DNA from: Chloroflexota bacterium
GTDB lineage: Bacteria; Chloroflexota; Anaerolineae; UBA7937; B3-Chlor
Assembly: GCA_030603665.1 (NCBI GenBank)
Contig: JAUVXJ010000001.1
Coordinates: 214,480 to 278,479 of the forward strand
Direction of reading: 5' to 3'
Length of the DNA: 64,000 nucleotides
Shown: positions 1-64,000 of the stretch, one piece after another
Position numbering within the stretch: position 1 is the stretch's first letter
How the letters are laid out: each line of letters begins with the position of its first letter
Translations under genes and position numbers: made by a program
The notes under the pieces: model-generated
Told to the model about the DNA's origin: nothing
The model's database searches: none
What the model saw: only the letters and a program-made list of their open reading frames with translations

Positions 1-723
1 GACGTAGTCTAGGCTCCCCGATAGCGTATCGCCTTCGGCCACCAGCTCGTTCGCCCGAGCGATCTTTTGCAGCTCGTTGGGCTTGGTGGCTGCCGCTTCC
101 GCCTGCAGGATGGCCTCATTGGCTGTTGACTTGGCGGTAAGGGCCAAGAAACTCTTGCTGTCCGTCAAGTCCAGGCTCGGATCGGCTGCCTCAGCCGCCT
201 CCAGATACTGCAGGGCCTGCTTGATCTTCTCCAGCGCGGCATTCAGGTTGCCCTTTTCGAGCAGGTCGAGCGCACCGTTCTCGGCAGGGCCGCCATTGTT
301 GCCGTGAAGCTTGTCGAGCGCGGCGGCGATATTCGGATCGTCCTCGGCGAGGGGGATCAAGTTTTCGATCGCCTCCCGTGTTGCCCCCTCGGCGTCCAGT
401 ACCCTTATTCCCTTGGTCGGCGTACCTACACCTTCGTCATCATCGGTGACCGTTAATGTGATCGTGTAATCACCGGGGTCGGCATAGGTGTGGGTGGCAG
501 CGATGGTCCCCATCACTGAGCCGAGGTCATCCTCCATGCCGTCGCCCCAGTTGATGACGGCAGTGTGTGTGTCAAGCGTGCCAACGTCGGTGAAGCTCCC
601 CGCTGCATCAAGTTCGGTCAAGATCAGCGCGGAGCGAACGCCGTACTCGATCTGTGTGCCCAACTCATCGATGACCCCGTCGATGCTGGCCACGGGGTCG
701 ACGTTGTTGACGGTCACGTCCAC
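1..723 (-). CDS. PKD-domain protein, partial (runs off the left edge; 5' end and start codon uncertain)
   Basis: The minus-strand frame is open from about 750 to position 1. Its translation contains a canonical PKD signature (VNNVDPVASIDG...AVINWGDG...THTYADPGDYTITLTVTDDDEG), followed by an Ala/Leu/Glu-rich helical region. There is no ATG; candidate GTG starts lie at 723 or 717. The ORF abuts the TAG stop of the upstream PEP-CTERM gene in the same frame. Confidence 0.4.
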   Translation of the reverse strand, partial: MDVTVNNVDPVASIDGVIDELGTQIEYGVRSALILTELDAAGSFTDVGTLDTHTAVINWGDGMEDDLGSVMGTIAATHTYADPGDYTITLTVTDDDEGVGTPTKGIRVLDAEGATREAIENLIPLAEDDPNIAAALDKLHGNNGGPAENGALDLLEKGNLNAALEKIKQALQYLEAAEAADPSLDLTDSKSFLALTAKSTANEAILQAEAAATKPNELQKIARANELVAEGDTLSGSLDYV

Positions 724-783
724 AAACAGAAGGGCCGCCCCGCAAGGGGACGGCCCCAGAATACCTGGGCTCCGAAGAGTGAC

Positions 784-3126
784 CTACTCCCTCGTCCTCC
801 AACGAAGGGTGGCGTACCCTGCTAATCCAGCAAGGCCGCTGCCCAGAAGCAGAATGGTGCCGGGCTCGGGGACCAACTCCTCCGGTGCGACGGGCTCCTC
901 CGGTGCGACGGGCTTCTCCGAGGACTGGCAGATCTCGGCCTCCCCGTCATCGACGCAGACTTGGATATTGTAGATGCGATTGTCACCGTAGGTGTAAGGG
1001 ATTGTCACGCCGCCACACCAGGGGTCGCAGTCGCCCTGCCTTTCACTTCGCGTCTGATATTGCTCTGTGCCGTCGCCCCAGTCGACGCTCACGGTAACAC
1101 TTTCGGCGGCAGGGTCGCTCCATTGGACGAGCAGTTGGCCCCTCTGCCCTGCACGTCCCGAGTGCTGCCAATCCCAACCGATCGTGGGCTGGACGTTCAT
1201 CTGCTGGATCGTCGTGGTCACAGTCTGCGAGTAGCCCCAGTATTCCAGAGTCACTTCGCAACTGCAGCTCCCCGGAGGACCAGTGAACACGGCTCGACTA
1301 TCATCGTCCGTTGGCGTCAAGGAGCCCTCGCACTCGCTGCAGTCTAGGCTCCACCAATATGGTTCAGCAGGAGGCAAGATCGAATAGATGATCTGCGCCG
1401 AGGTGGCCCAGTTGTCATGAGCCCCCTCGGGGTAGTATTGGCATCCACCTAGACTATCATTGGCGCCCACCCAGCGCGCCTCGATGACGTTGCCAGTCCC
1501 ATCGCACTGGATATAGTAGCCTCCGTATCTCCAGTTCTGGTAGATTCTGAGTGTCGAAGTCTGGGGCCCGCAGAAAGTGAACGACGACATCTCATTATCG
1601 AAGAAGTCAAGACCGTTGGGGCCTCCCGTGAAGTCGTCGAATTCATCCGTGTATTGGTCCTCCCAGTCCATCATCAGAGCGCTACCCTCGGGGAGCACCT
1701 TGTTCATATTGGCGTTGTCGAACATATGCACCCACGGGTCGATCACGTAGACCTCGCCGTTCAGCTCCAGGCTGGATCCTTCGTCGATGCTGTAGGGCCC
1801 ACCGAGGTGGTCCTCTCGCCACTGCGGCCCGCATGTCTTGGTGTGGGAGACATAGATACTTCTGTATTCGCCCATCTCGATGACCGGGACCTCTTCTCTC
1901 GTAAACGCCTGGTGATCCGCAGTGTAAAGGATGAGCTGTCCCGTAGGGCTCACATAGATGCCGGAGGCGGCGTCCAGATCACCAAAATTTCCACCTGGAA
2001 TGCTGCTCAGATCAAGAGGACCCTCAAGCCTAAGGTCGCTCACCTGGATATGCCTGAGCAGCTCGAACGTGACGGCATCTGCAGACGGGCTTGGCAGGAG
2101 TTTGCTTTCATCGACACTGTACAAAGCTATCCAGTCGTGGCCAACATCTAGCAAATCTGTACTGTTGTCCCCAGCGATGAGATACAGCGCGCCGGAGGTG
2201 TCACGGACAAAATTAAGCGTCTGCCATTTAAGGTCATCGGGCATGAACGGCTGAGTGTAACCAATTATGTCAATATCGAAGTCACCATGGCCCAGGGGGT
2301 AGCCGTTCGAATAGGCGAAGGCCCATACACTGGAGTCGCCCCAAGTGAAGACGAACAGGTATTTATCCTCGTCAATGTTACTCCTGGTGACGCCAACGAC
2401 GCCGAGCCCGTCAAGCATCAGCGACCGATGATACTTGGGCACTGGGTTCATAGGATCCCCGACGTCAATCAGGGCTAATCCGGCTCTACCGTCGCATTGT
2501 GTACGGTCGCATCCCCAACCTCCAGTGGTACACTCCAAAGGCACCGCCAAGAAGTCGTCGATAAGCTGCACGCCGCCGGCGTGCCAATACTTCGGCCAGC
2601 CGCCTGTTCCGTCAAACAACCTGGTGGACTTGACCCCCCTGTCGTCCGAAGGTGGGGCCGTATCCGCGAAATCTTTGTCCGGCTTCAGGCGGTTGGAGCG
2701 GAGCCGCTCGCCGAACGTATCCCTAGATCCCATTCTCACGATCAGTAATTCACCGGGCTGACAGTCCCAACCAAGGCACGAACCTGTCCTGTTCCTGTTC
2801 CTTGTCAGGAACAAGTAAGGCGTGCCGTCGGGGCCTGCACCTCGCGCCATGCCCTGGTAGTGCCTACATGGGATCAAGCCATAGTCGGTCTTACCCACAC
2901 CCACCCGGGCGCCCAGTGGATCGCCGAAGTTCTGAAGATCCTCAAACTGCTTGTATACGTTGGGCGCTTCTCTATAGGGGGTGTTGTAGTTTTGGACGTC
3001 ATCATCCAACGTGGACAGCGGCGCCGTATCGCTCAGCGGCTTGGAAGCCCCCGTTGCGCCGACGAGCGCCAGCAGCAGCCCAACCACAACTATCCCATTC
3101 AACCACACTCTGCGCTTCATTCTCAA
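784..3126 (-). CDS. secreted protein with C-terminal PEP-CTERM sorting signal (exosortase substrate), function unknown
   Basis: 780 aa. The N-terminus is a signal peptide (MRMKRRVWLNGIVVVGLLLALVGATGA). The C-terminus is (PVAPEE)x3 - VPEPGTILLLGSGLAGLAGYATL - RWRTRE, i.e. a PEP motif, then a TM helix, then an Arg-rich tail, which matches PEP-CTERM. Confidence 0.75.
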   Translation of the reverse strand: MRMKRRVWLNGIVVVGLLLALVGATGASKPLSDTAPLSTLDDDVQNYNTPYREAPNVYKQFEDLQNFGDPLGARVGVGKTDYGLIPCRHYQGMARGAGPDGTPYLFLTRNRNRTGSCLGWDCQPGELLIVRMGSRDTFGERLRSNRLKPDKDFADTAPPSDDRGVKSTRLFDGTGGWPKYWHAGGVQLIDDFLAVPLECTTGGWGCDRTQCDGRAGLALIDVGDPMNPVPKYHRSLMLDGLGVVGVTRSNIDEDKYLFVFTWGDSSVWAFAYSNGYPLGHGDFDIDIIGYTQPFMPDDLKWQTLNFVRDTSGALYLIAGDNSTDLLDVGHDWIALYSVDESKLLPSPSADAVTFELLRHIQVSDLRLEGPLDLSSIPGGNFGDLDAASGIYVSPTGQLILYTADHQAFTREEVPVIEMGEYRSIYVSHTKTCGPQWREDHLGGPYSIDEGSSLELNGEVYVIDPWVHMFDNANMNKVLPEGSALMMDWEDQYTDEFDDFTGGPNGLDFFDNEMSSFTFCGPQTSTLRIYQNWRYGGYYIQCDGTGNVIEARWVGANDSLGGCQYYPEGAHDNWATSAQIIYSILPPAEPYWWSLDCSECEGSLTPTDDDSRAVFTGPPGSCSCEVTLEYWGYSQTVTTTIQQMNVQPTIGWDWQHSGRAGQRGQLLVQWSDPAAESVTVSVDWGDGTEQYQTRSERQGDCDPWCGGVTIPYTYGDNRIYNIQVCVDDGEAEICQSSEKPVAPEEPVAPEELVPEPGTILLLGSGLAGLAGYATLRWRTRE
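877..928. repeat. tandem 18-nt repeat (about 2.8 copies of ctcctccggtgcgacggg) encoding the PVAPEE linker repeats of the PEP-CTERM protein
   Basis: Direct inspection shows units at 877-894 and 895-912, with a degenerate third copy. Confidence 0.6.
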
Positions 3127-3804
3127 ATCTCCTTTCTTTCTCCAAGCTTACACCAACGTTGCCAGTTGTATCCGCCTCATTCCCCCATCTCCCTTCCGTC
3201 GCTAACCTCAGATCGACTTTCCCGATACCTGTTCATCCGTGCTGCTCATCACCTTCCGCCCCAAAAAGTGGGGGCTCGCCGGGTTGCGCCCAGCGAGCCC
3301 CTGTGCTAGAATAAGGGTGCACAAAGGGTGCCGAGAGCGCCTTGAGTGCATGGTCTTGGCCGGCCTTAACCCGGCCGAGACCACTTTCTATCTGTACCAC
3401 ACGAAGAAACCGGCCATACCTCCGGCCGGTTTCACTATTGGCTTACTGAGGGCCAAGTGACCACCTTGCGGCCCTCAGATCATCGCCTCCGGGATGTCAC
3501 ACTCGTCTTGGGATCAAAAAAGCGCCAACCGTCCGCTGCTTTAGCGAGAACGATCGGCGCTCCATATATTCCTCCTTCTTGCGGTTCAATTCGGGCGGTT
3601 GAAACGACAACTGTTCGATATAGATGTTAACTATACCGCTATCGGAGAGTCCGTCTTCTGCGCATAATGCCCTTCCTGTCCATTATATACCAAAATTGAA
3701 GACTTGTCAAGTTGGCAACGGCTATTTAGCTCTCACCTGTCCCCCGGGGGTGAGGAGAGGGCCAGCACTCCCATCAGCTTCACATTTCGACTTATGGGTA
3801 ACGC

Positions 3805-4293
3805 ATGGCCCATCGAGCGGGAGAAAACCTGCTGTCCTCGGGCGACCGGGACAGTCTAGAGCAACTGGAGGGGTTGTTGCTCTCTTTGAAGAGCATCGCA
3901 GAGAAGGAGCTCCGGAAAGAGGAACTCACTGAGAGCGAGTACGACCTCATCAACTCCTATGGCGACATCATGGAGACGCTCACCGGGGCTGCCGCTGACA
4001 AACCTCCGCCAGGCGGTTCCGTCGATGAGGAAGAAGCGGCAATGGTCGCGGACGTGGCCACCGACCCCAACAGCGGCAGCGTCTTGGAGGAAGGCGTAGG
4101 GAAGATCTATCAGATCTTTGTGGTCGCGGAGGTGGACGGGCAGCTCAGGCTGACCCAGGGTGGGGTCTTCTCCTACTACGAGTTCGGATGGCCCATGAGC
4201 GACCGCCTCACTGACGAGGCATGGCGCGAGCTGCTGAATAGTGGCCAGGCACCAGCCCGGCCAGAGTGGACCGCTAGCTTCATCTCACAATAG
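3805..4293 (+). CDS. hypothetical protein (162 aa)
   Basis: An ATG ORF bounded by an upstream in-frame stop. It is acidic and Glu/Leu-rich, with no signal peptide and no family I recognise. It may be a remnant. Confidence 0.35.
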   Translation: MAHRAGENLLSSGDRDSLEQLEGLLLSLKSIAEKELRKEELTESEYDLINSYGDIMETLTGAAADKPPPGGSVDEEEAAMVADVATDPNSGSVLEEGVGKIYQIFVVAEVDGQLRLTQGGVFSYYEFGWPMSDRLTDEAWRELLNSGQAPARPEWTASFISQ

Positions 4294-4497
4294 TACAGTG
4301 TGTGCTCCCCTGCCAGGGGAGATACTAGTCCATGGTCAAGTCGCCAGGGTCAGACATAGAACCAGCTCAACGGGTTCTCTGGCGTGGCGTGGGAGGAGGG
4401 CCGCCGTTCTAGAGCGACGGCCCTTTCTGTATTCGTTTGCGCCAGCAACATGCTCCTTGGGAACCACCTCTTCGGTCGCGACGGCACCCGCCAGTGT

Positions 4498-4527
4498 TTG
4501 ACAGGGAGCAACTCCATGGGCTATAAT
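4498..4527 (+). promoter_or_regulatory. near-consensus sigma70-type promoter (TTGACA-N18-TATAAT) upstream of the hdr cluster
   Basis: TTGACA is at 4498-4503, followed by an 18-nt spacer and TATAAT at 4522-4527. It lies about 135 nt upstream of the hdrA' ATG at 4666. A perfect consensus is unusual in 60% GC DNA. Confidence 0.45.
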
Positions 4528-4567
4528 ATCAATTGCAAATCTTACCGCGGTGGTCCGATTTTCTGCC

Positions 4568-4600
4568 AGGTGGATGCGAAATCGAGGCCACCTTTTGCTG
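4568..4600 (+). promoter_or_regulatory. leader hairpin followed by a T-tract (possible attenuator) in the hdrA' 5' UTR
   Basis: aggtgg (4568-4573) pairs with ccacct (4588-4593) across a 14-nt loop and is followed by TTTTGCTG. It sits between the predicted promoter and the start codon. Confidence 0.2.
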
Positions 4601-4665
4601 GTTGGCATGTGGTACGCTGGCCTGGCTTCTGGGCAACCTGTCGATCGGGCTCTGAAGGGGTAAGA

Positions 4666-5988
4666 ATGGGCGCGACACTGGTCATTGGCGCGGGCATCGC
4701 GGGTATGCAGGCCGCCCTGGACATCGCGGATGCGGGGTTCAAAGTCTACCTTGTAGAGAGAGACCCAAGCATCGGAGGGCGGATGGCCCAGCTCGACGAA
4801 ACCTTCCCCACCCTCGATTGTTCCTCGTGCATCCTTACACCAAAGATGGTCAGCGTGGGTGGTCACCCCAATATAGAATTGCTGACCTACTCGGAGGTGG
4901 TACAGCTCGAAGGAGACGTCGGGGACTTCAGGGTGAAGGTGCGGAGGAGGCCCCGGTACATTGACGCTGACAAGTGCACAGCATGCGGCATCTGTGCCGA
5001 GAACTGCCGTCTGAAGGGGAGGATAGACAGCGAATTCAACGTGGGCATGGGCAAGCGCAGCGCCGCGTATGTGCCCTTCCCGCAAGCCGTCCCGCTGAAG
5101 TACACCATCGACAGCGAGCGCTGTCTGATGGTGCAGAGAGGTAAGTGCGGCGAATCCCCGCCTTGCAGAAACGCGTGCCCGGCAGGCGCGGTGGACTTCG
5201 ATCAGCAGGAAGAGATAGTGGACCTCCAGGTGGACTCCGTGATCGTGGCCACCGGGTTTGACCCATTTGACCCTCACTTGAAGCCAGAGTACGGGTACGG
5301 TCTCTACGACAACGTGATCACCGGCCTCCAATTCGAGCGACTGTCGTCTGCCTCAGGCCCGACCTACGGTGAGATCAAGCTTAACGACCGAGAGATCAAC
5401 GACGTCGTCTTCATCCAGTGCGTGGGCAGCAGAGATCGCAATCTGGGGAACGTCTACTGCTCACGTGTGTGCTGTATGTACACTGCAAAACAGGCGCACC
5501 TGGTCCGCGAGAAGCTGCCAGATGCGCGGGTGACGGTCTTCTACATGGATATCAGGGCCTTCGGCAAAGGCTTTGAGGAGTTCTATGATCGGGTGAGGGA
5601 AGAGCGTGTACAGTATCGTCGTGGCAACCCAGCGGAGATCCACCGGCGCGGGGACCGTCTGGTCGTCAGGGCAGAGGACACATTGCTAGGCCAGCCCGTG
5701 GAGGTAGAGGCTGACCTAGTGGTCCTGGCGATTGGTCTCGTGCCGCGGGCAGACACGCAAGCTCTGGCTGAGTTGCTCGGTCTATCGTCATGCGAGGACG
5801 GATTCTTCCAGGAAGCTCATCCTAAGTTTCGACCCACAGAGACCGATGTAAGCGGAGTCTTTCTGGCGGGATGCTGTCAGGGTCCAAAGGACATCCCCGA
5901 CGCAGTGGCCCAGGGCAAGGCCGCGGCTGCGTCCGCCATTGTAATCATGTCACGATCCGGTTCAGCACTCACCCCAGGTGAGGAGTGA
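4666..5988 (+). CDS. hdrA: heterodisulfide reductase subunit A-like flavoprotein, short form (FAD domain plus inserted 2x[4Fe-4S] ferredoxin domain; no N-terminal Cys domain and no C-terminal ferredoxin domain)
   Basis: It contains MGATLVIGAGIAGMQAALDIADAGFKVYLVERDPSIGGRMAQLDETFPTLDCSSCILTPKM and FIQCVGSRDRNLGNVYCSRVCCMYTAKQAHL, plus an inserted CTACGICAENC...CGESPPCRNACP. The ORF caller extends it to 4384, but the Shine-Dalgarno sequence (gaagggg) and the homology begin at ATG 4666. Confidence 0.8.
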   Translation: MGATLVIGAGIAGMQAALDIADAGFKVYLVERDPSIGGRMAQLDETFPTLDCSSCILTPKMVSVGGHPNIELLTYSEVVQLEGDVGDFRVKVRRRPRYIDADKCTACGICAENCRLKGRIDSEFNVGMGKRSAAYVPFPQAVPLKYTIDSERCLMVQRGKCGESPPCRNACPAGAVDFDQQEEIVDLQVDSVIVATGFDPFDPHLKPEYGYGLYDNVITGLQFERLSSASGPTYGEIKLNDREINDVVFIQCVGSRDRNLGNVYCSRVCCMYTAKQAHLVREKLPDARVTVFYMDIRAFGKGFEEFYDRVREERVQYRRGNPAEIHRRGDRLVVRAEDTLLGQPVEVEADLVVLAIGLVPRADTQALAELLGLSSCEDGFFQEAHPKFRPTETDVSGVFLAGCCQGPKDIPDAVAQGKAAAASAIVIMSRSGSALTPGEE

Positions 5989-5994
5989 GGAGAA

Positions 5995-7113
5995 ATGGAA
6001 GCCGAACAGAGTCTCTTGGAACGTTGTGACCTCTGGGCGTGCATCCAGTGCGGCAAGTGCACTGGAGGGTGTCCCATGTCCTTCAAGACAGAGTTGAACA
6101 TCAGAAGACTGATCTACCAGGCGCTGCTCGATGGGGGCGTGAATGCCGATGGGATGGACGAACTGTGGGACTGCACTGCGTGTGGAACTTGCGTCCTCCG
6201 CTGCCCCAAGGAGGTTGGGCCATCAGACCTGATCGTAGCGTTGCGTACCACTTTGGTTGACGGAGGAGTGATTCCCCCTACCATCAGGGACGCTCTCACC
6301 AGTGTCTTCAGGCACGGCAACCCGTCACTCATGCCACCCGACGAGAGGGCTGACTGGGCGGAGGCTCTTGGCGTCAAGGATATCTCTGAAGGCGCGGACG
6401 TACTATACTTCGTTGGCTGCATTCCGTCGTACGATGATCGTGCCCAGAAGGTGGCCAAGTCTCTGGTGAAGGTCCTCCAGAAGGCAGACGTGGACTTTGG
6501 CATCCTTGGGGTGGAGGAAAAGTGCTGCTGCAACGAGGTTCGCCTAGTGGGTGAAGAAGGCCTCTTCGGGTACATGGTGGAAGAGCAGCGGGAACTGTTC
6601 GAGAGCAAGGGTGTCCAACACATCATCACTACCTCTCCACACTGCTTCAATACCTTCAAGAACGAATACGAAGGCTTGAATCTCAAGGTGCAGCACTACA
6701 CAGAGTTCGTCGCTGAACTCATTGAGCAGGGAAAGCTGACCTTCACCGGCGAACTCAACCAGGTGATCACCTATCACGACCCTTGCTTCCTGGGCAAACA
6801 GAATGGCGTCTTCGACGAGCCACGCGATATCATCAAGAGCATCCCGGGCGTCGAGTTCCGCGAGATGGACCGCATTCGTGACCGAAGCCTCTGCTGTGAG
6901 GGCGGCGGCGGGAGAATGTGGTGGGAGGGCACCAATCCGGAAGAGCAGCTCGCGACGGCACGCTTCGAGGAGGTGTTGAGCGTAGGCGCCGATGTCATGG
7001 CAGTCGCCTGCCCATTCTGCCTCCTCACCTTTGAGCTGGCTGCCAAGGCCGGGGGATACGACGAGAAAGTTCAAGTACTGGATATCATGGAGCTGGTGGC
7101 CCGAGCCATCTGA
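5995..7113 (+). CDS. HdrD-like iron-sulfur protein (fusion of an HdrC-type 2x[4Fe-4S] domain and an HdrB-type domain with two CCG motifs)
   Basis: The N-terminal part has CIQCGKCTGGCP and CTACGTCVLRCP. The C-terminal part has the CCG motifs ...VGCIPSY...EKCCCNEVR... and ...YHDPCFLG...SLCCEGGGG. A gaggag Shine-Dalgarno sequence precedes the ATG. Confidence 0.8.
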   Translation: MEAEQSLLERCDLWACIQCGKCTGGCPMSFKTELNIRRLIYQALLDGGVNADGMDELWDCTACGTCVLRCPKEVGPSDLIVALRTTLVDGGVIPPTIRDALTSVFRHGNPSLMPPDERADWAEALGVKDISEGADVLYFVGCIPSYDDRAQKVAKSLVKVLQKADVDFGILGVEEKCCCNEVRLVGEEGLFGYMVEEQRELFESKGVQHIITTSPHCFNTFKNEYEGLNLKVQHYTEFVAELIEQGKLTFTGELNQVITYHDPCFLGKQNGVFDEPRDIIKSIPGVEFREMDRIRDRSLCCEGGGGRMWWEGTNPEEQLATARFEEVLSVGADVMAVACPFCLLTFELAAKAGGYDEKVQVLDIMELVARAI

Positions 7114-7141
7114 TAATTGAGTCTTCTGAGCGGGAAAGAAG

Positions 7142-8857
7142 ATGGCAGCCAAGGTCGGAGTATACATCTGCCACTGCGGCATTAACATAGCGCATACGGT
7201 GGATGTCGAGGCAGTAGCGCAGGCGGCGCAGGACTTGGCGAACGTGACCGTTTCCAGGGACTACATCTACATGTGTTCTGACCCCGGACAGCAACTGATC
7301 CAAGATGACATCAGGGAGCTAGGTCTCAACCGCGTCGTAGTGGCCTCATGCTCTCCGCGCATGCATGAGCTAACCTTCAGAAGGGCGGTTCAGGAGGCCG
7401 GACTCAACCCCTACTTCCTGCAGATCGCCAATATCAGGGAGCAGTGCTCATGGGTGCATGGCGACCGTGAGTCTGCGACCGAGAAGGCCCAAGGCATCGT
7501 GTCCTCTGCGGTTGCCAGAGCGTGTCTTCTCCAACCGTTGGAGGAGAGAGACGTGGAGATCACACCTGCCGCGTTGGTCATCGGAGGGGGCATAGCAGGT
7601 CTTCAGGCCGCTCTGGACATCGCCGATGCTGGCTTCAAAGCCTACGTAGTTGAGAAGCAAGCAACCGTGGGTGGCCACGTCGCTCAGCTGGCGAGAACAT
7701 TCCCAACATTGGACAACGTCCAGACGCTACTGGCTGAGCTGGTGGAGAGGGCACAGGCGCACCCCAACATCGATGTACTGACCAACTCGCGCGTGCTGGA
7801 GGTGGATGGATTCATCGGGAGTTTTCGTGTGCAGGTAGGCTCACAGCCAGCGGATTCTTTGCCAGAGACTACCGCAGAGCTGGCTGTAGGGGCGATCATC
7901 GTCGCTACGGGCTTCGACGTCTTCGACGCCAGCCTGAAGCCGGAGTTCGGATATGGGGCATATGAGAACGTGATCACGGGACTGGAACTAGAGAAGCGCC
8001 TCATGGAATCCGAGGCGAGCAATGGCGCGAGCCCCCTTGGAGACGGAGCCGTCAAGGATGTGGTGTTCATCCAGTGCGTAGGCAGCAGGGATCGTACTCT
8101 GGGAAACGCTTACTGTTCTCGCGTGTGCTGCATGTCCACCGCGAAACAAGCTCACCTAGTCAGACAAGAGCTGCCAGACGCCCGGATCACTGTCTTCTAC
8201 ATGGACGTGCGCGCTTTCGGCAAGGGCTTCGAGCAGTTCTATGACCGGGTACGGGAGGAAAGAGTCCTCTATCGACGGGGGAATCCATCTGAGATCTACA
8301 AGAGAGGAGACAGGCTTGTCGCGAGAGCGGAGGACACCCTGCTGGGAAAGCCTGTGGAGGTTGAGGCTGACCTGGTGGTGCTGGCCACAGGTCTGGTGCC
8401 GCGGAGTGACGCGGACGAGATCGGAAGCTTGCTGAAGCTGTCTCGCTCCGAGGATGGATTCCTCATGGAGTTGCATCCGAAGCTCGGGCCGGTTGACACC
8501 ACAACTGATGGAGTCTTCCTTGCTGGCTGCTGTCAAGGACCCAAAGATATTACGGATACGATCGCGCAGGCGAAGGCGGCGGCATCTTCAGCTTTGATAC
8601 CGCTGTCCGTAGGCAAGGTGAGAGTTGAGTCGATTACCTGCGCTTTGGACCCGTTGTTGTGCTCGGGATGTGGACTGTGTGCTGAGGCGTGTATCTATAG
8701 TGCCCTGGCCCTCGACGAGCGTCGAAACGTGATGGTAGCCAACCAGGTGCTGTGCAAGGGCTGCGGAGCGTGCTCTACCGCCTGCCCGTCTGGCGCTATT
8801 GTACTCAATCACTTCACCCCCGACCAGATCCTGGCCGAGGTGGAGAGTGTAGTTTGA
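7142..8857 (+). CDS. hdrA: heterodisulfide reductase subunit A, long form (N-terminal Cys-rich domain, FAD domain, C-terminal 2x[4Fe-4S]); it lacks the ferredoxin insertion present in the upstream copy
   Basis: The N-terminus is VGVYICHCGINIAH. The FAD fingerprint is VIGGGIAGLQAALDIADAGFKAYVVEK, with FIQCVGSRDRTLGNAYCSRVCCMSTAKQAHL. The C-terminus carries CALDPLLCSGCGLCAEAC and CKGCGACSTACP. Confidence 0.85.
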   Translation: MAAKVGVYICHCGINIAHTVDVEAVAQAAQDLANVTVSRDYIYMCSDPGQQLIQDDIRELGLNRVVVASCSPRMHELTFRRAVQEAGLNPYFLQIANIREQCSWVHGDRESATEKAQGIVSSAVARACLLQPLEERDVEITPAALVIGGGIAGLQAALDIADAGFKAYVVEKQATVGGHVAQLARTFPTLDNVQTLLAELVERAQAHPNIDVLTNSRVLEVDGFIGSFRVQVGSQPADSLPETTAELAVGAIIVATGFDVFDASLKPEFGYGAYENVITGLELEKRLMESEASNGASPLGDGAVKDVVFIQCVGSRDRTLGNAYCSRVCCMSTAKQAHLVRQELPDARITVFYMDVRAFGKGFEQFYDRVREERVLYRRGNPSEIYKRGDRLVARAEDTLLGKPVEVEADLVVLATGLVPRSDADEIGSLLKLSRSEDGFLMELHPKLGPVDTTTDGVFLAGCCQGPKDITDTIAQAKAAASSALIPLSVGKVRVESITCALDPLLCSGCGLCAEACIYSALALDERRNVMVANQVLCKGCGACSTACPSGAIVLNHFTPDQILAEVESVV

Positions 8858-9050
8858 GAAGCACGAGCATCCGTCCCGCGCCAGACGCGCGTGGTGCACT
8901 ACCATGCTCTTTTGCATCTCTGCCCTCGCGGCGTGCGATGTTACGTTCATTGTGCTCTCGGCCCAGACCTTCGAGCATCTGATAGACAAGTGAGACTGCG
9001 GAAGCCTACTGCCTTGGGCAGCAATCAGTTCGCTTCGGAAAGGGCATTTC

Positions 9051-9635
9051 ATGACTAACGCTCAGCTCTCCGGTAAGCTGCGAGCCTTCGTGGTCGTACT
9101 GGACAGGCTAATAGCCGGGTTGTCACGCCACTGGCTTCTGCTGTTCAACCTTGTCTTCGGTCTGTACGCGGGCCTTCCACTCTTGGCTCCTGTGCTCATG
9201 TCCTGGGGTCGGACGAGGCTGGCCAATGTAATCTACTTCGTGTACCAATTCCAGTGCCATCAAATGCCTTCACGTTCCTACTTCATTGGACGCTTCCAGG
9301 TGGGCGTATGCCAGCGTGACCTCGCTATCTACGGGGGGGCTTGTCTCGCCGGGATCGCCTTCTCCCTCGTCAGGAACCGAGTCAGATCGCTGCCCATTCC
9401 AGTCTGGCTGGTGCTCGTTGCACCACTTGCTCTCGATGGCGCGACCCAACTCCTCGGTCTCCGGACGAGCACGTGGCAATTGCGGACGATCAGCGGTTTC
9501 CTGGCCAGCGGGGCGACGGTCTGGTTTGCTTACCCGTATCTCGATCGCGCCTTCGGAGAAGCCCGAAAATCGGCAGAATCTCAGTTGCGAAAGGTGGAGA
9601 CCAGGAACGGAGAATGTACTGGCGGAGTTCGCTAG
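9051..9635 (+). CDS. DUF2085-like polytopic membrane protein
   Basis: It has four or five hydrophobic helices and a Cys pair (FQCHQMP...VGVCQRD), resembling the DUF2085 family. Confidence 0.5.
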   Translation: MTNAQLSGKLRAFVVVLDRLIAGLSRHWLLLFNLVFGLYAGLPLLAPVLMSWGRTRLANVIYFVYQFQCHQMPSRSYFIGRFQVGVCQRDLAIYGGACLAGIAFSLVRNRVRSLPIPVWLVLVAPLALDGATQLLGLRTSTWQLRTISGFLASGATVWFAYPYLDRAFGEARKSAESQLRKVETRNGECTGGVR

Positions 9636-10459
9636 CGACGCCGATTCTGCCCGCCGCCCTCAGTCTGCTTCTCGCCCACGAACTGATAGCCTGACACGAG
9701 GTACTCGTGTCCCCTCTGACTGTGGATGTACTCGTCGACCTTCTCCCCGCTTACGTCCATGTCGAGCATCAGCTCGATCTCATGGCCTTCTATGGTTCGG
9801 GCCTCGGCGAACTCAACTCCGCCAAGCTCCTCACCGACTGTTTGTGGCTCATACTCGGGGTCCAACTCGACCCAACGCGCGCCGTCTTCCACACGCTCCA
9901 CGTAGAAGAGTTGGCTGCCACGCCAGCGAAGAATGCCAGAGAGAAACGGTGGGCTGGATCCCGGTGTTGGCTCCGCCCCTCCCCCCATGGCGTCCTCGTA
10001 CTCTGTGAACAACCTGGTCAGTTCGGCACCCCTGGGCTCGTCTCCATTGGCGAGACCAACCTCTGACTCCCCCGAGAGTCTGGTGTATCCATATTTCGGT
10101 GCGACAGCAGACAAGAACTGATCGCCGGCCTCGACCACGCGCCAGATGTTGACCATCTGAACTGTTGCCGTCGTGGCTCGAGAGGCTCGATTGATCGCGC
10201 GCTCCACGCGGATCACCGCGGATCGCCAGACCGGGACATCCTCATCGTACAAGTGTTCCCTCAGGCCTCCGACAAGCTCGAACCAATCCTTGGCCAGCTC
10301 TAGCGACTTCTCTCGCAGATCTGCCAGGGATCCAAGTTCGAGTTCGTGAGCCCGCAGGACGAGCCTCTCGCCGGCAAGTCTCAGCGAATGATGATACAGG
10401 TCCAGTCTTGTGAAGTACCTCACGACATCTCCAGAGCGCTTGGTCGTTTCTGTCACCAT
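9632..10459 (-). CDS. hypothetical protein (275 aa), co-directional and 6 nt downstream of the CCA-enzyme gene
   Basis: A long ORF with coding-like composition. I recognise no family. Confidence 0.5.
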   Translation of the reverse strand: MVTETTKRSGDVVRYFTRLDLYHHSLRLAGERLVLRAHELELGSLADLREKSLELAKDWFELVGGLREHLYDEDVPVWRSAVIRVERAINRASRATTATVQMVNIWRVVEAGDQFLSAVAPKYGYTRLSGESEVGLANGDEPRGAELTRLFTEYEDAMGGGAEPTPGSSPPFLSGILRWRGSQLFYVERVEDGARWVELDPEYEPQTVGEELGGVEFAEARTIEGHEIELMLDMDVSGEKVDEYIHSQRGHEYLVSGYQFVGEKQTEGGGQNRRR

Positions 10460-10464
10460 CGGAT

Positions 10465-13080
10465 CTAGGCACCCCTACCCTTTCCGCCTGTCTCGGCGAT
10501 TAGTCGCTGCACTTCGGCCTTCTCATCGTCGAGCGTGGCAACCCTGCCATCGAGCCTGGCATCTCGCAGCGCACCTAGTATCTCTGCGTACCGCGGCCCG
10601 GGAGGAAGACCCATCTTTCTTAGCTCATCCCCGTCAATGAGGGGTGTAACAGAGCTCAATTCCGTGTGATACAGTTCCAGCCGCTCCCTGACAAGGTCAT
10701 CCTCTGAGGACAGCCACCAAACGAAGATCACCGGGTCAGGGTGCGGTGACAGCAAGCGGTACAAGCTGCTCCTCGGCAGCCCTTGTTCCGCTAGCGGCGG
10801 CAGCAAGGAGTTCAGCAGCTGGGCATCCAGGAGGAAGCGCGTCTCATCCTTCGGTAGTCTCAGGCGCTCCGCCAGCGACTGGATGCCCTCCTGCCCAGCT
10901 CTGATGCCCACCAGCGCCAGATAGGTCATCGCCAGAGTCAGCCTGCGGGAATCGGGCATGGACTGTGACCCTGATGGCCGACTATACCAGTGCGTTGCCG
11001 CGGCGGCATACCCGCCCACGCGGTCCTCGAGCCAGGTATCCCATCTCAAGAGAGGTGATATCTGCTTGAGCACGCCCAGCTCGGCTAGTCGCCGCAAGGG
11101 ATTCGCGGGCTCGTCCTCCTGGAAGACGGCATCCAACTCCTGCCATATGCGCTCACCGCCAACTCTGTCCAGCCACTCCAGCGCGTCGGAGATCAAATCT
11201 TCGGTCATTTCCTCCAGTCTGAACCCAAGCCTCTGCTCCAGACGCACAGCTCGCAGCATGCGGATTGGGTCCTCTATGAAGCTCAGATTGTGGAGAACCC
11301 GAATCAGTCCCTGCCTCAGGTCTCGCTCCCCACCATAGAAGTCAAGCAGTCCGCCGAATGTGTCTTCGTCTAAACTTATTGCCATAGTATTTATGGTGAA
11401 GTCCCGGCGGTAGAGGTCTTGCTTGATCGAGCTACGTTCCACCTGAGGCAGCGCCGTCGAGTATTCATAGAACTCCCGTCGGGCGGTGGTGAAATCGATA
11501 GAGGGCACGGATTCATCCTTGTCATCAAAGATCAAGCTCGCTGTGCCAAACCGAGAGTGGCTGTGCACACGCCCCCCCGCAACTTCGGAGAGACCTCTGG
11601 CCAGGGCGATCGCATCACCCTCGACCACGATATCCAGATCCAAGTGGGCCTTCCCCAGGAGCAGATCCCGCACGAAGCCGCCAACCAGGTATAGCGAATA
11701 GCCCATCTCCCTCGCCAGCTGGCTGGCCTTGAGGACTCGATCCAAGAGCGACTCGGGCAGCCCCTCACGCACCCGCTCTGAGAGGTCGCTACCAGGGGAG
11801 GGGCCACGCGCATGGGCCCACAGCTCGATTAGGTCAGTCCGCGTGACGATGCCCACTATCTCACCGTTCTCCACCACCGCCACCTGACCCACGCCATGTT
11901 GTATCATCACGTCCTGCAGGCGCTCTACGGAGTCTGATGGCGCGACGACGATCTCGCCTTTTCTCATGTAGCTACCGATTGGAGCATCCTCTCTCTCATA
12001 TTGCAGAGCCTTGTCGATCTCGCGGCGCGTCAACATGCCGAGCACCTTGCCGCTCTCCGCCACCACTGGAAACCCTTCATGCCCGTACCGGCGCATCACT
12101 TCCGCTGCATCCCGCACCAGGGTATCTGGCGACAGGGTGTACGCGCCATGCGACATCAGGTCGGCCACCGTGGTCGAGGGCCGTACCTCCTGGGCCAGGA
12201 GCTGCAGCAGTCGTTGGCGGATGTGCTCCACCGCGCCATCCCGGATGAGCGCAGCAGCCGCTTTGCTGTGCCCCCCACCGCCAAAACCGCGCGCAATCTC
12301 CGCCACGTCGATAGCGTCTGAGTTGCTGCGAGCCACAAGCTGGACACTAGCCTCCAGACCGACGATCACGAAGAGTGCAGATGGCTCATAAAGATCTCTC
12401 AGCTTGTGAGCCAGGGTAGAGATCTCCTCCAGAAAGTTCGGCGCTCTGACTGCAGCGACAACTACGGTGTGTCCTGCAAACTCGTGAAACTCCACCGCCT
12501 CCACAAGGCTTCGATAGAGCTGCTGCTGGCCCTCGCTGAGGGGTCGGTGGAGGAACTCATTGACCACTTCCAGGTTGGCTCCTTGCTCCAGCAACCAAGC
12601 GGCGCAACGGGCATCCAGCGCTTTGGTGCCTGGGTAGCTGAGAGAACCCGTGTCCTCATATATGCCAAGCAATAGAAGAGTCGCTTCCACCGGGGATACG
12701 CTCAACTGTGACTGGCCAATCTGCTCCACCAAGAGGCTGGTGGTCGAGCCCACATCCTCCGAGTGGAAGCTCATCGTGGGCTCGAGCTCCCTCTCCAGAG
12801 GATGATGATCGATGATTCGTACCTCCGTGTCCGCAGTCAGACCCTTCAGTGAGGGGATGCTCTGTGTGTCAACCACAATCAAGAGCTTGATCCGTCCGCG
12901 CGGCATGTCCTCTCGGCGCACGAAGGGGAGTTCATCCCAGTACAGCGCTAGGAAATCCTGAAGGTTGCGGTTCAGTCGCTGGGGCAACACGGCGATAGCT
13001 TTGGGGTACAGTTTCACTGCACCCAGCATGGACGCCAGGCCGTCGAAATCCGTGTTCTCGTGGGAAGTTGCGATCTCCAT
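10465..13080 (-). CDS. cca: multidomain tRNA nucleotidyltransferase (CCA-adding / poly(A) polymerase head domain), with an N-terminal DHH-DHHA1 phosphoesterase and a CBS pair
   Basis: The DHH domain reads LKMEIATSHENTDFDGLASMLG...IIDHHP. The CBS pair includes VADLMSHGAYTLSPD. The Pol-beta NTase head reads LYLVGGFVRDLLLGKAHLDLDIVVEGD. The start was moved to the ATG at 13080 (MEIATSH), where the homology begins. Confidence 0.8.
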   Translation of the reverse strand: MEIATSHENTDFDGLASMLGAVKLYPKAIAVLPQRLNRNLQDFLALYWDELPFVRREDMPRGRIKLLIVVDTQSIPSLKGLTADTEVRIIDHHPLERELEPTMSFHSEDVGSTTSLLVEQIGQSQLSVSPVEATLLLLGIYEDTGSLSYPGTKALDARCAAWLLEQGANLEVVNEFLHRPLSEGQQQLYRSLVEAVEFHEFAGHTVVVAAVRAPNFLEEISTLAHKLRDLYEPSALFVIVGLEASVQLVARSNSDAIDVAEIARGFGGGGHSKAAAALIRDGAVEHIRQRLLQLLAQEVRPSTTVADLMSHGAYTLSPDTLVRDAAEVMRRYGHEGFPVVAESGKVLGMLTRREIDKALQYEREDAPIGSYMRKGEIVVAPSDSVERLQDVMIQHGVGQVAVVENGEIVGIVTRTDLIELWAHARGPSPGSDLSERVREGLPESLLDRVLKASQLAREMGYSLYLVGGFVRDLLLGKAHLDLDIVVEGDAIALARGLSEVAGGRVHSHSRFGTASLIFDDKDESVPSIDFTTARREFYEYSTALPQVERSSIKQDLYRRDFTINTMAISLDEDTFGGLLDFYGGERDLRQGLIRVLHNLSFIEDPIRMLRAVRLEQRLGFRLEEMTEDLISDALEWLDRVGGERIWQELDAVFQEDEPANPLRRLAELGVLKQISPLLRWDTWLEDRVGGYAAAATHWYSRPSGSQSMPDSRRLTLAMTYLALVGIRAGQEGIQSLAERLRLPKDETRFLLDAQLLNSLLPPLAEQGLPRSSLYRLLSPHPDPVIFVWWLSSEDDLVRERLELYHTELSSVTPLIDGDELRKMGLPPGPRYAEILGALRDARLDGRVATLDDEKAEVQRLIAETGGKGRGA

Positions 13081-13168
13081 CTTCAGCCCTCTGGTGAGAA
13101 TTCTATCACGGCGCGTCCCCTTTTGACAATCGGCTGGCGCTGGCCTATAATCCCCGGTCAATACGCAC

Positions 13169-14959
13169 TTGAGGTGTGCCCTTTTTGTCGGAGCGAGATT
13201 TGTGATTTCGAAGATCCAAACCAACGCCAGACTCTGGCTTCTGGTCGTGTGTCTCGTCGTAACCGGTGCTTTGCTGGCCAACATGCTCGTGCCCCTCGCC
13301 TTCTCAGCGAGAACTGCTGCGTCGGGCTACCACACAGCTCATCTCATTCCCAACACCGATGTCAACCCCTATGGAGCAAACCTCTTCCTGGACCGTGAGG
13401 TGGAGGAATGGAAGCTCAGAAAGACCCTCCAGATGGCAAGTGAAGCAGGTCTGGGCTGGGTCAAACAGCAGTTCCCCTGGGAGGAGATAGAGCTGGTTCA
13501 GAAGGGGGTGTTCTTTGACGAGCGGATCAGGCGTAGCAGTTGGGACAAGTATGACCGCATAGTGGACCTGTGCGAGGAATACGGTCTTGAGATCATTGCT
13601 CGTCTCGACAGACCTCCCGACTGGACCAGAGAGGACAACACCTACAAGGAACGCCCTCCAGACAACTTCGAGGACTACGGCGATTTCGTCTTCGAGTTCG
13701 TGACTCGCTACCGCGGGCGAATCCGCTATATTCAGATCTGGAATGAACCCAACATCTTTCCTGAGTGGGGCAACAGACCAGTGGACCCGGCGGGGTACGC
13801 TGAGCTCTTACGGGTAGCATATCAGCGTGCGAACGAAGCAGATCCCAACGTATATGTGTTGAGCGCTCCGCTGGCCATCACTCTCGGGCAAGTGCACCCA
13901 GAGCCAGACAAGTGGATCAGCATGAATGAGATCGACTTTCTAGATGAGGTGTATGAGGCAGGCGCCAAGGACCACTTCGACATCCTGTCGGCGAACGCCT
14001 TCGGGCTGGGCAGCCCGCCTGACGATCCACCTGAGCCACGAACCCTCAACTTCCAGCGGGCTCTCCTCCTGCGAGAGGTCATGGAGCGATACGGAGACGG
14101 TGACAAACCAATATGGTTCAATGAGTACGGTTGGAACGCGTCGCCTGAGGATTTTCCCGAGGAAGAGCTTTTGTGGCAACGGGTAAGTGAAGAGGAGCAG
14201 GCGGATTTCACCGTCCGGGGCATCCAGCACGCGCAGGAAGACTGGCCTTGGTCAGGAGTGTTCAACATCTGGTATTTCCGGCAGGTTGGCAATATCTCTC
14301 CAGACAGTTCCGACTACTACTTCCGAATGGTGGATATTGACTTCACTCCTCGCCTCGTGTACTACGCGATCAAGGAAGCAGCACAGACATCACTGGACCC
14401 TGTTGGACCCGGCTACTACCAGGAGACGAATCCGGCTGTGAGCCTTGAGGGAGAGTGGCACCCTGTGATAGAGCCTCAAGCTAGCGCTCAGGCACAGGTG
14501 GTCACTGAGGCTACCGGTTCTACGGTGACGCTGCCCTTTGTGGGGGAGAACGTGGACTTGATCGCCTCGCTTGGGCCCGAGGGGGGGCGTCTCGCCGTAT
14601 CCCTGGATGGGCATACTGTCGACGGCCTGCCAAGGAATGCAGAGGGCCACTCCTATGTTGACCTATTCAGCCCGGTGCGCCGGTGGCAGCAACGAATCCC
14701 ACTGATCTATCAAGCCGATGATGCCGAGCATACCCTCATCTTGGCGGTGCTCGAACGTGCAAGCCTGGCGTCGGAAGGCAACCAGATCGCTATCGACGCT
14801 TTCGAGATCACGCGAGGAGAGCGAGCTTCCCCACCTTATGGCATGGTCGCTCTGCTGAGCCTGGTAATGGTAGTTGTGGGAGGCCTCACGGTCCGGGAGT
14901 GGAGACTACTGCGGCGAGGCGACGCTGTGGTGACCACCGGGGACCGGGCGTCAGCTTGA
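13169..14959 (+). CDS. membrane-anchored TIM-barrel glycoside hydrolase (GH5-like, NEP motif) with an N-terminal signal anchor and a C-terminal TM plus basic tail
   Basis: It reads RIVDLCEEYGLEIIARLDRPPDW...RYIQIWNEPNIFPEWG. The C-terminus is PPYGMVALLSLVMVVVGGLTVREWRLLRRGD. Confidence 0.65.
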   Translation: MRCALFVGARFVISKIQTNARLWLLVVCLVVTGALLANMLVPLAFSARTAASGYHTAHLIPNTDVNPYGANLFLDREVEEWKLRKTLQMASEAGLGWVKQQFPWEEIELVQKGVFFDERIRRSSWDKYDRIVDLCEEYGLEIIARLDRPPDWTREDNTYKERPPDNFEDYGDFVFEFVTRYRGRIRYIQIWNEPNIFPEWGNRPVDPAGYAELLRVAYQRANEADPNVYVLSAPLAITLGQVHPEPDKWISMNEIDFLDEVYEAGAKDHFDILSANAFGLGSPPDDPPEPRTLNFQRALLLREVMERYGDGDKPIWFNEYGWNASPEDFPEEELLWQRVSEEEQADFTVRGIQHAQEDWPWSGVFNIWYFRQVGNISPDSSDYYFRMVDIDFTPRLVYYAIKEAAQTSLDPVGPGYYQETNPAVSLEGEWHPVIEPQASAQAQVVTEATGSTVTLPFVGENVDLIASLGPEGGRLAVSLDGHTVDGLPRNAEGHSYVDLFSPVRRWQQRIPLIYQADDAEHTLILAVLERASLASEGNQIAIDAFEITRGERASPPYGMVALLSLVMVVVGGLTVREWRLLRRGDAVVTTGDRASA

Positions 14960-15062
14960 TGAGGTGAAGCCCCATTCGACGCCGTCATCGGGCGATCTCC
15001 CTGACGAACCTCGCTAGCCTGTCCCGAGGCACTTCTGAGCACAATGCCACACTGCACATGAG

Positions 15063-16478
15063 ATGAAGATCAGCGTTCTCTCTCGAATCCTCCTCATCGC
15101 TGGCGTCCTCGTCGTGTTGTCGGCGACCGCAAGGACGAACGTCATGCCTCTCCTGATGCTCAGGCAGGCGCAGCAGTGCCGGGCGGACAAGGAACACAGC
15201 CAGGCTATCGACCTGTACGCTGATCTGATTGCATTGAGGCCTGAGTGGGCCGACCCTCACATTGCCCTGGGCGAAATCTACGTGGCACAGGGCAGATGGG
15301 ACGAAGCAGAAAACGAGTTCCGGATGGCGAGGAACCTCGATGGGCAGGCCGTCCGTGCGCTAAGCGGGTTGGCAGACGTAGCCTACCATCAAGGCGATGC
15401 GCAGAGCGCCATCCAACTCTGGCATCGCACGGTGGCTCTGGGGCGCGGTCACACCGAGGCCCACTACAAGCTGGCAGAGGCCTACCTGGCTTCGTCCGAC
15501 GTTGCGACAGCAGAACAGGAACTGCAACGGCTTGTCTTGCATGAAAGCGACCACCAGGGTGCTCACTACCTTCTGGGTCTTATCCTGGCTCCTGAACAGC
15601 GTTCCCTTGCGGCCGAGCACCTTGGCCTAGCGGCGGGCGGTGCCGAGCCAACGATGGCCAACAGGGCACAAGAAATGCTGGACATCCTGACCGAGATGGA
15701 CCCTGGACAAGATGGCACCAATCAATCGGCCCGCCTTGCAGACGCGTACCTGCGATACGAGGTGCCTGGTTTGGCACTTGAGCAACTGGACCAATTGCTC
15801 CGGCTGCAGCCCGACAATCACACCGCCCGCGCCTACGCAGGATACGCCCTGTGGTCCTTGGGCCGGCACGACTTGGCCCGTCAAGTTCTGCGCGAGGTCA
15901 CGCTTCAAGAACCGAAGAACCCGCTAGGTTACTACTTCCTTGCGCTGCTCCATCGCTCCGAGGGCTATGTCCCCACGGCGCTCTGGGAGTTCAAGAGAGC
16001 TTTGAGCCTTGACCCATACAATGCGGCAGCATACGCGGAGATTGCGGCCACATATCAGGGGCTTGGGCAGTACATAGCAGCCGAAGAGTGGTATCGAGGG
16101 GCCGTCGACGTTGCCCCCCAAGAGGCAGAGTTTCGATTCCTCATGGCTCGGTTCTATGTGGAGATAGTCCCCAAGGCGGACGAAGGGCTCGCTGCTGCGA
16201 AGGAGACTGCCGCCCTGATCCCTGAGGATGCGGTGGTCCAAGATCTACTCGGCTGGGCCCACTATCTCGCCGGTGACCCACTCGATGCGAAGATCGCTCT
16301 GGAGCGAGCCTTGGACCTTGACCCCACGTTGGCGCGGGCCTACTACCATCTGGGGGTGGTATGTATGCGGCTTGGTGACCAGGAGACTTCAAGCTGGGCG
16401 TATTGGCGGGCCGTCGACCTGGATGCAGAGGGTACTTATCGCGCAAGGGCACTCCAGGCCCTGAGCTCGGCTGGTTGA
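15063..16478 (+). CDS. TPR-repeat protein with an N-terminal signal anchor
   Basis: Multiple 34-aa TPR-like repeats (AxxxYxxLGxxYxxxGxxxEA) run throughout the protein. The N-terminus is hydrophobic. Confidence 0.75.
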   Translation: MKISVLSRILLIAGVLVVLSATARTNVMPLLMLRQAQQCRADKEHSQAIDLYADLIALRPEWADPHIALGEIYVAQGRWDEAENEFRMARNLDGQAVRALSGLADVAYHQGDAQSAIQLWHRTVALGRGHTEAHYKLAEAYLASSDVATAEQELQRLVLHESDHQGAHYLLGLILAPEQRSLAAEHLGLAAGGAEPTMANRAQEMLDILTEMDPGQDGTNQSARLADAYLRYEVPGLALEQLDQLLRLQPDNHTARAYAGYALWSLGRHDLARQVLREVTLQEPKNPLGYYFLALLHRSEGYVPTALWEFKRALSLDPYNAAAYAEIAATYQGLGQYIAAEEWYRGAVDVAPQEAEFRFLMARFYVEIVPKADEGLAAAKETAALIPEDAVVQDLLGWAHYLAGDPLDAKIALERALDLDPTLARAYYHLGVVCMRLGDQETSSWAYWRAVDLDAEGTYRARALQALSSAG

Positions 16479-16616
16479 GCCTAAGCAGCGCGCCCAAGAA
16501 GATAGACATTCATCTACTGGTAGATCGGGGGCGTGACACTCGCACTTCAGTGCAGGGGCAGGACCGTACCCCGTCTGAACTGTCGATAGGCCAAGCACTG
16601 ACTGGAGGTGGAACGC

Positions 16617-17367
<751 letters not shown>

Positions 17368-17702
17368 GCGCCATGATTCTGCCGCACTCTACAGGTCGAC
17401 CGAAAGCGGCTGCAATACTGCGTAGGCAGACAAACAACGATCGGACGTAAGAGGGCCGCCAGTGATGAGTCAGAGACCAAGCTTCTCCGCATTCCTGAGC
17501 AATCTTCAAGCACCCCTGCCATGGCATCGCAAGATAGCTCTGCTGGTGCGGAACAACTGGACCAAGATCCGCACTGGTAGCTCCTGTTGCGGGCATCCTG
17601 GTGAGCCAGGCTGTTGACAGGTGCCTCCCGAGAGACTGGGCCAGTCTCCCGAATCGCGAAGTAATGAGTCTCCAGCGCAGCGCTTGAGCGAGTGAGGTAG
17701 GT

Positions 17703-18494
17703 ATGTCATCAGAGACTCTCAAAGTGGCCACCTACAACTGCAATTCAATCCGAGCCCGTCTGAACCTGGTGCTGGACTGGCTTGAGCGAGAGAGGCCCGA
17801 TGCTTTGTGCCTACAAGAGACCAAGACCGAGGACTCTGAGTTTCCTTCCGATGTCTTCCAAGATCTGGGCTACTACGTCACCTTTCGTGGACAAAAGCCC
17901 CACGCTGGCGTGGCGGTTCTCAGCATTGAGAAGCCCGAGGAAGTCTCCTTCGGGCTGGACGATGGGGAAGCCCCCGACGAACCCAGGCTGGTTCGAACCG
18001 AGCTAGCGGGGATCGCTCTGATCAATACCTACGTTCCCCAGGGACGCTCTGTAGACTCTCCTCACTTCCAGTACAAGCTCCAGTGGCTGCATCGCATACG
18101 AGCGTACTTTGAGCGGCATTACACTCCGGGAGATCTCCTGGTGTGGGCAGGCGACTTCAACGTCGCCCCGGAACCGGCGGATGTATACGACCCTGAGCGT
18201 TTGGCAAAGCATGTGGATTTCCACCCGGACGGGCGGCAGGCGCTGGAGGAGGTAAGAGCATGGGGGTTGGTGGATGTGTTCAGAATGCATCATCCGGACG
18301 AGCCAGAGCAGTACACCTTCTGGGACTACAGAGTCCCTAGCGCACTCGAGAGGGGCATGGGGTGGCGACTGGACCACATCTGGGCCACCAAGCCCCTGGC
18401 CGAGAGATCGACCCGCGCGTGGATCGACGTCGATGCACGCAGGGCACAAAAGCCTTCTGACCACACGTTCCTGGTCGTCGAATTCGCCCTTTGA
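17703..18494 (+). CDS. xthA: exodeoxyribonuclease III (AP endonuclease, EEP fold)
   Basis: It reads LKVATYNCNSIRARL...LCLQETK...GDFNVAPE...SDHTFLVVEF. A gaggtagg Shine-Dalgarno sequence precedes the ATG. Confidence 0.9.
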   Translation: MSSETLKVATYNCNSIRARLNLVLDWLERERPDALCLQETKTEDSEFPSDVFQDLGYYVTFRGQKPHAGVAVLSIEKPEEVSFGLDDGEAPDEPRLVRTELAGIALINTYVPQGRSVDSPHFQYKLQWLHRIRAYFERHYTPGDLLVWAGDFNVAPEPADVYDPERLAKHVDFHPDGRQALEEVRAWGLVDVFRMHHPDEPEQYTFWDYRVPSALERGMGWRLDHIWATKPLAERSTRAWIDVDARRAQKPSDHTFLVVEFAL

Positions 18495-18994
18495 GTCCCC
18501 TAGGGCCGAGGCGCGCCCAGACTGTAGCAAGTCCGACACGCCCTTTCGCATGCTTCGACAGGCGTTGCATCTACTCCAACGGGCAATCTGAGGTTCTCAT
18601 CGGAAAGCTAGGGAAGCAGCGGCCTCAAGGGCCGGGGATGGGCGCCCAGTTTGGGATCGAACCAGGGACAGCGCCCTCGGTCCTGACCGAGGGGGTGGCC
18701 ACCATCGCCGTGAACGTATTCGGTCTGGGGGAACTGGCGCACATCGATAAGAAGGCGTTGCGCTACACTCTCGGGCTGCCGGTGAGTAGCACCATCGTGG
18801 GCTGCGCCACCCTGGACCAAATCAGGAGAGACCTGCAAATCGCCAACCATTTCGTGGCTCTCAGTGGCGTGGAGCGCGTTGAACTGTTCCGCGAGGTACT
18901 GCCGCTGGTCAAGCCAGAGAACCTTCCATGGAAGCCAGATGATTGGGACGACCCCAAAGCTTGGCATCTGCGCACGGAGCCCGCACCGATCTAG
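18491..18994 (+). pseudogene. aldo/keto reductase C-terminal fragment (gene remnant)
   Basis: Only the last roughly 100 residues resemble an AKR C-terminus (ALRYTLGLPVSSTIVGCATLDQIRRDLQIANHFVALSGVERVELF). The first roughly 50 codons of the ORF overlap the xth end and have no homology. No N-terminal TIM-barrel part is found upstream. Confidence 0.45.
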
Positions 18995-19677
18995 ACTCCC
19001 GTAGTAGAGACCGGCGGGGAACTCTGCTCCTCCCAGGGCTGTGTGAACTTGAAGCCATGTCCCCTGACGGTCACAACGTAGCGGTGGTCGGCATCGATGG
19101 CCGCGATCCGGCGGCGCAGGCGTCCCACCAGCGCGTCTATGGTCTCATCTGACACGCCGTGACCCTCGTCCTCGGGCCACACGGCAGCGACTATCTCGTC
19201 GCGACTGTACACGCGGCCTGGGTGCTCCCGAAGCAGGGTCAGCAACCTGAACTGTGCTTTGGACACCGGCGGAGCGAGTTTCATTCCATGCACCCAGACC
19301 TCTCGCCTCTCCCGATCCACCCACAATCCTGTGGCCCGTACCAGGGCATCCGTGACCAGCGCTCCCGTCGCCTCGGGGTCAACGTACAGCGCCCTGAACT
19401 CTAGACCTATCTGTATCTCATCGCCGTCCCGCAGGGCGTGCGATTCCGAGATGCGCTCTCCATTGACAAAGGTGCCGTTTCGGCTTCCACAGTCGCGGAT
19501 TTCATACTGGCCGTGCTCCATTTGGAGCCGAGCGTGACGCCTCGACGCCAGGCGATCATCTACTACTATGTCACTGCCCGCCAGGCGGCCGATGGTGAGC
19601 GACTCCTCAGTCAGCGGTATCTCTCTGCCCTTCTGAGGCCCACCTAGCACATGAATCCGCGGTGCCCTCTCATCCAT
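18991..19677 (-). CDS. FHA-domain transcriptional regulator with a C-terminal OmpR/PhoB-type winged-helix DNA-binding domain
   Basis: The N-terminal FHA domain reads LTIGRLAGSDIVVDDRLASRRHARLQMEHGQYEIRDCGSRNGTFVNGERI. The C-terminal trans_reg_C domain reads SKAQFRLLTLLREHPGRVYSRDEIVAAVW...YVVTVRGHGFKF. Confidence 0.75.
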   Translation of the reverse strand: MDERAPRIHVLGGPQKGREIPLTEESLTIGRLAGSDIVVDDRLASRRHARLQMEHGQYEIRDCGSRNGTFVNGERISESHALRDGDEIQIGLEFRALYVDPEATGALVTDALVRATGLWVDRERREVWVHGMKLAPPVSKAQFRLLTLLREHPGRVYSRDEIVAAVWPEDEGHGVSDETIDALVGRLRRRIAAIDADHRYVVTVRGHGFKFTQPWEEQSSPPVSTTGV

Positions 19678-19814
19678 GACTCGCCTCCCATCTTCTTCTT
19701 GACAGCACTCCGCTAACGGACTACCATAGAGTGAGGGGCCCAGGGTAGGATAGCAGTAGCAGCCACTCTATTCTCCCATCTTCGCTTGTCAGATCCGAAA
19801 GGTGGAAAAAGACC

Positions 19815-20816
19815 TTGATTACCGCTTTGCCTGCCATGACCGTACTGAAAGATCGGTACCGCGTCGTTAAGCTAATCGGCCTTGGCGGCATGGGAGCAGT
19901 CTACCTGACTGAGGACCTTCATCTCAAGGATGAGCAGTTCGCGCTCAAAGAGGTGGACTACCCCCCCGACACCGATTCCGACATGCAGCAACAGCTCCGA
20001 GAGCAGTTTCATCGGGAAGCTCTAGCCCTAGCCAGTCTCGACCACCCCAATCTGCCGAAAGTCTTTGACTACTTCACCGAGAACGGGCGTGACTACCTAG
20101 TGATGGACTACGTTGCGGGCCCCAACCTGAAGGAAGTGCTTGACCAAGCGCGCACGGGGGGAGAGAACCTGCCGGAAAGCCAGGTCCTGGAGTGGGCAGA
20201 GCAGATATGTGGCGCTCTCGCCTACCTCCACGATCAGGATCCACCCGTCATCCATCGCGATGTCAAACCGGCTAACGTAAAACTGATGCCCAACAAAGTC
20301 ATCAAACTCGTGGACTTCGGGCTCGTGAAGTTCTTTGATGCCAGTGACCCAAGGACCATGACTCTGGTGCACGCTATCGGCACGCCCACGTATGCACCCC
20401 TGGAGCAGTACGGGGCCGGCACCGGCCGTACCGACATACGGTCGGACATCTATTCCTTCGGCGCAACCCTGTACCATTTGCTCACCGGTCGCGCACCTAT
20501 CAATGCTCAGGAGCGCTTCCTGGAGCCCGAGAGTCTCCCTAGCCTCCGGGCCTTGAACCCGCGCATTTCATCTCTCACCGAGTATCTGGTTCTGAAGTCC
20601 ATGGCCATTCGGCCCGACGATCGCTATCAAACCGTACACGAGCTGCGTAGAGACCTGACAATGGCCAGGAATCTCTCTCTCGGAACAAGAACCCGCAGCG
20701 GGCTAGCGCTCGTCTGGTCAAGCCTCCTCCTTCACAGATGGTTGTCCCTCGGCGTCCTAGTCCTTATGATCGTGGTGCTCCTGTTGACCCTCTTGCAGCC
20801 ACAACCCGTATTCTGA
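19815..20816 (+). CDS. Ser/Thr protein kinase with a C-terminal transmembrane anchor
   Basis: The kinase motifs are LGGMGAVYL, ALKEV, VIHRDVKPANVKL, DFGLVKF and GTPTYAPLE. The C-terminal hydrophobic helix is LSLGVLVLMIVVLLLTLL. Confidence 0.85.
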   Translation: MITALPAMTVLKDRYRVVKLIGLGGMGAVYLTEDLHLKDEQFALKEVDYPPDTDSDMQQQLREQFHREALALASLDHPNLPKVFDYFTENGRDYLVMDYVAGPNLKEVLDQARTGGENLPESQVLEWAEQICGALAYLHDQDPPVIHRDVKPANVKLMPNKVIKLVDFGLVKFFDASDPRTMTLVHAIGTPTYAPLEQYGAGTGRTDIRSDIYSFGATLYHLLTGRAPINAQERFLEPESLPSLRALNPRISSLTEYLVLKSMAIRPDDRYQTVHELRRDLTMARNLSLGTRTRSGLALVWSSLLLHRWLSLGVLVLMIVVLLLTLLQPQPVF

Positions 20817-20836
20817 CGCCGCGCGGTGCACTGACG

Positions 20837-23590
20837 CTACGGTCCTCTCAGCCACAGAATTGCGCCAGGAAGGAACGCCAGGAGCGTGCTCAGCAGAAGC
20901 AGGTACGTTCTCACCCCTGCTCCTTGCCAACCCAGTACGCTCATGGGATTCAGCGGCCCAAGACCATACAGGATATAGCCTATCAGAGCGAGAGCCACCC
21001 CGTAGAGGATGATCTGTACCTCGCGCTCCCATCCCTTTCTATGCCCTCTTCGCACCTGAGAACCCGCGAGGCTACCCAGCACTGTCCCCAGGCCAGCCAG
21101 GAGCAAGTCGAACCAGTCCACGGGTCGAGTGGCCGGTACTGCCGGCGGAACTGGAGACGGCGCAGGTGTTGGGATGACAGGCGCGGGTCTGGTTGGCACG
21201 GGAGTCAGAGTAGGGATTGGACTCGGTATGGCCGTGGCGGTAGGCGTGAAGGTGGGAAATGGCGTTACCGGTACGAGAACTTCCACCCGCAGCGCATCTG
21301 AGGTCGCTTCCCCGCTCATCGCAGTCACTTCGATGAAACCCCCGGGCGCAGGTGCGTCCGGCCAGAAACTGGCCCCTGCCACCCCGCCCACGGTATCGGT
21401 AACCACTTGCGGCTCTAGGAAGATGTCTGCCCGCAGATAGCTGCCCCGAAACTCCACGTAGGTACCGTCTGGTACTGGGTGACCGTTGCGGTCCAGAATC
21501 ACACTGGTCTGCACCACCAAGGGCTCTCCGCCAACGTGCAGGGGTTCGTCCCCCGGTGGTGAAAGCCTCTGCAGCTCAATCGTCTCGCCGGGTGCAGGCT
21601 GCAGCTCCAATGCCAGCCAGTAGTCGGCGCCAGCGACATCAACAGGCGATGCCCCGGGTGGCACGAAGTCCTGCTCAAAAATGGGTCGCCATGAAGCCTC
21701 GAGACTGGGGATCCCCCTGCCGTAGACCGCGTAGTATGCGCTCAGCTTGCCCACCTCAGTGCTGTCGAGATGGTAAGGGGCGTCGTAGGCGATGGCTACC
21801 ACCTGCTTCCCGCTTAGGTAGTACTCCCGCTCTTCGAGCAGAGCCTTCGCCGCCCGGGAGGCTGGGAAATCATCTGGGTTGTAGTCCGACAGTGCCAGTA
21901 TGACCCACTCCGCGTCCTGCATGAGACGCTCGACCAACTCCGCATCCTCTGGGCTGACATCGCCGCCTATCCAGTCATGAACCTGGCCAAAGCCGAGGGA
22001 CCGAACTCGTTCGGGGTCGACCTGTCCGGTGCCTTCCGGACCATACAAACGCACCAGTACGTTCTGCAGCGCCTCACCGGACAAAACGGGCGAGGAATAG
22101 CAGTCCTCAAAGCACTGGAGAATGACGATATCGTCATCCAGGGTAGGCGGACTTCCCAGGCGAGCCCGCACCTCCTCCATGCCGGGATACAGCAAGGTCA
22201 CGGCCTCTTCGGCCATCTGACGGACCGCATCCACTCCACCGCCAACGGCACTCACAGCTGCGTCCTCATCCACGAGTACTCTCTCCAGCGACGGCTCCCC
22301 GTACAACCTCAGCTTGGCCTGCAGTATCTTTCTCACAGCCTGGTCAACCCATAGCCTGAACGTACCGTCTGTCTCGTAACGCTCCTGGAAGCGCTCGATA
22401 GTCGCGACGATCTTTGGGAACGCATCGGCGGTCCAGTCATCTGAGAGTGAGAACTGAACGAGTGGCAAGATGTCGTTGCCTGCCACCAAAGCTTGCTGGG
22501 CGATTCTGAGATGCGGGAATCCAGTTCCCCAGGGATCTCGGTGTTCCTTGATGGAGTCTGCACCCAGGAAGTCGGCTACCAACAAGCCTGTAGCGCGCCA
22601 TTCCGAAAACTCGGGGAGATCCATGGCCACTCGCAGCCCTCCCTCATCCAAGGTAAGCGGATCGCTGAAGAACCGCATGCCTTGCTGAAAGGCCTGGGAC
22701 CGTATGTGACCAACCATCAATCCGTCCGTCGTGCTCAGGGGGTCGCTGGCCGTGTATTCGGTGAGCGCAGTAAAAGGCACCAGCTCGACAGCTCTCATCT
22801 CTTCTAGAGTCTTGTCGACAGTGGCAATCTCGCTCTCGGGGTCCCGACCACTGCTCCCCCTACCCGGAAAATGCTTGGCGATGGTGGCAACTCTTCCCGC
22901 ACTGCCCTCATGGACGCCCCTCACATAGGAACGCGCCAATCCGCCCACCCAGTAGGGGTTACCCCCGAACGATCGCACACCTAGATCGCCTCGCTCCCCC
23001 GATCGGGGATTCTCCAGGACATCGACTACTGGCCCCAAGAGCATGTTGATTCCCACCGAGGCCAATTCGTGACCCACGATGGCGCCGGTGCTTCGGGCGT
23101 GGTCGTCGCTCCACGAAGCGCCCAGGGCCATGTTGCTGAGGAGAGGGGTGAATCCACTACGGAGTTGAGTATGCGGGAAGCCGTTTCCCTCCTGTTCGAG
23201 GGCGATGAATAGTGGGACGAACGTCCCGTCCCCCTCAATCGTCTGACCATTGGCCTGAAAGGCCAGGCTCTGTAGTTCATTCGTCAGTCGAGACGCCTGA
23301 CGAGCCAGCGGCTCCTCGCCTTGATTGATGATGTTTCCACTGGACTCGGAAACGAGCACCGCGCCCACCTTGTATTCCAGGATGAGCTGGGAAATCCCAC
23401 TCTCGTCACCCGTGTCGGTCCCCACGAAATCAACCATGAACAGCTGGCCAATCCGCTGTTCAACAGTCATCAGCTCCATGATGCGGTCTACGGGCTCCTG
23501 CTGAGGATACACAGGAGCGGGGAACAAGAGGGCAAGCATGCTGCACAACAGCAATCCTCTGAACAAGGTGCGCGCGGTTCTCCTAGCCAA
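20837..23590 (-). CDS. glycoside hydrolase family 3 (NagZ/BglX-like) exported enzyme with a Pro/Thr linker and a C-terminal 3-TM anchor
   Basis: It has a signal peptide. The GH3 N-domain motifs are GHELASVGINMLLGPVVDV...RSFGGNP...KHFPGRGSSGRD. The tail is a PT-rich linker followed by three hydrophobic helices. Confidence 0.8.
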   Translation of the reverse strand: MARRTARTLFRGLLLCSMLALLFPAPVYPQQEPVDRIMELMTVEQRIGQLFMVDFVGTDTGDESGISQLILEYKVGAVLVSESSGNIINQGEEPLARQASRLTNELQSLAFQANGQTIEGDGTFVPLFIALEQEGNGFPHTQLRSGFTPLLSNMALGASWSDDHARSTGAIVGHELASVGINMLLGPVVDVLENPRSGERGDLGVRSFGGNPYWVGGLARSYVRGVHEGSAGRVATIAKHFPGRGSSGRDPESEIATVDKTLEEMRAVELVPFTALTEYTASDPLSTTDGLMVGHIRSQAFQQGMRFFSDPLTLDEGGLRVAMDLPEFSEWRATGLLVADFLGADSIKEHRDPWGTGFPHLRIAQQALVAGNDILPLVQFSLSDDWTADAFPKIVATIERFQERYETDGTFRLWVDQAVRKILQAKLRLYGEPSLERVLVDEDAAVSAVGGGVDAVRQMAEEAVTLLYPGMEEVRARLGSPPTLDDDIVILQCFEDCYSSPVLSGEALQNVLVRLYGPEGTGQVDPERVRSLGFGQVHDWIGGDVSPEDAELVERLMQDAEWVILALSDYNPDDFPASRAAKALLEEREYYLSGKQVVAIAYDAPYHLDSTEVGKLSAYYAVYGRGIPSLEASWRPIFEQDFVPPGASPVDVAGADYWLALELQPAPGETIELQRLSPPGDEPLHVGGEPLVVQTSVILDRNGHPVPDGTYVEFRGSYLRADIFLEPQVVTDTVGGVAGASFWPDAPAPGGFIEVTAMSGEATSDALRVEVLVPVTPFPTFTPTATAIPSPIPTLTPVPTRPAPVIPTPAPSPVPPAVPATRPVDWFDLLLAGLGTVLGSLAGSQVRRGHRKGWEREVQIILYGVALALIGYILYGLGPLNPMSVLGWQGAGVRTYLLLLSTLLAFLPGAILWLRGP

Positions 23591-23608
23591 GTCAGGTCCT
23601 TTCCAGGT

Positions 23609-24700
23609 TCAGTAGACCCATTGACCATCTTTCTGGATCAAGGTGCCATCAAGATAGATCTCCCCGCCATCTCGCAAGTCCTTGATCATGTCCCAGTGCA
23701 GCCCGGACTCGTTCTTGCTGCCAGTCTGTGGATAGCCTCTGCCCAGGGCTACGTGAACGGTACCGCCTATCTTCTCGTCGAACAAGATGTTCTTGATGAA
23801 ACGGTCTATCCGGTAGTTGTTCCCAAGGCCGAGTTCGCCCACGTACCCGGAACCTCCATCCATGTCCAGCAACGCCAGTAGGTAGTCCTCGCCTTTGGTA
23901 GCGGTGGCTTTGGCCACCCTGCCATCCTCAAACCAGAGGTGCACCCCTTCCACCTCCCGCCCCCCAAAAGCCGGATAGATGGCAGGGTAGTTGAACGCAA
24001 TATGTCCCTCAACCGTGTTCTCTACCGGCCCTGTGAATACCTCCCCATCGGGCATGTTCAACTTCCCATCGGCGCTGATGAACGTGCGCCCGTCAACACG
24101 CATTGTCAAGTCAGTGTCCTCTCCCCTGATGACGACTTCGCTCCCTGCATCGAGCAGCTCCTTTAGCCTTGCCTGGCTCCGAGCCAGCTGCTCCCAGTCT
24201 TGATCCACAGCGCCATAGACAAAGTCCTCGTATTCCGCTGTGGACATTTCTGCATCTTGAGCAGCGCCAGGGGTGGGATAGAGCGTGACCACCCAGCGGG
24301 TATTGTCGGTCAAATGTGCTCGAACCCTGGCGTCGGAGGAGCGCCATCGGGCTACTCTGGCCGGGTCAAAGCCGCTGAGGTGCCTGGTGTTCACGGACGC
24401 AAGTATCTGGATGTACACGTCAGTGTGCTCGGCAAGATGCATCTTCAAGTTGGGAAACATGGCCAGCCGCTCGTCGGAAGCCTCCCGGAGCAGGAGTTCT
24501 CTCGTTTCCTCAAACCGGACGTCGGTGATAATCTCGCCGGCATCCCTCTGGAGCAGCCGCCGATAGATCTCCACCAGCAGCGGCTTTGCCAGCTCGCTGT
24601 ACGATAGGATGTGAACCGTCTCCCCCTTGCTCACCTCTGTGCACTGATCAACAAGAATCTCCGCTAGCCTCTTTACCCTCGGATCCAACATAGCAACCAA
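23609..24700 (-). CDS. aminopeptidase, M29 family (AmpS/PepS-like)
   Basis: It reads DGKLNMPDGEVFTGPVE...GTVHVALGRGYPQTG...GLHWDM, typical of M29. It lies 19 nt upstream of the GH3 gene on the same strand. Confidence 0.8.
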   Translation of the reverse strand: MVAMLDPRVKRLAEILVDQCTEVSKGETVHILSYSELAKPLLVEIYRRLLQRDAGEIITDVRFEETRELLLREASDERLAMFPNLKMHLAEHTDVYIQILASVNTRHLSGFDPARVARWRSSDARVRAHLTDNTRWVVTLYPTPGAAQDAEMSTAEYEDFVYGAVDQDWEQLARSQARLKELLDAGSEVVIRGEDTDLTMRVDGRTFISADGKLNMPDGEVFTGPVENTVEGHIAFNYPAIYPAFGGREVEGVHLWFEDGRVAKATATKGEDYLLALLDMDGGSGYVGELGLGNNYRIDRFIKNILFDEKIGGTVHVALGRGYPQTGSKNESGLHWDMIKDLRDGGEIYLDGTLIQKDGQWVY

Positions 24701-25557
24701 CTCCTTCCTTGCCTGCGTCGCACCGCTCCGATCGGATTCTAGAGCACAGCTTGCATCTTGTCAATGGTTTCTAGCACAGAATGCCCCATCCCAGCCTGAG
24801 GAGCCAAGAGATGTGTGTGCGTCTCACAGGACTCTCCGTGTCCCCAAAGCCTTGACGCCCCTAGTTGCCTATCCCCCCTCGACTAGCGAGACCCCGACGC
24901 GCATCAAACCTACCTCACCATCTCATATGGCTCCCCCCTGCAACCACAGATAGCAAGGGCACATGGCCAGAGAGCTAGGGATGACCTGCGCGGTGAACAA
25001 GCCGAAACGATGATTCTGGGCTTATGTCAACACCCTGCTCTGTCTCAAGACAAAAAGAGATCGCCGCATAGCGGCTGTATGCCAGCCGCGCAGCAGCGAT
25101 CGCCGCACAGGTCGTTGTAAAAGCCGAGCCAGGATCAGCCGCCGCACCCTCGTGGCGACAGAGCACGACTAGTGCGATGGCGAGCTACCTTGGAGAAAGT
25201 ATGTCGTGCCTGTCCGACACGGAAGGGCATCTCAATGATGTCCTTCACACGTCTCAGGCACGCCAGCAGCCTCGCTCCCAGAGCCTAGGCGACGCCGAGA
25301 GCGGCGTACTGGATCCCGCAGAAACATGCATGGAATCCACGCACCCTGGCAGCAGACTTCGGCGGCAATCGAGAACGGCGAGCATCGTCCGCACACAGAT
25401 CCCTCCGCCGACGAGAACAGTGATGGATACGAGGTTCCGCTCGGCCCTCACTCATTGCCTCAATCCCTTCGACACCCCCCGTTGGCGGTTGGTGCCAGCT
25501 AGAGGTGGCCGGAGGAGTCCTGCGCGCCGTGCTCCCTGTGTCTGACCTACCCAGGCC

Positions 25558-25806
25558 CTATCCGTATGCTGCCTTGAGTTCCTCTTTGACGAGCTCCTGA
25601 ACCTCACGCTGCAAGTCAGGATATCCGGTGTAGCCCAGCCTCTGCGCGAACCTGGTGACAGTCGCAGGATCCACGTCAAGGCGTTGTGAAAGGGCAGATC
25701 CGTTCATGAACGCAGCCTCGCGATACTCCTGGGTGAGGAAGTCGGCGATCCTCTTTTGGTTCCTTCCAAGTCGGGCGTAGTGTTGTGCGATCCTTTCCTG
25801 AAACAT
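25558..25806 (-). CDS. small RpiR/MurR-type HTH protein (HTH_6 domain only)
   Basis: MFQERIAQHYARLGRNQKRIADFLTQEYREAAFMNGSALSQRLDVDPATVTRFAQRLGYTGYPDLQ matches the RpiR N-terminal HTH. No SIS domain is present. The start was moved to an internal ATG. Confidence 0.5.
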   Translation of the reverse strand: MFQERIAQHYARLGRNQKRIADFLTQEYREAAFMNGSALSQRLDVDPATVTRFAQRLGYTGYPDLQREVQELVKEELKAAYG

Positions 25807-26213
25807 GGAAATCCTCCTAGTTCTTCTTGCTGCGAACAGCAGAGCCTTGAGGGAGGCCAACTCTGCGCAATGCAAGACCTCAATAGATATTATAACGCAT
25901 CTAGCCCCATTGCGCAAATCCGTGCCACCTCCTACGGACAGCGTTCCAAAGTGGGCTCCTCCACACATGGAGCAAGAACGTACCGCAGGAGGGCATCGTG
26001 GGCCTCAGTACTCGCTGGGGACACTGGCACGCGACAGTGCGGCGATCAAGAATCTCTGCCCCACCTCCCCGTTTGGAGCCAGCTGCGCCTATGCCAGCGC
26101 CTGGTCTATGCAGGGTTGTCCCTCACTGGCGCTCGCTTGGCACTTGCCACCAGCCTCTTGCGCTGGGCATATCGAGATAAGTATAATGAGCGCATGATCG
26201 GAACAGGCGAGAG

Positions 26214-26969
26214 TTGCCCATCATGAGCACCATGGTGGTTATGCCCACGTACAACGAGGCCGGGAATCTCATCCAGATCGTGGCCGAGTTGATGACCCTG
26301 GATCTGGATGGTCTGCAAATCCTGATCATAGATGACAACTCTCCAGATGGTACCGGGCAGATGGCTGACGAGTTGGCAGCGCAGTACGAGGATCGAGTGC
26401 ACGTGATCCATCGCCAGGGCAAGATGGGTCTCGGCACCGCATATGTCACGGGCTTCCGGTACGCCCTGGAGTGCGGTGTGGACTATGTAGTGCAGATGGA
26501 TGCGGATTTCTCCCATTCTCCCTCGTACATCCCCACTTTTCTCGACAAGATACGCGACTATGATGTTGTCATCGGCTCTCGCTACGTCGCCGATGGTGGA
26601 GTAGACGAGCGATGGAGCCCGTGGCGCCGCTTCCTCAGCTGGGGTGGGAACACGTACGCCGGTCTCATCACCGGGCTTCGAATACACGACGTCACGGGCG
26701 GGTTCAGGTGTTTCCGCCGTGATGCGCTTCTCGGACTCGATCTCGGCCAGATTCGCTCGGAGGGGTACGCCTTTCAAATAGAGATGGCGTATGCGTGCCA
26801 GATCAAGGGCCTCCGGCTCGGTGAGGTTCCCATCTACTTTGAGGACCGTTCAATGGGGTTGTCGAAGATGAGTTGGTGGATTGTCCTGGAGGCCGTGTGG
26901 CGCGTGTGGCAAATGCGATGGCGCTACAGGCATGGTGAGAGTCGCCCAGCGGGCGGGGTTGGTAGTTGA
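26214..26969 (+). CDS. polyprenol-phosphate glycosyltransferase, GT2 (DPM1/GtrB/CsbB-like)
   Basis: It reads VVMPTYNEAGNL...LIIDDNSPDGT...VVQMDADFSH...GSRY...GGFRCF, followed by a C-terminal amphipathic/TM segment. Confidence 0.85.
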   Translation: MPIMSTMVVMPTYNEAGNLIQIVAELMTLDLDGLQILIIDDNSPDGTGQMADELAAQYEDRVHVIHRQGKMGLGTAYVTGFRYALECGVDYVVQMDADFSHSPSYIPTFLDKIRDYDVVIGSRYVADGGVDERWSPWRRFLSWGGNTYAGLITGLRIHDVTGGFRCFRRDALLGLDLGQIRSEGYAFQIEMAYACQIKGLRLGEVPIYFEDRSMGLSKMSWWIVLEAVWRVWQMRWRYRHGESRPAGGVGS

Positions 26970-29900
26970 TTCGCAAAGAGAGACTCTGGGACGTCCTCAT
27001 AGTCCTGGTCCTCCTCACCATCCCACTACTTCTCTTCTGGTCTGTCACCATCGGCGACAGGACTCTCATACCATTCGACAACCTGTATGCGTTCCCTCCA
27101 TGGCAGGCCTTCGCCGACCTTGTGGGAACCGCCGTGCCCCACAACGAGCTCCTCGGCGACCTGCTGCTGGAGAACTACGCCTGGAAGACATTTATCGTCC
27201 AATCCCTCGAAAGCGGTCAGGCGCCTCTATGGAACCCGTACCTCTTCGCTGGAGTCCCCTTTCTGGCAGCGGGTCAGCATTCGGCCCTCTATCCCTTCAG
27301 CCTGCTCTTCTACATCCTGCCCATCGCTGACGCGTATGGCTGGTTCACCGTACTTCACCTCTTCATCGCCGCACTGCTCATGCACGTCTTCGTGCGGACG
27401 ATTGGCGTGGGAAGACTGGGGGCGACCATCGCCGGTGTGACGTACGCCTTCAGTCTCTTCATGATCGTCAGCGTTGACTTTCCCATGGTCATCGCGGCTG
27501 CAACCTGGCTACCCCTTGTGCTGGCCATGACAGAACTGGCCATCAAAAGCCAGGAGCTTGGCAAGTCGGCGAGGCTTATCGTCCCCCCCGTCCTCGGTGG
27601 CGCGCTGGCTCTGGGGATACAGTTCCTGGCGGGCCACGCAGAGATGTCGTACTACGTGGTCATGGTTACCGGTTTCTATGCCGCCTGCCGCCTGGGCATC
27701 CTGTGGTGGCGGCAGAGGTCGCTGCGGCGGGTCGCACCGGTCGCCTTGGCGCTGGGAGCCATGGTAGCCCTCGGAGTAGGCCTTGGAGCTGTCCAGCTCA
27801 TCCCGTTTCTGGAGTTGGCCAGGGTCAACTTCCGGCAGGGTTCCGCAACGTATCAGGAGATCATCGGTTGGGCCTATCCCACACGCCAGGTGATAACCTT
27901 CCTTGTGCCCGATTTCTTCGGCAACCCCAGTCATCACGGCTACTTCGACATAGTGACACGCCAATGGTCCCCCGTGACACATAACGCCTTCGGGGAGCCC
28001 GTGAACACCATCTTCTGGGGTATCAAGAACTACGTTGAGGCGGGCAGCTATGTTGGCATTCTTCCCATCCTGCTCGCGGCGGTGGCGCTTGTCCGGCGAA
28101 GGGGGCGATACGTGGGGATCTTCTCTTCCCTGGCGGTGCTCTCTTTCCTGCTGAGCTTCGGCTTCCCCCTGTACGCCCTGCTGTACTACTTGCTGCCGGG
28201 ATACAGCCAGCTACACACCCCGTTCCGGTGGGTATTCCCATTCACCGTGAGCATGGCTGTGCTCGCAGGGCTGGGCGTGGAGACTCTTGGCGAGCGCATC
28301 AGGGAATCAGAAGCTTCCCGACTTCGGGCGTTGGCTCCACGCGTTCTTGGATGGCTGGCTCTCGCAGCGGGAGCGATAGGCCTGGCAACGGCATTGCTCG
28401 CTCTCGTACTGCCGGGTCACTTCATCCCGCTGGCTGATCGCGTGCTGGCGACCTCGGACCTTGCACAGCGCTCCTTCCCCAACGGTCAGGCATTTCTCTC
28501 CTACGAGTGGCGCAACTTACTCCTCTTCAGTCTGGCTCTGATGGCCTCGGGGGCGGTATTGCGTCTGAGTCAGTGCCCCATCCACTTGCCGGGGCCATGG
28601 CGAGCTCACAGGCTGTGGAAGCCACTGGCTATTGCCGTTCTGAGCCTGGACTTGCTGATTGTCGCTTCGAGTTTCAACCCGGCAGTCGATGTTCGCCTCG
28701 GGGAGCTGACACCCTCGTCCGTCGATTTCCTTCGGGCTGATGAGGAACTGTACCGCCTGACGTCCTTCAACGTCGCGGGAGAGAAGACCTTCAACCCCAA
28801 CGTGGGGATGTACTACGGTCTGCACGACGTTAGAGGATACGATTCCATTATCCCCAAGCAGTACGCGGACTTCATGGGTCTCATCGAGGACCAGGGTGAG
28901 TTGATCTACAATCGTATCGCCCCTCTCTACCGGTACGATTCCCTCGACTCTCCGCTGCTCGATCTACTGAATGTGAAGTACGTGCTCACCACCCAGCATA
29001 TCCCAAACCCGGGCTACACGCTGGTCTACGACGATGAGCTGCGCATCTATCGCAACGACGACTTTTTGCCGCGCGCGTTCGTGGTCTACCAGGCAGAAGT
29101 GATCGAGGACGACGAGAGACTTCTTCAGGCACTGATCACCCTTGATCCCAGAGAGCGGGTCCTGCTCAGTGAATCTCCTCCCCAGGAAGCCTTGGCCGCC
29201 GGCCCGGTGGCGGAAGGCGCGCTTGTGCCAGAAGTGTACTTCAGGGAATACGGTGCCAACGACGTCATCGTGGAAGTGGATCTGCCTCAGGCTGGATGGG
29301 TTGTGCTCGCCGACAGCTATTTCCCCGGGTGGAAGGCCTTCCTTCAGTTGGACGACGGAAGCGAACAAGAACTCCAGATCTACAGGGCTGACGGCAACTT
29401 CCGGGCTGTGCACCTAGGCGACGGACAACACGTAATTCGTTTCCGCTACAGCCCAATGTCCTTTAAACTGGGCATCTACGCCACTTTCATGGCGCTTGTG
29501 GTTGTCGTGTCCATTGCGGGCATCTGGCTATGGGGGCGTCTGTATCGGGAGCATGAAGGAGACCCTGTCATCAAGCGCGTCGTCAAGAACAGCATGACTC
29601 CCATGACCACCTCGCTTCTCAACAAGATCATAGACACCGCCTTCGCCATGCTCATGCTGCGCATGCTCGGGCCGGAGGGAGCAGGTAAGTATGGCTTCGC
29701 CATCGTGGTGTACGCCTTCCTGGAGATAGTCACCAATTTCGGCCTGAACACCCTCCTGACCAGGGAGGTTTCCAAGGACCGCACTCAAGCCAACCGCTAT
29801 CTGACCAACACCGCTATCCTGCGGCTGCTCATTCTGCTAGCCATCATTCCGCTCCTCTTCGTCTTCCTGCTGTGCTGGCGAACCTTCTTCTCCCTCCCCG

Positions 29901-31039
29901 ACGATACCACCGTGACCATCCTGCTTCTTTCGTTGAGCCTGATCCCGGGTAGCATTTCCGCTGCCCTCACCTCCGTCTTCCTGGCCTATGAGAAGATGGA
30001 GTATCCGGCGGCTATCACCACGGTCACGACCATCATCAGAGTCAGCCTGGGAGTCGTGGTCCTGCTGATGGGATTCGGTATCGTCGGGCTGGCAGGGGTG
30101 GCCATCGTGTCCAGCATCATCACGGCCCTGCTTCTCCTGTTCCTGCTGGTGCGCCTGATCCTCCGACCGCATCTGGAGTTCACCCCACGGTTCAGTCGCG
30201 AGATGATCGGCACGTCTTATCCGCTGATGATAAACCACCTTCTAGCCACACTCTTCTGGCGTGTGGACGTCACGCTCCTGCAACCCATGAAGGGCGATAT
30301 CGTGGTCGGCTGGTACACCACAGCATACCGCTTTCTCGACGCGCTGAATATCATACCGGCCACCTTCACCGCAGCCATCTTCCCCATCATGTCGCGATAC
30401 GCTGAGGACGCCAGGGACGTCCTGATTCGTGCCTACACGATCTCACTCAAAGTGCTGATCATTGTCAGCCTGCCTTTGGCCCTTCTGACTACCTTCTACG
30501 CCGAAGGGATAATCCTCGTTGTCGGCGGCCAGGCGTACCTCCCCCACGCCGCCATCGCGCTGCGGCTTCTGATCTGGTCAATACCCTTCGGCTTTGTCAA
30601 CAGTGTCACTCAGTACGTGCTTATAGCCATCGACAAGCAGCGCTTCCTCACAGGAGCGTTCGTCGTTGGGGCCAGCTTCAACCTGATCGCGAACCTGCTC
30701 CTTATTCCAGCTTACGGCTACCAGGCTGCGGCGGTGACCACCATCATCTCCGAGGTAGTACTTCTCCTGCCCTTCTACTATGGGGTGCGAAAGCATCTCT
30801 CCGCCATACCCTGGGCTGGCTTGACATGGAGGCCCCTGCTCAGCACTCTGGTCACAGGCGCTCTGATTTGGTCGCTGCGCGACGTATCCTTTCTGCTGCT
30901 CATCCCTCTCTCGCTGGCAACCTACGTCGGATGCCTGGTCTTGACAGGCACATTCACCAAAGAGGACATCTCCTTGATGAGGCAGGTGCTCCCGGCCAGG
31001 CTCTGGTCGAAGGGCGCGCCTGAGGAGACCTTGGAGTAG
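26966..31039 (+). CDS. fusion protein: YfhO-family GT-C glycosyltransferase (N-terminal about 860 aa) plus Wzx/PST-family polysaccharide flippase (C-terminal about 480 aa)
   Basis: The N-terminal part reads [10 protein letters not shown]...[32 protein letters not shown], multi-TM and typical of YfhO. The C-terminal part ([56 protein letters not shown]... with 12 or more TM helices) is typical of Polysacc_synt/Wzx. The TTG start overlaps the GT2 stop (TTGA). Confidence 0.8.
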   Translation: [1357 protein letters not shown]

Positions 31040-31188
31040 AGACCTCGGTGTGCGCCGATACCGGCCACGGGGCGGCGCTGCGCCGTGATTGATGCTCTCC
31101 GCCGACACCGCTCCGCCGTCGCCCTCCTTCAACCCCCTCCGGTCATGCGTCGGAGACGGCCCCAGCCATCCACAAACGGCCTGCACCC

Positions 31189-31218
31189 TTGCTGTCAGCG
31201 CAACCCATCTGATATAAT
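31189..31218 (+). promoter_or_regulatory. sigma70-like promoter for asnS (TTGCTG-N18-TATAAT)
   Basis: TTGCTG is at 31189-31194 and TATAAT at 31213-31218. An AGGAGG Shine-Dalgarno sequence is at 31227-31232. Confidence 0.35.
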
Positions 31219-31233
31219 CGCGATCCAGGAGGC

Positions 31234-32535
31234 ATGACCATGGCGGGGCGAGCGTATGTGGAGACCGTAGGGCAGCACGAAGGCGAGCAGGCTACCATCA
31301 AGGGTTGGCTTTACAACAAGACTGACAAGGGCAAGCTGCAGTTCCTGCTGGTGCGGGACGGCACAGGCATCATCCAGGCTGTGGCTTTCAGGGATGACAT
31401 GCCGGCCGAGGCGTTCAAGGCAGCCCAGCAGGCCACGCAGGAGTCTTCCATTATCATGACGGGCATCGTCAGGGCCGACAAGCGAGCCCCCGGGGGCTAC
31501 GAGCTTGCTCTCACCAGCCTCGAGATTGTGCAACTGGCAGATCCCTATCCCATCACCCCCAAGGACCACGGCGTGGGTTTCCTCATGGACCATCGCCACC
31601 TTTGGCTACGGTCAGCGCGCCAGCACGCCATTCTCAAGGTCCGAGCCGAAGTCATCCGCGCCTGCCGCGACTATCTGGACGACAATGGCTTCGTTCTGGT
31701 TGACACGCCCATTCTCACTCCGGCTGCCTGCGAAGGGACAAGCACCCTCTTCGAGACTGACTACTTCGGTGAGTCCGCGTACCTCGCGCAGAGCGGTCAG
31801 CTCTATAGCGAGGCGAGCATCGCGTCCCTCGGAAAAGTGTACTGCTTTGGTCCTACCTTCCGCGCCGAGAAATCGAAGACTCGCCGGCATCTCCTGGAGT
31901 TCTGGATGGTCGAGCCGGAGATGGCGTACGCTGATCTGGATGACTGCATAGAACTCGCTGAGGGCTTCGTTGCCTACATCGTGCAGACCGTCCTGGACAG
32001 GCAGAAGGCGCAGCTGGAAGTGCTGGAGAGAGACACCACGCTGCTCGAGAAGGTGACACCACCGTTCCCGCGATTGTCGTACGATGAGGCCGTGGCGATG
32101 CTGCGCGAGCAAGGCCACGACATGGAATGGGGCGACGACTTCGGCGCTCCCGAGGAGACTGCGCTTGCTCAGAAGTCGGATAAGCCGGTGCTGATCCACC
32201 GCTTTCCCACGCAGTCCAAGGCCTTCTACATGGAGCCGGACCCTGAGCGTCCCGAGCTATCGTTGTCCGTAGACTGCCTTGCTCCCGAGGGGTATGGAGA
32301 GATCATAGGGGGCGGCCAGCGCATCGCCGACTACGACCTGCTGCTGACGCGGGTTAAGGAGCACAAACTGCCAGAAGAAGCCTTTCGCTGGTATCTGGAC
32401 CTCAGGCGCTACGGCTCTACACCTCACTCAGGGTTCGGTCTGGGCATCGAGCGCACAGTTGCCTGGATCTGCGGCCTGGAACACATACGAGAGACGATCT
32501 CCTTCCCGCGCATGCTCCATCGTCTCTATCCCTGA
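31234..32535 (+). CDS. asnS: asparaginyl-tRNA synthetase (class IIb)
   Basis: There is an N-terminal OB fold, class II motifs ([20 protein letters not shown]), and it ends in FP....LYP. The true start is probably ATG 31240, which has the better Shine-Dalgarno spacing. Confidence 0.85.
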
Positions 32536-32545
32536 GCCGAGAAGC

Positions 32546-34213
32546 ATGAGGATACGCCGCCGGCGGTATCTACGTATAGTCCTCTTCGTATCGAGACTGC
32601 TCCTATCACTTCTGTGGTGGGAGCTGATACTGGGTCGATTCCTATCTCGGGGGCTGGCTCAGCGCGGAGCGACTGAGCGCCGCCGCCGTTGGGCGGCCAG
32701 CTTCCGCGACCTTGCCGTCGAGATGGGTGGAGTGCTGATCAAATTGGGCCAGTTCCTCAGTTCCCGCGCTGACGTCATGCCTCCCGAAATCACCAAGGAG
32801 CTGGCAGCTCTCCAAGACGAGGTCCCCCCTGATCCCTTCCCCCCTATCAAGCGGCTGATTGAAAAAGAACTCGGAGCACCTATCGATGGGCTCTTCTCTC
32901 GTTTCGTTGAGGAGCCTCAGTCCGGCGCCTCTCTGGGCCAGACGTACTATGCCTGGTTGCCCGATGGGGACCCAGTCATAGTCAAGGCACAACGGCCCAA
33001 CATTGATGAGCTGGTGGCCACGGACTTGGCAGCCGTGAGATGGGCGGTGGGCCTGATCAAGTGGTACCCGGCACTGCGCCGCAGGGTCAACATGGACGCA
33101 CTCCTGGACGAATTCAGCCGCGTTACGCACGGCGAGCTGGATTACATCGCAGAGGGGCGAAACGCAGAGGAACTCAGGGCCAACTTCGCTGACAACCCCG
33201 CCATCTTCGTCCCGCGGCCCTATTGGTCGCACACTAGCAAGCGCGTTCTCACCCTTGAGCGCGCAGATGCCATCAAGATCACAGACTACAGAGCTCTGAC
33301 CGCTGAAGGTATCGATCGGGGAGCGGTCGCGGAGAGGGTCTTCGGCACCTACATTCAACAGATGCTGATCGATGGCTTCTTCCACGCCGACCCTCATCCT
33401 GGGAACCTCTTTGTTGAGCCCCGGGGCCCCAAACCCGAGGATGGATCGTATAGCAGGGAGTTTGTCATCACCTTCGTGGATTTTGGAATGGTGGGTCGCA
33501 TACGACCCGCAGATAAGGCCCTCTTACGCGACCTTGCCATCCACGCCTTCAACAGGGAGGTACCCGCTGCCTTGGGCGACATGCAGAAGCTCGGCTTCAT
33601 CCTGCCGGGCACCGACACCCGCCCACTGGAGAAGGCGCTCTACATCCTCATAGATCGCTACTATGGCCTGTCGGTGCGTGAGTTCGCGAGCGTCGACATC
33701 GACGAGATGCTGGCTATGGCCTACGAGCTGCGCGACATCATCTACGAGTTCCCTTTCCAGATCCCCATTGACTTTGTCCTACTAGGGCGCGCTCTCGGGA
33801 TTCTGGAGGGACTCTGCGCTGGCCTGGACCCCGACTTCAACGGGTTTGTGGTGGCGGAACCTTATGTAAAGCAATTGATGGCCATAGAACTGGCCGAGGA
33901 GAGCCTGACCGACCGGGCGCTTAAGGAGGTTCAGGGTCTGGCCACGCTACTGTGGCACCTGCCTCGGGAGCTGGACCAGTTCCTCAGAGACAGTACTCGA
34001 GGTAATCTGGAGGTCCGGGTCGCCCCCACCAGGGAAATGGACAGGCTCGTCGGACGTCTCGAGCGAGCCGTCGGCCGCCTAACCGAGATCATCGCCTTTG
34101 CCGGGTTCCTGCTGGCTGGAGTACTGCTGCTCGTCGCGGGATGGCGTGAGCTTGGGTTGTTCTTGCTCGCCTGGGCCTTCTTGACCGCGCTATACCTCGT
34201 GGTGAGGCGATAG
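32546..34213 (+). CDS. ABC1/UbiB-family atypical kinase with a C-terminal TM
   Basis: It reads FVEEPQSGASLGQTYYAWLPDGDPVIVKAQRPNI...FHADPHPGNLFV...DFGMVGR. The ORF caller extends it to 32459. The ATG at 32546 avoids the asnS overlap. Confidence 0.8.
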   Translation: MRIRRRRYLRIVLFVSRLLLSLLWWELILGRFLSRGLAQRGATERRRRWAASFRDLAVEMGGVLIKLGQFLSSRADVMPPEITKELAALQDEVPPDPFPPIKRLIEKELGAPIDGLFSRFVEEPQSGASLGQTYYAWLPDGDPVIVKAQRPNIDELVATDLAAVRWAVGLIKWYPALRRRVNMDALLDEFSRVTHGELDYIAEGRNAEELRANFADNPAIFVPRPYWSHTSKRVLTLERADAIKITDYRALTAEGIDRGAVAERVFGTYIQQMLIDGFFHADPHPGNLFVEPRGPKPEDGSYSREFVITFVDFGMVGRIRPADKALLRDLAIHAFNREVPAALGDMQKLGFILPGTDTRPLEKALYILIDRYYGLSVREFASVDIDEMLAMAYELRDIIYEFPFQIPIDFVLLGRALGILEGLCAGLDPDFNGFVVAEPYVKQLMAIELAEESLTDRALKEVQGLATLLWHLPRELDQFLRDSTRGNLEVRVAPTREMDRLVGRLERAVGRLTEIIAFAGFLLAGVLLLVAGWRELGLFLLAWAFLTALYLVVRR

Positions 34214-35104
34214 CACGACAGCGCCACTGGACAACACGATCCCGCCAGCCACGCGCCGGTCCTGTACCTCAGTGTTGGGGAACACAATCGCGTCGCGAAG
34301 CACACAGTTGCGGACCACCGCGCGCGGACCGATAACGGCGAAGGGACCAAGACGACTGTCCACCGCCTCAGCCTCCGGTGAGACCCACACGGGAAGCGCC
34401 GACTGCGAACAACCACCGGTCCGATTGTATCCATCTTCAGCAACCGCGGTGTGAAAGCTATACGACCACCTCTCCAGCTGGCGCCGGACTACGCTTAGCA
34501 GATCATTCAGTTCGTTGATGTTGACTCGCCATCCCATCAATGGGATTTCATCCACACGCGCCCCAGAATCTAGCAATGCCCTTGTCAGGAAGCGCAGTTC
34601 GTCGGCACTGTGCAATGCTCTAGCCACAGCGAAGACGCCAGTCCCCAGAACGTAGCATCCTGACGACGCCAGCCGCTCCTCGTCTTCAGAGTCTTGACCA
34701 TCTTGGGCCTCGACCAGGAACACTCCCTCAGAGCCACCCTCCTGCATTGCCGACTGAGCCGCCCTGACCAGATAATCCAGTCCATGGGAGAAGTAATTGT
34801 CTCCGTGGAGTACGATGGACGGCTCTGTGACAACCCCTTCGGCGCTGGCCAGAGCGCCAAGCAAAGTGAACGGCGGCTTCTGTTCTATTTCCGTCACAGA
34901 CTTCAGGCCGCGGAGCACCCGACTCATCTCTTGTCTCTTGTGTTGGGTCACCACGAACGTGTGAGTGACCGGCAACTTGGCCAGCAGGGCCAACTGGTGC
35001 TCCAGCAGCGTACCCCCGGGAAGGTAGAGGAGGGGTTTGGGCACCTGCGAGGTGACGTGCCGCATCCGCCTTCCTTCGCCCCCGGCCAGAATCAACGCTT
35101 GCAT
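34190..35104 (-). CDS. bifunctional sugar-1-phosphate nucleotidyltransferase / left-handed beta-helix acyltransferase-like protein
   Basis: The N-terminus is MQALILAGGEGRRMRHVTSQVPKPLL. The C-terminus carries hexapeptide repeats. The start is placed at the ATG giving MQALILAGG; the ORF continues upstream to 35230. Confidence 0.7.
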   Translation of the reverse strand: MQALILAGGEGRRMRHVTSQVPKPLLYLPGGTLLEHQLALLAKLPVTHTFVVTQHKRQEMSRVLRGLKSVTEIEQKPPFTLLGALASAEGVVTEPSIVLHGDNYFSHGLDYLVRAAQSAMQEGGSEGVFLVEAQDGQDSEDEERLASSGCYVLGTGVFAVARALHSADELRFLTRALLDSGARVDEIPLMGWRVNINELNDLLSVVRRQLERWSYSFHTAVAEDGYNRTGGCSQSALPVWVSPEAEAVDSRLGPFAVIGPRAVVRNCVLRDAIVFPNTEVQDRRVAGGIVLSSGAVVLSPHHEV

Positions 35105-35366
35105 AGTGTCTGCGTCCCCAGGGGACATTGTACTTGTGGAGTAGTTCCTTGCCAACCGTTCGTTGCGGTGATATGATTTGCCCCTATCACGAGCTAAAGC
35201 CTCAGGCAGAGCTGTGATGCCGCAACCCATGGACGGTGCTCAGCTTGAGAAACGCTCTCTCGATCGCGGGTGCACCCTTAGCAGCAATCATTGCCAGATA
35301 GGCCAAGCGGAGCGAACACCAAGACATGCCGTGGCCCTGGACGCCTCACATCATGGCACATAGGAG

Positions 35367-36035
35367 TTGAGTCAGGTGAACCCTAGCAGAATCCTCATCT
35401 CATTGACCATCATCTTGATCTGCGCCGGTGCGATGTCAAGTTGTGGCTCATCGGACAACGGAACCGCGCTGTCGCCCACGGCGACGGAGTTGCCTGACTC
35501 GACGACGGCTGCACCGCCTCTTGCGACGACCTCCACGGCTCCAGGGGGAAGCGAAGCGCCCGATGGGATACCGGTGATCGGCGACAGCGCCCCCGACTTC
35601 ACGCTGCCTTCGGTGTGGGGCGATGTCTTCACTCTTTCCCACTATCGAGGGGACCAAAACGTCGTACTGCTATTCTACAGAACGGGCAGTTGAGGGCCGT
35701 GCAGAACGCAACTCGGTGAGTTGCAGCAAGAGTACGCCAGGTTCCAGGAGCTCAACACGGAGTTGCTGGCTATCAGCGTTCAGGAGCCAGATATCGGCCA
35801 ACAAGTGTCCGAACTGCTCGATCTGCAGTATCCCGTTCTCTCAGACCCGGGCCGCCTGGCAGTGGATGCGTACGGGGTCTACGACCTGCTGGGTGACTCC
35901 CTGGCTGCCCCCTCGGTGTTCGTGATCGACATTGACGGGGTGGTTAGGTGGGTGTACGTGGGCGAGTCGTCCGGCGACCGTCCCAGCAACGAGATGATTC
36001 TGGAGCAACTGAGAGCCCTCGCCACACCTGGATGA
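35367..36035 (+). CDS. probable selenoprotein: exported, lipoprotein-like AhpC/TSA-family redoxin (thioredoxin fold) with an in-frame UGA (Sec) at 35691-35693 in a T-x-x-U-G-P-C motif
   Basis: Two called ORFs (35367..35693 and 35721..36035) share one frame. Read-through of the TGA gives ...VVLLFYRTGS-U-GPCRTQLGELQQEYARFQELNTELLAISVQ..., with no other stops. Homology to AhpC/TSA spans both halves (APDFTLP...FY..TxxC; LSDP; YGV; VFVIDIDGVVRWV). The N-terminus is signal or lipoprotein-like. The start may be GTG 35376. Confidence 0.6.
35708..35724 (+). promoter_or_regulatory. SECIS-like hairpin (7-bp perfect stem gcaactc/gagttgc with a GGU loop) starting 15 nt 3' of the in-frame UGA
   Basis: The sequence is gcaactc-ggt-gagttgc. 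Bacterial SECIS elements are hairpins immediately downstream of the UGA with a G/U apical loop. Confidence 0.4.
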
Positions 36036-36087
36036 GTTGGGCGTGCAGGTGCTTGCGGTATTGCTTCGGCGAGGCAGGACTTAGGGA

Positions 36088-38214
36088 CTAGCTCGCAGCG
36101 ATGAGCAGTGGGTACTCGTTCTCGAAGACCTGATCCCCATACTTCAGACTCAGACGCAGCTTCCTCTCGCCAGGTTCCGCGAAGCGCAATCGCAGCAGCC
36201 GTACCAGCTGCGCCTCCGAGTCAGCTGCTAACGAGGCAGAGAAGCTGGCGGAAGTGGTTCTCCGTCCGTCTGCGTCGAAAACCTCGGCAGCGACGCTCAC
36301 CTCTTCGTACCCCTGCGGGCTGTCATTGACCACATAGACAGGCACTGCGATCTCCTCCCCAACAGCGAACGCCGGGCGATCCAACAGAGTGAACACATAC
36401 TGTGGATGGAAGGCGCGCTGCATGTGGTAGTAGGAGCGCTTGGGCACGCGCCAGTAGTCCACGACCGACCACTGTATGGCGGGGTTGGGGTCGTGAAAGG
36501 AGAAAGCCAGCACCCCTCCTGTGGGTTGGTACTTCGAATGCCTCAGGCTGTCGATGTAGGCGCGGTTCATAGCGATCTGGTACTCCTGGCTGGCTTCGAT
36601 GACATCGCGTAGGTCCGTGAAGGAATCAAGATCGAGCCAGCTGTCCATGATCTCACGCTGAAGGCTGTGGCGTTTCTCCAAGTCGGCCCAGTCCATCTGT
36701 GAGAGCTGAGAAGACATGAAGCGTATGCTACTCTCGTAGTTGGGGAAGCTCTGAGCGCCAAACTCGGTCACGAATGGCAGACGCTTGGCAAGCCCCTCCA
36801 GCTTCTTCGCGGCATCTTGGCGCCGGTACCAGCCGTAGTACAGGTGGCTGTCAGTGCCTTTCCTGAGAAGAGGCACGCGCCATTCGCCCGAGGAGCGCAC
36901 CACAAAGCGAGTCTGGTCCAGTTCCTCGGCCCGGCGCTTCAACTGCTTGTCCATTTGGTCGCGGTTCCAGTTGTAGAACAGGAGCGAGAACAAGGTCCTG
37001 GCGATCCAGCGCCGGCGCCCGTTTTCTGACTCTGGTTGGATGCCCGGCTCGTTGTGCATGCACCAGATCGCGACAGCCGGGTGGTTGTAGAGGTGGTTCA
37101 CCATCAGTTCCAGCTGCCGTAGCGCCTCGGGCAATACCTCCTTGGAGTAACTCCACTGCAGGGGGAAATCCTGCCATATGAGCATCCCCAACTCATCAGC
37201 AGCTTCATAGAAGGCGGGGTGCTCAACGTGAGCGTGCAGGCGCAGCATGTTCATGTTGGCGTCACGGGCCAACTCAAGGTCCCTATGGTAGCGCTCACGA
37301 TTCATGGTGGCAATCCTGGTATCGCCCGGGCCGTAGTTGTTGCCCTTGATGAAGAGGCGCCGCCCGTTCAGGTAGGCTATCCAGCCACGCATCTCGAAAG
37401 TGCGCAACCCGTAGTTGAACTCCACCTTATCAGAAGGAGTCTTGCTCCCCGCAGTGGTCACCTCCACCGACATGCGGTAGAGATGGGGAAACCCCTGATC
37501 GTGTGTCCACCACAAATGGGGCTCCTCCACAACCAGGGGTACCTCCACCACGTTGGAGCCTGGTGAGAGCTCGACCTCCTTGTGGAAGACCTGTCCGTCT
37601 CCCTCGAAGTTGTGAGGGGTGAGACTGATGCGCAGTTTCACCGAGGTCGACGCCTGTGCCTCGAGCACCACGCGACAGGCTATTCTAGCCGCGGAGTCCT
37701 CGCTCAGCTCTGTCACGCTCAGGCGGCTGTGCTTGACGTACACCTCTCCCGAGCGCACGATCTCAACTGGGAGCCAGATCCCTCCAGGGTTCGTCTCGGG
37801 GTCCAGGGCGTCCCAATGAGAGAACACGCCGGTGATCATGGTCTTCCTGGCCTTGTCCTCCTCGTCCGGACAGTCCACCTCCACCAGCAGTGTGTTCTTG
37901 CCCCTGAGTATGCCAGTGACTTCATACTCCTGGGGAAAGAAGTACCCTTCATTGGCACCAAGCCGGCGGTCGTTGAGATAGACTGTCGAGCGATAGAAGA
38001 CCCCATTCAGGCGCAGCCGATACCTCTTGCCCCTGGCGCGCCGAAAAGAGAAGCTCTTGCGATAGACGACCTTGCCCGCATGAGTCTGCAGGTCCTCGTG
38101 CTGCTGCCAGTGGCTCGGGATCTCCATCTCCAGCCACCCTTCCTCAGGGTACTGGCTCCTGAAGTCAGCCACCGGCAAGAGTTCCCATGTGCCGTCCAGC
38201 GACGTTGTCTTCAT
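36088..38214 (-). CDS. glycoside hydrolase family 2 (beta-mannosidase/beta-galactosidase-like), apparently cytoplasmic
   Basis: The GH2 sugar-binding N-domain reads LDGTWEL...YRLRLNGVFYRSTVYLND. The TIM-barrel reads NMLRLHAHVEHPAFYEAADELGMLIWQDF. There is no signal peptide. Confidence 0.8.
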   Translation of the reverse strand: MKTTSLDGTWELLPVADFRSQYPEEGWLEMEIPSHWQQHEDLQTHAGKVVYRKSFSFRRARGKRYRLRLNGVFYRSTVYLNDRRLGANEGYFFPQEYEVTGILRGKNTLLVEVDCPDEEDKARKTMITGVFSHWDALDPETNPGGIWLPVEIVRSGEVYVKHSRLSVTELSEDSAARIACRVVLEAQASTSVKLRISLTPHNFEGDGQVFHKEVELSPGSNVVEVPLVVEEPHLWWTHDQGFPHLYRMSVEVTTAGSKTPSDKVEFNYGLRTFEMRGWIAYLNGRRLFIKGNNYGPGDTRIATMNRERYHRDLELARDANMNMLRLHAHVEHPAFYEAADELGMLIWQDFPLQWSYSKEVLPEALRQLELMVNHLYNHPAVAIWCMHNEPGIQPESENGRRRWIARTLFSLLFYNWNRDQMDKQLKRRAEELDQTRFVVRSSGEWRVPLLRKGTDSHLYYGWYRRQDAAKKLEGLAKRLPFVTEFGAQSFPNYESSIRFMSSQLSQMDWADLEKRHSLQREIMDSWLDLDSFTDLRDVIEASQEYQIAMNRAYIDSLRHSKYQPTGGVLAFSFHDPNPAIQWSVVDYWRVPKRSYYHMQRAFHPQYVFTLLDRPAFAVGEEIAVPVYVVNDSPQGYEEVSVAAEVFDADGRRTTSASFSASLAADSEAQLVRLLRLRFAEPGERKLRLSLKYGDQVFENEYPLLIAAS

Positions 38215-38685
38215 AGTTGGGCACCTACTCCCCGATCCATCCAGTCATGCGGGCAATTATGGCACAGGTGGCATGGACGGGCAAGACTGATCCTCCGCTG
38301 CATAGCCACGCTCTTGATCGCCGCATGCCCTCACGTTCATACCCTAGGGACTCATCTCGTCCACCTGTTGCGCCGGCTTTGCATCAAGAGCCTGGAGCTC
38401 CCAGATCCAGGTCCCAATCGAGTGAAGAGAGGTGAGATGTACCTCAGAAGTTGCATAGTGGGGTAGGGTGGGCTCCAAGGCCGGCAGCGGGAGCCACGAG
38501 CGGGTTTCCCGTCGGGCGAGCTCGGTCCGTGCGATGGGGCATCAGCCGTGCTTTGCCATCCTGGACTGTGCTCACGGCGAGGGAGTGTTCAGACCGTGGA
38601 TGCTGGCGCCGGCTCACGTGCTGCCACGACAGTTCTCAACATCTCCGGGGATAATCAAGGCGGGTTTCCCGAGCATCGCCGATGG

Positions 38686-39417
38686 TTACTCTCTGCGCCC
38701 CACCGGGCACACCGACACACAGACGCCGCACACCGCGTTGTCGACTCCGACCCGCTCGTGAAGCAGGCAGCGCGCGGATTCCCAGCAGGCCCGAGCGTCC
38801 ACCAACACGTCCCTATCCACGCCAGCCTGCCATTCCACACCTTCTATCGCGTGCGCGGGACACGCGCGGGCGCAGGCACTGCACTTCCCGCACCGCCCCG
38901 CAGTGATGGACTCTCCCACTGGCAGCGGCATGTCGGTGAGAACAGTGGCTAGCCTGACCCTAGGTCCAAAGCGCGGGGTGATGAGCAAGGCATTCTTCCC
39001 TACCCACCCCAGGCCTGCCCGCGTGGCGGCGGTCTTGTGTTGGAAGGCTACGCTGAGGGTCTTGGTCCACTCACCTGCTTGCCAGGTCTCAGGCACCGTA
39101 GCTGGGAAGGGCTCCGCACGATATCCCAGGCCATAGATGAGCTCCGCTGTCCGCCCTGCTATTTCGTTGAGCGCTCGATTGACCCGGTTGTACTCGTTGT
39201 AGTAGTCAGCAGTGGGCCCATCTCGTACTCCCTCTAGCGCCGCTGGATCAAGGGCCACTGCCATTGAGACTGCCCCCGGCCACTCTGAGATTGGCGGGGA
39301 CACCGCCCCGATCAGGTCAGCAAAGCCCACCAGAGAGGCTCCCCAGCCCAGAATGCTCTCCTCAAGAAGAGCGCAGGCGGCGGCGTTCACTCTGTAATTG
39401 CTCACCTCGCACCTCAT
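38686..39417 (-). CDS. QueG-like / DUF1730-type 4Fe-4S protein (short, no cobalamin domain)
   Basis: LGWVGKNALLITPRFGPRVRLATVLTDMPLP resembles the epoxyqueuosine-reductase core. CGKCSACARACP and CGVCVSVCP are two ferredoxin-type Cys clusters. Confidence 0.5.
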   Translation of the reverse strand: MRCEVSNYRVNAAACALLEESILGWGASLVGFADLIGAVSPPISEWPGAVSMAVALDPAALEGVRDGPTADYYNEYNRVNRALNEIAGRTAELIYGLGYRAEPFPATVPETWQAGEWTKTLSVAFQHKTAATRAGLGWVGKNALLITPRFGPRVRLATVLTDMPLPVGESITAGRCGKCSACARACPAHAIEGVEWQAGVDRDVLVDARACWESARCLLHERVGVDNAVCGVCVSVCPVGRRE

Positions 39418-39643
39418 TTCGCCGCATGAGTTGGTCGACCCAAGTCCGAGCTACATGCGCCGCACGCTTGGAGGCGCTGCGCGACTCGCCAAGGAAGGAT
39501 ACAGTACCGTGTGACTGGATTCTAACAGGATTCCGTGTTCAAGCAAAGGTGAGGTGTGGATTGTCAGCGCCAGCGCACGATGCTATAATTGAGTTTGTGG
39601 CACGCTGCGAAGTCGAAACCCGCGCCACCCAGAGGCGACAAAG

Positions 39644-41632
39644 ATGACAAGCCCGACACCCATCGAGGGTTCTACCCCCGAGAAGGCCATCCGCACGCTG
39701 GTCTCTCTCCTATGGCCGCTCCTGGTGAGCCTATTCTTCCTACAGGCGCTTCGGCTGTACTTCGCCCAGGTCTATCTCATCGTCTGGGCAGCACTCTTCT
39801 CGGAACCTGTAGATCTCTCCGGCCTGGGTGTGGCCATGCTCATGCTGTTGAGCCTCCTTGCGCCCCTGTTACTCCCTTTGCTGCGCAGACTGACCAGCGT
39901 CAGTACTATTGCCATGGCATCCGCCATCGGGGTATCGGTCGCGCGCCCGTTTCTGAGCGCGAACCTTCCATTCGGGGCAGAGACCGCGGCCAGCTGTGCC
40001 ACCATAGCCATGTACGGGCTCTTCGTGCCTGCCTACTTGGAGGCACATCACGCCGCCCAGGTCCCAAGGAGTAGGAGAGGCTATCTGGTGGCAGGTCTTG
40101 CACTGGCACTGTCCTACGACATGGGGATTCGCGCCCTCGGAGGGTCGCTAGACCTGAGCTTGAGCGTCCAATGGCTTCCCGTGCAGCTAGTTCTCTCCGT
40201 ACCGGCCATGGCATCGGCGTGGGTCTCTCATCGGCGCACTGAACTCAGCGACGGCTCGCCCGACCTCAAGCGGCTGCCATCCTGGGCAGGAGTGCTGCTA
40301 TTGAGTGGTTTCGGGCCGCTCCTGTTTCTCGAATACAACCTGTTCATGCACGCCAGCACGGTGTCGCGGTGGGTGCATGTCGACTACGATCTGATGGCCG
40401 TCCTGATACCCGGAGCGACCGCCATCGGTTTGCTACTTCCCCGATCCAAGGCGCTTCAGAGTCTTCGCGCCGTAGTGATCGAGAATGTGCTCATTCTCAT
40501 CTCGGTGGCAGCATTCCTCTGGTATGACGGTTGGATCTCTGCGATCTTCATCCTTGTTGGACAGGTATGCGTGGTCCTGAACCTACGGCTGCTTTTCCGC
40601 CTTGCCTCAACTCACGTTTTCCGGTGGAAGACATCGACAGTTGTGGGCGTTGCCCTAGCTCTCGGCTTCCTCACTATGTTCGTACTCACCTTCGTGCTCA
40701 CCCTCAGCTTCGCCTACGCCTACACCCTGGACTCCTTCCGTGGCACCGAACCAGTGTCGTTCTTGATCGCCGCTGCATTCCTTGGGGCCACTTCGTCTGC
40801 CGCTTCGCTGACGCTCCGCCGAGTCGAATCGCCTCCCCGCGAACTATCTTGGGTCAAGCAGTGTGTTGCGGCGCTGCCTGCACTCCTGGCCCTGGTTGGC
40901 CTGGCCCTCCACCCCACGGTCAATCCTCAACCCTCGGAGCCCAGCTCCCTCACGCTCATGACTTACAACGTGCATCAGAGTTTTGGGATGGACAACAAGC
41001 TGGACGTGGCTGAGATCGCGTCCACCATCCGCCAGGCAGATCCCGACATCGTAGGCCTCCAGGAAGTCGATGCAGGTCGCGTGCCCAGCTTATCTGTCGA
41101 ACAGATCTTGTCCCTGTCCCGCGGACTCAACATGCACAGCGCCTATGGTCCATCGTGGGGAGACACATATGGCGTAGCGGTTCTCAGCAAGTACCCCATC
41201 GTTGAACAGAGGCGGTACCTCCTTTCCAGTGCCGAGCAGCAGCGGGCATGCCTGGAGTCTAGGATCGATCTCGGCGATCAGACGCTCACCTTCTTCTCCG
41301 TACACCTCGGTCTTAATCCGCAAGAGCGAGACCGCCAGCTGGACGAGCTCCTCGTCTACACCGCCGATGCCCCCGCGCCTAAGGTGCTCGTAGGCGACTT
41401 CAACGCAAATCCAGACTCACTGGAGATAGGACGAATCCTCGAGCAGTTCGACAATGCCTTTGCGGTCGCGGGCAGCGGCGACGGATACACGTCACCAGCC
41501 GATGCTCCTAAAGAGACCATAGACTATGTCTTCGTGTCGCCTGATATCTCGGTGCTCTCCGCAGAGGTTGTTCCGTCCCTGGCTTCCGATCATCTGCCCG
41601 TGGTGGCCCGTATCAACCTGCAGTCTCCGTAG
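39644..41632 (+). CDS. polytopic membrane protein with a C-terminal endonuclease/exonuclease/phosphatase (EEP) domain
   Basis: The first roughly 430 aa hold ten or more TM helices. The C-terminal part reads LTLMTYNVHQSFG...DIVGLQEVD...GDFNANPDS...SDHLPVVARI. Confidence 0.7.
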   Translation: MTSPTPIEGSTPEKAIRTLVSLLWPLLVSLFFLQALRLYFAQVYLIVWAALFSEPVDLSGLGVAMLMLLSLLAPLLLPLLRRLTSVSTIAMASAIGVSVARPFLSANLPFGAETAASCATIAMYGLFVPAYLEAHHAAQVPRSRRGYLVAGLALALSYDMGIRALGGSLDLSLSVQWLPVQLVLSVPAMASAWVSHRRTELSDGSPDLKRLPSWAGVLLLSGFGPLLFLEYNLFMHASTVSRWVHVDYDLMAVLIPGATAIGLLLPRSKALQSLRAVVIENVLILISVAAFLWYDGWISAIFILVGQVCVVLNLRLLFRLASTHVFRWKTSTVVGVALALGFLTMFVLTFVLTLSFAYAYTLDSFRGTEPVSFLIAAAFLGATSSAASLTLRRVESPPRELSWVKQCVAALPALLALVGLALHPTVNPQPSEPSSLTLMTYNVHQSFGMDNKLDVAEIASTIRQADPDIVGLQEVDAGRVPSLSVEQILSLSRGLNMHSAYGPSWGDTYGVAVLSKYPIVEQRRYLLSSAEQQRACLESRIDLGDQTLTFFSVHLGLNPQERDRQLDELLVYTADAPAPKVLVGDFNANPDSLEIGRILEQFDNAFAVAGSGDGYTSPADAPKETIDYVFVSPDISVLSAEVVPSLASDHLPVVARINLQSP

Positions 41633-41825
41633 GCGAGGCCCCTCATGCAGGGCGGAGCGAAGAAGCCAGCACCCCGCCACGTGCCGTCCTTTGGATGCAA
41701 AGAAGCTGGTGGCTTCCCAGGGTCGGCGCTGGAGTTTGCTGCATCTGGGCCGCGGGGGAGAGGGGACGAGGGCACTCTGTTTCCGGGCTGACCGCGGTAT
41801 GCACCCACAGTAAGGAGGCTTCGCT

Positions 41826-42335
41826 ATGAATGAATTGCGCACAGTTGCTGAGCTAATGGCTCTCGCCGCGCGGACTGCCCCCAAGGGCCGGGGGGATGAT
41901 TTCGTCGTGACCGCCATCGTGGAGGGTGACACCCTGAGGGTTCTTGGCCAGAAGATGATCGAGTTTGGTGAGAGGACCGGCAAGGATCTCTTCGACCGTG
42001 ATGGGAACAACGTGATCCACTCCGGTGCCGTCCTTCTCCTTGGGTTGAAGGACGCCCAGGTGGTGGGGCTCAACTGCGGCGCGTGTGGGGCCGACAAGTG
42101 CATCGTACCCAACACCTACGACGGTGAATACGCTGGTCCGCAATGCAGCATCCGGATGCTGGACCTGGGCATCGCCATCGGATCCGCTGTGAAAACGGCC
42201 AGCTTGCTCAACGCCGACAACCGCATCATGTACCGCATAGGGCCGGTGGTCAGGGAGATGGGCCTCATCGACGCCGACGTGGTAATAGGTATCCCCCTGT
42301 CGGCGACGGGCAAGAGCATCTACTTCGATCGCTAG
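41826..42335 (+). CDS. DUF2148-like ferredoxin-domain protein
   Basis: CGACGADKC and LNCGACG...C are Cys-rich motifs. It is 169 aa and resembles the DUF2148 family. Confidence 0.55.
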   Translation: MNELRTVAELMALAARTAPKGRGDDFVVTAIVEGDTLRVLGQKMIEFGERTGKDLFDRDGNNVIHSGAVLLLGLKDAQVVGLNCGACGADKCIVPNTYDGEYAGPQCSIRMLDLGIAIGSAVKTASLLNADNRIMYRIGPVVREMGLIDADVVIGIPLSATGKSIYFDR

Positions 42336-42507
42336 CTGAGGGCTGCGGCACCGCCAGACAGCGCCCCCCCCACGGGCTGAACCTGCCACCGCCAGTGTGG
42401 GCCGCTCAGTAATGGTGGACAGCTTGCAATGCTGTGGCGATAGGCGGCGCGGCTATTCGATGCGGGGAAGCTGGCTGGCCCGCGCTCGACCAGACCGCTC
42501 CTGGGTC

Positions 42508-43965
42508 TCACTCATCTGTGTCCAGTCGCTGCGACGAGGATGTCCCGAACCCGCGGAACAGCCGCGCATTGTCGATGGCCACGGCTGCGTAGTTAGCTAT
42601 GGCGTTCAGGACGCTGAGATCGTCCTCGGTGAAGGTGCCCTCCAGCTTGTTGATGACTTCGATCACTCCAATCGTCTGCCCCCGGGCGAGCATGGGGGCG
42701 CAGAGGGCCGACCGGGCCAGGAAATCTGTGGAGATATCAATGGCCGTCACCGAACCGGTCTCCCGCTGGAGATCCGGTATCAGTAGCGGCTGCCCCGACT
42801 CCGCTACCTGACCAGCGATACCCTGGCCGACCTTAATACGCAGGGGCTTGACGTGTTCGCTCTGCTCCCCCAGCGCAATCTGAAATACCAGTTCGCTGGA
42901 CTCCTCGTCGACCAATAGCAGCGACCCCGCCTCCACCTTGAGCATGTGGTTAATCCGCTCCATCACCAGCTTCAGTGTCTGTTCCAGATCGACAGTCGAA
43001 GATAAGGCCTGTCCCACCTCGTTGAGAAGCGCTAGTTGCTCGACCCGACGCTGGAGATTGTCGTATAGACGCGCATTCTCCACACCTATAGCGATATAGT
43101 TGGCCAGCACACTCAGCAAGTACTTGTCGTTGTTGGCGTGCGAGTCATCAGAGCGAGTCTTTCGCACGCTCACTGCGCCGATGGCGTCACCCCGTATCTT
43201 GAGAGGCACGACCAGGATGCTACTGATCGACTCCTTCGACTCAGGCCCCGCCGTCAAATCCTCAGAAGCCACCTCCACGATCGTGGCGCTTCTGCTCTGG
43301 ATGACCTCCTCCACCCTTGCAGCGAAGTCTGCCGGACCCACTCCTCCCTGCCCTTGTTCGGCTCCCACGACGAGTCTCCCTGTCTCGCGGTCGATCAGAT
43401 GCACAATCGCTTGTTCCGCGCCGGTCACGTATACCCCAGCCTCGACCGCCCGCGTCAGGAGATCATCCAGTCCCAGCAGCGAGCTCATGGCCTGTCCAAT
43501 GCCGTGGAGAATGTTGAACTCCTTGATGCGGCGTTCCAGCTCCTGGTTGGCGAGCTGCAGCCGCTTGACCAACTCAGCTCTCTCCCTCTTGAGCCGCGAT
43601 TCGTTGAGAGCTTGCGCAATGGCCTCAAGGATCTCCTCCATCTTGAAGGGCTTGGTGATGTAGTTCTTGACGCCGAGCCTGAAAGCCTCAGCGGCGATGG
43701 TCTCGGAGCCATGAAACGTGATGACGATGACGGGAATATCAATCCCCTTTTCGCTCAAGGCTTCCAAGACTTCCATGCCCGACATCTTCGGCATCTCAAG
43801 GTCGAGGATGATCAGATCAGGCTTCTCCTTCAAGGCCAGCGAAAGCCCCCCCTCACCGTCTAGTGCAGCGAGCACCTCGTATCCATTGGGAAGGAGGACA
43901 TAGTCCGACAGGAAATCAATCACCCCCTGAGCATCGTCGACCACCAAGACCCTCTCGGCTGCCAT
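42508..43965 (-). CDS. orphan response regulator: REC domain plus two GAF domains, no recognisable output domain
   Basis: The REC domain reads RVLVVDDAQGV...DLIILDLEMPKMSGMEVL...ITKPF. Two GAF-like segments follow a coiled-coil linker. Confidence 0.8.
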   Translation of the reverse strand: MAAERVLVVDDAQGVIDFLSDYVLLPNGYEVLAALDGEGGLSLALKEKPDLIILDLEMPKMSGMEVLEALSEKGIDIPVIVITFHGSETIAAEAFRLGVKNYITKPFKMEEILEAIAQALNESRLKRERAELVKRLQLANQELERRIKEFNILHGIGQAMSSLLGLDDLLTRAVEAGVYVTGAEQAIVHLIDRETGRLVVGAEQGQGGVGPADFAARVEEVIQSRSATIVEVASEDLTAGPESKESISSILVVPLKIRGDAIGAVSVRKTRSDDSHANNDKYLLSVLANYIAIGVENARLYDNLQRRVEQLALLNEVGQALSSTVDLEQTLKLVMERINHMLKVEAGSLLLVDEESSELVFQIALGEQSEHVKPLRIKVGQGIAGQVAESGQPLLIPDLQRETGSVTAIDISTDFLARSALCAPMLARGQTIGVIEVINKLEGTFTEDDLSVLNAIANYAAVAIDNARLFRGFGTSSSQRLDTDE

Positions 43966-43983
43966 ATCCTCCCCCCTCCCTGA

Positions 43984-44811
43984 CTATCTGGCCCGTCCGT
44001 ATCGCTCGCCAACCAAAATCTGCCCCGCCGGGCTGAGGACGAAATCCACGAACGCCCTCACCTCATCGCCCGCAGATTTCCGAGTTACCAAGAAGAAAGG
44101 GCGAACCAGCGGGTAGCGGTCTTCCGCCACCGCTTGAAGATCTGGTCTCACACCCTCGATGCGCAGTGGACGAACACCAAGCGGCAGGCCGACCGCAGAG
44201 GCGTAGGCGATGGCGTGAGGGTCCTCGGCGGCGTATCCGCCGACAGCCTCAGAGCTGGGAATGACGATGGCCATGGAGGTCACTCGCTCACCAACCATTA
44301 CCACCTCTTCGAAAGCGCCTCGCGTTCCAGAGCCATCTTCACGACTAAGAACCCGAATGTCTGCCTCTTCGCCCCCCACCTCAGACCAGAGCAAGATCTT
44401 GCCGCTGAAGATATCTCCAACCTGCTCCACGGTCAGTGACCCCACTCGGTTCTGAGCGCTGACTAGAATGGCGATGGCATCATGAGCGATGAGCGTAGCC
44501 TCCAGCCCATTCTGCTCATCGGGCGTGAGATCTCGCGAAACCAGTGCTATGTCTACGACGCCGTCCCGCAGCGCTTCCAGCCCCAGGTGTGTGCCCCTCG
44601 ACTCGATGTCGATGCTCACATAGTCGTACCGGTTGGTGTAGGCGTCTGCTAGTGCGTCTACCAAGGAGCGCATGGACGTGGAACCGGCCATCTCCAGGTG
44701 TACAGGAGGGTGTGGCTCCACTGTGGCAGTGCACGTTGTCAGCAGAGGAACGACGCAGACTAGAAGAGCTTGGAATATCCTTCGCAATCGCCACCAACCA
44801 CTATTGATCAT
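43984..44811 (-). CDS. PstS-family (PBP-like_2) periplasmic substrate-binding protein, orphan (no adjacent permease or ATPase)
   Basis: It has a signal or lipoprotein N-terminus and reads AGSTSMRSLVDALADAY...SREDGSGTRGAFEEVV. It lies 19 nt upstream of the REC-GAF gene on the same strand. Confidence 0.7.
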   Translation of the reverse strand: MINSGWWRLRRIFQALLVCVVPLLTTCTATVEPHPPVHLEMAGSTSMRSLVDALADAYTNRYDYVSIDIESRGTHLGLEALRDGVVDIALVSRDLTPDEQNGLEATLIAHDAIAILVSAQNRVGSLTVEQVGDIFSGKILLWSEVGGEEADIRVLSREDGSGTRGAFEEVVMVGERVTSMAIVIPSSEAVGGYAAEDPHAIAYASAVGLPLGVRPLRIEGVRPDLQAVAEDRYPLVRPFFLVTRKSAGDEVRAFVDFVLSPAGQILVGERYGRAR

Positions 44812-44864
44812 GGGTCTCTTGTGCGATCAACATCTCACACAGCAAGGCCGGGGCCAATGGCCCC

Positions 44865-45761
44865 CTAGCGAATGGACAGGAGGGCGAGCAGTATGCTGAG
44901 CAAGCCGGCTGCCCAGCAGTACACAGCGAAAGGGTACAGTGGTCGTGATCGTAGATAGCGCAAGAGAAACTTGATGCTGAGGAAGCCGCTGATGGCTGCC
45001 GAGACGAAACCAGCCGAGAGGACCAGTGGCGAGTTCATCGCGTCCGGCACCTCCCACAGATCCTTAAGCTGGAACAGCCCTGCCCCCATAATGACGGGAA
45101 CACTGAGCAGGAAGGAAAAGCGGGCAGCCGAGTCCCTCTGCAATCCTCGCCAAAGACCGGCGCTGATGGTAGCTCCCGAGCGGGATATCCCTGGCGCGAT
45201 GGCGAGGGCCTGCGCCAGGCCAACGATCAATGCGTCAGACCAGCCCAACTGCGTCACCTCCAGCCTTCTCTGACTCCACTTCTCGCTGGCGGCAAGCAAT
45301 GTCCCCGTGACCAGCAGGAGCACTCCCACCCAAACCGGTGCACCGAATAGAGTCTCGAAGAAACCCTCGAAGGCAAATCCCACAAATGCGGCCGGCAGGG
45401 TGCCCAGTACAATCAGCCAGGCCGCTCGTCGGCTAGGGTCACCGGCCAGGGATCGCTCTCTGATGCTCGCCAGTCCGCCCATCACCAAGTCCCGCAGGTC
45501 GCGCCAGAAGAAGACCACCACCGCGAGGAGCGTGCCCATATGCAGCATGGCGTCGAAGGCGAGACCCGGGTTCTCCCAATCCAAGAGCCAAGGTACCAGA
45601 ACGAGGTGTCCCGAACTGCTGATGGGCAGGAACTCCGTCATGCCCTGTACCAGACCTAGGACAACTGCCTGCAGGAAGCTAGTCGTTGGACACCCCCTGG
45701 GAAGCCCCCAGCTTGCCGAGCCACGCCTGGCGATCGCGCTTTCCCGCCTGATAGTCCGCAA
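44865..45761 (-). CDS. uppP: undecaprenyl-diphosphate phosphatase (BacA/UppP)
   Basis: It reads FLQAVVLGLVQGMTEFLPISSSGHLVL and has eight TM helices. The start is uncertain: the called ORF overlaps the tgt 3' end by 83 nt, and the homology begins about 30 codons in. Confidence 0.8.
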   Translation of the reverse strand: MRTIRRESAIARRGSASWGLPRGCPTTSFLQAVVLGLVQGMTEFLPISSSGHLVLVPWLLDWENPGLAFDAMLHMGTLLAVVVFFWRDLRDLVMGGLASIRERSLAGDPSRRAAWLIVLGTLPAAFVGFAFEGFFETLFGAPVWVGVLLLVTGTLLAASEKWSQRRLEVTQLGWSDALIVGLAQALAIAPGISRSGATISAGLWRGLQRDSAARFSFLLSVPVIMGAGLFQLKDLWEVPDAMNSPLVLSAGFVSAAISGFLSIKFLLRYLRSRPLYPFAVYCWAAGLLSILLALLSIR

Positions 45762-46875
45762 CCTGGTACGTGGCGAGAAACTGCTCCTTTAGGAGCGGAA
45801 AGCGGTCTTCCCCTATCGCTTCCCGCATTTCACGCATGAGACTGAGCATGAAATGCAGGTTGTGTACAGTTGCGAGACGCATCCCCAATATCTCCTTACC
45901 GACGACCAGGTGTCGCAGGTACGCTCGCGAGAAGTTCCGGCAGGTGTAGCAGAGGCACCCCTCCACCACGGGTGCCGGGTCGTCCCTGTATCGAGCGTTG
46001 CGAATATTGAGGCGGCCCTCGCGGGTGAAGAAGGTCCCGTTGCGAGCTACCCGAGTAGGCAATGCGCAGTCAAAGATGTCGATACCCCTGGCAACGCCCT
46101 CGAACAGATCCTCAGGACTTCCCACTCCGAGCAGGTGACGAGGCTTCTCCTCCGGTAGCAGTGGGATAGTCACATCCAGCATGTCATGCATCAGCGCCTT
46201 GGGCTCACCAACGCTGAGCCCTCCGATGGCGTAGCCGGGAAAATCCAGAGACACGAGGTGCCGGGCGCTTTCTGCCCGAAGATCCGCAAATGTACCGCCC
46301 TGGACTACTCCGAGCATCATCTGATCTTTGCGCGTGTGAGCCTCGAGACACCGTTCAGCCCACCGATGTGTGCGGTCCAGTGCGACACGGTTGTGCTCGT
46401 GGTCGCTGGGATAGGGCGGGCACACGTCCAGCGCCACAATTATGTCAGCCCCAAGCTGCTCTTGCACAGAGATGCTTTTCTCCGGCGTCAGTCGGTGCTC
46501 CGAGCCATCCACGTGAGAACGGAAGGTCGCACCGTCGTCATCGACGCTGCACAGGTGCTTCATGCTGAAGACTTGAAAACCCCCACTATCCGTCAGGATG
46601 GGGGCATCCCATCCCATGAAGCTATGCAGACCGCCCAGCTGGGCCACCACTTCGGGTCCGGGGCGGAGGTACAGATGGTACGTGTTGACCACGACGAGGG
46701 AGACTCCAAGTTGCTCCAACTCGCGGGGCGACATCGTCTTCACGGTAGCTTGAGTCCCAACGGGGGAGAAGACCGGCGTAGGAACCTTTCCGTGAGGGGT
46801 ACTCAATAGCCCAGCGCGAGCCCAGCTCTGCCCACACTTGCTTTCCAGGGTGAAGTCAAAGGAATCCTCAGTCAT
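45679..46875 (-). CDS. tgt: queuine tRNA-ribosyltransferase
   Basis: It reads TPHGKVPTPVFSPVGTQATVKTMSP...VVNTYHLYLRPG...LDVCPPYPSDHE, with a Zn site (CxCxxC...H). The start is at ATG 46875 (MTEDSF). Confidence 0.85.
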   Translation of the reverse strand: MTEDSFDFTLESKCGQSWARAGLLSTPHGKVPTPVFSPVGTQATVKTMSPRELEQLGVSLVVVNTYHLYLRPGPEVVAQLGGLHSFMGWDAPILTDSGGFQVFSMKHLCSVDDDGATFRSHVDGSEHRLTPEKSISVQEQLGADIIVALDVCPPYPSDHEHNRVALDRTHRWAERCLEAHTRKDQMMLGVVQGGTFADLRAESARHLVSLDFPGYAIGGLSVGEPKALMHDMLDVTIPLLPEEKPRHLLGVGSPEDLFEGVARGIDIFDCALPTRVARNGTFFTREGRLNIRNARYRDDPAPVVEGCLCYTCRNFSRAYLRHLVVGKEILGMRLATVHNLHFMLSLMREMREAIGEDRFPLLKEQFLATYQVADYQAGKRDRQAWLGKLGASQGVSND

Positions 46876-46946
46876 GGCGTGACCACGATTGGCAATTATA
46901 GTCCACCCAGGCTCCAAGTTCCAGGCAAACGACGAGAGGCGGTCGC

Positions 46947-47255
46947 TTGCTCTTCGAGGCGCGACGCATGCTGGAGGCGTGTCGCAACATCATGCTCCAG
47001 ACATCAGGCCCGTACCGAGAGGATTTCCTGGAGGAGATAGCGACCGAAGTCGGCGAGGAGCGAGTGCTCTTCGCCAGCAGGAGTCCCGTCTACGATGAGG
47101 AGTTCGAGATGGCCCGCGTGCCGTTCGCCCACCTCAGCGACTCAGAGAAGGAGAAGCTGTGGGGTTCCAACGAGCTTGCCACCTTCGCCTTCGCGGGCGG
47201 GTACGGCCAGGACTCATTGCCGTGTACCTCTGGTCACAACAGACTAGGCATGTAG
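46947..47255 (+). pseudogene. amidohydrolase-2 family C-terminal fragment (gene remnant) or small orphan ORF
   Basis: ERVLFASRSPVYDEEFEMARVPFAHLSDSEKEKLWGSNELATFAF matches the C-terminal strand-helix of PF04909 TIM-barrel amidohydrolases. No upstream remainder exists, because tgt occupies that space. Confidence 0.35.
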
Positions 47256-48067
47256 CTGACCAACGCGCTGGATGTCGCCGGATGCCAGAGGATGTTGTGG
47301 CCCAACCCTGCGAGTTGTGCCACGGGCCATGAGCAACCAGCCCGCTGCAGGCCCACACCTAGACCGACACGCGCCAGCCAGTCTCGCTCGCCGATCAACA
47401 CCAGACCCTTGATGCCGGCCAGATTTGCGCTGAATTGCACCTCGCGCGCCAGCCCCTTGAGGACGGAGGCCATGCCCACCAGGTCCCGGAGTCTCCGACC
47501 TGAGAGACGCCAAAGGCGGAACACAGGACGCAGCAACAAATCGAGGCCCTCTCCGGCAATGTGGCAGCCGAGCTTCAGACCCCTGCTGTCCACCAGTGCC
47601 CTGACCGGCGAGATTGACACCACAGACAGCTCCGGCCTCCCCACTCGACGACCTGCCAGTCCCACGTCGGTTGCGAAGTCGCGCCTGGCGAACTCCCAGA
47701 GAGCTGCAGCCCCAACAGAATGACCGATGCCTAAGATCCGGCCGCAGTCATACAGACCAAGGTGGCGCAGCACGTACTCCAATTGGCGCGAGTAATGCGC
47801 GGCCGTAAGGCCCCGGTCAGAGGCAGTGGCATCCACGTCTCCGCCGTCCTGACCCAGACCGGCAAGTACGAGACCGATGGCTTCCTTTCCCTGGCTTTCG
47901 ATAGAACCAAGGACGTTGGCGACCAGGTCTCCTTGTCCTCTAAGCGAGGGCCTCTGAATACCCCAAGAACGTCTGCTACCCCCAAAGCCGTGCAAGAATG
48001 CCACGACCACTCGGTCGCGTCTGTCGGCTTCACGAGAACCGTTCTCTATCTGGCTAGGAAGAACCAT
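47234..48067 (-). CDS. alpha/beta-fold hydrolase
   Basis: The oxyanion region is VVAFLHGFGGS. The nucleophile elbow is GIGHSVGAA. The start is at ATG 48067 (MVLPSQ). Confidence 0.65.
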   Translation of the reverse strand: MVLPSQIENGSREADRRDRVVVAFLHGFGGSRRSWGIQRPSLRGQGDLVANVLGSIESQGKEAIGLVLAGLGQDGGDVDATASDRGLTAAHYSRQLEYVLRHLGLYDCGRILGIGHSVGAAALWEFARRDFATDVGLAGRRVGRPELSVVSISPVRALVDSRGLKLGCHIAGEGLDLLLRPVFRLWRLSGRRLRDLVGMASVLKGLAREVQFSANLAGIKGLVLIGERDWLARVGLGVGLQRAGCSWPVAQLAGLGHNILWHPATSSALVSYMPSLL

Positions 48068-48405
48068 GGTCACAGGCGATCTGGTGAGCCCGGTTTGTCT
48101 TCGGAACTCCTCCAACGCTGGCCCGTCCAGGAAATCCGTCACATCAAAATCGAGGAGGGTCCGGCTTCCCTCGACTCTCCTCGATCTCGAGAACTCTGCT
48201 AGTGAATTGATTTGTAGCTCGTTGTTCAAATGCCTATCAGGCACCTCCCTTTGATGTCCGATACACCGCGAGGCCAACGGATGTGTCGGCGAGACAACAA
48301 AACGCGAAGACCTGACCCGGTCCTCGCGTCGGTCATGACACCGTATGAGCCACCAGCCACATCAACCCATGACGTGACAAAGGTCGCTGTGAGGCCTGCT
48401 ATGTC

Positions 48406-48645
48406 CTACGTATTACAGGTGGCGCAACTGGTCGCGGCGCAGCTGGCACAGCCACTGCCGCCCAAAGATCGGCTACTCTCGCCACCGTTCCCGCCCCTGC
48501 TCACGGCAGAGAAGAGGGAGATGGCTCGACTAGTGTGAGATCCACTGCACTCAGTGCACGAGACAGCCTCGTCGGCCTGGCTGAAACTCCGCAGAACCTC
48601 AAACTTGCACTGGCAATCGTCACAATGGTATTCGTACAGCGGCAT
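48406..48645 (-). CDS. FmdB-family zinc-ribbon protein
   Basis: MPLYEYHCDDCQCKFEVLRSFSQADEAVSCTECSGSHTSRAISLF is the canonical FmdB motif, followed by a Gly/Cys-rich tail. Confidence 0.6.
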   Translation of the reverse strand: MPLYEYHCDDCQCKFEVLRSFSQADEAVSCTECSGSHTSRAISLFSAVSRGGNGGESSRSLGGSGCASCAATSCATCNT

Positions 48646-48685
48646 CACATTCTCCCGTCGCAACGCAACCAACGGCTACCGCTAA

Positions 48686-48934
48686 GTGTACCATACGATC
48701 ACCCTCTGGTCAAATGCTCGCTTCAGGCACCGGGGAAAGGAGAATACCTTGGATGAGCTAGCCAATCGCGCCTTGAATCTCGCACAGACGAAAGGCGCCA
48801 GGTACGCCGATATTCGCCTCGTTCTCTTGGAGGCGAAAAGCCTGACGGCCAAGAACGGGATCGTGGAGGCCGTCTCTCTGGACGTGAGCCAGGGCTGGGC
48901 TCAGGCTCAGCCCCGCACTCCTATTATCTCATGA
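48686..48934 (+). pseudogene. TldD/PmbA N-terminal fragment
   Basis: ELANRALNLAQTKGARYADIRLVLLEAKSLTAKNGIVEAVSLDVSQG resembles the PmbA/TldD N-domain. The ORF stops after 82 codons. Confidence 0.4.
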
Positions 48935-48961
48935 AAGAACGGCCCACTCAAGGCCGTTCTT
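48935..48961. terminator. perfect 10-bp-stem hairpin (aagaacggcc-cactcaa-ggccgttctt) between convergent genes
   Basis: It starts immediately after the TGA at 48932-48934 and lies 54 nt from the end of the minus-strand lipoprotein gene. There is no clean U-tract on either strand. Confidence 0.45.
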
Positions 48962-49014
48962 GGTCCATTATTGGTGCCCCCAGGGGCGGGTTTGCCGTAC
49001 GCCGGATATGGGGG

Positions 49015-50619
49015 CTAATCTAGAGGGTTCGAAGGCTCCTCGGATACTGTAATCGACTGAAACGGCATCACTCCGTCCGGGAGGACGAGCTCGCCTTCGA
49101 ATACACCGGTAGTCAAATCGTACGTCGCCGACCACCGAGAGGTCGGAGGATAAGCCTCGACTTCCATTGTTTCGCACCCTTCAAGCTTCTCGTAGGTGAC
49201 AGCGAAGTCGTGCACAGGCCCTTCTAACTTAGCACTGTCTGGATAGAAATGGCCTGACAGCGTACCGACAAAGCCGATACGCGCCCTACAAAACCAGTCG
49301 TCAGTCTGGCCTACATAGATGTAAGAGAAGTGGAAGTTTCCTGAAACGGGTCCCCCATCCACGGGGAAAGCGATGTTGACCTCGTCTGAATCCACCGTGT
49401 ACGAACCTACATTATCAGTGCCAAACTCGCCTTCGACGACGCACCAGGCTCCGGGCGTACTACACACCCCGCTTGAGATAGGCTCCGGCGCTTCTCTTGT
49501 TGCCGGGGCCAGGCATCGCCCCTCTTCGCAACTGTGCGAGCAGGTTTCCACCACCTCGCAGTCAGGGGCCAACAGGGTCAGCGTGGCCTCGTTTCCGCCA
49601 CAGTCTCTGACCTCGACATCCTCCGAGGAGTCGCAAAGCACAGTAGCCGGGTCTGGATCGGGCGGCGGCTTTATCCGATCATCCTCGACCTTCACCCCAC
49701 ATTGCCAGGCCTGGTGCAAGACGACCACGTTTCTACCAGCACGAAACCCACAGCCCAGCGTCCGCGGGGTCTCGGCCTTCTTGCACATTGTGGGTGTGAG
49801 GGTTGGCGGGTCGTCACCCGAAAAGAAAACACAACCGGCACCAAAGACGCAACTGCCGGTCGCTGCTAGCAGAAGAAGTGCACAGCTGGGAGCCGCCCAT
49901 AATGCCGCCGGCGTGAGCGTGAATGGGCAGGCCTTCGTGGCCGCCCCTACGCTGCCCACGCAGGCAGCGCCAGTCCCCCCCGTTCCAATCCAGCCCCCCA
50001 AGCAGGTCTTGATCTCGTGCCATGGGCCAGTGCTGCATGGCTCTTGTTCAGTCTGGAGAGCGCTCGCAAGGGCCGGCGGGCGCCAGCTTTCTGGGGACTC
50101 CGTCTCTCCGATCGGGTCGCCAGCGGCATCGAAGACGGCCACGCCCTGCTCGGTTAGCTCCAGGCGTCCCTGCCGCTCGTAGAGCACCAGCGTCTCGTTC
50201 TCGTACCTCAATAGCAGGGAACTGTTGCGCTCGCCGCTTGCGGCCTGGATAGCGATTATGGCCTCATCCTGAGGCGAACCGAGGGCCAGACCTGACAGTA
50301 CTGTGGCATTGCTGAGTATCACCTCGGCTGCCCCCCCCTGCTCGGTGTATCCCTGCTCCGCGGCCAGAGCGTAGGCATCAGCGAAGCTTTCGTCGCCCTC
50401 TACGGCCTGGAAGAACTCCTCCGTGGTGAGTTCCCTTTCGGATACGACCTCCACGGGTGCCGATGCAACCCCCGTTGGGACCGGGTAGGCCTCAACCGTG
50501 GTGGTGGGCTGCTGCCCACCATCCTCCTCACGAGCGGGCAGGCCGCAACAGGCGGTGATCAGCGACGCTATGGTCACGATGGAGACGACATTCAGCACCA
50601 GCGTCTTGGTCAGGTTCAC
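49015..50619 (-). CDS. Cys-rich secreted lipoprotein of unknown function (534 aa)
   Basis: It has a lipoprotein-type signal (LNVVSIVTIASLITAC) and 30 or more Cys residues in recurring short spacings. I recognise no family. Confidence 0.6.
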   Translation of the reverse strand: MNLTKTLVLNVVSIVTIASLITACCGLPAREEDGGQQPTTTVEAYPVPTGVASAPVEVVSERELTTEEFFQAVEGDESFADAYALAAEQGYTEQGGAAEVILSNATVLSGLALGSPQDEAIIAIQAASGERNSSLLLRYENETLVLYERQGRLELTEQGVAVFDAAGDPIGETESPESWRPPALASALQTEQEPCSTGPWHEIKTCLGGWIGTGGTGAACVGSVGAATKACPFTLTPAALWAAPSCALLLLAATGSCVFGAGCVFFSGDDPPTLTPTMCKKAETPRTLGCGFRAGRNVVVLHQAWQCGVKVEDDRIKPPPDPDPATVLCDSSEDVEVRDCGGNEATLTLLAPDCEVVETCSHSCEEGRCLAPATREAPEPISSGVCSTPGAWCVVEGEFGTDNVGSYTVDSDEVNIAFPVDGGPVSGNFHFSYIYVGQTDDWFCRARIGFVGTLSGHFYPDSAKLEGPVHDFAVTYEKLEGCETMEVEAYPPTSRWSATYDLTTGVFEGELVLPDGVMPFQSITVSEEPSNPLD

Positions 50620-51072
50620 GATATTCCTCCTTTCAATCAGTGCTCAACAACGCCCTTGGGCGGCGCTGTCCTCGTCTTCAGCGGACGGCACACAAGACGA
50701 GGGCGGGCGCGCCGTATTCCCCGCAGGACCTGGCCCTGGACGACAAACAGGCGATCTGGATTTGCCTCATCATGGTACAAGCGAAAGCGTTGTCAGCCCA
50801 GCGTCTACCCCACCGTGCATCCCAAGGTAGCCAGGTCACGAGTCTCGCCGGCATGGCTGGCAGATTCTGTAGCTCTACTGTAGCGCCTCTTCGCCTGGCT
50901 GTCAAGACCGGTGCTCCCTTTTTGGAGATCCAGGGAGCTATTCTCGTGTAGTTCTGATGGTCCAGCCTGACTTTCAGCACCGGATAAGTCCAGAAAGAAA
51001 AGCTCGCTGTGTGTAGCTAGCCGGGCTTGTCGAGGAAGGGATGGTGACGACAGCGGCCCCTTTCCGTGGAAT

Positions 51073-51420
51073 GTGGCCATGGCCGGAGGGCAAGCGACGA
51101 AGCAGGAGATGCTGGCTTCGACAAGCAGGGGGCTATGGGTGACCAGAGTCCACTACGTCAGGCCGGCGCACCCCCTCCGGACCATCGTGACGGGGATGAC
51201 CCGCGACAGGACGTTCCTCATCGAGAATGGAGAGATAGAAGGCCCGGTGAAGAACCTGCGCTTCACACAGAGCATTCTGGAGGCTCTAAGCGGGGTGGAA
51301 ATGATGTGCCGGGACACGAAGCTGACCCGCGGGGCCTTCATGGAGAAACTTCATATGAAGCATGAGGGTTCCGGCGCTGAAGATCGGGAGGTTCGCCTTC
51401 ACCAGCGCCACCGAGTTCTA
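51073..51420 (+). pseudogene. TldD/PmbA C-terminal fragment
   Basis: GLWVTRVHYVRPAHPLRTIVTGMTRDRTFLIENGEIEGPVKNLRFTQSILEALSGVEMMCRD matches the PmbA/TldD C-terminal domain well. The remainder of the called ORF (to 51564) is antisense to the zincin gene and has no homology. Confidence 0.5.
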
Positions 51421-51421
51421 G

Positions 51422-51790
51422 TCAGTATGCCCCCAGGTCCCGCAAGCGCTCGTCGGAAATGCCGAAATGATGGCCCAGTTCGTGCATCACGACCTGCCGC
51501 ACCTTGCTACGAATCTCCTCCGAGCTGCGACAGCAAGCCTCGACAGGTCCTTGATAGATCGTGATTCTGTCTGGCAGCACCATACCGTACCGAGACGTGC
51601 GCTCAGTGAGAGGCACGCCCTCATACAGGCCGAGAAGGGTCTCGCCAGGAGGGAGGCCCATCCTCCTGACCTGCTCACGACTGGGCCAGGCCTCAATGAC
51701 CACGTCTACGTTTTCCATCTGCTCCTGGAATTCGTGGGGCAGACTATCTAGAGCCTCAGCGACCAACCTCTCAAACCGTGACTTGTTCAC
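51422..51790 (-). CDS. zincin-like metallopeptidase (DUF1025/Zincin_1, HExxH)
   Basis: It reads VVMHELGHHFGISDERL. Confidence 0.7.
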   Translation of the reverse strand: MNKSRFERLVAEALDSLPHEFQEQMENVDVVIEAWPSREQVRRMGLPPGETLLGLYEGVPLTERTSRYGMVLPDRITIYQGPVEACCRSSEEIRSKVRQVVMHELGHHFGISDERLRDLGAY

Positions 51791-51793
51791 GCC

Positions 51794-52615
51794 TCACCCC
51801 TCGATCATCTTGCCCGGCTGGCACGCTCGGCAGAAATTGGACAGCCTGTTCCTTGCCCGTATCTCGGAGATCGGCGTTCCACACCGGGGGCATGGGGAGC
51901 CACCGTGCCCGTGCACCTGGAGAAAGTCCCTGATCTTGACATCTATGTCGTCGCCCATGCGCTCCCTCAACACAACGATGGCCTGGGATAGCACCGATCG
52001 TATGCATCGATGCAGCCTCTCGACCTCGTCAGGGGACAGGCTGGGGCGCTTCCGAAAGGGGTACAGTCGCGCCTCAAACAGGATCTCATCGGCATAGGCG
52101 TTGCCTATCCCTGCCAGGACAGCTTGATTGATGAGGAGACCCTTGATCTCGCCGCGCCTCGTGCGCAGCCTCTCTCGAAAGACCTCCAACGTGAATCCGG
52201 GATCCAGTGCGTCAGGTCCCTGCCCGCCGAAGCGGGGCACCAGATTCTCATCTGGGGTCAGATACACCTTCCCCATGGACTTCGGGTCCACATACCGCAG
52301 GTCCATCCCGCCAGACAGCCGCAAGATTAGAATCGTCCTGGCCAGGCGACGTGTGTCGGGAGAGCAATACTGCAGCCGACCTGCCAGCATGGGGTTGATG
52401 ACGATGGTTCGGCCGCTCTCCAGGCCTAGCAGCAGGAACTTGCCCCGCCTCCCCACCTCAGAGAGCGTGTCGCCCTCGAGGGTGGAAACGGTGTATTCCG
52501 GCAAAAGGCTGCGCACCACTAGAGGGCGAAGCACCTCTGACGCCTCGATCACCTGCCCTGGCAGCACGCGCTCCAAGTACTCCTTGATCACCTCCAGATC
52601 AGGCGATTCCGGCAT
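51794..52615 (-). CDS. mutM: formamidopyrimidine-DNA glycosylase (Fpg/Nei family)
   Basis: The N-terminus is MPESPDLEV (Pro2 and Glu3 are catalytic). The C-terminal zinc finger is CPRCGTPI...CRACQ. The start is at ATG 52615. Confidence 0.8.
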   Translation of the reverse strand: MPESPDLEVIKEYLERVLPGQVIEASEVLRPLVVRSLLPEYTVSTLEGDTLSEVGRRGKFLLLGLESGRTIVINPMLAGRLQYCSPDTRRLARTILILRLSGGMDLRYVDPKSMGKVYLTPDENLVPRFGGQGPDALDPGFTLEVFRERLRTRRGEIKGLLINQAVLAGIGNAYADEILFEARLYPFRKRPSLSPDEVERLHRCIRSVLSQAIVVLRERMGDDIDVKIRDFLQVHGHGGSPCPRCGTPISEIRARNRLSNFCRACQPGKMIEG

Positions 52616-53030
52616 CCGTCTTCCCGCCAGAAAGCGCAAGGATGAGATCCGGTGGCAGTCGCCGTATTCCGCCTTCCAGGTCCGTACACAGGTGCTTCGT
52701 CCGCCCCGTCACCAAGACTTGACCTGTCTCCTCCATCACTATCTCGTAGAAGAGAGTCACGGTTCGGCTGCGAACCTCTGCCACCGAAGTCCTGATCACT
52801 ACCACGTCGTCGTACCGGGCCGCGCTGATGAATCTGGCATCCACTTCCGTAACTGGAAGGTAGAAACCATCGTTCTCCCACTTGCGGTAGGTGCCCCCTC
52901 TCTGCCTCATGTACTCGCCCCGACCTACCTCGAACCACACGATGTAGTTGGTATGATATACAATGCCCATCGCGTCGGTCTCGGCGTACCGCACCCGCAC
53001 GGTGGTTTCGACTACACCGTTCTCGCTCAT
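52599..53030 (-). CDS. hotdog-fold acyl-CoA thioesterase (YbgC/4HBT-like)
   Basis: It reads VRVRYAETDAMGIVYHTNYIVWFEVGRGEYMRQ. Confidence 0.75.
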   Translation of the reverse strand: MSENGVVETTVRVRYAETDAMGIVYHTNYIVWFEVGRGEYMRQRGGTYRKWENDGFYLPVTEVDARFISAARYDDVVVIRTSVAEVRSRTVTLFYEIVMEETGQVLVTGRTKHLCTDLEGGIRRLPPDLILALSGGKTDAGIA

Positions 53031-53205
53031 GCGCTCTCCTCTCCCAAGGACGAAACGGGGGACACGTGCGCCATCTCAGGCAAACAGTTCTCCCTCACTG
53101 CTACCGGCATAGGTCTAGAAAGCATCTCCCTCACCGCCACCTTCTTCTCCCTGATCGCGAAGGGTTTCTGAGATTGCAGCGGGACCTCAATGCCGCAGTA
53201 GCGAA

Positions 53206-54144
53206 TCACTCTGCCACCGCAAGAAACTCCAGGATCAAGGCTTTCATTCGCTCCTGAGGACCGGTATCCACGTCAAACCAGTGTATCGTCTCATCATCGG
53301 CTCTGAACCACTTGTACTGCTGCCGCACAAAACGATGCGTCTCCGTCTTGATCTTGAGAACGGCGGTAGAAAGGTCCACCTCACCGCGCAGATGCGCGCC
53401 TATCTGCCGATAGCCCAGACCCGACATGGCAGGCAAATCATAGTCATATCTCCGCGATGCCAGATCTTGAACCTCGCTGAGAAGGCCCCTTTGCATCATG
53501 CTGTCCACTCGATCGTCGATGCGCCGGTACAGCTCCGTTCGTTCCATGGTCAAGCCTATCTTGAGGATTCGGTACGGCGGGCTCTTCCTCCGCTGCAGTT
53601 GGGAGATAGGTATTTTCAACTGCTCATACACCTCCAGAGCCCTGATAACACGACGCACGTTGTGCGGGTCGATCTTCTCCGCTGCCTGGGGGTCCACTTC
53701 CCCCAAGCGGGCGTGCAAGGCTCGTCCGCCATCTCTTTCAGCCTCTGTCAGCAGTTGCTGGCGAAGCTGGAGGTCAGGCTTGACACGCGGAATGACGAAA
53801 CCCTCCAGGACGGCCCGGACGTAGAGCCCTGTACCGCCCACGAGGAACGGCACTTTGTCTCTGCTGAGCACATCTCCGATAGCCTGATAGGCCCTTTCCT
53901 GGTATTGAGCCAGCGTGAACTCCTCATCTGGAGCGACGACGTCTATCAGATGATGCCGTACGAGGCGGCGGTCCTCCACGCTGGGCTTGTCGGTGCCGAT
54001 GTCCATGTACTTAAAAATCTGGCGCGAATCTGCGGAGATGATCTCACCCCCTACCTCCTGGCAGAGGGAGATGGCCACTCTCGTCTTGCCCACGCCCGTG
54101 GGACCTACCACGGCGATCAAGGGAGGCTGAGTGCCCGACGCCAT
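53206..54144 (-). CDS. miaA: tRNA dimethylallyltransferase
   Basis: The P-loop is VVGPTGVGKT, followed by ISADSRQIFKYMDIGTDKP. Confidence 0.9.
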   Translation of the reverse strand: MASGTQPPLIAVVGPTGVGKTRVAISLCQEVGGEIISADSRQIFKYMDIGTDKPSVEDRRLVRHHLIDVVAPDEEFTLAQYQERAYQAIGDVLSRDKVPFLVGGTGLYVRAVLEGFVIPRVKPDLQLRQQLLTEAERDGGRALHARLGEVDPQAAEKIDPHNVRRVIRALEVYEQLKIPISQLQRRKSPPYRILKIGLTMERTELYRRIDDRVDSMMQRGLLSEVQDLASRRYDYDLPAMSGLGYRQIGAHLRGEVDLSTAVLKIKTETHRFVRQQYKWFRADDETIHWFDVDTGPQERMKALILEFLAVAE

Positions 54145-54145
54145 T

Positions 54146-55162
54146 TCAGCCCTCGACAGCGTTTCTGATCAAGTGCATCTGCTGCACCGTCCCCTGGCGC
54201 GACATCTGTACAGATACAACGTCTATCCGCCAGTCAATGTCCTTCGCTTCGTGCTCCTGCAGGTAGGTCTGCGCTACCTCCACCAGCTTTCGCTTCTTGG
54301 CGGCGGTGATGGACTCCGCGGGTGAGCCAAACTTTCGGCTTCGTCGAGTGCGGACTTCGACGAAGGCCAGGCAACCTCCGTCCAGGGCGACGATGTCCAT
54401 CTCACCTACTTCGCAGCGGTAGTTCATCTCGCAGATCACGTACCCCTGCTCCTCCAGATAGTTGGCTGCTGCCCTCTCTCCCCTCCGGCCAACTCCAGCT
54501 GTACTGCTCACCGTGTCGATCTCCTGTGTCCCCTGCTCGACCATGAATCTCATCGGCGCATACGACAGGCGGTGTATGGGGCATAAACCTCTGCTGGGCA
54601 AAGCCTGTTGATGCTCTGGAGTACCGTACCCCTTGTGCCTGCTGAAGCCGTAGCCGGGGTACATGCTGTCCAGCGACACCATCATCGCGTCTCTTGCCAC
54701 CTTGGCCACGATAGACGCGGCCGCTATGGAAACGGAAAGATCGTCGCCTCTGGCGATACCCTGATGTGGTAGTCCCTTGTAGGCAAGGGGGAAGCCATCA
54801 ACGAGGAGATAGTCAGGAGGACAGCACAACTGATCCAGAGCCCTGGTCATGGCCAGCTTGGTCGCCGCCACGATGCCCACTTCATCCACGCGCCCCGCAC
54901 TGGCAACTCCTATGCCCAGAGCGAGGGCCATTCCGCGGATGCGATCGCTATACCCCTCGCGGCGTTTGGGGGAAAGACGTTTGGAATCGCGTATGCCAGC
55001 CAAACCCGGGGCCGGAGAGAGACAGTCCAGGGGCAGAACCGCGGCGCAGGCCAGCACCGGCCCAGCCCAGGCCCCCCGGCCCACCTCGTCGACGCCGGCG
55101 ACGGCCTGGTACCCCTGTCTGCGGAGGGCGAGCTCTCGATCCAGACTCGGACCGCTGTGCAT
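54146..55162 (-). CDS. rnhB: RNase HII fused to a YraN-family (UPF0102) endonuclease-like domain
   Basis: The N-terminal RNase HII part reads AGVDEVGRGAWAGPVLACAAVL...IRDSKRLSPKRRE...HRLSYAP. The C-terminal YraN part reads GERAAANYLEEQGYVICEMNYRCEVGEMDIVALDGGCLAFVEVRTRR, continuous in one frame. It starts 1 nt after the miaA end. Confidence 0.8.
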   Translation of the reverse strand: MHSGPSLDRELALRRQGYQAVAGVDEVGRGAWAGPVLACAAVLPLDCLSPAPGLAGIRDSKRLSPKRREGYSDRIRGMALALGIGVASAGRVDEVGIVAATKLAMTRALDQLCCPPDYLLVDGFPLAYKGLPHQGIARGDDLSVSIAAASIVAKVARDAMMVSLDSMYPGYGFSRHKGYGTPEHQQALPSRGLCPIHRLSYAPMRFMVEQGTQEIDTVSSTAGVGRRGERAAANYLEEQGYVICEMNYRCEVGEMDIVALDGGCLAFVEVRTRRSRKFGSPAESITAAKKRKLVEVAQTYLQEHEAKDIDWRIDVVSVQMSRQGTVQQMHLIRNAVEG

Positions 55163-55185
55163 GAGGCTATATCACCATACAGCAA

Positions 55186-55210
55186 CGGCCCCGCAGTTCG
55201 AATGGGGCCG
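55186..55210 (-). terminator. GC-rich hairpin (cggcccc / ggggccg, 11-nt loop) downstream of rplS and upstream of rnhB-yraN
   Basis: A 7-bp GC stem lies 68 nt after the rplS stop. The following minus-strand sequence is only weakly U-rich. Confidence 0.3.
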
Positions 55211-55277
55211 GAGTCTGCGGGGGCAGCCAGCGAGCTATTCGCCTGATCGCGAGGGTGGCACCAGCGTCATCCAGGGC

Positions 55278-55652
55278 TCACGCCCCGGACTTCGGCTCGA
55301 TGCGCTTCTCCTTTAGCCTTGCAGCCTTGCCCTTGCGATCGCGGAGGTAGTAGAGCTGTGCCCTGCGTACGTGCGAGTGTCTCAGCACCTCTACGCTTGT
55401 GACGCGAGGCGAATGAAGGGGGAAGGTCCTTTCCACACCTACGCCGTGGGCTGCGATACGCCTGACAGTGAAATTGGCGTTCGCGCCTCCCTTGCGCATG
55501 CGCATCACGGTCCCTTGAAAGATCTGAGTCCGTTCCTTTCCTCCCTCAAAGATCAGAGTGTGAACTCTCACCAAGTCGCCCGAGCGGAGTCGAGGTAGTT
55601 CTTCCTCACCCTTCAATTGCTGCTGTTCGACAGATGCTACTAAATCCACCAT
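55278..55652 (-). CDS. rplS: 50S ribosomal protein L19
   Basis: It reads RSGDLVRVHTLIFEGGKERTQIFQGTVM...GANANFTVRRIAAHGVGVERTFPLHSPRV. Confidence 0.9.
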   Translation of the reverse strand: MVDLVASVEQQQLKGEEELPRLRSGDLVRVHTLIFEGGKERTQIFQGTVMRMRKGGANANFTVRRIAAHGVGVERTFPLHSPRVTSVEVLRHSHVRRAQLYYLRDRKGKAARLKEKRIEPKSGA

Positions 55653-55782
55653 GACATTACACCATCCTGTTATCTAGACACTCTAGTATTCTACCATCAA
55701 TCTTTGCTTCTGGCAAGCGCTGGGTGCATGGCAAGCTTGCCCAAGCATCGGGGACAGGATTGCGCCCGCAGGAGCACACCGC

Positions 55783-57552
55783 CTATTCCTCACCGAGATC
55801 CAGACGCAGATGCAGCTCCCGCAACTGCTCGTCTGAGACGGGGGAGGGAGCGTCAAACATCAAGTCAGCGGCGGCGCCCGTCTTCGGGAAAGCCATCACT
55901 TCTCGGATGCTCTCCTCGCCCGCCAGGATCATCACCAACCGGTCTATCCCAGGGGCTATCCCCCCGTGGGGCGGCGTGCCGTATTCGAACGCCTCCAGCA
56001 AATGTCCAAACTGAGAGCGGATCTGTCCCAGAGGCAGACCCATGATGCCGAAGATCTTCTCCTGGGTGTCGCGACGATGGATACGGATGCTGCCTCCTCC
56101 GACCTCCACATCGTTGCACACCAGGTCGTACTGCTGAGCCCGAGCCGCGCCCGGGTCGGTATCCAGCAACGGTAAGTCTTCTTCCGCTGGCGCCGTGAAG
56201 GGATGATGCATCGCATCCCACCGGTTCTCCTGCTCCTTCCACTCGAAGAGAGGCATATCAACCACCCAAACGAAGGCCAGCTCATCTTTGTCCCGGAGCC
56301 CTAGCCGGTCCCCCATCTCCAGCCTCAGCTGCCCCAGGGACTCGGCGACCACAGCTGGCGGTCCTGCGACAATGAGGACCAGATCACCGGCTTCCGCGTC
56401 CATCCGCTCGATGATGGCGTCCAGGGCATCCGGGGAAAGATGCTTGGCCACGCTGGAACGGACCCCCTCCTTGGTCACAGCGATAGAGACGAGGCCCCGT
56501 GCGCCGTGTCGTTGTGCGAACTCGCCTAGCTCGTCCACCTGTTTGCGGGAGTAATCGGCGCAGCCAGGCGCCCTGATGCCCTTCACCTGCCCTCCGTCGG
56601 CGACCGTGGAGGAGAAGACGCGAAAACCACTATCCGCCACTAGATCGGAGAGATCCACCAGCGGCATCTGGAATCGCAGGTCGGGCTTGTCGCTCCCATA
56701 TGTGTCCATGGCCTCCTGGTAGCTGAGGCGCGGGAACGGTTTGAACAGAAGACGCTTGGTGGACACCTCCTCCACCAGGGCGGTGAACAACTCTTCGGTT
56801 AGCTGCAAGACGTCGTCTTGCTCCACAAAAGACATCTCGATATCCAGCTGGGTGAATTCGGGCTGTCGATCGGCTCTCTGATCCTCGTCTCGGAAGCAGC
56901 GGGCGATCTGATAGTATCTATCTATGCCTGCCACCATCAGCAGCTGCTTCAGTTGCTGGGGCGACTGAGGTAAAGCGTAGAAGTGACCTGGATGTATCCT
57001 GCTGGGAACGAGGTAGTCTCGGGCCCCCTCTGGCGTGCTCTTGATGAGAATAGGAGTCTCTACCTCCAGGAAGCCCCTCTCTTCCAGAAAGCTGCGGATG
57101 AAGCTGACGACCCGATGCCTCAGTATCAGCCTGCGTTGCAGGTCCGGCCTGCGCAGGTCAAGATACCTGTATCGCAACCGCAGGGCCTCCTCTGCCAGAG
57201 CTTCCTCATTGATGGGGAACGGGGGTGTACGTGCCTCGTTGAGAATCTCGATAGAGTGGCCCACGATCTCTATCTCGCCTGTACCCATCTCTGGGTTCTC
57301 CTGGTCAGCGGGACGACGCCTGACTTCCCCGGTGACCTTGAGCACGTACTCGTTGCGCACTTGGGAGGCCACCTGGTGCCCCTCCTCAGACGCTGAGGGA
57401 TCAACCACCACCTGGACCAGGCCCCACCGGTCTCTGAGGTCGATGAAGATCAGGCCGCCGTGGTCACGACGACGGTGCACCCAGCCTGCCAGTGTGACTG
57501 ACTTGCCTACGTCTTTGGCACGCAACTCCCCACAGGTGTCGCTTCTAAGCAC
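55783..57552 (-). CDS. aspS: aspartyl-tRNA synthetase
   Basis: It has an N-terminal OB fold, class II motifs ([24 protein letters not shown]) and a GAD insertion domain. Confidence 0.9.
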
Positions 57553-57585
57553 TACTCTGTCTCCTCTAGCAGTGTTCGTGCTCTC

Positions 57586-58293
57586 TCAGAACATGCTGTT
57601 ACCATTGATCGTCAGATCGAATTTGCAGTCAAGGAAGAGCGCGGCCCGGCGGCTCATGAGCATCCTCGACATGAAGATCTCGAAGTACTCCCCAACCTGC
57701 GACACCTCGGTGTCGATGTCCAACTCCAGGGTGATAGTCTTCTCCTCACCATTGACTCGCAGGAAAGACCGCTTCACCGCAAAGTTGACCCGATCATGTA
57801 TGTCGAACGCCAGCGTGTCCGGGTTCTGTACCCGAGAGCGATGCGCGTCGGACTTGTCGGCCAGGATGACCGCTGCCGAGACATCGCCGACAGGCTCACC
57901 CCGTTCTTCTTCGTGATTGCCGATTGCTCCCATGATCAGCGCTATCTCATCGAAATCCATGCCTAGCCGGATCAGGATGTCTCTGGCGATCAATGCCCCA
58001 GCCCAGTCATGCTCGTCCCGGTAGATCACATTGCCGATATCGTGGAGATAGCCCGCGATCTCGGCCAGCTCTGTCCTTCGCTGAGGGTAGTCCAGGTGCA
58101 GCAGCACATTCTGCGCAATGCTGCCCACCAGCCGCGCGTGACGCTGACCGTGCTCAGTGTACCCCAGCACACCCATCTGCTCATTACCGCGCCTCAGGTA
58201 GGCCTGCACCTCCGGATCCCGTTCCACGACCCGCACCGTCACAGGAGACTCCCCCGCAGGCAAGCTCCCCTTCAACTCACCATCATCAGACAT
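57586..58293 (-). CDS. HD-domain metal-dependent phosphohydrolase
   Basis: It reads HGQRHARLV...AGYLHDIGN.... Confidence 0.6.
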
Positions 58294-58382
58294 TCACAAC
58301 CCTACCCACGAGCATTCATGCGCCGCCTGCTCACTGCAGCGCCCCTTATGTCAAGCCGCCAAACAGATCCCCAGCCCCCCGG

Positions 58383-59273
58383 CTACTCACGGCAACGCTC
58401 AGCGCTGCCAACGCCGAGCTGGCTCTGCTGGGGGGCCGTCTGAAGCCAGATTATGTCATTCTTGATAGGATACTTTGAACCACAGCTCTGGCACGCCAGT
58501 CTGGTCGACCCCACAGAGAGCGCTGAACCGTGGCATCGAGGGCACCACAGCACTTGCTCGATCTCCCGCGGCCGAGCTCCCGCCGGTAGGGAGCCCTCTT
58601 TCCTGCCCCACACCAGATCGTAGTACGCCTGCCACTTCTTGGTCTCCAGGGAGACTAAGGGCAGATCTGCCAGACGGGCCTCCAACGTCGCCTTCGAAAA
58701 CGCCCGTCCCGGCATCAAGAGGCCGTCTAACCCTATGCGATTGGTCGCCACCAGCGTGCCGCCAGGCCTCAACACCCTCGCCATCTCCTTCACCGCTCCC
58801 ACAGGATCTCTCATGAACTCCAGCGCCTCGAGGCAGGTCACCGCGTCGAAGCTGTCATTCGCAAAGGGCAAGTCCATCGCATCCTTCCACAGCCAGTAGA
58901 CTCTACCATGGTATCGAGCCGTCTTCCGCTTCGCTTCCCGCAGCATCCCCATGGAGACATCCAGGCCGACAATCGTACCTTCGAACTCCAGGTTGCGCAA
59001 CAGCGTCTGAGGCAAACGCCCGGTACCAGTAGCCACGTCGAGGACCAGGGGTCTCTTGACGCCTCTCAGCGCTCGCACGAGAGGCAGTGCCAGGCGCCGC
59101 GCGTCATCCACAGCATCGAACTGCTTCACCCGGTCGTAGCTGGCAGCCCCCCGGTCGTACAGGAAGGCCACCACGCCCGATCCCAGGTACGCCCCCTCGG
59201 TCACGACAAGGAGCCAGTACAGAAAGCCGACCCCTGCTACGAGGATGAGCAGCAATAGCGCGACCGCTATCAT
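58383..59273 (-). CDS. membrane-anchored class I SAM-dependent methyltransferase with a C-terminal Trm112-like zinc ribbon
   Basis: It has an N-terminal TM. The MT motif I reads VLDVATGTGRL, and PGGTLV follows. The C-terminus is WCPRCHGSAL...CQSCGSKYPIKNDIIWL. The ATG at 59273 overlaps the upstream stop (ATGA). Confidence 0.7.
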   Translation of the reverse strand: MIAVALLLLILVAGVGFLYWLLVVTEGAYLGSGVVAFLYDRGAASYDRVKQFDAVDDARRLALPLVRALRGVKRPLVLDVATGTGRLPQTLLRNLEFEGTIVGLDVSMGMLREAKRKTARYHGRVYWLWKDAMDLPFANDSFDAVTCLEALEFMRDPVGAVKEMARVLRPGGTLVATNRIGLDGLLMPGRAFSKATLEARLADLPLVSLETKKWQAYYDLVWGRKEGSLPAGARPREIEQVLWCPRCHGSALSVGSTRLACQSCGSKYPIKNDIIWLQTAPQQSQLGVGSAERCRE

Positions 59274-60202
59274 GCCACCATCGCCGCCGCCGTGGCCAAC
59301 GTAGCCAGCAAAGTGAATACCCGGATTCGCTGCAGATACCACACTCCGTCGCCGAGGCTCAGCAGTGCGGGCTGCGACATCATTTGCGGCACCAAGAGCA
59401 GCGCCACAGCCCCCGCCAGAATCGGCTGTTTGACAACGATCAGCGCGGCAACGGCCGCCACCTGGGCAATCACCAGCAGTGCGGCGCCCCGTGACAGGCG
59501 CTGCCCACCGATCAAGCTATACGCGTGAAAGACCGTGGCATACGCAGCTGCCCACACCAACGACTGGGCGAATGGTCTGAATCCTCCCGCAGTGATGTCG
59601 ATCTCGCCGAAAGCGACGTATCCTATCAGCCAGGGTAGCGCCGCCAGGTACAGACTTGCCAGCAGGCGCGACACAGCATCCCGTCCGGAGGCGAGTGTCA
59701 CACGCCCCACAGCCACGCCCAGAGCCACAACCACGAATATGAAGGGTAGAGTACCAAGCACGGCCGCCAGGAGCAGGGCGAAGGCGCCGAGGCAGCCAAA
59801 GGCCAGTATGGAGGCTCCCGCCTGAGGCCAGATTACCGACCGCCAGACCACCAGCTTCCCATTCAGATACTCCAGGAACCGAGAGGCGACAGAGCCCGGC
59901 TGGGTGTAGGGTAGCGCTGGCGCTGTTTGCGGGCTACGAGGGTTACTCTTCGCCGGCTGAGGCCACGCCAGCTGCCCACCGGTGACCAGGCTCCACACGC
60001 TTCCCAGCACCGGATCCGCGAGCAGCACCGCCAGCAGGAGTAGGACCGCGGTACCCCAGTCGATGGCCAACCCACCCGAGGCCACAGCGCCGCAGAGCAC
60101 GGCCCAAGCCGGGCCGAGCCAGGTCCGTGACCCGGCAGATCTGACTTCGACGGTTAGGAAACGCCCTTCCGTCGGTTGTTGCGACTGCTCTTCCAGACTC
60201 AT
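59270..60202 (-). CDS. polytopic membrane protein (about 8 TM), family not recognised
   Basis: It is hydrophobic throughout. There is no Asp-rich UbiA motif and no CAAX-protease motif. It is translationally coupled to the methyltransferase. Confidence 0.5.
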   Translation of the reverse strand: MSLEEQSQQPTEGRFLTVEVRSAGSRTWLGPAWAVLCGAVASGGLAIDWGTAVLLLLAVLLADPVLGSVWSLVTGGQLAWPQPAKSNPRSPQTAPALPYTQPGSVASRFLEYLNGKLVVWRSVIWPQAGASILAFGCLGAFALLLAAVLGTLPFIFVVVALGVAVGRVTLASGRDAVSRLLASLYLAALPWLIGYVAFGEIDITAGGFRPFAQSLVWAAAYATVFHAYSLIGGQRLSRGAALLVIAQVAAVAALIVVKQPILAGAVALLLVPQMMSQPALLSLGDGVWYLQRIRVFTLLATLATAAAMVA

Positions 60203-60587
60203 AGCTACACGCGCCGACTCTTACTTAAAGTACCATTATACCACAAAGGAGGCGACTTACGCACACCCTGATAGCGTCTGCGGTTAAGACATCGTGACCA
60301 CTTCTTCTGAGTTCTGATGGCTGTTCTGAATCCATACCGGGGCACCTCGAGAATCTCCATATCCATAGCTCTCTTGAGAGTCTCTACCAGCCAGCTACCG
60401 AGGTGCCGCACGCGGTACGGTAGTGCGGGGCAGCGAACACCGCCGGCAGGCTCCGCAAGCGCGCCATGCGGCTTGCCCCTACATCGCCCCGATGTTACAA
60501 TGCTGTGCACCCCACGTCGATCTGAACCTTGAGCTGGGGGCAAGACCACGCTGGTGTTGCAACCTCTGAGCTTAAGCGAGACTAGGC

Positions 60588-62357
60588 ATGAACGAAAACC
60601 CTAAGGGCCGAGGAGGCCTGCATCGCTCGGCCCGCCCACCGCTCCAACCTCGTCGAGTTTCGTTTCTGCTGGTCCTGGTACTTTTTCTGATGGCATTTGT
60701 CTTCAGGGCCTGGGGAGCGCGGTTCGGCCTGCCCGACTTCTACCATCCCGACGAACACGCCATCGTGGAGAGGGCGGCGGCCATTCTGCGAACCGGAGAC
60801 TACAGCCCCCACTGGTTCAACTACCCGTCAGCCTACATCTATGCTCAAGCCCTGAGCTACATCCCCTACTTCCTGATCTCGGCGGCCAGGGGCTTCGGCA
60901 ACACCATCCCGGACCCTGCACCCTACGGCTTCTACTTCGCAGGCCGCGTGATGACCGCCTTCCTGGGTGCCCTGACGGTGCCTCTGGTCTATGTGCTCGC
61001 CAGCCGGCTGTACGGCCGCAGGACTGGACTCGTTTCATCAACGCTCCTTACGTTCTGCCTGCTCCACGTCGTGCACTCCCACTACGTGACCACCGATGTA
61101 CCCGTGGCCTTGTTCGTCACCCTGACCCTGGTGTTCTGTAGCCTAGTCCTTCAGAAGGCAGAGAAGAAGTACATCATCCTGGCAGCGCTCTTCGCAGGCC
61201 TGTCAACATCCACCAAGTATCCCGGTGCTGTAACCCTCCTTCCAGTGCTGGTGGCACAGGTTCTGGCGCCGGCGACCCGGGGATGGGAGAGGCTGGGCCA
61301 GCGCCTAGGGCTGAGCGTGGGCGCCTTCATGGTTGGGTTCCTGGTGGGCACGCCCTATGCCTTCCTGGAGCTGAACACCTTCCTCAGCAGTTTGGCTTCA
61401 GTGCTTGGCCACTACGGTACCAGCCAGCCCGGTTTCGAAGGCGGAAATACCTGGCTGTGGTACCTCCGGCAAACACTGACCAGCGCTGACGCCGCCCTGG
61501 CGGGATTGGGATTGGCTGGCATAGTCTGGGCCGCGGTGAAACGCCGGCGAGGAGACCTGCTGCTGCTCTCCTTCGTCGTGCCCTACTACCTGCTCATCTC
61601 TCTGTGGCAAGTAAGGTTTGAGCGCAACCTGGTACCCCTTCTTCCCGTGCTGATGGTGCTGGCTGGACGAGTGCTGGTGGACGCGGTCTCGTGGTTGGCC
61701 ACCAGGTGGCCTGCCCTGCGGAGACGGGAGGTGCTGATCCTCTCCTGCTTGACGGCGGTGGCTGTCGTGATTCCCACCAAGGCAGTCCTAGACTTCGATA
61801 GCGCCCTGTCGCAGAGGGATCACCGCACCGCCGCGGCCGAGTGGGTGAACGCCAACCTACCGCCACGATCGAAGATAGTCACCGAGGGGTTCCCCATCCC
61901 GGTGGATGAGGATCACTTTGAGGTCGTTCAACTGGTGCGCATAGACAGCGAGGACCTGGAATGGTATCTGGATGAGGGCGTGGAGTACGTCATCGTCAGC
62001 GACGGTCACTGGAGGCTGCTCTTCGAGGACCCCGGGAGGTATGCGCGGGAGATTGCGACCTATCAGGACATCCTGAACCACTCAATCGTCGTGCAGGAGT
62101 TCCCCCCAGAGACCCCAGCCTTGTTGAGGCGAGGCTATCCTACGATCCCCATCTACCACTTCCCCGATGTGCTGATCCTGCGACTGGAGCCGAGCCGCTC
62201 GAATAGCCAGACTAGTGGCGCCTACGTCGACAGTTTCGCCCCTCTCAGCCGCAAGCTATTGGTGACCACGAAGATGGAACTGAAGGCCATAGCCGCCGCC
62301 GCCATCCAGGGCAGCAATATGCCCAAGGCGGCGATAGGGATGCCCGCCGTGTTGTAG
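60588..62357 (+). CDS. GT-C glycosyltransferase of the PMT_2/ArnT-like family (GT39/GT83-like)
   Basis: [22 protein letters not shown] (a DE motif in loop 1) is followed by 10 or more TM helices and a roughly 200-aa soluble C-domain. The last roughly 45 codons overlap the ATPase gene 3' end on the other strand, so the true stop may be earlier. Confidence 0.7.
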
Positions 62358-64000
62358 GCGAAGGCCCAGAAAAGGTTGCCCCTGATGGTGCCCATGGTCT
62401 TCCTGCTCAACTGGATGGCCTGGGGCACGCCGCGCAGGTCACCCCTCATGAGGACGATGTCGCCCACCTCTATGGCCACGTCCGTGCCGGTGCCGATGGC
62501 CATGCCGATGTCTGCCTGGGCCAGCGCTGGTGCGTCGTTGATGCCGTCGCCAACCATGGCCACAACGTGCCCTTCGTCCTGGAGTTTCTTCACCTCCTGG
62601 GCCTTGTCCTCCGGAAGCACCTCGGCCAGCACGCGGTCGATGCCCACCTCATCTGCGATAGCCTGAGCGGTGCGGGGGTTGTCTCCGCTGAGCATCACCA
62701 CCTGGAGGGCCATCTCATGAAGCCTGGCGATGGCCTCCCTGGACCCTTCCTTGACGGTATCAGCCACGGCGATGACGCCTTGCACCTGGCCATCCAGGGC
62801 AAGCAGCATCGTAGTCTTTCCCTCGCTCTGGAGGCGGTCCACTTCGGCCTCGGCTGGCGCGAGGTCAACAGCCTGGTTGGTCATCAATGTACGGTTGCCC
62901 AGGAGAACCCTCTTTCCATTGAGTGAGGCCACGATACCCTGCCCCGCGATCGCCTCGAAATCCTGCGCTTCATCCAACTGCAGGCCTTGAGCCTTTGCTG
63001 CCTCCACGATGGACTCCCCCAGGGGATGCTCGGAGCCCTTCTCAGCGCTGGCCGCCAACCGCAAGACCTCGTCCTCAGTGAGGGAGCCATTGGCCACGAG
63101 ATCGGTGACCCGAGGCTGGCCCTCGGTGATGGTGCCCGTCTTGTCCAACACCACCGTGTCCAACGTGCCGGCCCTCTCCAGGCTCTCGCCGCTCTTGATC
63201 AGGATCCCCCGCTCAGCGCCCATGCCCGTGCCCACCATCACGGCTGTGGGTGTAGCCAGGCCCAATGCACATGGACAGGCGATGACCAGCACGGCCACCA
63301 TGTTGATCAGCGCGCGCTCCAGGCCGACCCCAGCGACGAAGAACCACGCGAGGAAGGTCAGAAAGGCCACGCTGATCACGACAGGCACGAAGACCCCTGC
63401 CACTCTGTCAGCCAGCCGCTGAACCGGCGCCTTGCTGCCCTGCGCCTGCTCCACCAGGCGCACGATCTGCGCCAGGACGGTGTCCTTGCCCACCTTGGTG
63501 GCCTGGAACTTGAAGCTGCCGGTCTTGTTGATGGTGGCTCCGATGACCTCGTCGCCCACCTCCTTACCCACCGGCAGGCTCTCGCCCGTGATCATCGACT
63601 CGTCAATGGCAGAGCGACCCTCCATCACCACTCCGTCCACCGCTATCTTCTCCCCAGGACGGACGACGATCAGGTCGCCGACCTGCACTTCCCCGACAGG
63701 GATGTCCAGCTCCTTGCCATCACGAATCACTCTGGCGGTCTTCGCTCGGAGTCCCATCAACCTCTTGATGGATTCTGAAGTTCGGCCCCTCGCCTTGGCC
63801 TCCAGATACTTGCCCAGTATGATCAGAGTGATGATCATGGCCGCGGTCTCATAGTAGACATGCCCACCTGTGATGAAGGTGGCCGCCACGCTGTAGAAGT
63901 ATGCCGCTGAGGAGCCCATGGCGATCAGGGTGTCCATGCCGGCCGTGCGCTGCTTGAGCGACTTCCACGTGCCTCGATAGAACTGCCAGCCCACGTAGAA
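62222..64000 (-). CDS. P1B-type heavy-metal-translocating ATPase (CopA/ZntA-like), partial; the N-terminus lies beyond the right edge
   Basis: The motifs are TGE, CPC ([13 protein letters not shown]), [15 protein letters not shown] and VTNSLRL. Confidence 0.85.

Follow-up and report, generated by a model that had tools for sequence, protein, structure and literature searches.

What kind of enzyme is encoded at an Anaerolineae locus where two incomplete HdrA genes flank an HdrD-like gene, and do the two copies belong to one protein complex? We analysed a 64-kb stretch of DNA around this locus (hereafter, the window). The explanation that, taken as a whole, we consider probable is that hdrA', the hdrD-like gene and hdrA constitute a single operon, read from a promoter at 4498-4527, and encode the core of an asymmetric HdrA-type enzyme for flavin-based electron bifurcation (or, in the reverse direction, confurcation).

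Gene layout and expression signals

The relevant features, by position in the window, are the following.

4403-4421, + strand: terminator-like hairpin that ends the truncated DUF3160 gene upstream; 6-bp stem, followed by CCTTTCTGTA
4498-4527, + strand: sigma-70-type promoter, TTGACA-N18-TATAAT, 12/12 consensus matches
4537-4561, + strand: conserved imperfect inverted repeat of 25 nt, AAATCyTACC-N5-GGTCyGATTT, at about +3 to +28 of the predicted transcript
4549-4596, + strand: leader hairpin, GGTGGTCCGATTT ... AAATCGAGGCCACC, with a stem at 4549-4592 and then TTTT at 4593-4596
4654-4660, + strand: ribosome-binding site GAAGGGG, 5 nt before the ATG
4666-5988, + strand: hdrA' (short copy, 440 aa), FAD-binding thioredoxin-reductase core with inserted ferredoxin domain
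5995-7113, + strand: HdrD-like HdrC+HdrB fusion of the BamD/EtfD type (372 aa), 2x[4Fe-4S] dicluster domain and two Pfam CCG domains
7142-8857, + strand: hdrA (long copy, 571 aa), N-terminal cluster domain, FAD core and C-terminal 2x[4Fe-4S], no inserted domain
8889-8907, + strand: terminator-like hairpin, followed by TCTTTTGCAT

The three reading frames are intact and, as the first-pass annotation had stated, tightly packed on one strand, with gaps of 6 nt and 28 nt. On its 5' side the hdr unit is bounded by the hairpin at 4403-4421, and on its 3' side the operon is bounded by the one at 8889-8907. Together with the short gaps and a promoter that is kept in the upstream regions of the orthologues, these flanking hairpins constitute the evidence for co-transcription. 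The order of the three genes is common to 11 close Anaerolineae genomes, and the pair of a short and a long HdrA recurs in several phyla. Purifying selection on each of the three genes is strong (dN/dS 0.03-0.12).

The textbook promoter that had been claimed about 135 nt upstream of the module is an exact match: the -35 element TTGACA (4498-4503) and the -10 element TATAAT (4522-4527) are separated by an 18-nt spacer, and the latter ends 138 nt before the ATG of hdrA'. Such perfect sites occur three times in the window, where 0.00 were expected on the basis of 100 shuffles. Both elements were found in 20/20 of the orthologous upstream regions examined, within flanking DNA that could not be aligned, and the orthologues of hdrA' start at the same Met.

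The leader contains two further elements. The 25-nt inverted repeat is found once per locus and every time upstream of hdrA'; it is an operator or else a hairpin at the 5' end of the RNA, and no compensatory change that would favour the DNA or the RNA reading was seen among the orthologous leaders. The claimed leader hairpin with T-tract is likewise present, with a folding energy of -23.9 kcal/mol (z = -2.5 for a 67-nt segment); the stability of the whole 135-nt leader is unremarkable (z = -1.45). This hairpin recurs in about half of the relatives (9/16 unique orthologous leaders), where its loop is free, its bulge varies and a U-G pair has changed to U-A; it matched no Rfam family. It is possibly an attenuator or terminator.

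Two complementary HdrA copies

Comparison of the two HdrA proteins with solved HdrA structures provided the following assignments.

4816-4830, + strand: DCSSC of the short copy, Cys52/Cys55, corresponding to Cys194/197 (5ODC, M. thermolithotrophicus) and Cys202/205 (M. marburgensis)
4948-5214, + strand: inserted ferredoxin domain of the short copy, 8 Cys (104, 107, 110, 114, 153, 161, 167, 171)
5419-5490, + strand: CVGSRDx8CSRVCC of the short copy (the [4Fe-4S] next to the FAD, 'HA4'), then Lys275, by alignment to 5ODC
7142-7546, + strand: N-terminal domain of the long copy, Cys10, 12, 45 and 70 shared with methanogen HdrA ('HA3' shuttle cluster)
7700-7729, + strand: FPTLDNVQTL of the long copy, Asn and Thr at both Cys-pair positions
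8075-8146, + strand: CVGSRDx8CSRVCC of the long copy, with Lys335
8624-8854, + strand: C-terminal ferredoxin domain of the long copy, two CxxCxxCxxxC motifs (Cys507-517, Cys538-548)

Residues 4-430 of the short copy align with residues 146-567 of 5ODC_A (E ~1e-153 to 9e-153), a region that spans the thioredoxin-reductase core and the inserted ferredoxin domain; the domain at the N terminus is absent, as is the ferredoxin domain at the C terminus. Counted from the same alignment, Lys275 is the equivalent of Lys409. The long copy aligns with 8RVU_a in two blocks (residues 3-236 with 12-246 and residues 236-570 with 317-652; E 2e-187), and the gap between these is exactly the inserted ferredoxin domain. 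Its N-terminal domain, with 126 aligned residues and 5-6 Cys, is found in all long copies of the alignment of related loci. The domain composition that had been assigned to the two copies is thus borne out, for the upstream as well as for the downstream one. The inserted domain of the short copy provides 8 Cys for two [4Fe-4S] clusters and is the predicted low-potential exit, and the long copy's ferredoxin domain at its C terminus would be the electron-entry arm.

The first-pass annotation had also proposed that the copies add up to exactly one canonical HdrA. This holds for the accessory domains only: the FAD core and the adjacent [4Fe-4S] motif are present twice. More specifically, each copy has a complete FAD motif, the cluster motif next to it and the lysine that follows the CC motif, and the two cores are 69% identical.

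A clear difference between the cores is seen at one site, which reads FPTLDCSSC in the short copy versus FPTLDNVQT in the long one, so that the Cys pair is confined to the copy without an N-terminal domain. In an alignment of 60+ proteins of related loci from several phyla, both Cys were present in 24/24 short-type copies, and either Cys in 0/39 long-type copies (32, plus 7 that retain the inserted domain). Only the 3 canonical full-length HdrA in the alignment combine every HdrA feature in one protein. In methanogen HdrA, the protomer with the bifurcating FAD carries the Cys pair, which works together with its counterpart's N-terminal 'shuttle' cluster (PMC9012536, PMC13580544, PMC12350162); one ligand of that cluster is Cys197 from the other protomer (PMC9012536). 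Similarly, one protomer carries FAD', HA4' and HA5', whereas HA3 and MvhD are on the mobile arm that the second contributes (PMC12350162, PMC13580544). By analogy, Cys52/Cys55 would mark the protomer with the bifurcating FAD. Because the pair is found on the short copy only, an HdrA'/HdrA heterodimer with a single bifurcating site appears well supported, though solely by inference. The complementary paralogues and their obligate heterodimer, as originally claimed, thereby gain a new argument at the level of sequence.

From these patterns we infer heterodimer formation, a single active site and a direction of electron flow. The short and the long HdrA would pair via their thioredoxin-reductase cores, like HdrA homodimers, and one of the two possible bifurcation sites would be complete. 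The short subunit would provide the bifurcating FAD and the neighbouring Cys52/Cys55, the adjacent [4Fe-4S] as the route to HdrD and, in its inserted domain, the low-potential exit by which electrons reach ferredoxin. The long one would act as the mobile arm, bringing in the N-terminal shuttle-cluster domain and the C-terminal 2x[4Fe-4S] for electron entry; its own FAD, without Cys pair, inserted domain or partner arm, probably serves a structural role or does not bifurcate, comparable to BamE's second FAD. The high-potential branch would pass via the HdrD-like subunit.

The HdrD-like subunit, its partners and alternative readings

The description of the middle protein as an HdrC+HdrB fusion with both CCG motifs needs one qualification. 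The fusion and the two CCG domains stand, next to two cubane motifs (Cys16-26 and Cys60-70), but CCG-1 is non-canonical (C142...C177-C178-C179...S214-P-H-C217), in which 4 Cys are conserved alongside Ser214 and His216, where CCG-2 has 5 Cys. The pattern is family-wide: 40/44 members have Ser at the fifth CCG-1 position, and CCG-2 has five Cys. The best PDB match is mycobacterial EtfD (9OJN, E 7e-53 over 316 residues), compared with E values of 4e-16 for HdrC and 2e-5 for HdrB. Judged by these sequence matches, and for BamD by its description, the protein appears to resemble BamD/EtfD more closely than HdrBC.

As to electron partners, the claim that the window holds no Mvh-type partner agrees with our searches: neither MvhD, Etf or a TfrA-like protein nor any further redox partner was detected by tblastn, and by Pfam on 30 further ORFs, in the 64 kb, where the small ORFs were scanned in part only for TusA, DsrE and LbpA. 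Within the own clade (11 loci and the window) neither etfBA nor mvhD nor another partner was found near the module. In other relatives mvhD lies directly downstream, and etfB-etfA directly adjoin the HdrD homologue in 28/44 genome loci, albeit that these homologues are only 37-59% identical. We therefore put forward ETF as the partner of the HdrD-like subunit tentatively, as a candidate suggested by sequence and gene context; it is more likely than a heterodisulfide because of the 4-Cys plus 5-Cys CCG pattern and the etfBA adjacency.

The latter substrate belongs to the strongest alternative, a true (hetero)disulfide reductase, in which the HdrD-like protein reduces a small-molecule or protein disulfide (e.g. 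DsrC-like), as methanogen HdrB/HdrD do, and the HdrA pair bifurcates between disulfide and ferredoxin. The two CCG domains, with the complete set of cubane ligands and all five Cys of CCG-2 (the CCG sites being otherwise intact), would fit, as would the detectable kinship to HdrC and HdrB and the best NCBIfam match, which is to the C-terminal part of the thiol-oxidising TfrB. Nevertheless, EtfD is by far the closer relative, and the Ser for the fifth CCG-1 Cys is as reported for BamD, which does not reduce disulfides. The TfrB match reaches 162 bits, well below the 385-bit cut-off. Considering also the etfBA adjacency and that Pfam on the 30 further ORFs revealed no DsrC, CoM or CoB genes in the window, we regard this reading as unlikely.

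Less probable still is a transfer complex without energetic coupling, in which ferredoxin, or a different one-electron carrier, would simply be connected through the HdrA pair and HdrD to an acceptor, be it ETF or something else. Such a role is suggested by sHdr-type HdrA and QmoA, homologues that need not bifurcate (PMC3333476), and by the fact that no two-electron donor module (MvhD adaptor, hydrogenase, Fdh or NADH module) lies nearby in this clade. Against it speak the mvhD gene directly downstream in relatives and the retention of every element that bifurcating HdrA uses: the Cys pair, the shuttle-cluster, inserted and entry ferredoxin domains, each kept once only, and the post-CC lysine, which recurs in both cores.

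That the paralogues act apart, as homodimers or with different partners, and are adjacent by tandem duplication only, is very improbable. The duplicated FAD and cluster motifs and the similarity of the cores would allow it, but a short homodimer would have Cys pairs without an N-terminal cluster to serve and no entry domain, and a long homodimer N-terminal domains without partner Cys and no low-potential exit; moreover, the complementarity is strict throughout the alignment and the pair co-occurs in a fixed manner with one HdrD gene. Finally, decay of the short copy from a duplicate of the long one, to which its two missing domains might point, can be dismissed: neither the ORF nor any cofactor motif is disrupted, dN/dS lies at 0.04-0.11, the Cys pair is invariant, and the ~440-aa architecture, at 69-95% identity, is found in nearly all of the best 120 database clusters.

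Comparison with known systems

The asymmetric bifurcating core that we favour has clear counterparts, although the comparison places the module in neither a known Flx-Hdr nor a known sHdr system. The closest solved relatives of both HdrA copies are in methanogen HdrABC-MvhAGD (5ODC, 8RVU, 7BKB), with the same FAD, cluster and Cys-pair motifs. That enzyme is however a symmetric homodimer of full-length, 650-aa HdrA, with separate HdrB and HdrC, CoM-S-S-CoB as substrate and a hydrogenase partner, and neither copy studied here reaches the NCBIfam HdrA cut-offs. Mycobacterial EtfD (9OJN) and methanogen HdrD of HdrDE share with the middle protein the two cubane and two CCG-domain clusters, with identical CCG-2 ligands. 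In contrast to these, the protein is soluble, without transmembrane/haem-b region or C-terminal disordered tail, and relative to EtfD it has Ser214 in place of Cys581 and the additional Cys178 and Cys179.

Two different HdrA paralogues and an HdrC-related subunit are also combined in QmoABC of sulfate reducers (PMC3333476), but the MvhD-like domain of QmoB, the membrane cytochrome b fusion of QmoC and the adjoining aprBA have no equivalent here. The MetFV-HdrABC-MvhD systems of Moorella thermoacetica and marine Chloroflexi (PMC5736913, PMC9012536) contain a bacterial HdrA of two complementary halves, fused in that case, and occur in Anaerolineae as well; they need metF, metV and mvhD in the cluster, which are absent from this one.

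ANME archaea have tandem complementary HdrA genes for whose products heterodimers have been proposed (Chadwick et al. 2022, PMC9012536). HdrA5/6, HdrA12/13 and the fused HdrA3/4 resemble the present pair in the adjacency of the genes and the complementary C-terminal ferredoxin domains, and both cases are predictions from sequence. The module described here is bacterial rather than archaeal, has an HdrD-type fusion gene between the copies instead of neighbouring hdrBC, and its long copy also lacks the inserted ferredoxin domain.

The second counterpart is BamD-BamE(-BamF) of the class II benzoyl-CoA reductase of Geobacter metallireducens, an HdrA pseudo-dimer that is likewise asymmetric and in which a single FAD bifurcates. 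Cryo-EM showed BamE to be an HdrA dimer in fused form, of whose two FADs one bifurcates and the other does not, and BamD, with 4-Cys and 5-Cys sites, to hand the high-potential electron to ETF (bioRxiv 10.64898/2026.04.10.717634). By description, BamD matches the middle protein as an HdrBC-fusion with one 5-Cys and one 4-Cys (Cys-to-Ser) non-cubane site, and ETF as high-potential partner is supported here by the gene context of the homologues. The HdrA halves, fused and domain-permuted in BamE, are separate genes in this locus, and the BamB/BamC tungsten modules, the BamF adaptor and BamGHI are absent from the window. The long copy keeps the post-CC lysine where the inactive site of BamE, again by description, has Gln; inactivity of its FAD would not be evident from the motif. 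The layout is real and conserved, and it adds one more case of an asymmetric HdrA design that was already predicted in archaea and has been seen in a bacterial enzyme.

Two complementary HdrA copies in a conserved operon

The short HdrA copy (hdrA'), the HdrD-like gene and the long copy (hdrA) form one operon, with gaps of 6 and 28 nt between the genes and a terminator-like hairpin on either side:

4403-4421, upstream side of the trio: terminator-like hairpin
4666-5988, + strand: hdrA' (short copy), 440 aa, intact
5995-7113, + strand: HdrD-like gene, 372 aa, intact
7142-8857, + strand: hdrA (long copy), 571 aa, intact
8889-8907, downstream side of the trio: terminator-like hairpin

The GC content of the trio (58-60%) equals that of the flanks, so there is no sign of recent import. 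An in-frame upstream extension of the short ORF to a GTG at 4384 (94 aa with five Cys) was rejected as coding sequence, because it would span the terminator, the promoter and the leader. In four of the fetched loci of relatives (L001, L006, L013 and L015) the orthologous short ORF starts at or a few codons from the conserved Met, and where orthologous ORFs run longer the extra upstream sequence is unalignable.

A comparison with solved methanogen HdrA showed how the domains are divided over the two copies. The short copy, over its residues 4-430, matches positions 146-567 of M. thermolithotrophicus HdrA (5ODC_A; E 9e-153), a part that comprises the thioredoxin-reductase core and the inserted ferredoxin domain alone. 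For the long copy the match to M. marburgensis-type HdrA (8RVU_a; E 2e-187) falls into two stretches, 3-236 to 12-246 and 236-570 to 317-652, between which the inserted ferredoxin domain is left out. Both copies match Pfam FAD/NAD families and have the GxGxxG Rossmann motif (GAGIAG at residues 8-13 of the short and GGGIAG at residues 148-153 of the long copy). Both also contain the cluster motif CVGSRDx8CSRVCC (form CxGxRDx6-8CSxxCC), the cysteines of which are aligned to Cys386, Cys399, Cys403 and Cys404 of 5ODC, and a lysine five residues past the CC that equals Lys409, positions in both cases being counted by hand from the alignment. We take this residue to be the flavin-N5 lysine. The inserted domain of the short copy holds eight cysteines, and the long copy has Cys10, Cys12, Cys45 and Cys70 in its N-terminal domain and two CxxCxxCxxxC motifs at its C terminus. 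The full canonical set (N-terminal domain, core with Cys194/197, inserted and C-terminal ferredoxin domains) is found in neither single polypeptide, and the two together carry each canonical feature exactly once. The first-pass annotation had described the domains of both copies and had claimed that the two sets are complementary; the description proved accurate on alignment to solved HdrA and inspection of the motif positions, and the complementarity was borne out by the structure-based alignments. The NCBIfam scores for HdrA/HdrA2 (561 and 682 bits) lie below the cut-offs of 1100-1400.

A decisive difference lies directly after the sequence FPTL, which is followed by DCSSC in the short and DNVQT in the long copy. 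The two cysteines correspond to Cys194/197 of 5ODC and to Cys202/205 of M. marburgensis, as counted by hand from the alignments. When 67 HdrA-like proteins from the fetched loci were aligned, both cysteines of the pair and the eight-cysteine insert were present in all 24 short-type proteins, and either cysteine of the pair in none of the 32 long-type proteins. Seven further long partners, from Thermodesulfobacteriota-like organisms, Zixibacteria and unclassified MAGs, keep the insert yet lack the Cys pair; the long copy's loss of the insert is, judging from this alignment, a lineage feature. Only three proteins in the alignment are canonical full-length HdrAs with every feature. The gene pattern by which Chadwick et al. 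2022 recognize an asymmetric pair, an N-terminal domain without Cys197 adjoining a Cys197 without N-terminal domain, is the pattern found here. In the related loci 24 short and 39 long copies follow it, and on these counts the complementarity of N-terminal domain and Cys pair is a general rule of the family.

The trio is conserved and under selection. A protein search with the short copy returned at least 8000 matches, all with E <=1e-20. Nearly all of the best 120 clusters are 430-465 aa long and 69-95% identical to the short copy; few of these 120 are named, and most of the named ones are MAGs of Anaerolineae or Chloroflexi. Chloroflexi bacterium B3_Chlor and ten more Anaerolineae MAG contigs share the A'-D-A order together with its flanking genes. 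Public assemblies held no exact match to the short HdrA or the HdrD-like protein of the window, and the closest genomes (82-88% identity) are MAGs of Anaerolineae/Anaerolineales. For the window against five relatives, dN/dS amounts to 0.04-0.09 (short copy), 0.03-0.07 (HdrD-like gene) and 0.06-0.08 (long copy); for the pair L013/L015, in which dS is unsaturated (about 0.4), the values are 0.07, 0.08 and 0.12. The possibility raised earlier that the short copy is a degenerating duplicate with disrupted motifs is ruled out by the recurrent orthologues of the same length, the low dN/dS and the intact motifs, of which the Cys pair and the eight-cysteine insert are retained in 24 of 24 short-type proteins.

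The thioredoxin-reductase cores of the two copies (5209-5952 and 7865-8608) are paralogues that share 69% identity over 248 residues, which is as high as or above the identity of either one to its same-type copy in other phyla (49-63%). In a neighbour-joining tree without support values, short and long copies group by clade (window clade, L019, L024) and not by type. These patterns hint at gene conversion between the tandem copies or at co-evolution of a dimer interface.

The HdrD-like protein and its gene neighbourhoods

The HdrD-like protein combines a 2x[4Fe-4S] dicluster and two CCG domains in one polypeptide (Pfam Fer4_8/9/17; CCG in two stretches, E 9e-27). Among solved structures its nearest relative, by a wide margin, is mycobacterial EtfD in its soluble part (9OJN; E 7e-53 over residues 54-369), and solved HdrC (4e-16) and HdrB (2e-5) are distant from it. 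The best NCBIfam match is to the C-terminal part of TfrB, at 162 bits versus a cut-off of 385. The 372 residues align only with soluble EtfD residues 406-742, leaving no membrane anchor or haem-b domain, and Pfam searches of the neighbouring ORFs found no adjoining HdrE-like gene. As both the membrane part and an adjacent HdrE are missing, the protein is not an EtfD or HdrDE in the strict sense.

Ligands were assigned from the EtfD ligand list (PMC13083937) and the structure alignment to EtfD. The second CCG site is complete (Cys264, 300, 301, 339 and 342). The first has Cys142, Cys177 and Cys217, with Ser214 in the place of EtfD Cys581, together with the 'supernumerary' Hdr Cys178 and the clade-specific Cys179. 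The eight cubane cysteines are invariant across 44 homologues; Cys142/177/178, His216 and the five cysteines of the second site are invariant or nearly so, and position 214 is Ser in 40 of the 44. The Cys177-Cys178-Cys179 stretch (window 6523-6531) reads CCC in the clade of the window versus the canonical CCG in most family members, the third residue being Gly in 27/44 and Cys in 11/44, and Cys179 is a possible extra ligand beside the cluster that lost Cys214. A similar arrangement of a four-Cys and a five-Cys site, produced by a Cys-to-Ser change, has been reported for BamD of class II benzoyl-CoA reductase (BCRII preprint, 10.64898/2026.04.10.717634), the likeness being to BamD's published description only. 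BamD binds no heterodisulfide and hands the high-potential electron to an ETF (10.64898/2026.04.10.717634).

One genome per species was scanned with the HdrD-like protein, which gave 44 loci. Eleven of these, all from Anaerolineae or Chloroflexota and 82-88% identical, form the clade of the window and contain A'-D-A only. In 28 others (L019, L023, L026-L029 and L031-L049) etfB and etfA directly adjoin the HdrD homologue, by BLAST count and with Pfam confirmation in L019 and L028; the short/long HdrA pair is usually next, often with MvhD and an Fe-S protein of 330-390 aa. These loci come from other Anaerolineae, Dehalococcoidales, Thermodesulfobacteriota, Syntrophorhabdus, Zixibacteria, a Firmicutes MAG and Methanomassiliicoccales. 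The order in the Anaerolineae locus L019 is A'-(response regulator)-D-EtfB-EtfA-A, and the compact A'-D-A of the window could have arisen from an L019-like arrangement by loss or relocation of etfBA. The etf cluster of L028 runs on into corrinoid adenosyltransferase and methylmalonyl-CoA mutase, and in Syntrophorhabdus the short copy gives way to a protein of 900-980 aa that carries an additional Cys-rich region at its N terminus. Another Anaerolineae group has the order A'-D-A-MvhD-(371 aa)-SdhB-like-TfrA-like. In L002 (10001-18322), and also in L004, L022 and L030, the genes after the trio encode MvhD, an Fe-S protein (371 aa), an SdhB-like protein (230 aa) and a TfrA/SdhA/NadB-like flavoprotein (534 aa); this cluster could be an Hdr-linked fumarate-reductase-like or aspartate-oxidase-like system. 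Multi-HdrA fusion proteins of 1022-1526 aa are encoded nearby in L002 and L004.

Homology searches of the 64-kb window for MvhD, EtfA/B, the 371-aa protein and TfrA were empty, for MvhD/FlpD at E up to 10, and homologues of the same partners were not found in the available sequence of the close relatives (up to 10 kb on each side). The label 'orphan' given in the first-pass annotation is correct at this scale for that reason. Elsewhere the window codes for housekeeping and cell-envelope functions. Downstream of the trio lie genes for a DUF2085 membrane protein (9051-9635, +) and a 939-aa DHH-DHHA1-CBS-poly(A) polymerase-head fusion (10465-13284, -), which are syntenic with it in most close relatives with a long enough contig. 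DUF2085 was rejected as a membrane anchor: its gene lies about 1.6 kb further downstream of hdrA in L009, L011, L013 and L017 and is absent outside the close clade. Since ccmA/ccmB-like genes are found between hdrA and DUF2085 in L013, no functional link of the two flanking genes to the trio is implied.

Three options may be considered for the acceptor of the HdrD-like protein. An ETF is a serious but tentative candidate, suggested by the gene neighbourhoods of homologues that are only 37-59% identical. Most of what this leaves goes to other acceptors. Action on a disulfide substrate appears unlikely.

The promoter and the leader

The following elements precede hdrA':

4498-4527, + strand: sigma-70-type promoter TTGACA-N18-TATAAT, 12/12 consensus matches
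4537-4561, + strand: 25-nt imperfect inverted repeat AAATCyTACC-N5-GGTCyGATTT, directly past the -10 box
4549-4592, + strand: leader hairpin followed by UUUU, -23.9 kcal/mol, z = -2.5

The consensus promoter noticed earlier stood up to comparison: its hexamers are kept in 20 of 20 orthologous hdrA' upstream regions, the transcription start being a predicted one. The upstream regions of nine Anaerolineae orthologues are unalignable save for three elements, namely GTTTGACA, GCTATAAT and the 25-nt element, and all three recur in 11 additional hdrA' leaders from metagenomes. The comparison strongly supports a genuine promoter as well as a functional element at the predicted transcript's 5' end. 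The window contains three perfect TTGACA/TATAAT promoters, versus none in 100 shuffles, which suggests that near-consensus sigma-70 promoters are widely used.

Apart from the promoter hexamers, no non-coding sequence other than the 25-nt repeat is conserved. The repeat occupies the same position in L001, L006-L008, L010, L013-L015 and 11 metagenome contigs, and could be an operator or a 5' RNA element. The substitutions in L013 and L014 break pairs without compensation, so that the operator and RNA hairpin readings are not separable. The window has a single copy of the element. Of 51 exact matches in the metagenome collection, 11 are hdrA' leaders; the remaining 40 lie in unrelated contexts, several of them redundant, and may reflect chance for an 18-base pattern in so large a collection. 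Neither the window nor the metagenome collection indicated further regulon targets.

The right half of the repeat also forms the 5' arm of the leader hairpin. This hairpin with its T-tract, claimed earlier as a possible attenuator, does exist by folding, and it recurs in 9 of 16 unique leaders with a free loop, a variable bulged base and a U-G/U-A change. In L010 and L071 the same arm pairs into another hairpin, which shows a C-G to U-A double change and lacks a U-tract, and five unique leaders have neither hairpin. The U-tract after the leader hairpin counts four U only. AAAUC sequences upstream and downstream both complement GAUUU, which would allow alternative pairing; no covariation establishes it. 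Folding of the whole leader was not significant (z = -1.45), and only the sub-hairpin stands out. A known RNA or riboswitch was rejected, as the Rfam search of the leader was empty at the gathering threshold and a permissive scan yielded a chance miRNA match (E 0.33). Attenuation by the leader hairpin is plausible.

The other two perfect promoters belong to different units. One (TTGACA-N17-TATAAT, 3682-3710, -) lies upstream of a c-di-GMP-II riboswitch (RF01786, 3415-3499, -; 58 bits versus a gathering score of 53.5), downstream of which an ORF (784-3126, -) encodes a 780-aa protein with a PEP-CTERM sorting signal. This order suggests c-di-GMP control of a secreted or surface protein. The other (TTGACA-N17-TATAAT, 13123-13151, +) lies 18 nt upstream of ORF 13169-14959, which encodes 596 aa without a Pfam match. 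Between the divergent riboswitch unit and the trio, a DUF3160 gene (3805-4293, +) is cut down to its final ~150 residues (481-632 of the 632 profile positions). In L013 the corresponding position upstream of hdrA' is taken by a full 723-aa DUF3160 gene (6192-8363), and in L001 a remnant of 65 aa is left. The divergent riboswitch/PEP-CTERM unit seems to have taken the place of the N-terminal part. Elsewhere in the window, ORF 26966-31039 (+; 1357 aa) joins a YfhO-like membrane region to a polysaccharide-biosynthesis/MatE-like flippase region and is adjoined by a family-2 glycosyltransferase gene; the ORF is an unusual fusion or else a read-through of two genes.

A proposed mechanism and the relation to known systems

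A heterodimer has been proposed before for tandem HdrA genes of ANME archaea (Chadwick et al. 2022, PMC9012536): the N-terminal cluster of one protomer is completed by Cys197 of the other, which makes the dimer obligate (PMC9012536). The Cys pair sits between the MvhD [2Fe-2S] cluster and the bifurcating FAD' (PMC13580544). FAD', HA4' and HA5' lie on one protomer and the mobile arm, made up of the N-terminal and the C-terminal domain, the shuttle cluster HA3 and MvhD, on the other (PMC12350162, PMC13580544). With this scheme mapped onto the locus, the short protein would amount to an entire 'bifurcating core', and the long protein to an entire 'mobile arm' that is attached to a second core. 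As that second core is without Cys pair, exit domain and partner arm, one full bifurcation pathway is expected per heterodimer. We infer a short/long heterodimer with a single bifurcating FAD, on the short subunit, and consider an asymmetric single-site bifurcase probable.

Electrons would enter through the C-terminal ferredoxin domain and the N-terminal arm of the long subunit. In relatives this entry would involve the MvhD adaptor, which here may be encoded elsewhere or be unneeded. The high-potential electron would pass via the adjacent cluster of the short subunit to HdrD and on to the acceptor, and the low-potential electron via the shuttle cluster of the long subunit to the ferredoxin domain inserted in the short subunit and on to ferredoxin. 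The reverse direction (confurcation) would be possible as well.

A joint reading goes further. The trio would have shed etfBA and mvhD to become a self-sufficient minimal HdrA-type bifurcase of three subunits with one active site, coupling ferredoxin, an ETF encoded in trans and a third carrier with no MvhD adaptor, and controlled by an undescribed leader element (the 25-nt repeat and the terminator-like hairpin); the HdrD-EtfBA-HdrA'/HdrA(-MvhD) clusters of Chloroflexota, Thermodesulfobacteriota, Syntrophorhabdus, Zixibacteria and Methanomassiliicoccales would form an uncharacterised ETF-linked Hdr-type confurcating family. We regard this combination as speculative and quite improbable. Devices of this type are what fermenters and syntrophs need to drive electrons from acyl-CoA oxidation uphill.

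HdrA-type enzymes are among the few known ways to split an electron pair into very low-potential electrons, and how the HdrA dimer divides the labour between its two halves is under active structural study. The split pair, with Cys pair, shuttle cluster, entry and exit domains on separate small genes, offers a clean genetic system, which could test the model that one protomer bifurcates and the other supplies the mobile arm. Moreover, the type of HdrD and its gene link to ETF suggest that the BamD-to-ETF route may be widespread in anaerobes, which would include the abundant and poorly understood Anaerolineae. For annotation, the trio genes should not count as evidence for CoM/CoB heterodisulfide metabolism.

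The first-pass annotation had left room for a known Flx-Hdr or sHdr system, and the defining genes of neither were found, the small sulfur-carrier ORFs being covered by a non-exhaustive scan. For Flx-Hdr, flxABCD is missing and the window has no MvhD/FlpD, the neighbours being DUF3160, DUF2085 and the DHH-CBS-poly(A) polymerase-type protein. In the sHdr system (hdrC1B1A-hyp-hdrC2B2 with lbpA) there are two sets of separate HdrC and HdrB besides lipoate-binding and sulfur-carrier genes, whereas here HdrC and HdrB are fused and a second set is lacking; sHdr HdrA (~340 aa, without ferredoxin domains; 6TJR) is also a much weaker match (E 4e-51 and 8e-54) than methanogen HdrA. QmoABC, defined by a QmoB with a C-terminal MvhD domain, a membrane QmoC and linkage to aprBA, was rejected since no MvhD-like sequence is present and qmoC gives a weak partial match (33 bits versus a cut-off of 300); Pfam found no apr or sat genes among the window ORFs. 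The defining genes of MetFV-Hdr are missing, and AOR-type BamB, BamC, fused BamE, BamF and BamGHI of class II benzoyl-CoA reductase were not found in the window by Pfam. No description of the A'-D-A operon or of HdrD-EtfBA-HdrA'/HdrA clusters was found in the searchable literature, the coverage of which is incomplete. Among the related designs, QmoAB is likewise a two-paralogue HdrA system (PMC3333476), and fused HdrA forms are known from ANME and from the Moorella MetFV-Hdr complex (PMC9012536). Cryo-EM of BCRII revealed a fused asymmetric HdrA dimer with one bifurcating FAD, the HdrD-like BamD and an ETF acceptor (10.64898/2026.04.10.717634). The FAD of the long subunit is probably non-bifurcating, as in BamE, although the second site of BamE is without the lysine, whereas the long copy retains it.

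Follow-up and report, generated by a model that had tools for sequence, protein, structure and literature searches.

Within the window, i.e. the whole 64,000-nucleotide stretch of Chloroflexota DNA that was analysed, two open reading frames (ORFs) on the forward strand share the same frame and are parted only by a TGA at 35691-35693, as a sequence-only reading of this DNA had described. When the TGA is read through, the two halves join as ...VVLLFYRTGS, the TGA itself, and GPCRTQLGELQ.... The joined product matches the AhpC-TSA family (aa 71-195; 105.9 bits for PF00578, for which the cut-off is 26) and the Redoxin family, and both matches cross the two halves, so that the AhpC/TSA homology previously claimed for the full length is upheld. 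The locus is composed of the following features.

35362..35366, + strand: AGGAG, a Shine-Dalgarno-like sequence read off the DNA, with the GTG start 9 nt downstream
35376..36035, + strand: complete selenoprotein gene in its most likely extent, with a GTG start (aligned with the M-N-x-K-R-V-L of homologues) and 219 sense codons including that of selenocysteine (Sec) 106
35376..35444, + strand: putative N-terminal signal or lipoprotein-like segment, MNPSRILISLTIILICAGAMSSC, recognized by inspection; the codon of Cys23 is at 35442-35444
35445..35576, + strand: low-complexity linker rich in Ser, Thr, Pro and Ala, between the anchor and the catalytic domain
35577..35951, + strand: thioredoxin-fold AhpC-TSA/Redoxin domain with the TGA inside it (Pfam PF00578, 1.7e-30; PF08534, 2.8e-19)
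35691..35693, + strand: in-frame TGA, read as Sec106 from its conservation in homologues, at the head of the U-G-P-C redox motif
35700..35702, + strand: TGC codon of Cys109, the partner of Sec in UxxC according to the alignments
35708..35724, + strand: bSECIS-like hairpin with a 7-bp stem, GCAACUC/GAGUUGC, and the apical loop GGU at 35715-35717
35904..35930, + strand: AAPSVFVID segment, with Pro in place of the peroxiredoxin catalytic Arg (HMMER alignment with AhpE)
36033-36035, + strand: terminal TGA of the selenoprotein gene, an ordinary stop

Judged from the sequence, the true start is most likely the GTG at 35376, because the AGGAG lies 9 nt upstream of it and because the homologues have their MNxKRVL starts at the aligned position. 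This start gives a predicted product of 219 amino acids with Sec at position 106 and Cys at position 109; the single read-through product of the sequence-only reading is thus retained as one gene, and its 222 codons are corrected to 219. Two other start codons were considered and rejected: the TTG at 35367 lies immediately next to the Shine-Dalgarno sequence, and the TTG at 35721, the start of the second ORF, falls inside the hairpin and is an artefact of the ORF finder.

By eye, the N-terminus presents a positive n-region, a hydrophobic core, the residues A-M-S-S-C and then a linker rich in Ser, Thr and Pro, which makes an exported protein or a lipoprotein plausible. In homologues the place of this segment is taken by a signal anchor or by L-G-A-C or V-T-S-C boxes. 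The sequence of the linker is poorly conserved, yet a linker is present in all homologues.

The genes are ordered as follows: polysaccharide synthesis protein, asparaginyl-tRNA synthetase (AsnRS), ABC1 kinase, NTP-transferase, the selenoprotein gene, GH2, ferredoxin-like protein and EEP nuclease. Synteny is strong with the Anaerolineae metagenome-assembled genome (MAG) W31_79 (DAOUME01), in which contig DAOUME010000006.1 carries the orthologue and the AsnRS is 84% identical, and it extends to many contigs from sediment metagenomes; the gene is therefore an orthologue passed on by vertical inheritance within an Anaerolineae lineage. Despite this synteny, no functional link emerges from the NTP-transferase, GH2, ABC1 kinase and AsnRS neighbours; no redox partner gene adjoins the selenoprotein gene, and cytochrome-maturation genes are absent from the gene context.

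Conservation of the TGA and of the frame beyond it

Genome and metagenome collections were scanned for homologous loci, and 33 were returned. A TGA occupies the Sec codon in 36 of 36 homologous loci, down to about 45% identity, and the frame continues beyond it in all of them; none ends at this point as a separate gene, an outcome that would have spoken against the sequence-only reading. In the close clade, which spans 65-92% amino-acid identity, all 28 distinct sequences have TGA as this codon, with the frame running on as GPCRTQLG[EQ]LQ.... The other Sec-type homologues reach down to about 45% identity, and the flanks of the loci differ. The TGA is present as well in two homologues of 47-48% identity (L032 and L034) and in five divergent relatives that were reached via orphan C-terminal fragments (L038-L042); across these sequences the motif takes the forms UGPC, UGYC, UVYC, UYAC and UGIC. 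One database protein, P0010, stops at ...LLFYRTGS, and its contig has the same TGA, an open frame beyond it and a two-ORF JGI call. The recoding of this UGA is conserved. Downstream of the TGA, dN/dS is 0.05-0.36, a range equal to that of the upstream part, and dS is near or above 1 in most comparisons with the more distant homologues. Elsewhere in the window, TGA is the stop of 13 of the 27 other Pfam-supported genes, and it also ends the selenoprotein gene itself; the code is therefore standard and the recoding local.

A pseudogene or a sequencing error, i.e. a nonsense mutation in an ordinary CxxC or TxxC redoxin gene, has next to no probability, for although a single in-frame TGA does break the ORF and Sec machinery is unseen in the 64 kb, the same TGA recurs in 36 independent loci from many samples that are too diverged, and too differently flanked, to be copies of one misassembled sequence, the frame downstream is intact and under purifying selection, and the synonymous sites of the adjacent hairpin are frozen. 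Hardly more credible is the proposal of two separate genes, whereby an anchored N-terminal peptide would end at the TGA and a 104-aa protein would begin at TTG 35721. Gene callers do give exactly such a split; the mishandling of the gene by standard callers that the sequence-only reading had foreseen is seen in the JGI annotation of a homologue, where two ORFs are called, one as a 'hypothetical protein' of 121 aa and the other as an AhpC-TSA fragment of 103 aa, and the databases hold many orphan second halves of about 100 aa. On the other hand, the split would cut a single thioredoxin-fold domain within its redox motif, the proposed start sits within the hairpin sequence, and the orphan halves on record differ from one another in first residue and in start codon. 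Moreover, the 27 nt between the two ORFs are conserved as the coding sequence GPCRTQLGE, and each full-length Cys homologue is a single protein. For practical purposes these alternatives, from pseudogene and sequencing error to two genes, are excluded. The locus holds a single genuine gene for a peroxiredoxin-like, probably exported redox enzyme, and the active-site residue of this enzyme is almost certainly Sec, specified by the in-frame UGA.

The relatives of the protein were collected by an exhaustive HMMER search with the C-terminal half as the query, which gave 1390 sequences, and the best 150 cluster representatives were examined. Full-length proteins with Cys at the U column, within a CxxC motif (CGIC, CEIC, CPFC and others), account for 38 of these best 150; P0127, with FYRGFF-C-GIC, is an example of such a Cys/Sec pair, and the Cys homologues that were to be expected of a selenoprotein are therefore at hand. 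Ser occupies the column in six of the 150. A further 72 of them are orphans with a length of about 100 aa and a first residue 1-11 positions past the U column, a pattern that is the mark of further TGA-split genes. Two observations were counted against the Sec reading: no Cys orthologue was seen within the Anaerolineae clade, and the closest full-length homologue has Ser.

A mechanical scan for TGA-split ORFs elsewhere gave 82 candidates. The long ones that were checked proved to be adjacent genes with their own starts or to lie opposite real genes, and in none was the TGA seen to sit in a motif of redox type. In-frame TGAs are absent from the HdrA-like and HdrD-like genes.

The hairpin downstream of the UGA

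The perfect hairpin GCAACTC-GGT-GAGTTGC, which had already been reported with its 7-bp stem and GGU loop at 35708-35724, is present; it begins 14 nt after the TGA, and the distance from the UGA to the loop is 21 nt. The bSECIS consensus comprises a loop of 3-9 nt, a stem of 4-16 bp, a UGA-to-loop distance of 16-37 nt, a G in the first two loop positions (pattern N1-G-[G/U]-N-N2) and a minimum free energy (MFE) of <= -7.5 kcal/mol (PMC13188914). The hairpin agrees with all these constraints, having the loop GGU (C-GGU-G), 7 bp, 21 nt and, when folded in isolation, -7.7 kcal/mol, the last by a bare margin; the isolated hairpin of the Gln variants, at -5.1 kcal/mol, falls short of the energy threshold. 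Perfect hairpins of at least 7 bp with bSECIS geometry follow 13 of the 2036 TGA trinucleotides in the window (0.6%). When a 58-nt region was folded as a single sequence it was no more stable than its shuffles (z = -0.29), which was counted against the Sec reading. This z-score is uninformative; the support for the hairpin comes from the comparison of homologues, in which it is conserved.

When the 28 distinct sequences are aligned by codon, synonymous entropy at the stem codons (ACG, CAA, CTC, GAG and TTG) is 0-0.22 bit. It averages 1.13 bit over the 90 other conserved degenerate codons, of which just two are as low as the stem. The lowest-entropy 7-codon window in the whole gene is the hairpin, and at the Gly codon of the loop all four synonyms are used. 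The RNA hairpin is under selection. RNAalifold recovers the stem. Within the close clade alone there is one compensatory event (CAA to CAG together with TTG to CTG, in L030), a result matched by 30 of 500 shuffles. In a set of 17 sequences that includes divergent members, 95% of cells are paired and compensatory changes occur at two pairs (A-U to G-C three times, G-U once and C-G to A-U once), the sequences concerned being L030, L038, L039 and L041; here the covariation score was reached by none of 500 shuffles. The loops of the relatives are GGN, GUG, GUU and GUC. As a negative control, the Ser-containing full-length homologue (P0001, locus L002) encodes a comparable peptide, QQLVELQ, and the hairpin is absent from it.

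Covariation becomes informative only once the divergent members are added, and the events behind it are few.

Like the E. coli fdhF-type SECIS and the bSECISearch consensus, the element is a hairpin inside the coding sequence, right after the UGA, with a small loop starting with G-G/U and a UGA-to-loop distance (21 nt) within 16-37 nt. It differs from them in its minimal conserved stem of 6-7 bp, in the lack of a conserved lower helix and of a bulged U, and in a third loop base that is free. Across the homologues no conserved lower helix was found. Some homologues show a lower SECIS helix and a different fold, CCUGCAG/UUGCAGG; neither is conserved, and they were not taken as part of the element. 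The competing fold in some homologues and the shortness of the hairpin were both counted against the Sec reading. Rfam returned nothing relevant at the locus, at either the gathering or a permissive threshold.

A UGA that is recoded in this way could in principle be decoded by something other than Sec, either through hairpin-stimulated read-through by a near-cognate tRNA (Trp, Cys or Arg) or through a code in which UGA is a sense codon. This is what the database proteins P0130 and P0255 would suggest, since these two of the 150 best representatives have 'Trp' at the U column. However, the contig of P0130 carries a TGA at that column and its translation with table 11 does not give the P0130 protein; the Trp of P0130 is therefore a UGA read as sense. 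In addition, TGA is a frequent genuine stop in the window, the position is that of the CxxC nucleophile, where homologues have Cys and where Trp or Arg would be inactive, and the loop G-[G/U]-N and its spacing agree with the SelB-dependent bSECIS model. Recoding without Sec is thus unlikely, with only a slight share of the probability, and it is very probable that this is a real selenoprotein gene whose UGA is read as Sec.

The sequence-only proposal of a single Sec-containing redoxin gene with a SECIS-like hairpin has in this way gained strong comparative support. Counted against it are the results for the Sec machinery: tblastn with E. coli queries gave no match to SelA, SelB or SelD in the window and all fetched loci, and ARAGORN found no tRNA at all, and hence no tRNA-Sec, in the window or in 32 loci. 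SelB has been reported, along with Sec-type formate dehydrogenases, in Anaerolineales single-cell genomes, and also in Anaerolinea thermophila (PMC4959059); unusual forms of tRNA-Sec, among them 8/4 forms, have been described in Chloroflexi (PMC5389517).

Active site and probable chemistry

In MAFFT and HMMER alignments, U106 falls on the Thr of the peroxiredoxin motif PxxxTxxC and on the first Cys of the CxxC of TlpA/ResA-like and PRX-like proteins. Cys109 falls on the peroxidatic Cys (e.g. Cys45 of Mycobacterium tuberculosis AhpE) and on the second Cys of CxxC. The sequence-only reading had placed the UGA at the redox-active Cys of TxxC. This was wrong in detail, because U106 aligns with the Thr and it is Cys109 that aligns with the peroxidatic Cys; the U-x-x-C pair of that reading stands, with U at the first Cys of CxxC. 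On these alignments Sec would take the place of the first Cys of a thioredoxin-type CxxC, as U-G-P-C. The CxxC homologues presumably resemble CDD PRX_like2 (cd02970).

The peroxiredoxin Pro is replaced by Arg in this protein (F-Y-R-T-G-S-U-G-P-C), and the column of AhpE Arg116, the peroxiredoxin catalytic Arg, is occupied in the HMMER alignment by the Pro of AAPSVFVID. The protein therefore lacks the combination of PxxxTxxC and a conserved Arg by which peroxiredoxin catalysis is defined. The Pro of AAPSVF shares its column with the Pro of TlpA-like sequences (of the AMPSTV, VPTTF and GIPTTF type), and we take the GIPTTF/VPTTF column to be the cis-Pro of the thioredoxin fold.

Among solved relatives, M. 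tuberculosis AhpE scores best (2e-14), and the protein is closer to the AhpE/BCP peroxiredoxins than to ResA (56.7 vs 43.6 bits). Among NCBIfam models the best match is ResA, with 62.3 bits against a cut-off of 170. The selenoprotein models all remain below their cut-offs (SelL_rel_redox, 60.6 vs 120; PrxU, 43.3 vs 270; WAxxUGC_long, 22.5 vs 300), and because the score is under every selenoprotein-specific NCBIfam cut-off, the gene is not named by automatic pipelines.

The protein shares with the TlpA/ResA/CcmG oxidoreductases a thioredoxin fold with a putative extracytoplasmic membrane anchor (judged here by eye), a motif of the x-x-P-C type with the nucleophile in the same column, and a Pro in the GIPTTF/VPTTF column. 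Unlike them, it has Sec for Cys, a score far under the ResA cut-off and no cytochrome-maturation gene context. With the peroxiredoxins, including their Sec forms (Prx TxxU, PrxU), it has in common the fold, the Pfam family and the alignment of Cys109 with the peroxidatic Cys; in the Sec-peroxiredoxins, however, Sec is itself the peroxidatic residue (TxxU), whereas here it lies three residues upstream.

These affinities bear on a further alternative, in which the selenoprotein is real and acts as a Sec-dependent thiol peroxidase, with glutathione peroxidase (GPx)-like chemistry on a peroxiredoxin scaffold, rather than as a disulfide reductase. Its closest solved relatives are peroxiredoxins (AhpE and BCP), Sec at the N-terminus of a helix is the arrangement found in GPx, and the fusion of some homologues behind a TlpA-like domain recalls a pair of peroxidase and reductant. 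Yet three of the four peroxiredoxin active-site residues are missing (Pro to Arg, Thr to Sec and Arg to Pro), the motif is of the thioredoxin-type x-G-P-C, and the Pro that replaces the Arg lies in the Pro column of the TlpA-like oxidoreductases. A peroxidase remains a serious minority candidate, and disulfide reduction is the preferred function.

For a selenoprotein of the reductase kind, the following sequence of events is proposed. During translation, the 6-7 bp hairpin with its G-G/U-N apical loop would act as a bSECIS and recruit SelB-GTP-Sec-tRNA(Sec), so that the UGA at 35691-35693 would be decoded as Sec and not as a stop, a step suggested by its conservation. The product would be a membrane- or lipid-anchored extracytoplasmic redox protein of 219 residues, with a peroxiredoxin-like thioredoxin fold and a U-G-P-C site. 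By analogy with its family, the selenolate of Sec106 would stand in for the N-terminal nucleophilic Cys of a thioredoxin-type CxxC and attack an oxidized substrate, either a disulfide or possibly a sulfenate or a peroxide. Cys109 would then resolve the intermediate to give an intramolecular selenenylsulfide, which a thiol-disulfide relay would reduce again; the partner is probably a TlpA/ResA-type domain, and in some homologues such a domain is fused directly upstream. Export, the role as a reductase and the redox partner are inferred.

Relation to known selenoproteins and consequences for annotation

Selenoproteins described as Prx-like thiol:disulfide oxidoreductases (PF00578) are attributed to Kryukov and Gladyshev (2004) in PMC13188914. 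The PF00578 UxxC family was defined by Zhang et al. in 2005 (PMC1088965) and by Zhang and Gladyshev in 2008 (PMC2398784); in the GOS data, 'Prx-like 1, pfam00578, UxxC' comprised 225 sequences, with 2,740 Cys homologues (PMC2398784). A catalogue of 2026 lists both a 'Prx-like thiol:disulfide oxidoreductase, PF00578, UxxC/UxxU' and a 'Redoxin family protein, PF08534, UxxC' (PMC13188914). By family description (PF00578, UxxC), the protein fits membership in the Prx-like UxxC selenoproteins. It resembles the Prx-like 1 selenoproteins in belonging to PF00578, in its distant homology to peroxiredoxins, in having UxxC and not TxxU, in its CxxC Cys homologues and in the bSECIS hairpin after the UGA; it differs from them in that its clade is from the Anaerolineae (Chloroflexota) and carries an N-terminal anchor or lipobox and a Ser/Thr/Pro linker.

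Selenoproteins of this type date back in the literature to 2004-2008, and the result is therefore a correction of annotation and not a discovery. What is new is modest and consists of the Anaerolineae membership, the anchored architecture and the escape of the gene from curated selenoprotein models and gene callers. Knowledge of Sec decoding or of redox chemistry is left unchanged by the locus. With it, an Anaerolineae lineage gains a selenoprotein, and a selenium requirement of the organism is implied.

Some homologues are fusions, in which a weak SurA-N-like region and a TlpA-like WCPxC domain accompany the Sec- or Cys-form redoxin domain. A more ambitious reading, which we regard as speculative and as considerably less probable than not, is that the Anaerolineae clade and its wider relatives form a distinct uncurated subfamily of exported selenoproteins. 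These would hold an anchored Sec-Cys centre outside the cytoplasm of a single-membrane cell, and some members, hard-wired to TlpA-like CxxC and SurA-N-like chaperone domains, would constitute a selenium-based extracytoplasmic redox relay with a substrate of its own.

For annotation, the value of the locus lies in the way that standard callers treat such genes: one part becomes a 'hypothetical protein' and the other a shortened AhpC-TSA fragment. Orphan second halves are the only visible trace of at least 72 clusters at 50% identity; protein libraries contain dozens of orphan-half clusters, and at least one entry with a Trp that comes from a UGA read as sense. The subfamily is missed by current NCBIfam models, and the 36 homologous pairs of UGA and hairpin could be used to train predictors of bSECIS elements and selenoproteins or to seed a curated HMM.

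Tryptophan and domain fusion in the redoxin homologues

Among the database proteins homologous to the selenocysteine (Sec)-type PRX-like redoxin, P0130 and P0255 carry Trp at the alignment column of the Sec residue, in the context HF-W-GIC. The contig that encodes P0130 (locus L042, a divergent Sec-type relative) has a TGA at position 303, at that very column, and its translation under table 11 differs from the deposited protein; the Trp of P0130 is therefore the product of a UGA read as sense.

Four further homologues, the Sec-type loci L032 and L034 and the database proteins P0122 and P0126, share a multidomain order in which a weak SurA-N-like region is followed by a TlpA-like thioredoxin domain with a WCPxC motif and then by the PRX-like domain. 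The motif of the latter is U-G-P-C in the two loci and C-G-S-C or C-G-A-C in the two proteins. Such a domain arrangement suggests a built-in redox relay.

Sec-column TGA in the multidomain loci
L032: position 486
L034: position 3109

A possible chimeric contig and a competing RNA fold

In locus L035 (1-1242), the match to the redoxin gene is confined to the segment from ...IVLVFYRTAG-U-GPC through ...AISVE. Since unrelated sequence takes over beyond ...AISVE, a chimeric assembly or a rearrangement is suggested.

For homologues with a GGC loop codon, including L004, L015, L016, L019, L021, L022, L029 and others, the predicted MFE fold of the first 48 nt after the TGA is a CCUGCAG/UUGCAGG pairing and not the conserved bSECIS-like hairpin. 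Conservation of this competing structure across the family is absent.

Other features of the window

3415-3499 (-): cyclic-di-GMP-II riboswitch (Rfam RF01786; 58 bits vs a gathering score of 53.5)
4384-8857 (+): Hdr-like gene cluster, two HdrA-like flavoproteins either side of an HdrD/GlpC-like protein
31234-32535 (+): class II Asp/Asn/Lys-type tRNA synthetase, AsnRS-like, without a GAD domain
35149-35177 (+): candidate promoter-like site (TTGCCA, 17 nt, TATGAT, extended TG), a consensus match only
55783-57552 (-): class II Asp/Asn/Lys-type tRNA synthetase, AspRS-like, GAD domain present

Downstream of the riboswitch, at a distance of about 290 nt, is an ORF of 780 aa (784-3126, minus strand), which gave no match in a Pfam search and may be a c-di-GMP-controlled gene. 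In other bacteria, members of the HdrA-like and HdrD/GlpC-like families often contain selenocysteine; no in-frame TGA was found in these genes of the cluster, where both flavoproteins contain Pyr_redox_2, the second also has Fer4 domains, and the middle protein has CCG and 4Fe-4S.

The promoter-like site, which matches 10 of 12 consensus positions, precedes the redoxin gene by about 200 nt and falls within the divergent NTP-transferase ORF. The ABC1 kinase ORF, with a mechanically listed start at 32459, overlaps the 3' end of the AsnRS-like gene by 77 nt.

Follow-up and report, generated by a model that had tools for sequence, protein, structure and literature searches.

In E. coli, TldD and TldE (PmbA) form a heterodimeric metalloprotease (PDB 5NJ5; Ghilarov et al. 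2017, PMC5810440). In the related contigs compared here, the intact pair likewise consists of a gene with the HExxxH motif followed by a gene without it, whereas the locus described in this report lacks the metal-binding motif and both central domains. Homology-facilitated illegitimate recombination has been described for naturally transformable bacteria. In E. coli, e14 and phage 21 leave a remnant of icd, in the form of a duplicated 3' end.

Intact copies of the locus are present in L087, L003 and L004 (L numbers label the related contigs used for synteny comparison), where tldD (480 aa) is directly followed by pmbA/tldE (451-458 aa), both full-length and in the same neighbourhood. The pair is preceded by genes for an α/β-hydrolase and a Zn-ribbon protein, and followed by zincin, fpg, thioesterase and miaA genes, with the zincin gene missing from L004 and the right side of L003, a short contig, showing zincin and fpg only. 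The pmbA and zincin genes are convergent, with 0-1 nt between their stop codons. Each L087 gene contains all three PmbA_TldD Pfam domains (PF01523, PF19290 and PF19289), and the HExxxH motif (HESCGH, aa 250-255) is confined to the first gene of the intact pairs. L087 TldD matches E. coli TldD (5nj5_A) at 2e-30, and the PmbA partner is a chain of the same PDB entry. Synteny establishes this as the ancestral arrangement, an operon-like pair in which tldD encodes the catalytic subunit and pmbA/tldE its non-catalytic partner.

The window (the whole stretch of Chloroflexota DNA that was analysed, 64 kb) contains the following features at the corresponding position.

48406..48672, minus strand: intact Zn_ribbon_8 gene (Pfam PF09723, 4e-13)
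48686..48934, plus strand: N-terminal ORF of the original prediction, 82 aa, made up of an upstream extension, the tldD stub and imported codons
48749..48896, plus strand: tldD 5' remnant, codons 1-49 (48749-48895), with a TTG start and an AAGGAG Shine-Dalgarno sequence just upstream
48892..48896, no strand: left joint, a 5-nt microhomology (GGGCT) found in L087 tldD and in the L002 segment copy
48897..51054, no strand: putative imported segment, 2,158 bp, absent from L087 and present in L002
48935..48961, minus strand: terminator-like hairpin with a perfect 10-bp stem and a 7-nt loop, 54 nt past the lipoprotein stop codon
49015..50619, minus strand: Cys-rich lipoprotein gene, 534 aa, with a GTG start, signal peptide, lipobox and real homologues
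50626..50631, minus strand: Shine-Dalgarno sequence AGGAGG, 6 nt upstream of the lipoprotein GTG start
50877..50905, minus strand: promoter-like site TTGACA-17-TACAGT, a consensus match only (10/12)
51055..51059, no strand: right joint, a 5-nt microhomology (GGCCC) found in L087 pmbA and in the L002 segment copy
51055..51420, plus strand: pmbA/tldE 3' remnant, codons 331-451, frameshifted, with the native TAG stop at 51418-51420
51346..51348, plus strand: +1 frameshift in an A-run (GAGAAAC; GAG-AAC in all relatives)
51422..51790, minus strand: intact Zincin_1 gene (Pfam PF06262, 3e-34)

The Zn_ribbon_8 gene is the divergent neighbour of tldD and serves as the left synteny anchor, its position being kept in L087 and L086. 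On the right the anchor is the Zincin_1 gene, which converges on pmbA and keeps its position in L003 and L087.

We consider it probable (roughly 0.8) that the stretch from tldD codon 50 to pmbA codon 330 was swapped for 2,158 bp carrying the lipoprotein gene, by illegitimate recombination. The original prediction had described a TldD/PmbA-family locus destroyed by an insertion or replacement, with a novel Cys-rich lipoprotein gene in place and dead-looking remnants on either side. This picture holds, as do its placements of the ORFs at 48686-48934 and 49015-50619 and of the one starting at 51073, and the event is better described as a replacement than as a pure insertion.

The left remnant was assigned to tldD by several comparisons. 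TldD aa 1-49 of L004 align with window positions 48749-48895 at 67% identity (tblastn, E 8e-16), and the window is 90% identical to L087 at the DNA level over the stub, the match stopping exactly at 48896. The stub scored E 1.9e-11 with a TldD-type HMM (profile positions 2-49) but only E 34 with a PmbA-type HMM, and a profile of 56 more distant TldD orthologues picked it as the sole significant match among 945 window ORFs (E 3e-11). Its orthology is also indicated by position, with the α/β-hydrolase and Zn-ribbon genes to its left as in L087 and L004. The ORF at 48686-48934 gave no Pfam match at E ≤ 1 and no PDB sequence match; Pfam is blind to the stub because domain 1 is reduced to 29 of its 65 residues. 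The earlier call of a TldD N-terminus thus found no backing in Pfam or PDB, and was borne out by tblastn and the family-specific profile.

This ORF is chimeric, its last 13 codons being read from imported DNA (…SQG followed by WAQAQPRTPIIS and a stop codon). It could still yield a short chimeric peptide, the stub having kept its start codon, its Shine-Dalgarno sequence and 61 codons of open frame. Only 49 of the 480 TldD residues are left, and the HExxxH motif and the three-domain architecture are gone.

The right remnant belongs to pmbA/tldE. In tblastn, PmbA aa 331-429 matched at 75% identity, and aa 427-451 at 76% in another frame. The plus-strand ORF at 51073-51564 matched Pfam PF19289 (PmbA_TldD_3rd, 6e-13) over part of the profile (positions 123-205 of 220), which agrees with its earlier description as a PmbA_TldD C-terminus. 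The stub scored E 3.6e-54 with the PmbA-type HMM (positions 330-445 of 445) versus E 11 with the TldD-type HMM. HMM searches, which had been proposed as a check on both fragments, therefore recognised the C-terminal one through Pfam and the N-terminal one through the family-specific profile but not through Pfam. The small proteins (98-212 aa) that alone were returned by a word-indexed search with the C-terminal fragment were considered as a stand-alone mini-protein family and rejected; they are truncated gene calls on short contigs, and the alignment extends upstream into normal PmbA.

These assignments bear on the proposal that a 2.1-kb insertion split one tldD/pmbA gene, which would now lack some 270 residues of its middle. 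Both stubs do belong to the PmbA_TldD superfamily and lie on the same strand in the right order. However, two genes occupy this position in the intact relatives, the HMMs assign the two stubs to different paralogues, and the stretch lost comprises 431 tldD codons, the intergenic spacer and 330 pmbA codons (761 codons, ~2.3 kb), corresponding to 2,300 bp in L087 in place of the 2,158-bp window segment. The single-gene model is almost certainly wrong, and the remnants are the 5' end of tldD and the 3' end of the adjacent paralogue.

The pmbA stub lacks a start codon and ribosome-binding site of its own, and an R stands in place of the invariant G of TGMTRDGT. The frameshift in the A-run, identified by alignment with L087, both copies in L001, L003 and L004, might be a homopolymer sequencing error. 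The same frameshift makes the ORF run on into the zincin gene. This overlap had been taken as a sign that the fragment is dead, but pmbA already abuts the zincin gene in intact relatives. Over 84 codons (~12 non-synonymous and ~14 synonymous differences), the stub had a dN/dS of 0.235 against L087, whereas the matching stretch gave 0.04-0.07 among intact genes; this shows relaxed constraint on the stub sequence. Of PmbA, 121 of 451 residues are left, domains 1 and 2 are gone, and no complete ~450-aa ORF is present.

Neither stub is likely to make a functional protein, because the metal-binding motif has been lost along with nearly the whole of both proteins; the pmbA stub in particular appears dead, given its missing start and ribosome-binding site, the frameshift, the G-to-R change and the relaxed constraint. 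No further TldD/PmbA match was found anywhere within the 64-kb window by tblastn or family HMMs. The window locus encodes no TldD/PmbA protease.

The break points could be placed at the nucleotide level. Homology between the window and L087 (90-91.5%) breaks off at 48896 and returns at 51048, and a three-way alignment of the window, L087 and L002 revealed the 5-nt microhomology at each joint. Illegitimate recombination is inferred because each joint sits on such a microhomology. Microhomologies of 5 nt are short, and a chance origin is possible at either joint.

A copy of the segment is present in L002, a 3.2-kb metagenome contig, in flanks unrelated to those of the window. The overall identity is 87%, with 97-100% at 50088-51059, 94% at 48888-48987 and 64-88% between. 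In composition, GC3 and tetranucleotide usage the segment is indistinguishable from the host, so that the contrast with the flanks for which a check had been suggested is not there; this is no evidence against import, as the donor would be a close relative. A repeat search over 48300-51900 yielded only chance-level short pairs, with no terminal inverted repeats, target duplication or direct repeats at the segment ends, where direct repeats had been suggested. No transposase or integrase was found in 48897-51054, nor any Pfam-recognisable gene besides the lipoprotein ORF, which itself has no Pfam family. Rfam gave no family near threshold over 48300-51900, and no tRNA gene was found anywhere in the 64-kb window. 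By these features the segment is not a classical mobile element.

The segment does look like a self-contained expression unit, with a promoter-like site ~260 nt upstream of the lipoprotein start, a strong Shine-Dalgarno sequence, the lipoprotein gene and a terminator-like hairpin. The hairpin at 48935-48961, whose perfect 10-bp stem had been correctly described, folded in context with a dG of -19.7 kcal/mol (z -4.5). Its stem is unchanged in L002, where the sole difference lies in the loop, and its U-tract is weak (UUUCAUG). It had been taken as the left boundary of the gene, and it does mark the 3' end of the lipoprotein gene, but it lies inside the segment, 39 nt from the left joint.

We propose that the ancestor carried tldD and pmbA/tldE between the divergent Zn-ribbon gene and the convergent zincin gene, and that ~2.3 kb was removed and 2,158 bp joined in. 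The donor DNA would have derived from a different locus, either in the same genome or in that of a close relative. The most likely route would be microhomology-mediated illegitimate recombination, most simply by a double crossover with a linear fragment, and the replacement would probably have been a single event. A single-step replacement is indistinguishable from an insertion followed by flanking deletions.

At least four further independent deletions or replacements at the tldD-pmbA locus are apparent from sequence comparison in relatives (L001, L086, L084 and L088/L090-L093). Within one clade, some lineages have kept the pair whole, while others have lost it by at least five different structural routes. 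A comparison with related genomes had been suggested as a way to tell recent insertion from ancient loss; intact copies and independent losses were both found, so that the loss did not happen just once in the distant past, nor is it confined to the window. That related lineages deleted or replaced the tldD-pmbA pair independently, several times over, makes it evident that the pair is dispensable here.

The independent assemblies of these relatives, with similar stubs and other cargo, also argue against an assembly artefact, in which two loci were chimerically joined. The source is probably a metagenome-assembled genome, and the frameshift lies in a homopolymer. However, an artefact needs two chimeric joins on 5 nt each, far below assembler k-mer lengths, and composition and flanking gene order are continuous. 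We regard this explanation as highly improbable.

Retention of one or both stubs for a function, as a small pmbA protein or as terminator or promoter context for the zincin and Zn-ribbon genes, was also considered. No deletion allele has less than ~128 nt of tldD or less than 24-70 nt of pmbA, minimum lengths that would fit a role in cis, the L001 pmbA stub is an uninterrupted ORF to the native stop, and the dN/dS of the window stub is well below 1. However, a low dN/dS is expected if the divergence mostly predates the loss, the window pmbA stub has the defects listed above, the L001 tldD stub contains an in-frame TAG, and stub lengths differ between lineages. A retained function is very unlikely.

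The cargo alleles in this interval comprise a surface lipoprotein, an unknown gene pair, a membrane protein with a methyltransferase, and a membrane protein; those of L001, L086 and L084 differ and are mutually unrelated. Pfam and PADLOC searches of the L001, L084 and L086 cargo matched only the L086 SAM methyltransferase (PADLOC mad2, 1.8e-16). Neither search confirmed a HEPN-like identity for the 449-aa cargo protein of L001.

Such variable cargo at one place is what a mobile or integrative element, or its relic, placed at a targeted locus by site-specific recombination might leave. Consistent with this, diverged direct repeats surround the inserts at three loci (112 bp, 92% identical, in L001; 193 bp, 76%, in L084; 102 bp, 90%, in L002), no more than ~2 nt separates the left joint of the window from that of L086, and breakpoints are concentrated in the first 230 nt of tldD and the final 370 nt of pmbA. 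In L001 and L084, a further copy of the pmbA 3' end lies displaced beside the insert. Against it, no integrase, transposase or recombinase was found in the window segment or in any insert (Pfam, PADLOC), the window segment has none of the end repeats or target duplication sought above, the joints vary by locus with unrelated cargoes, the composition is host-like, and the window yielded no tRNA gene. We consider a mobile element improbable. Also improbable is the idea that the interval between the Zn-ribbon and zincin genes is a preferred exchange site, at which a site-preferring process swaps cargo alleles between diverged Anaerolineae; if this were true, the module-shuffled lipoprotein family would be a cell-surface variation system.

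The lipoprotein brought in by the proposed replacement starts with MNLTKTLVLNVVSIVTIASLITAC24, as read from the translation, with K5, a hydrophobic stretch at 7-21 and a lipobox (I-T-A-C, with C24) that conforms to the motif [LVI][ASTVI][GAS]C and is also conserved in P0122 and P0130. Its predicted location is the outer face of the cytoplasmic membrane, where a lipid anchor would hold it. Its layout comprises three predicted folded domains and a hydrophobic Cys/Gly-rich linker. A medium-confidence structure model (mean pLDDT 64.5, 75-85 within the barrel) predicts disulfide-rich β domains and a C-terminal 8-stranded β-barrel, possibly comparable to the ligand-binding barrels of other surface lipoproteins; any function is a prediction from this model and a generic fold match. 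A Foldseek search of the model against PDB returned nothing at E ≤ 1e-3, and PADLOC gave no match for the window lipoprotein. The gene is a mosaic, with modules in common with ~700-aa Zn-ribbon/PF06439 paralogues, and the contexts of the paralogues P0124 and P0130 have no tldD/pmbA link and no flanks in common with L002. With just 32 clusters among 1.84 billion representatives, the family appears to be tiny, unannotated, mosaic and lineage-specific.

For annotation, the two ORFs should be treated as pseudogene stubs of different genes, rather than as a split gene or partial TldD/PmbA proteins, and the 534-aa ORF as what looks like a real, expressed lipoprotein gene. The lineages with intact and lost pairs offer a natural experiment on a tldD-pmbA copy that appears dispensable in these Anaerolineae. 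The locus also provides a nucleotide-resolved gene replacement without mobile-element machinery in an uncultured phylum, and brings to light a mosaic family of Cys-rich surface proteins that is small and unannotated. As a form of gene loss the case is commonplace, though documented unusually well, and nothing in it overturns current understanding.

Compared with known systems, the lipoprotein resembles NHBA, HpuA, TbpB/LbpB and fHbp of Neisseria, and hemophilin, in being a modular, variable extracytoplasmic protein with an N-terminal lipobox, but it has no sequence similarity to these barrel surface lipoproteins (3-13% identity), and its host belongs to the Chloroflexota rather than the Proteobacteria. 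As at integration hot spots and genomic islets, one interval between conserved genes holds different cargo in each relative, and the displaced pmbA 3' end beside the insert in L001 and L084 recalls the icd remnant of e14 and phage 21. Unlike that case, integrase and phage genes are absent and the window has no duplicated gene end; att cores are near-identical, whereas the repeats in the relatives are 76-92% identical. These diverged repeats would fit one homologous and one illegitimate crossover. In the window, both joints appear illegitimate with no homologous anchor visible, which differs from homology-facilitated illegitimate recombination. With its 5-nt joints, donor DNA of the same composition, and no recombinase or terminal repeats, the window locus resembles microhomology-mediated pseudogene formation.

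The feature under study is a pair of pseudogene stubs left by a replaced tldD-pmbA operon, together with an imported lipoprotein gene. Its parts in the window are as follows.

48749-48896, plus strand: 5′ remnant of tldD (tldD stub)
48897-51054: imported segment
48935-48961: hairpin within the segment
49015-50619, minus strand: Cys-rich lipoprotein gene
51055-51420, plus strand: 3′ remnant of pmbA/tldE (pmbA stub)

The three ORFs of the original prediction are present where it placed them. The observation was real, although partly mis-described, and its interpretation was right only in part: where it had a single tldD/pmbA gene split in two, intact relatives and family profiles show two genes.

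Syntenic loci were recovered by scanning genomes with the C-terminal fragment as seed, and metagenomes with the neighbouring zincin. In the closest relative, L087 (neighbouring proteins 86-94% identical), and in L003 and L004, two Anaerolineae/Chloroflexota MAGs, the interval from the Zn-ribbon gene to the zincin gene contains two full-length genes: the first encodes a TldD of 480 aa, the second a PmbA/TldE of 451-458 aa. In L004, which has no zincin gene, the pair ends at fpg. The outer neighbours are those of the window, with an α/β-hydrolase on one side, and fpg, a thioesterase and miaA on the other. Both L087 products contain all three PmbA_TldD Pfam domains, and the HExxxH motif is confined to the first gene of the pair (HESCGH, aa 250). 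The product of this first gene matches E. coli TldD (5nj5_A, 2e-30), with the PmbA partner in the same PDB entry, in line with the heterodimer described previously (PMC5810440).

A tblastn search aligned TldD aa 1-49 with 48749-48895 (67% identity, E 8e-16), PmbA aa 331-429 with 51055-51351, and PmbA aa 427-451 with 51344-51418 in a different frame. Profiles were then built from 56 TldD-type and 63 PmbA-type orthologues, excluding the three nearest relatives. With the TldD profile, the tldD stub gave E 1.9e-11 and the pmbA stub E 11; with the PmbA profile, they gave E 34 and E 3.6e-54, respectively. In both cases, the stub of the same type was the sole significant match among the 945 stop-to-stop ORFs of the window. 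The C-terminal ORF also had a match in Pfam (PmbA_TldD_3rd, 6e-13, profile positions 123-205 of 220). The N-terminal ORF had no match in Pfam or the PDB sequence set, and was recognized with the TldD-type profile; Pfam misses it because domain 1 has kept only 29 of its 65 residues. The missing part is not a middle of about 270 residues, as first estimated, but 431 tldD codons, the spacer and 330 pmbA codons. These amount to 2,300 bp in L087, and the window has about 2,150 bp instead.

Homology between the window and L087 (90-91.5%) stops at 48896 and restarts at 51048. The segment (window 48888-51059) is also carried, with 87% identity overall, by L002, a 3.2-kb metagenome contig whose flanks (L002:1-358 and 2538-3193) match neither the window nor any of the loci retrieved. 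Three-way alignment showed a short shared sequence at each joint: GGGCT (48892-48896), shared by tldD and the L002 copy, at the left joint (…GTGAGCCAGGGCT/GGGCTCAGG…), and GGCCC (51055-51059), shared by pmbA and the L002 copy, at the right joint (…GACAGCGGCCC/CTTTCCGTGG…). Direct repeats were sought at the segment ends, and neither terminal direct nor terminal inverted repeats were present. The segment contains no Rfam family and no Pfam-recognisable ORF besides the lipoprotein gene, and a search of the whole window for tRNA genes gave none. The composition of the segment, which the original prediction proposed to compare with the flanks, is the same as that of the host in GC3 (0.686) and tetranucleotide usage, with 27% of equal-sized window segments deviating at least as much. 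From the microhomology at the joints, the absence of these repeats, families, tRNA genes and other ORFs, and the host-like composition, we infer a replacement by illegitimate, microhomology-mediated recombination, which would have occurred in a single step, the incoming DNA being from elsewhere in this genome or from a close relative.

The hairpin at 48935-48961 (perfect 10-bp stem, 7-nt loop, dG -19.7 kcal/mol, z -4.5) had been noted as bounding the lipoprotein gene on the left. It is the 3′ element of the segment rather than the boundary of the event, and its stem is kept in L002, with the sole change in the loop. The segment appears to be a self-contained expression unit, because it carries a promoter-like site (50905-50877, 10 of 12 matches), a Shine-Dalgarno sequence, the lipoprotein gene and the hairpin. 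The lipoprotein start is preceded by 435 bp (50620-51054) that are 97-100% identical to L002, an uncommon length for a leader or promoter; they contain no Pfam-recognisable ORF and no Rfam match.

Comparison of synteny showed the pair to be kept in L087, L003 and L004. Counting the window, its loss took at least five structurally distinct forms, and several related lineages deleted or replaced it independently.

Fate of the tldD-pmbA pair (break points in intact L087 coordinates; L087 tldD is 1,443 nt)
Window: tldD broken at nt 148; pmbA resumes at codon 328-331; lipoprotein segment between
L086: tldD broken at about nt 146; pmbA from codon 408; 179-aa membrane protein and SAM methyltransferase between
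L001: tldD broken at nt 230, with an in-frame TAG, and joined, out of frame, to 112 bp of pmbA tail; then a 2.56-kb insert with two genes without match, and a second, longer pmbA stub; tails 92% identical
L084: contig ends within pmbA, so that the tldD break is out of view; pmbA present from codon 279 through its native stop; 1.24-kb insert and a displaced copy of the tail (76% identity, in-frame gap of 18 nt)
L091-L093 and L088: tldD broken at about nt 128; last 70 nt or less of pmbA; plain deletion
L090: tldD not detectable; pmbA reduced to its last ~12 nt; plain deletion, junction not placed

The break points in L086, L001, L084, L088 and L090-L093 cluster near the outer ends of the pair, within 230 nt of the tldD start and 370 nt of the pmbA end. 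The window and L086 have left joints no more than about 2 nt apart, and the adjoining DNA is unrelated. Diverged direct repeats flank the inserts of L001 (550-661 and 3445-3556, 92%), L084 (the two pmbA tails, 76%) and L002 (228-329 and 3092-3193, 90%), the last consisting of 102 bp from an unrelated gene's 5′ end. These repeats are too different to be fresh target duplications, and suggest either old events or the import of alleles from diverged relatives. Such import, by one homologous and one illegitimate crossover, would fit both the crowded break points and the diverged repeats; a site preference of some kind might also account for them. The L001 insert (779-3037) contains two minus-strand genes, encoding 282 and 449 aa, without a Pfam or PADLOC match. 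The RNSIVH (R-x4-H) motif of the 449-aa protein recalls HEPN domains, a resemblance for which Pfam and PADLOC gave no support.

The lipoprotein gene has a GTG start preceded, at 6 nt, by an AGGAGG Shine-Dalgarno sequence, and its signal peptide ends in I-T-A-C24. A word-indexed search found 14 relatives, and an exhaustive HMMER pass found only 32 clusters in 1.84 billion representatives. The window protein has no Pfam match. Ten relatives scanned have no Pfam domain at the curated cut-off, the closest being a sub-threshold PF06439 in longer paralogues. The gene is a mosaic. Its DNA is 97-100% identical to L002 over 50088-51059, 94% at the 3′ end and 64-88% between, and residues 301-360 are 93-97% identical to P0123 versus about 60% to the L002 orthologue. 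The 700-aa paralogue P0123 carries a Zn-ribbon at its N-terminus, along with a membrane span and a PF06439 module.

Across the family (49015-50619, P0122-P0134), N-terminal anchors are exchanged (lipobox, or Zn-ribbon, membrane span and PF06439 module), and so are C-terminal modules (predicted 160-aa barrel or ~90-aa Ig-like domain), on either side of a Cys-rich core that is conserved. Some ~250-aa proteins (P0139, P0150, P0151) have the barrel by itself. The AlphaFold model (mean pLDDT 64.5) contains three folded regions (~aa 60-175, 270-372 and 390-534, pLDDT 70-90) and a low-confidence, hydrophobic Cys/Gly-rich linker, and had no significant Foldseek match in the PDB. Our best guess is that the product is a lipid-anchored, disulfide-rich, modular extracytoplasmic protein, whose predicted C-terminal barrel may bind a ligand.

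The pmbA stub has neither a start codon nor a ribosome-binding site, and R replaces the invariant G of TGMTRDGT. It changes frame at an A-run (51346-51348) with one extra A (GAGAAAC versus GAG-AAC in five relatives), which may be a homopolymer error. The family-typical tail VPALKIGRFAFTSATEF lies in another frame, and its stop (51418-51420) is 1 nt away from that of the convergent Zincin_1 gene. The dN/dS of the stub versus L087 is 0.235 (84 codons), compared with 0.04-0.07 for the same region among intact genes and 0.18-0.25 for neighbouring genes. In this small sample, the state of the stub fits a constraint that was relaxed during a minor share of the time since divergence. The tldD stub retains a TTG start, a Shine-Dalgarno sequence and an open frame that continues through 13 codons of imported DNA. 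A chimeric peptide of 61 aa, with no recognisable domain, could conceivably be made from it.

A second deletion, at 46942-47255, lies about 1.6 kb left of the tldD locus. The plus-strand ORF at 46947-47255 encodes no more than the C-terminal portion of an Amidohydro_2 protein (positions 194-282 of the 289 in the Pfam profile). About 1.5 kb of L087 (9192-10695), with the rest of this gene and a second amidohydrolase-like gene, is missing from the window, and tgt now adjoins the stub. The strongest tetranucleotide deviation in the window is in segments starting at 59.5-61.8 kb and in the first ~3.7 kb, and GC peaks at 0.66-0.675 at 54.8-55.4 kb.

The locus is of modest interest for specialists in genome evolution, and its small, unannotated protein family is a lead to follow. 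Events of this kind are already known, and the replacement of tldD-pmbA is a further instance.
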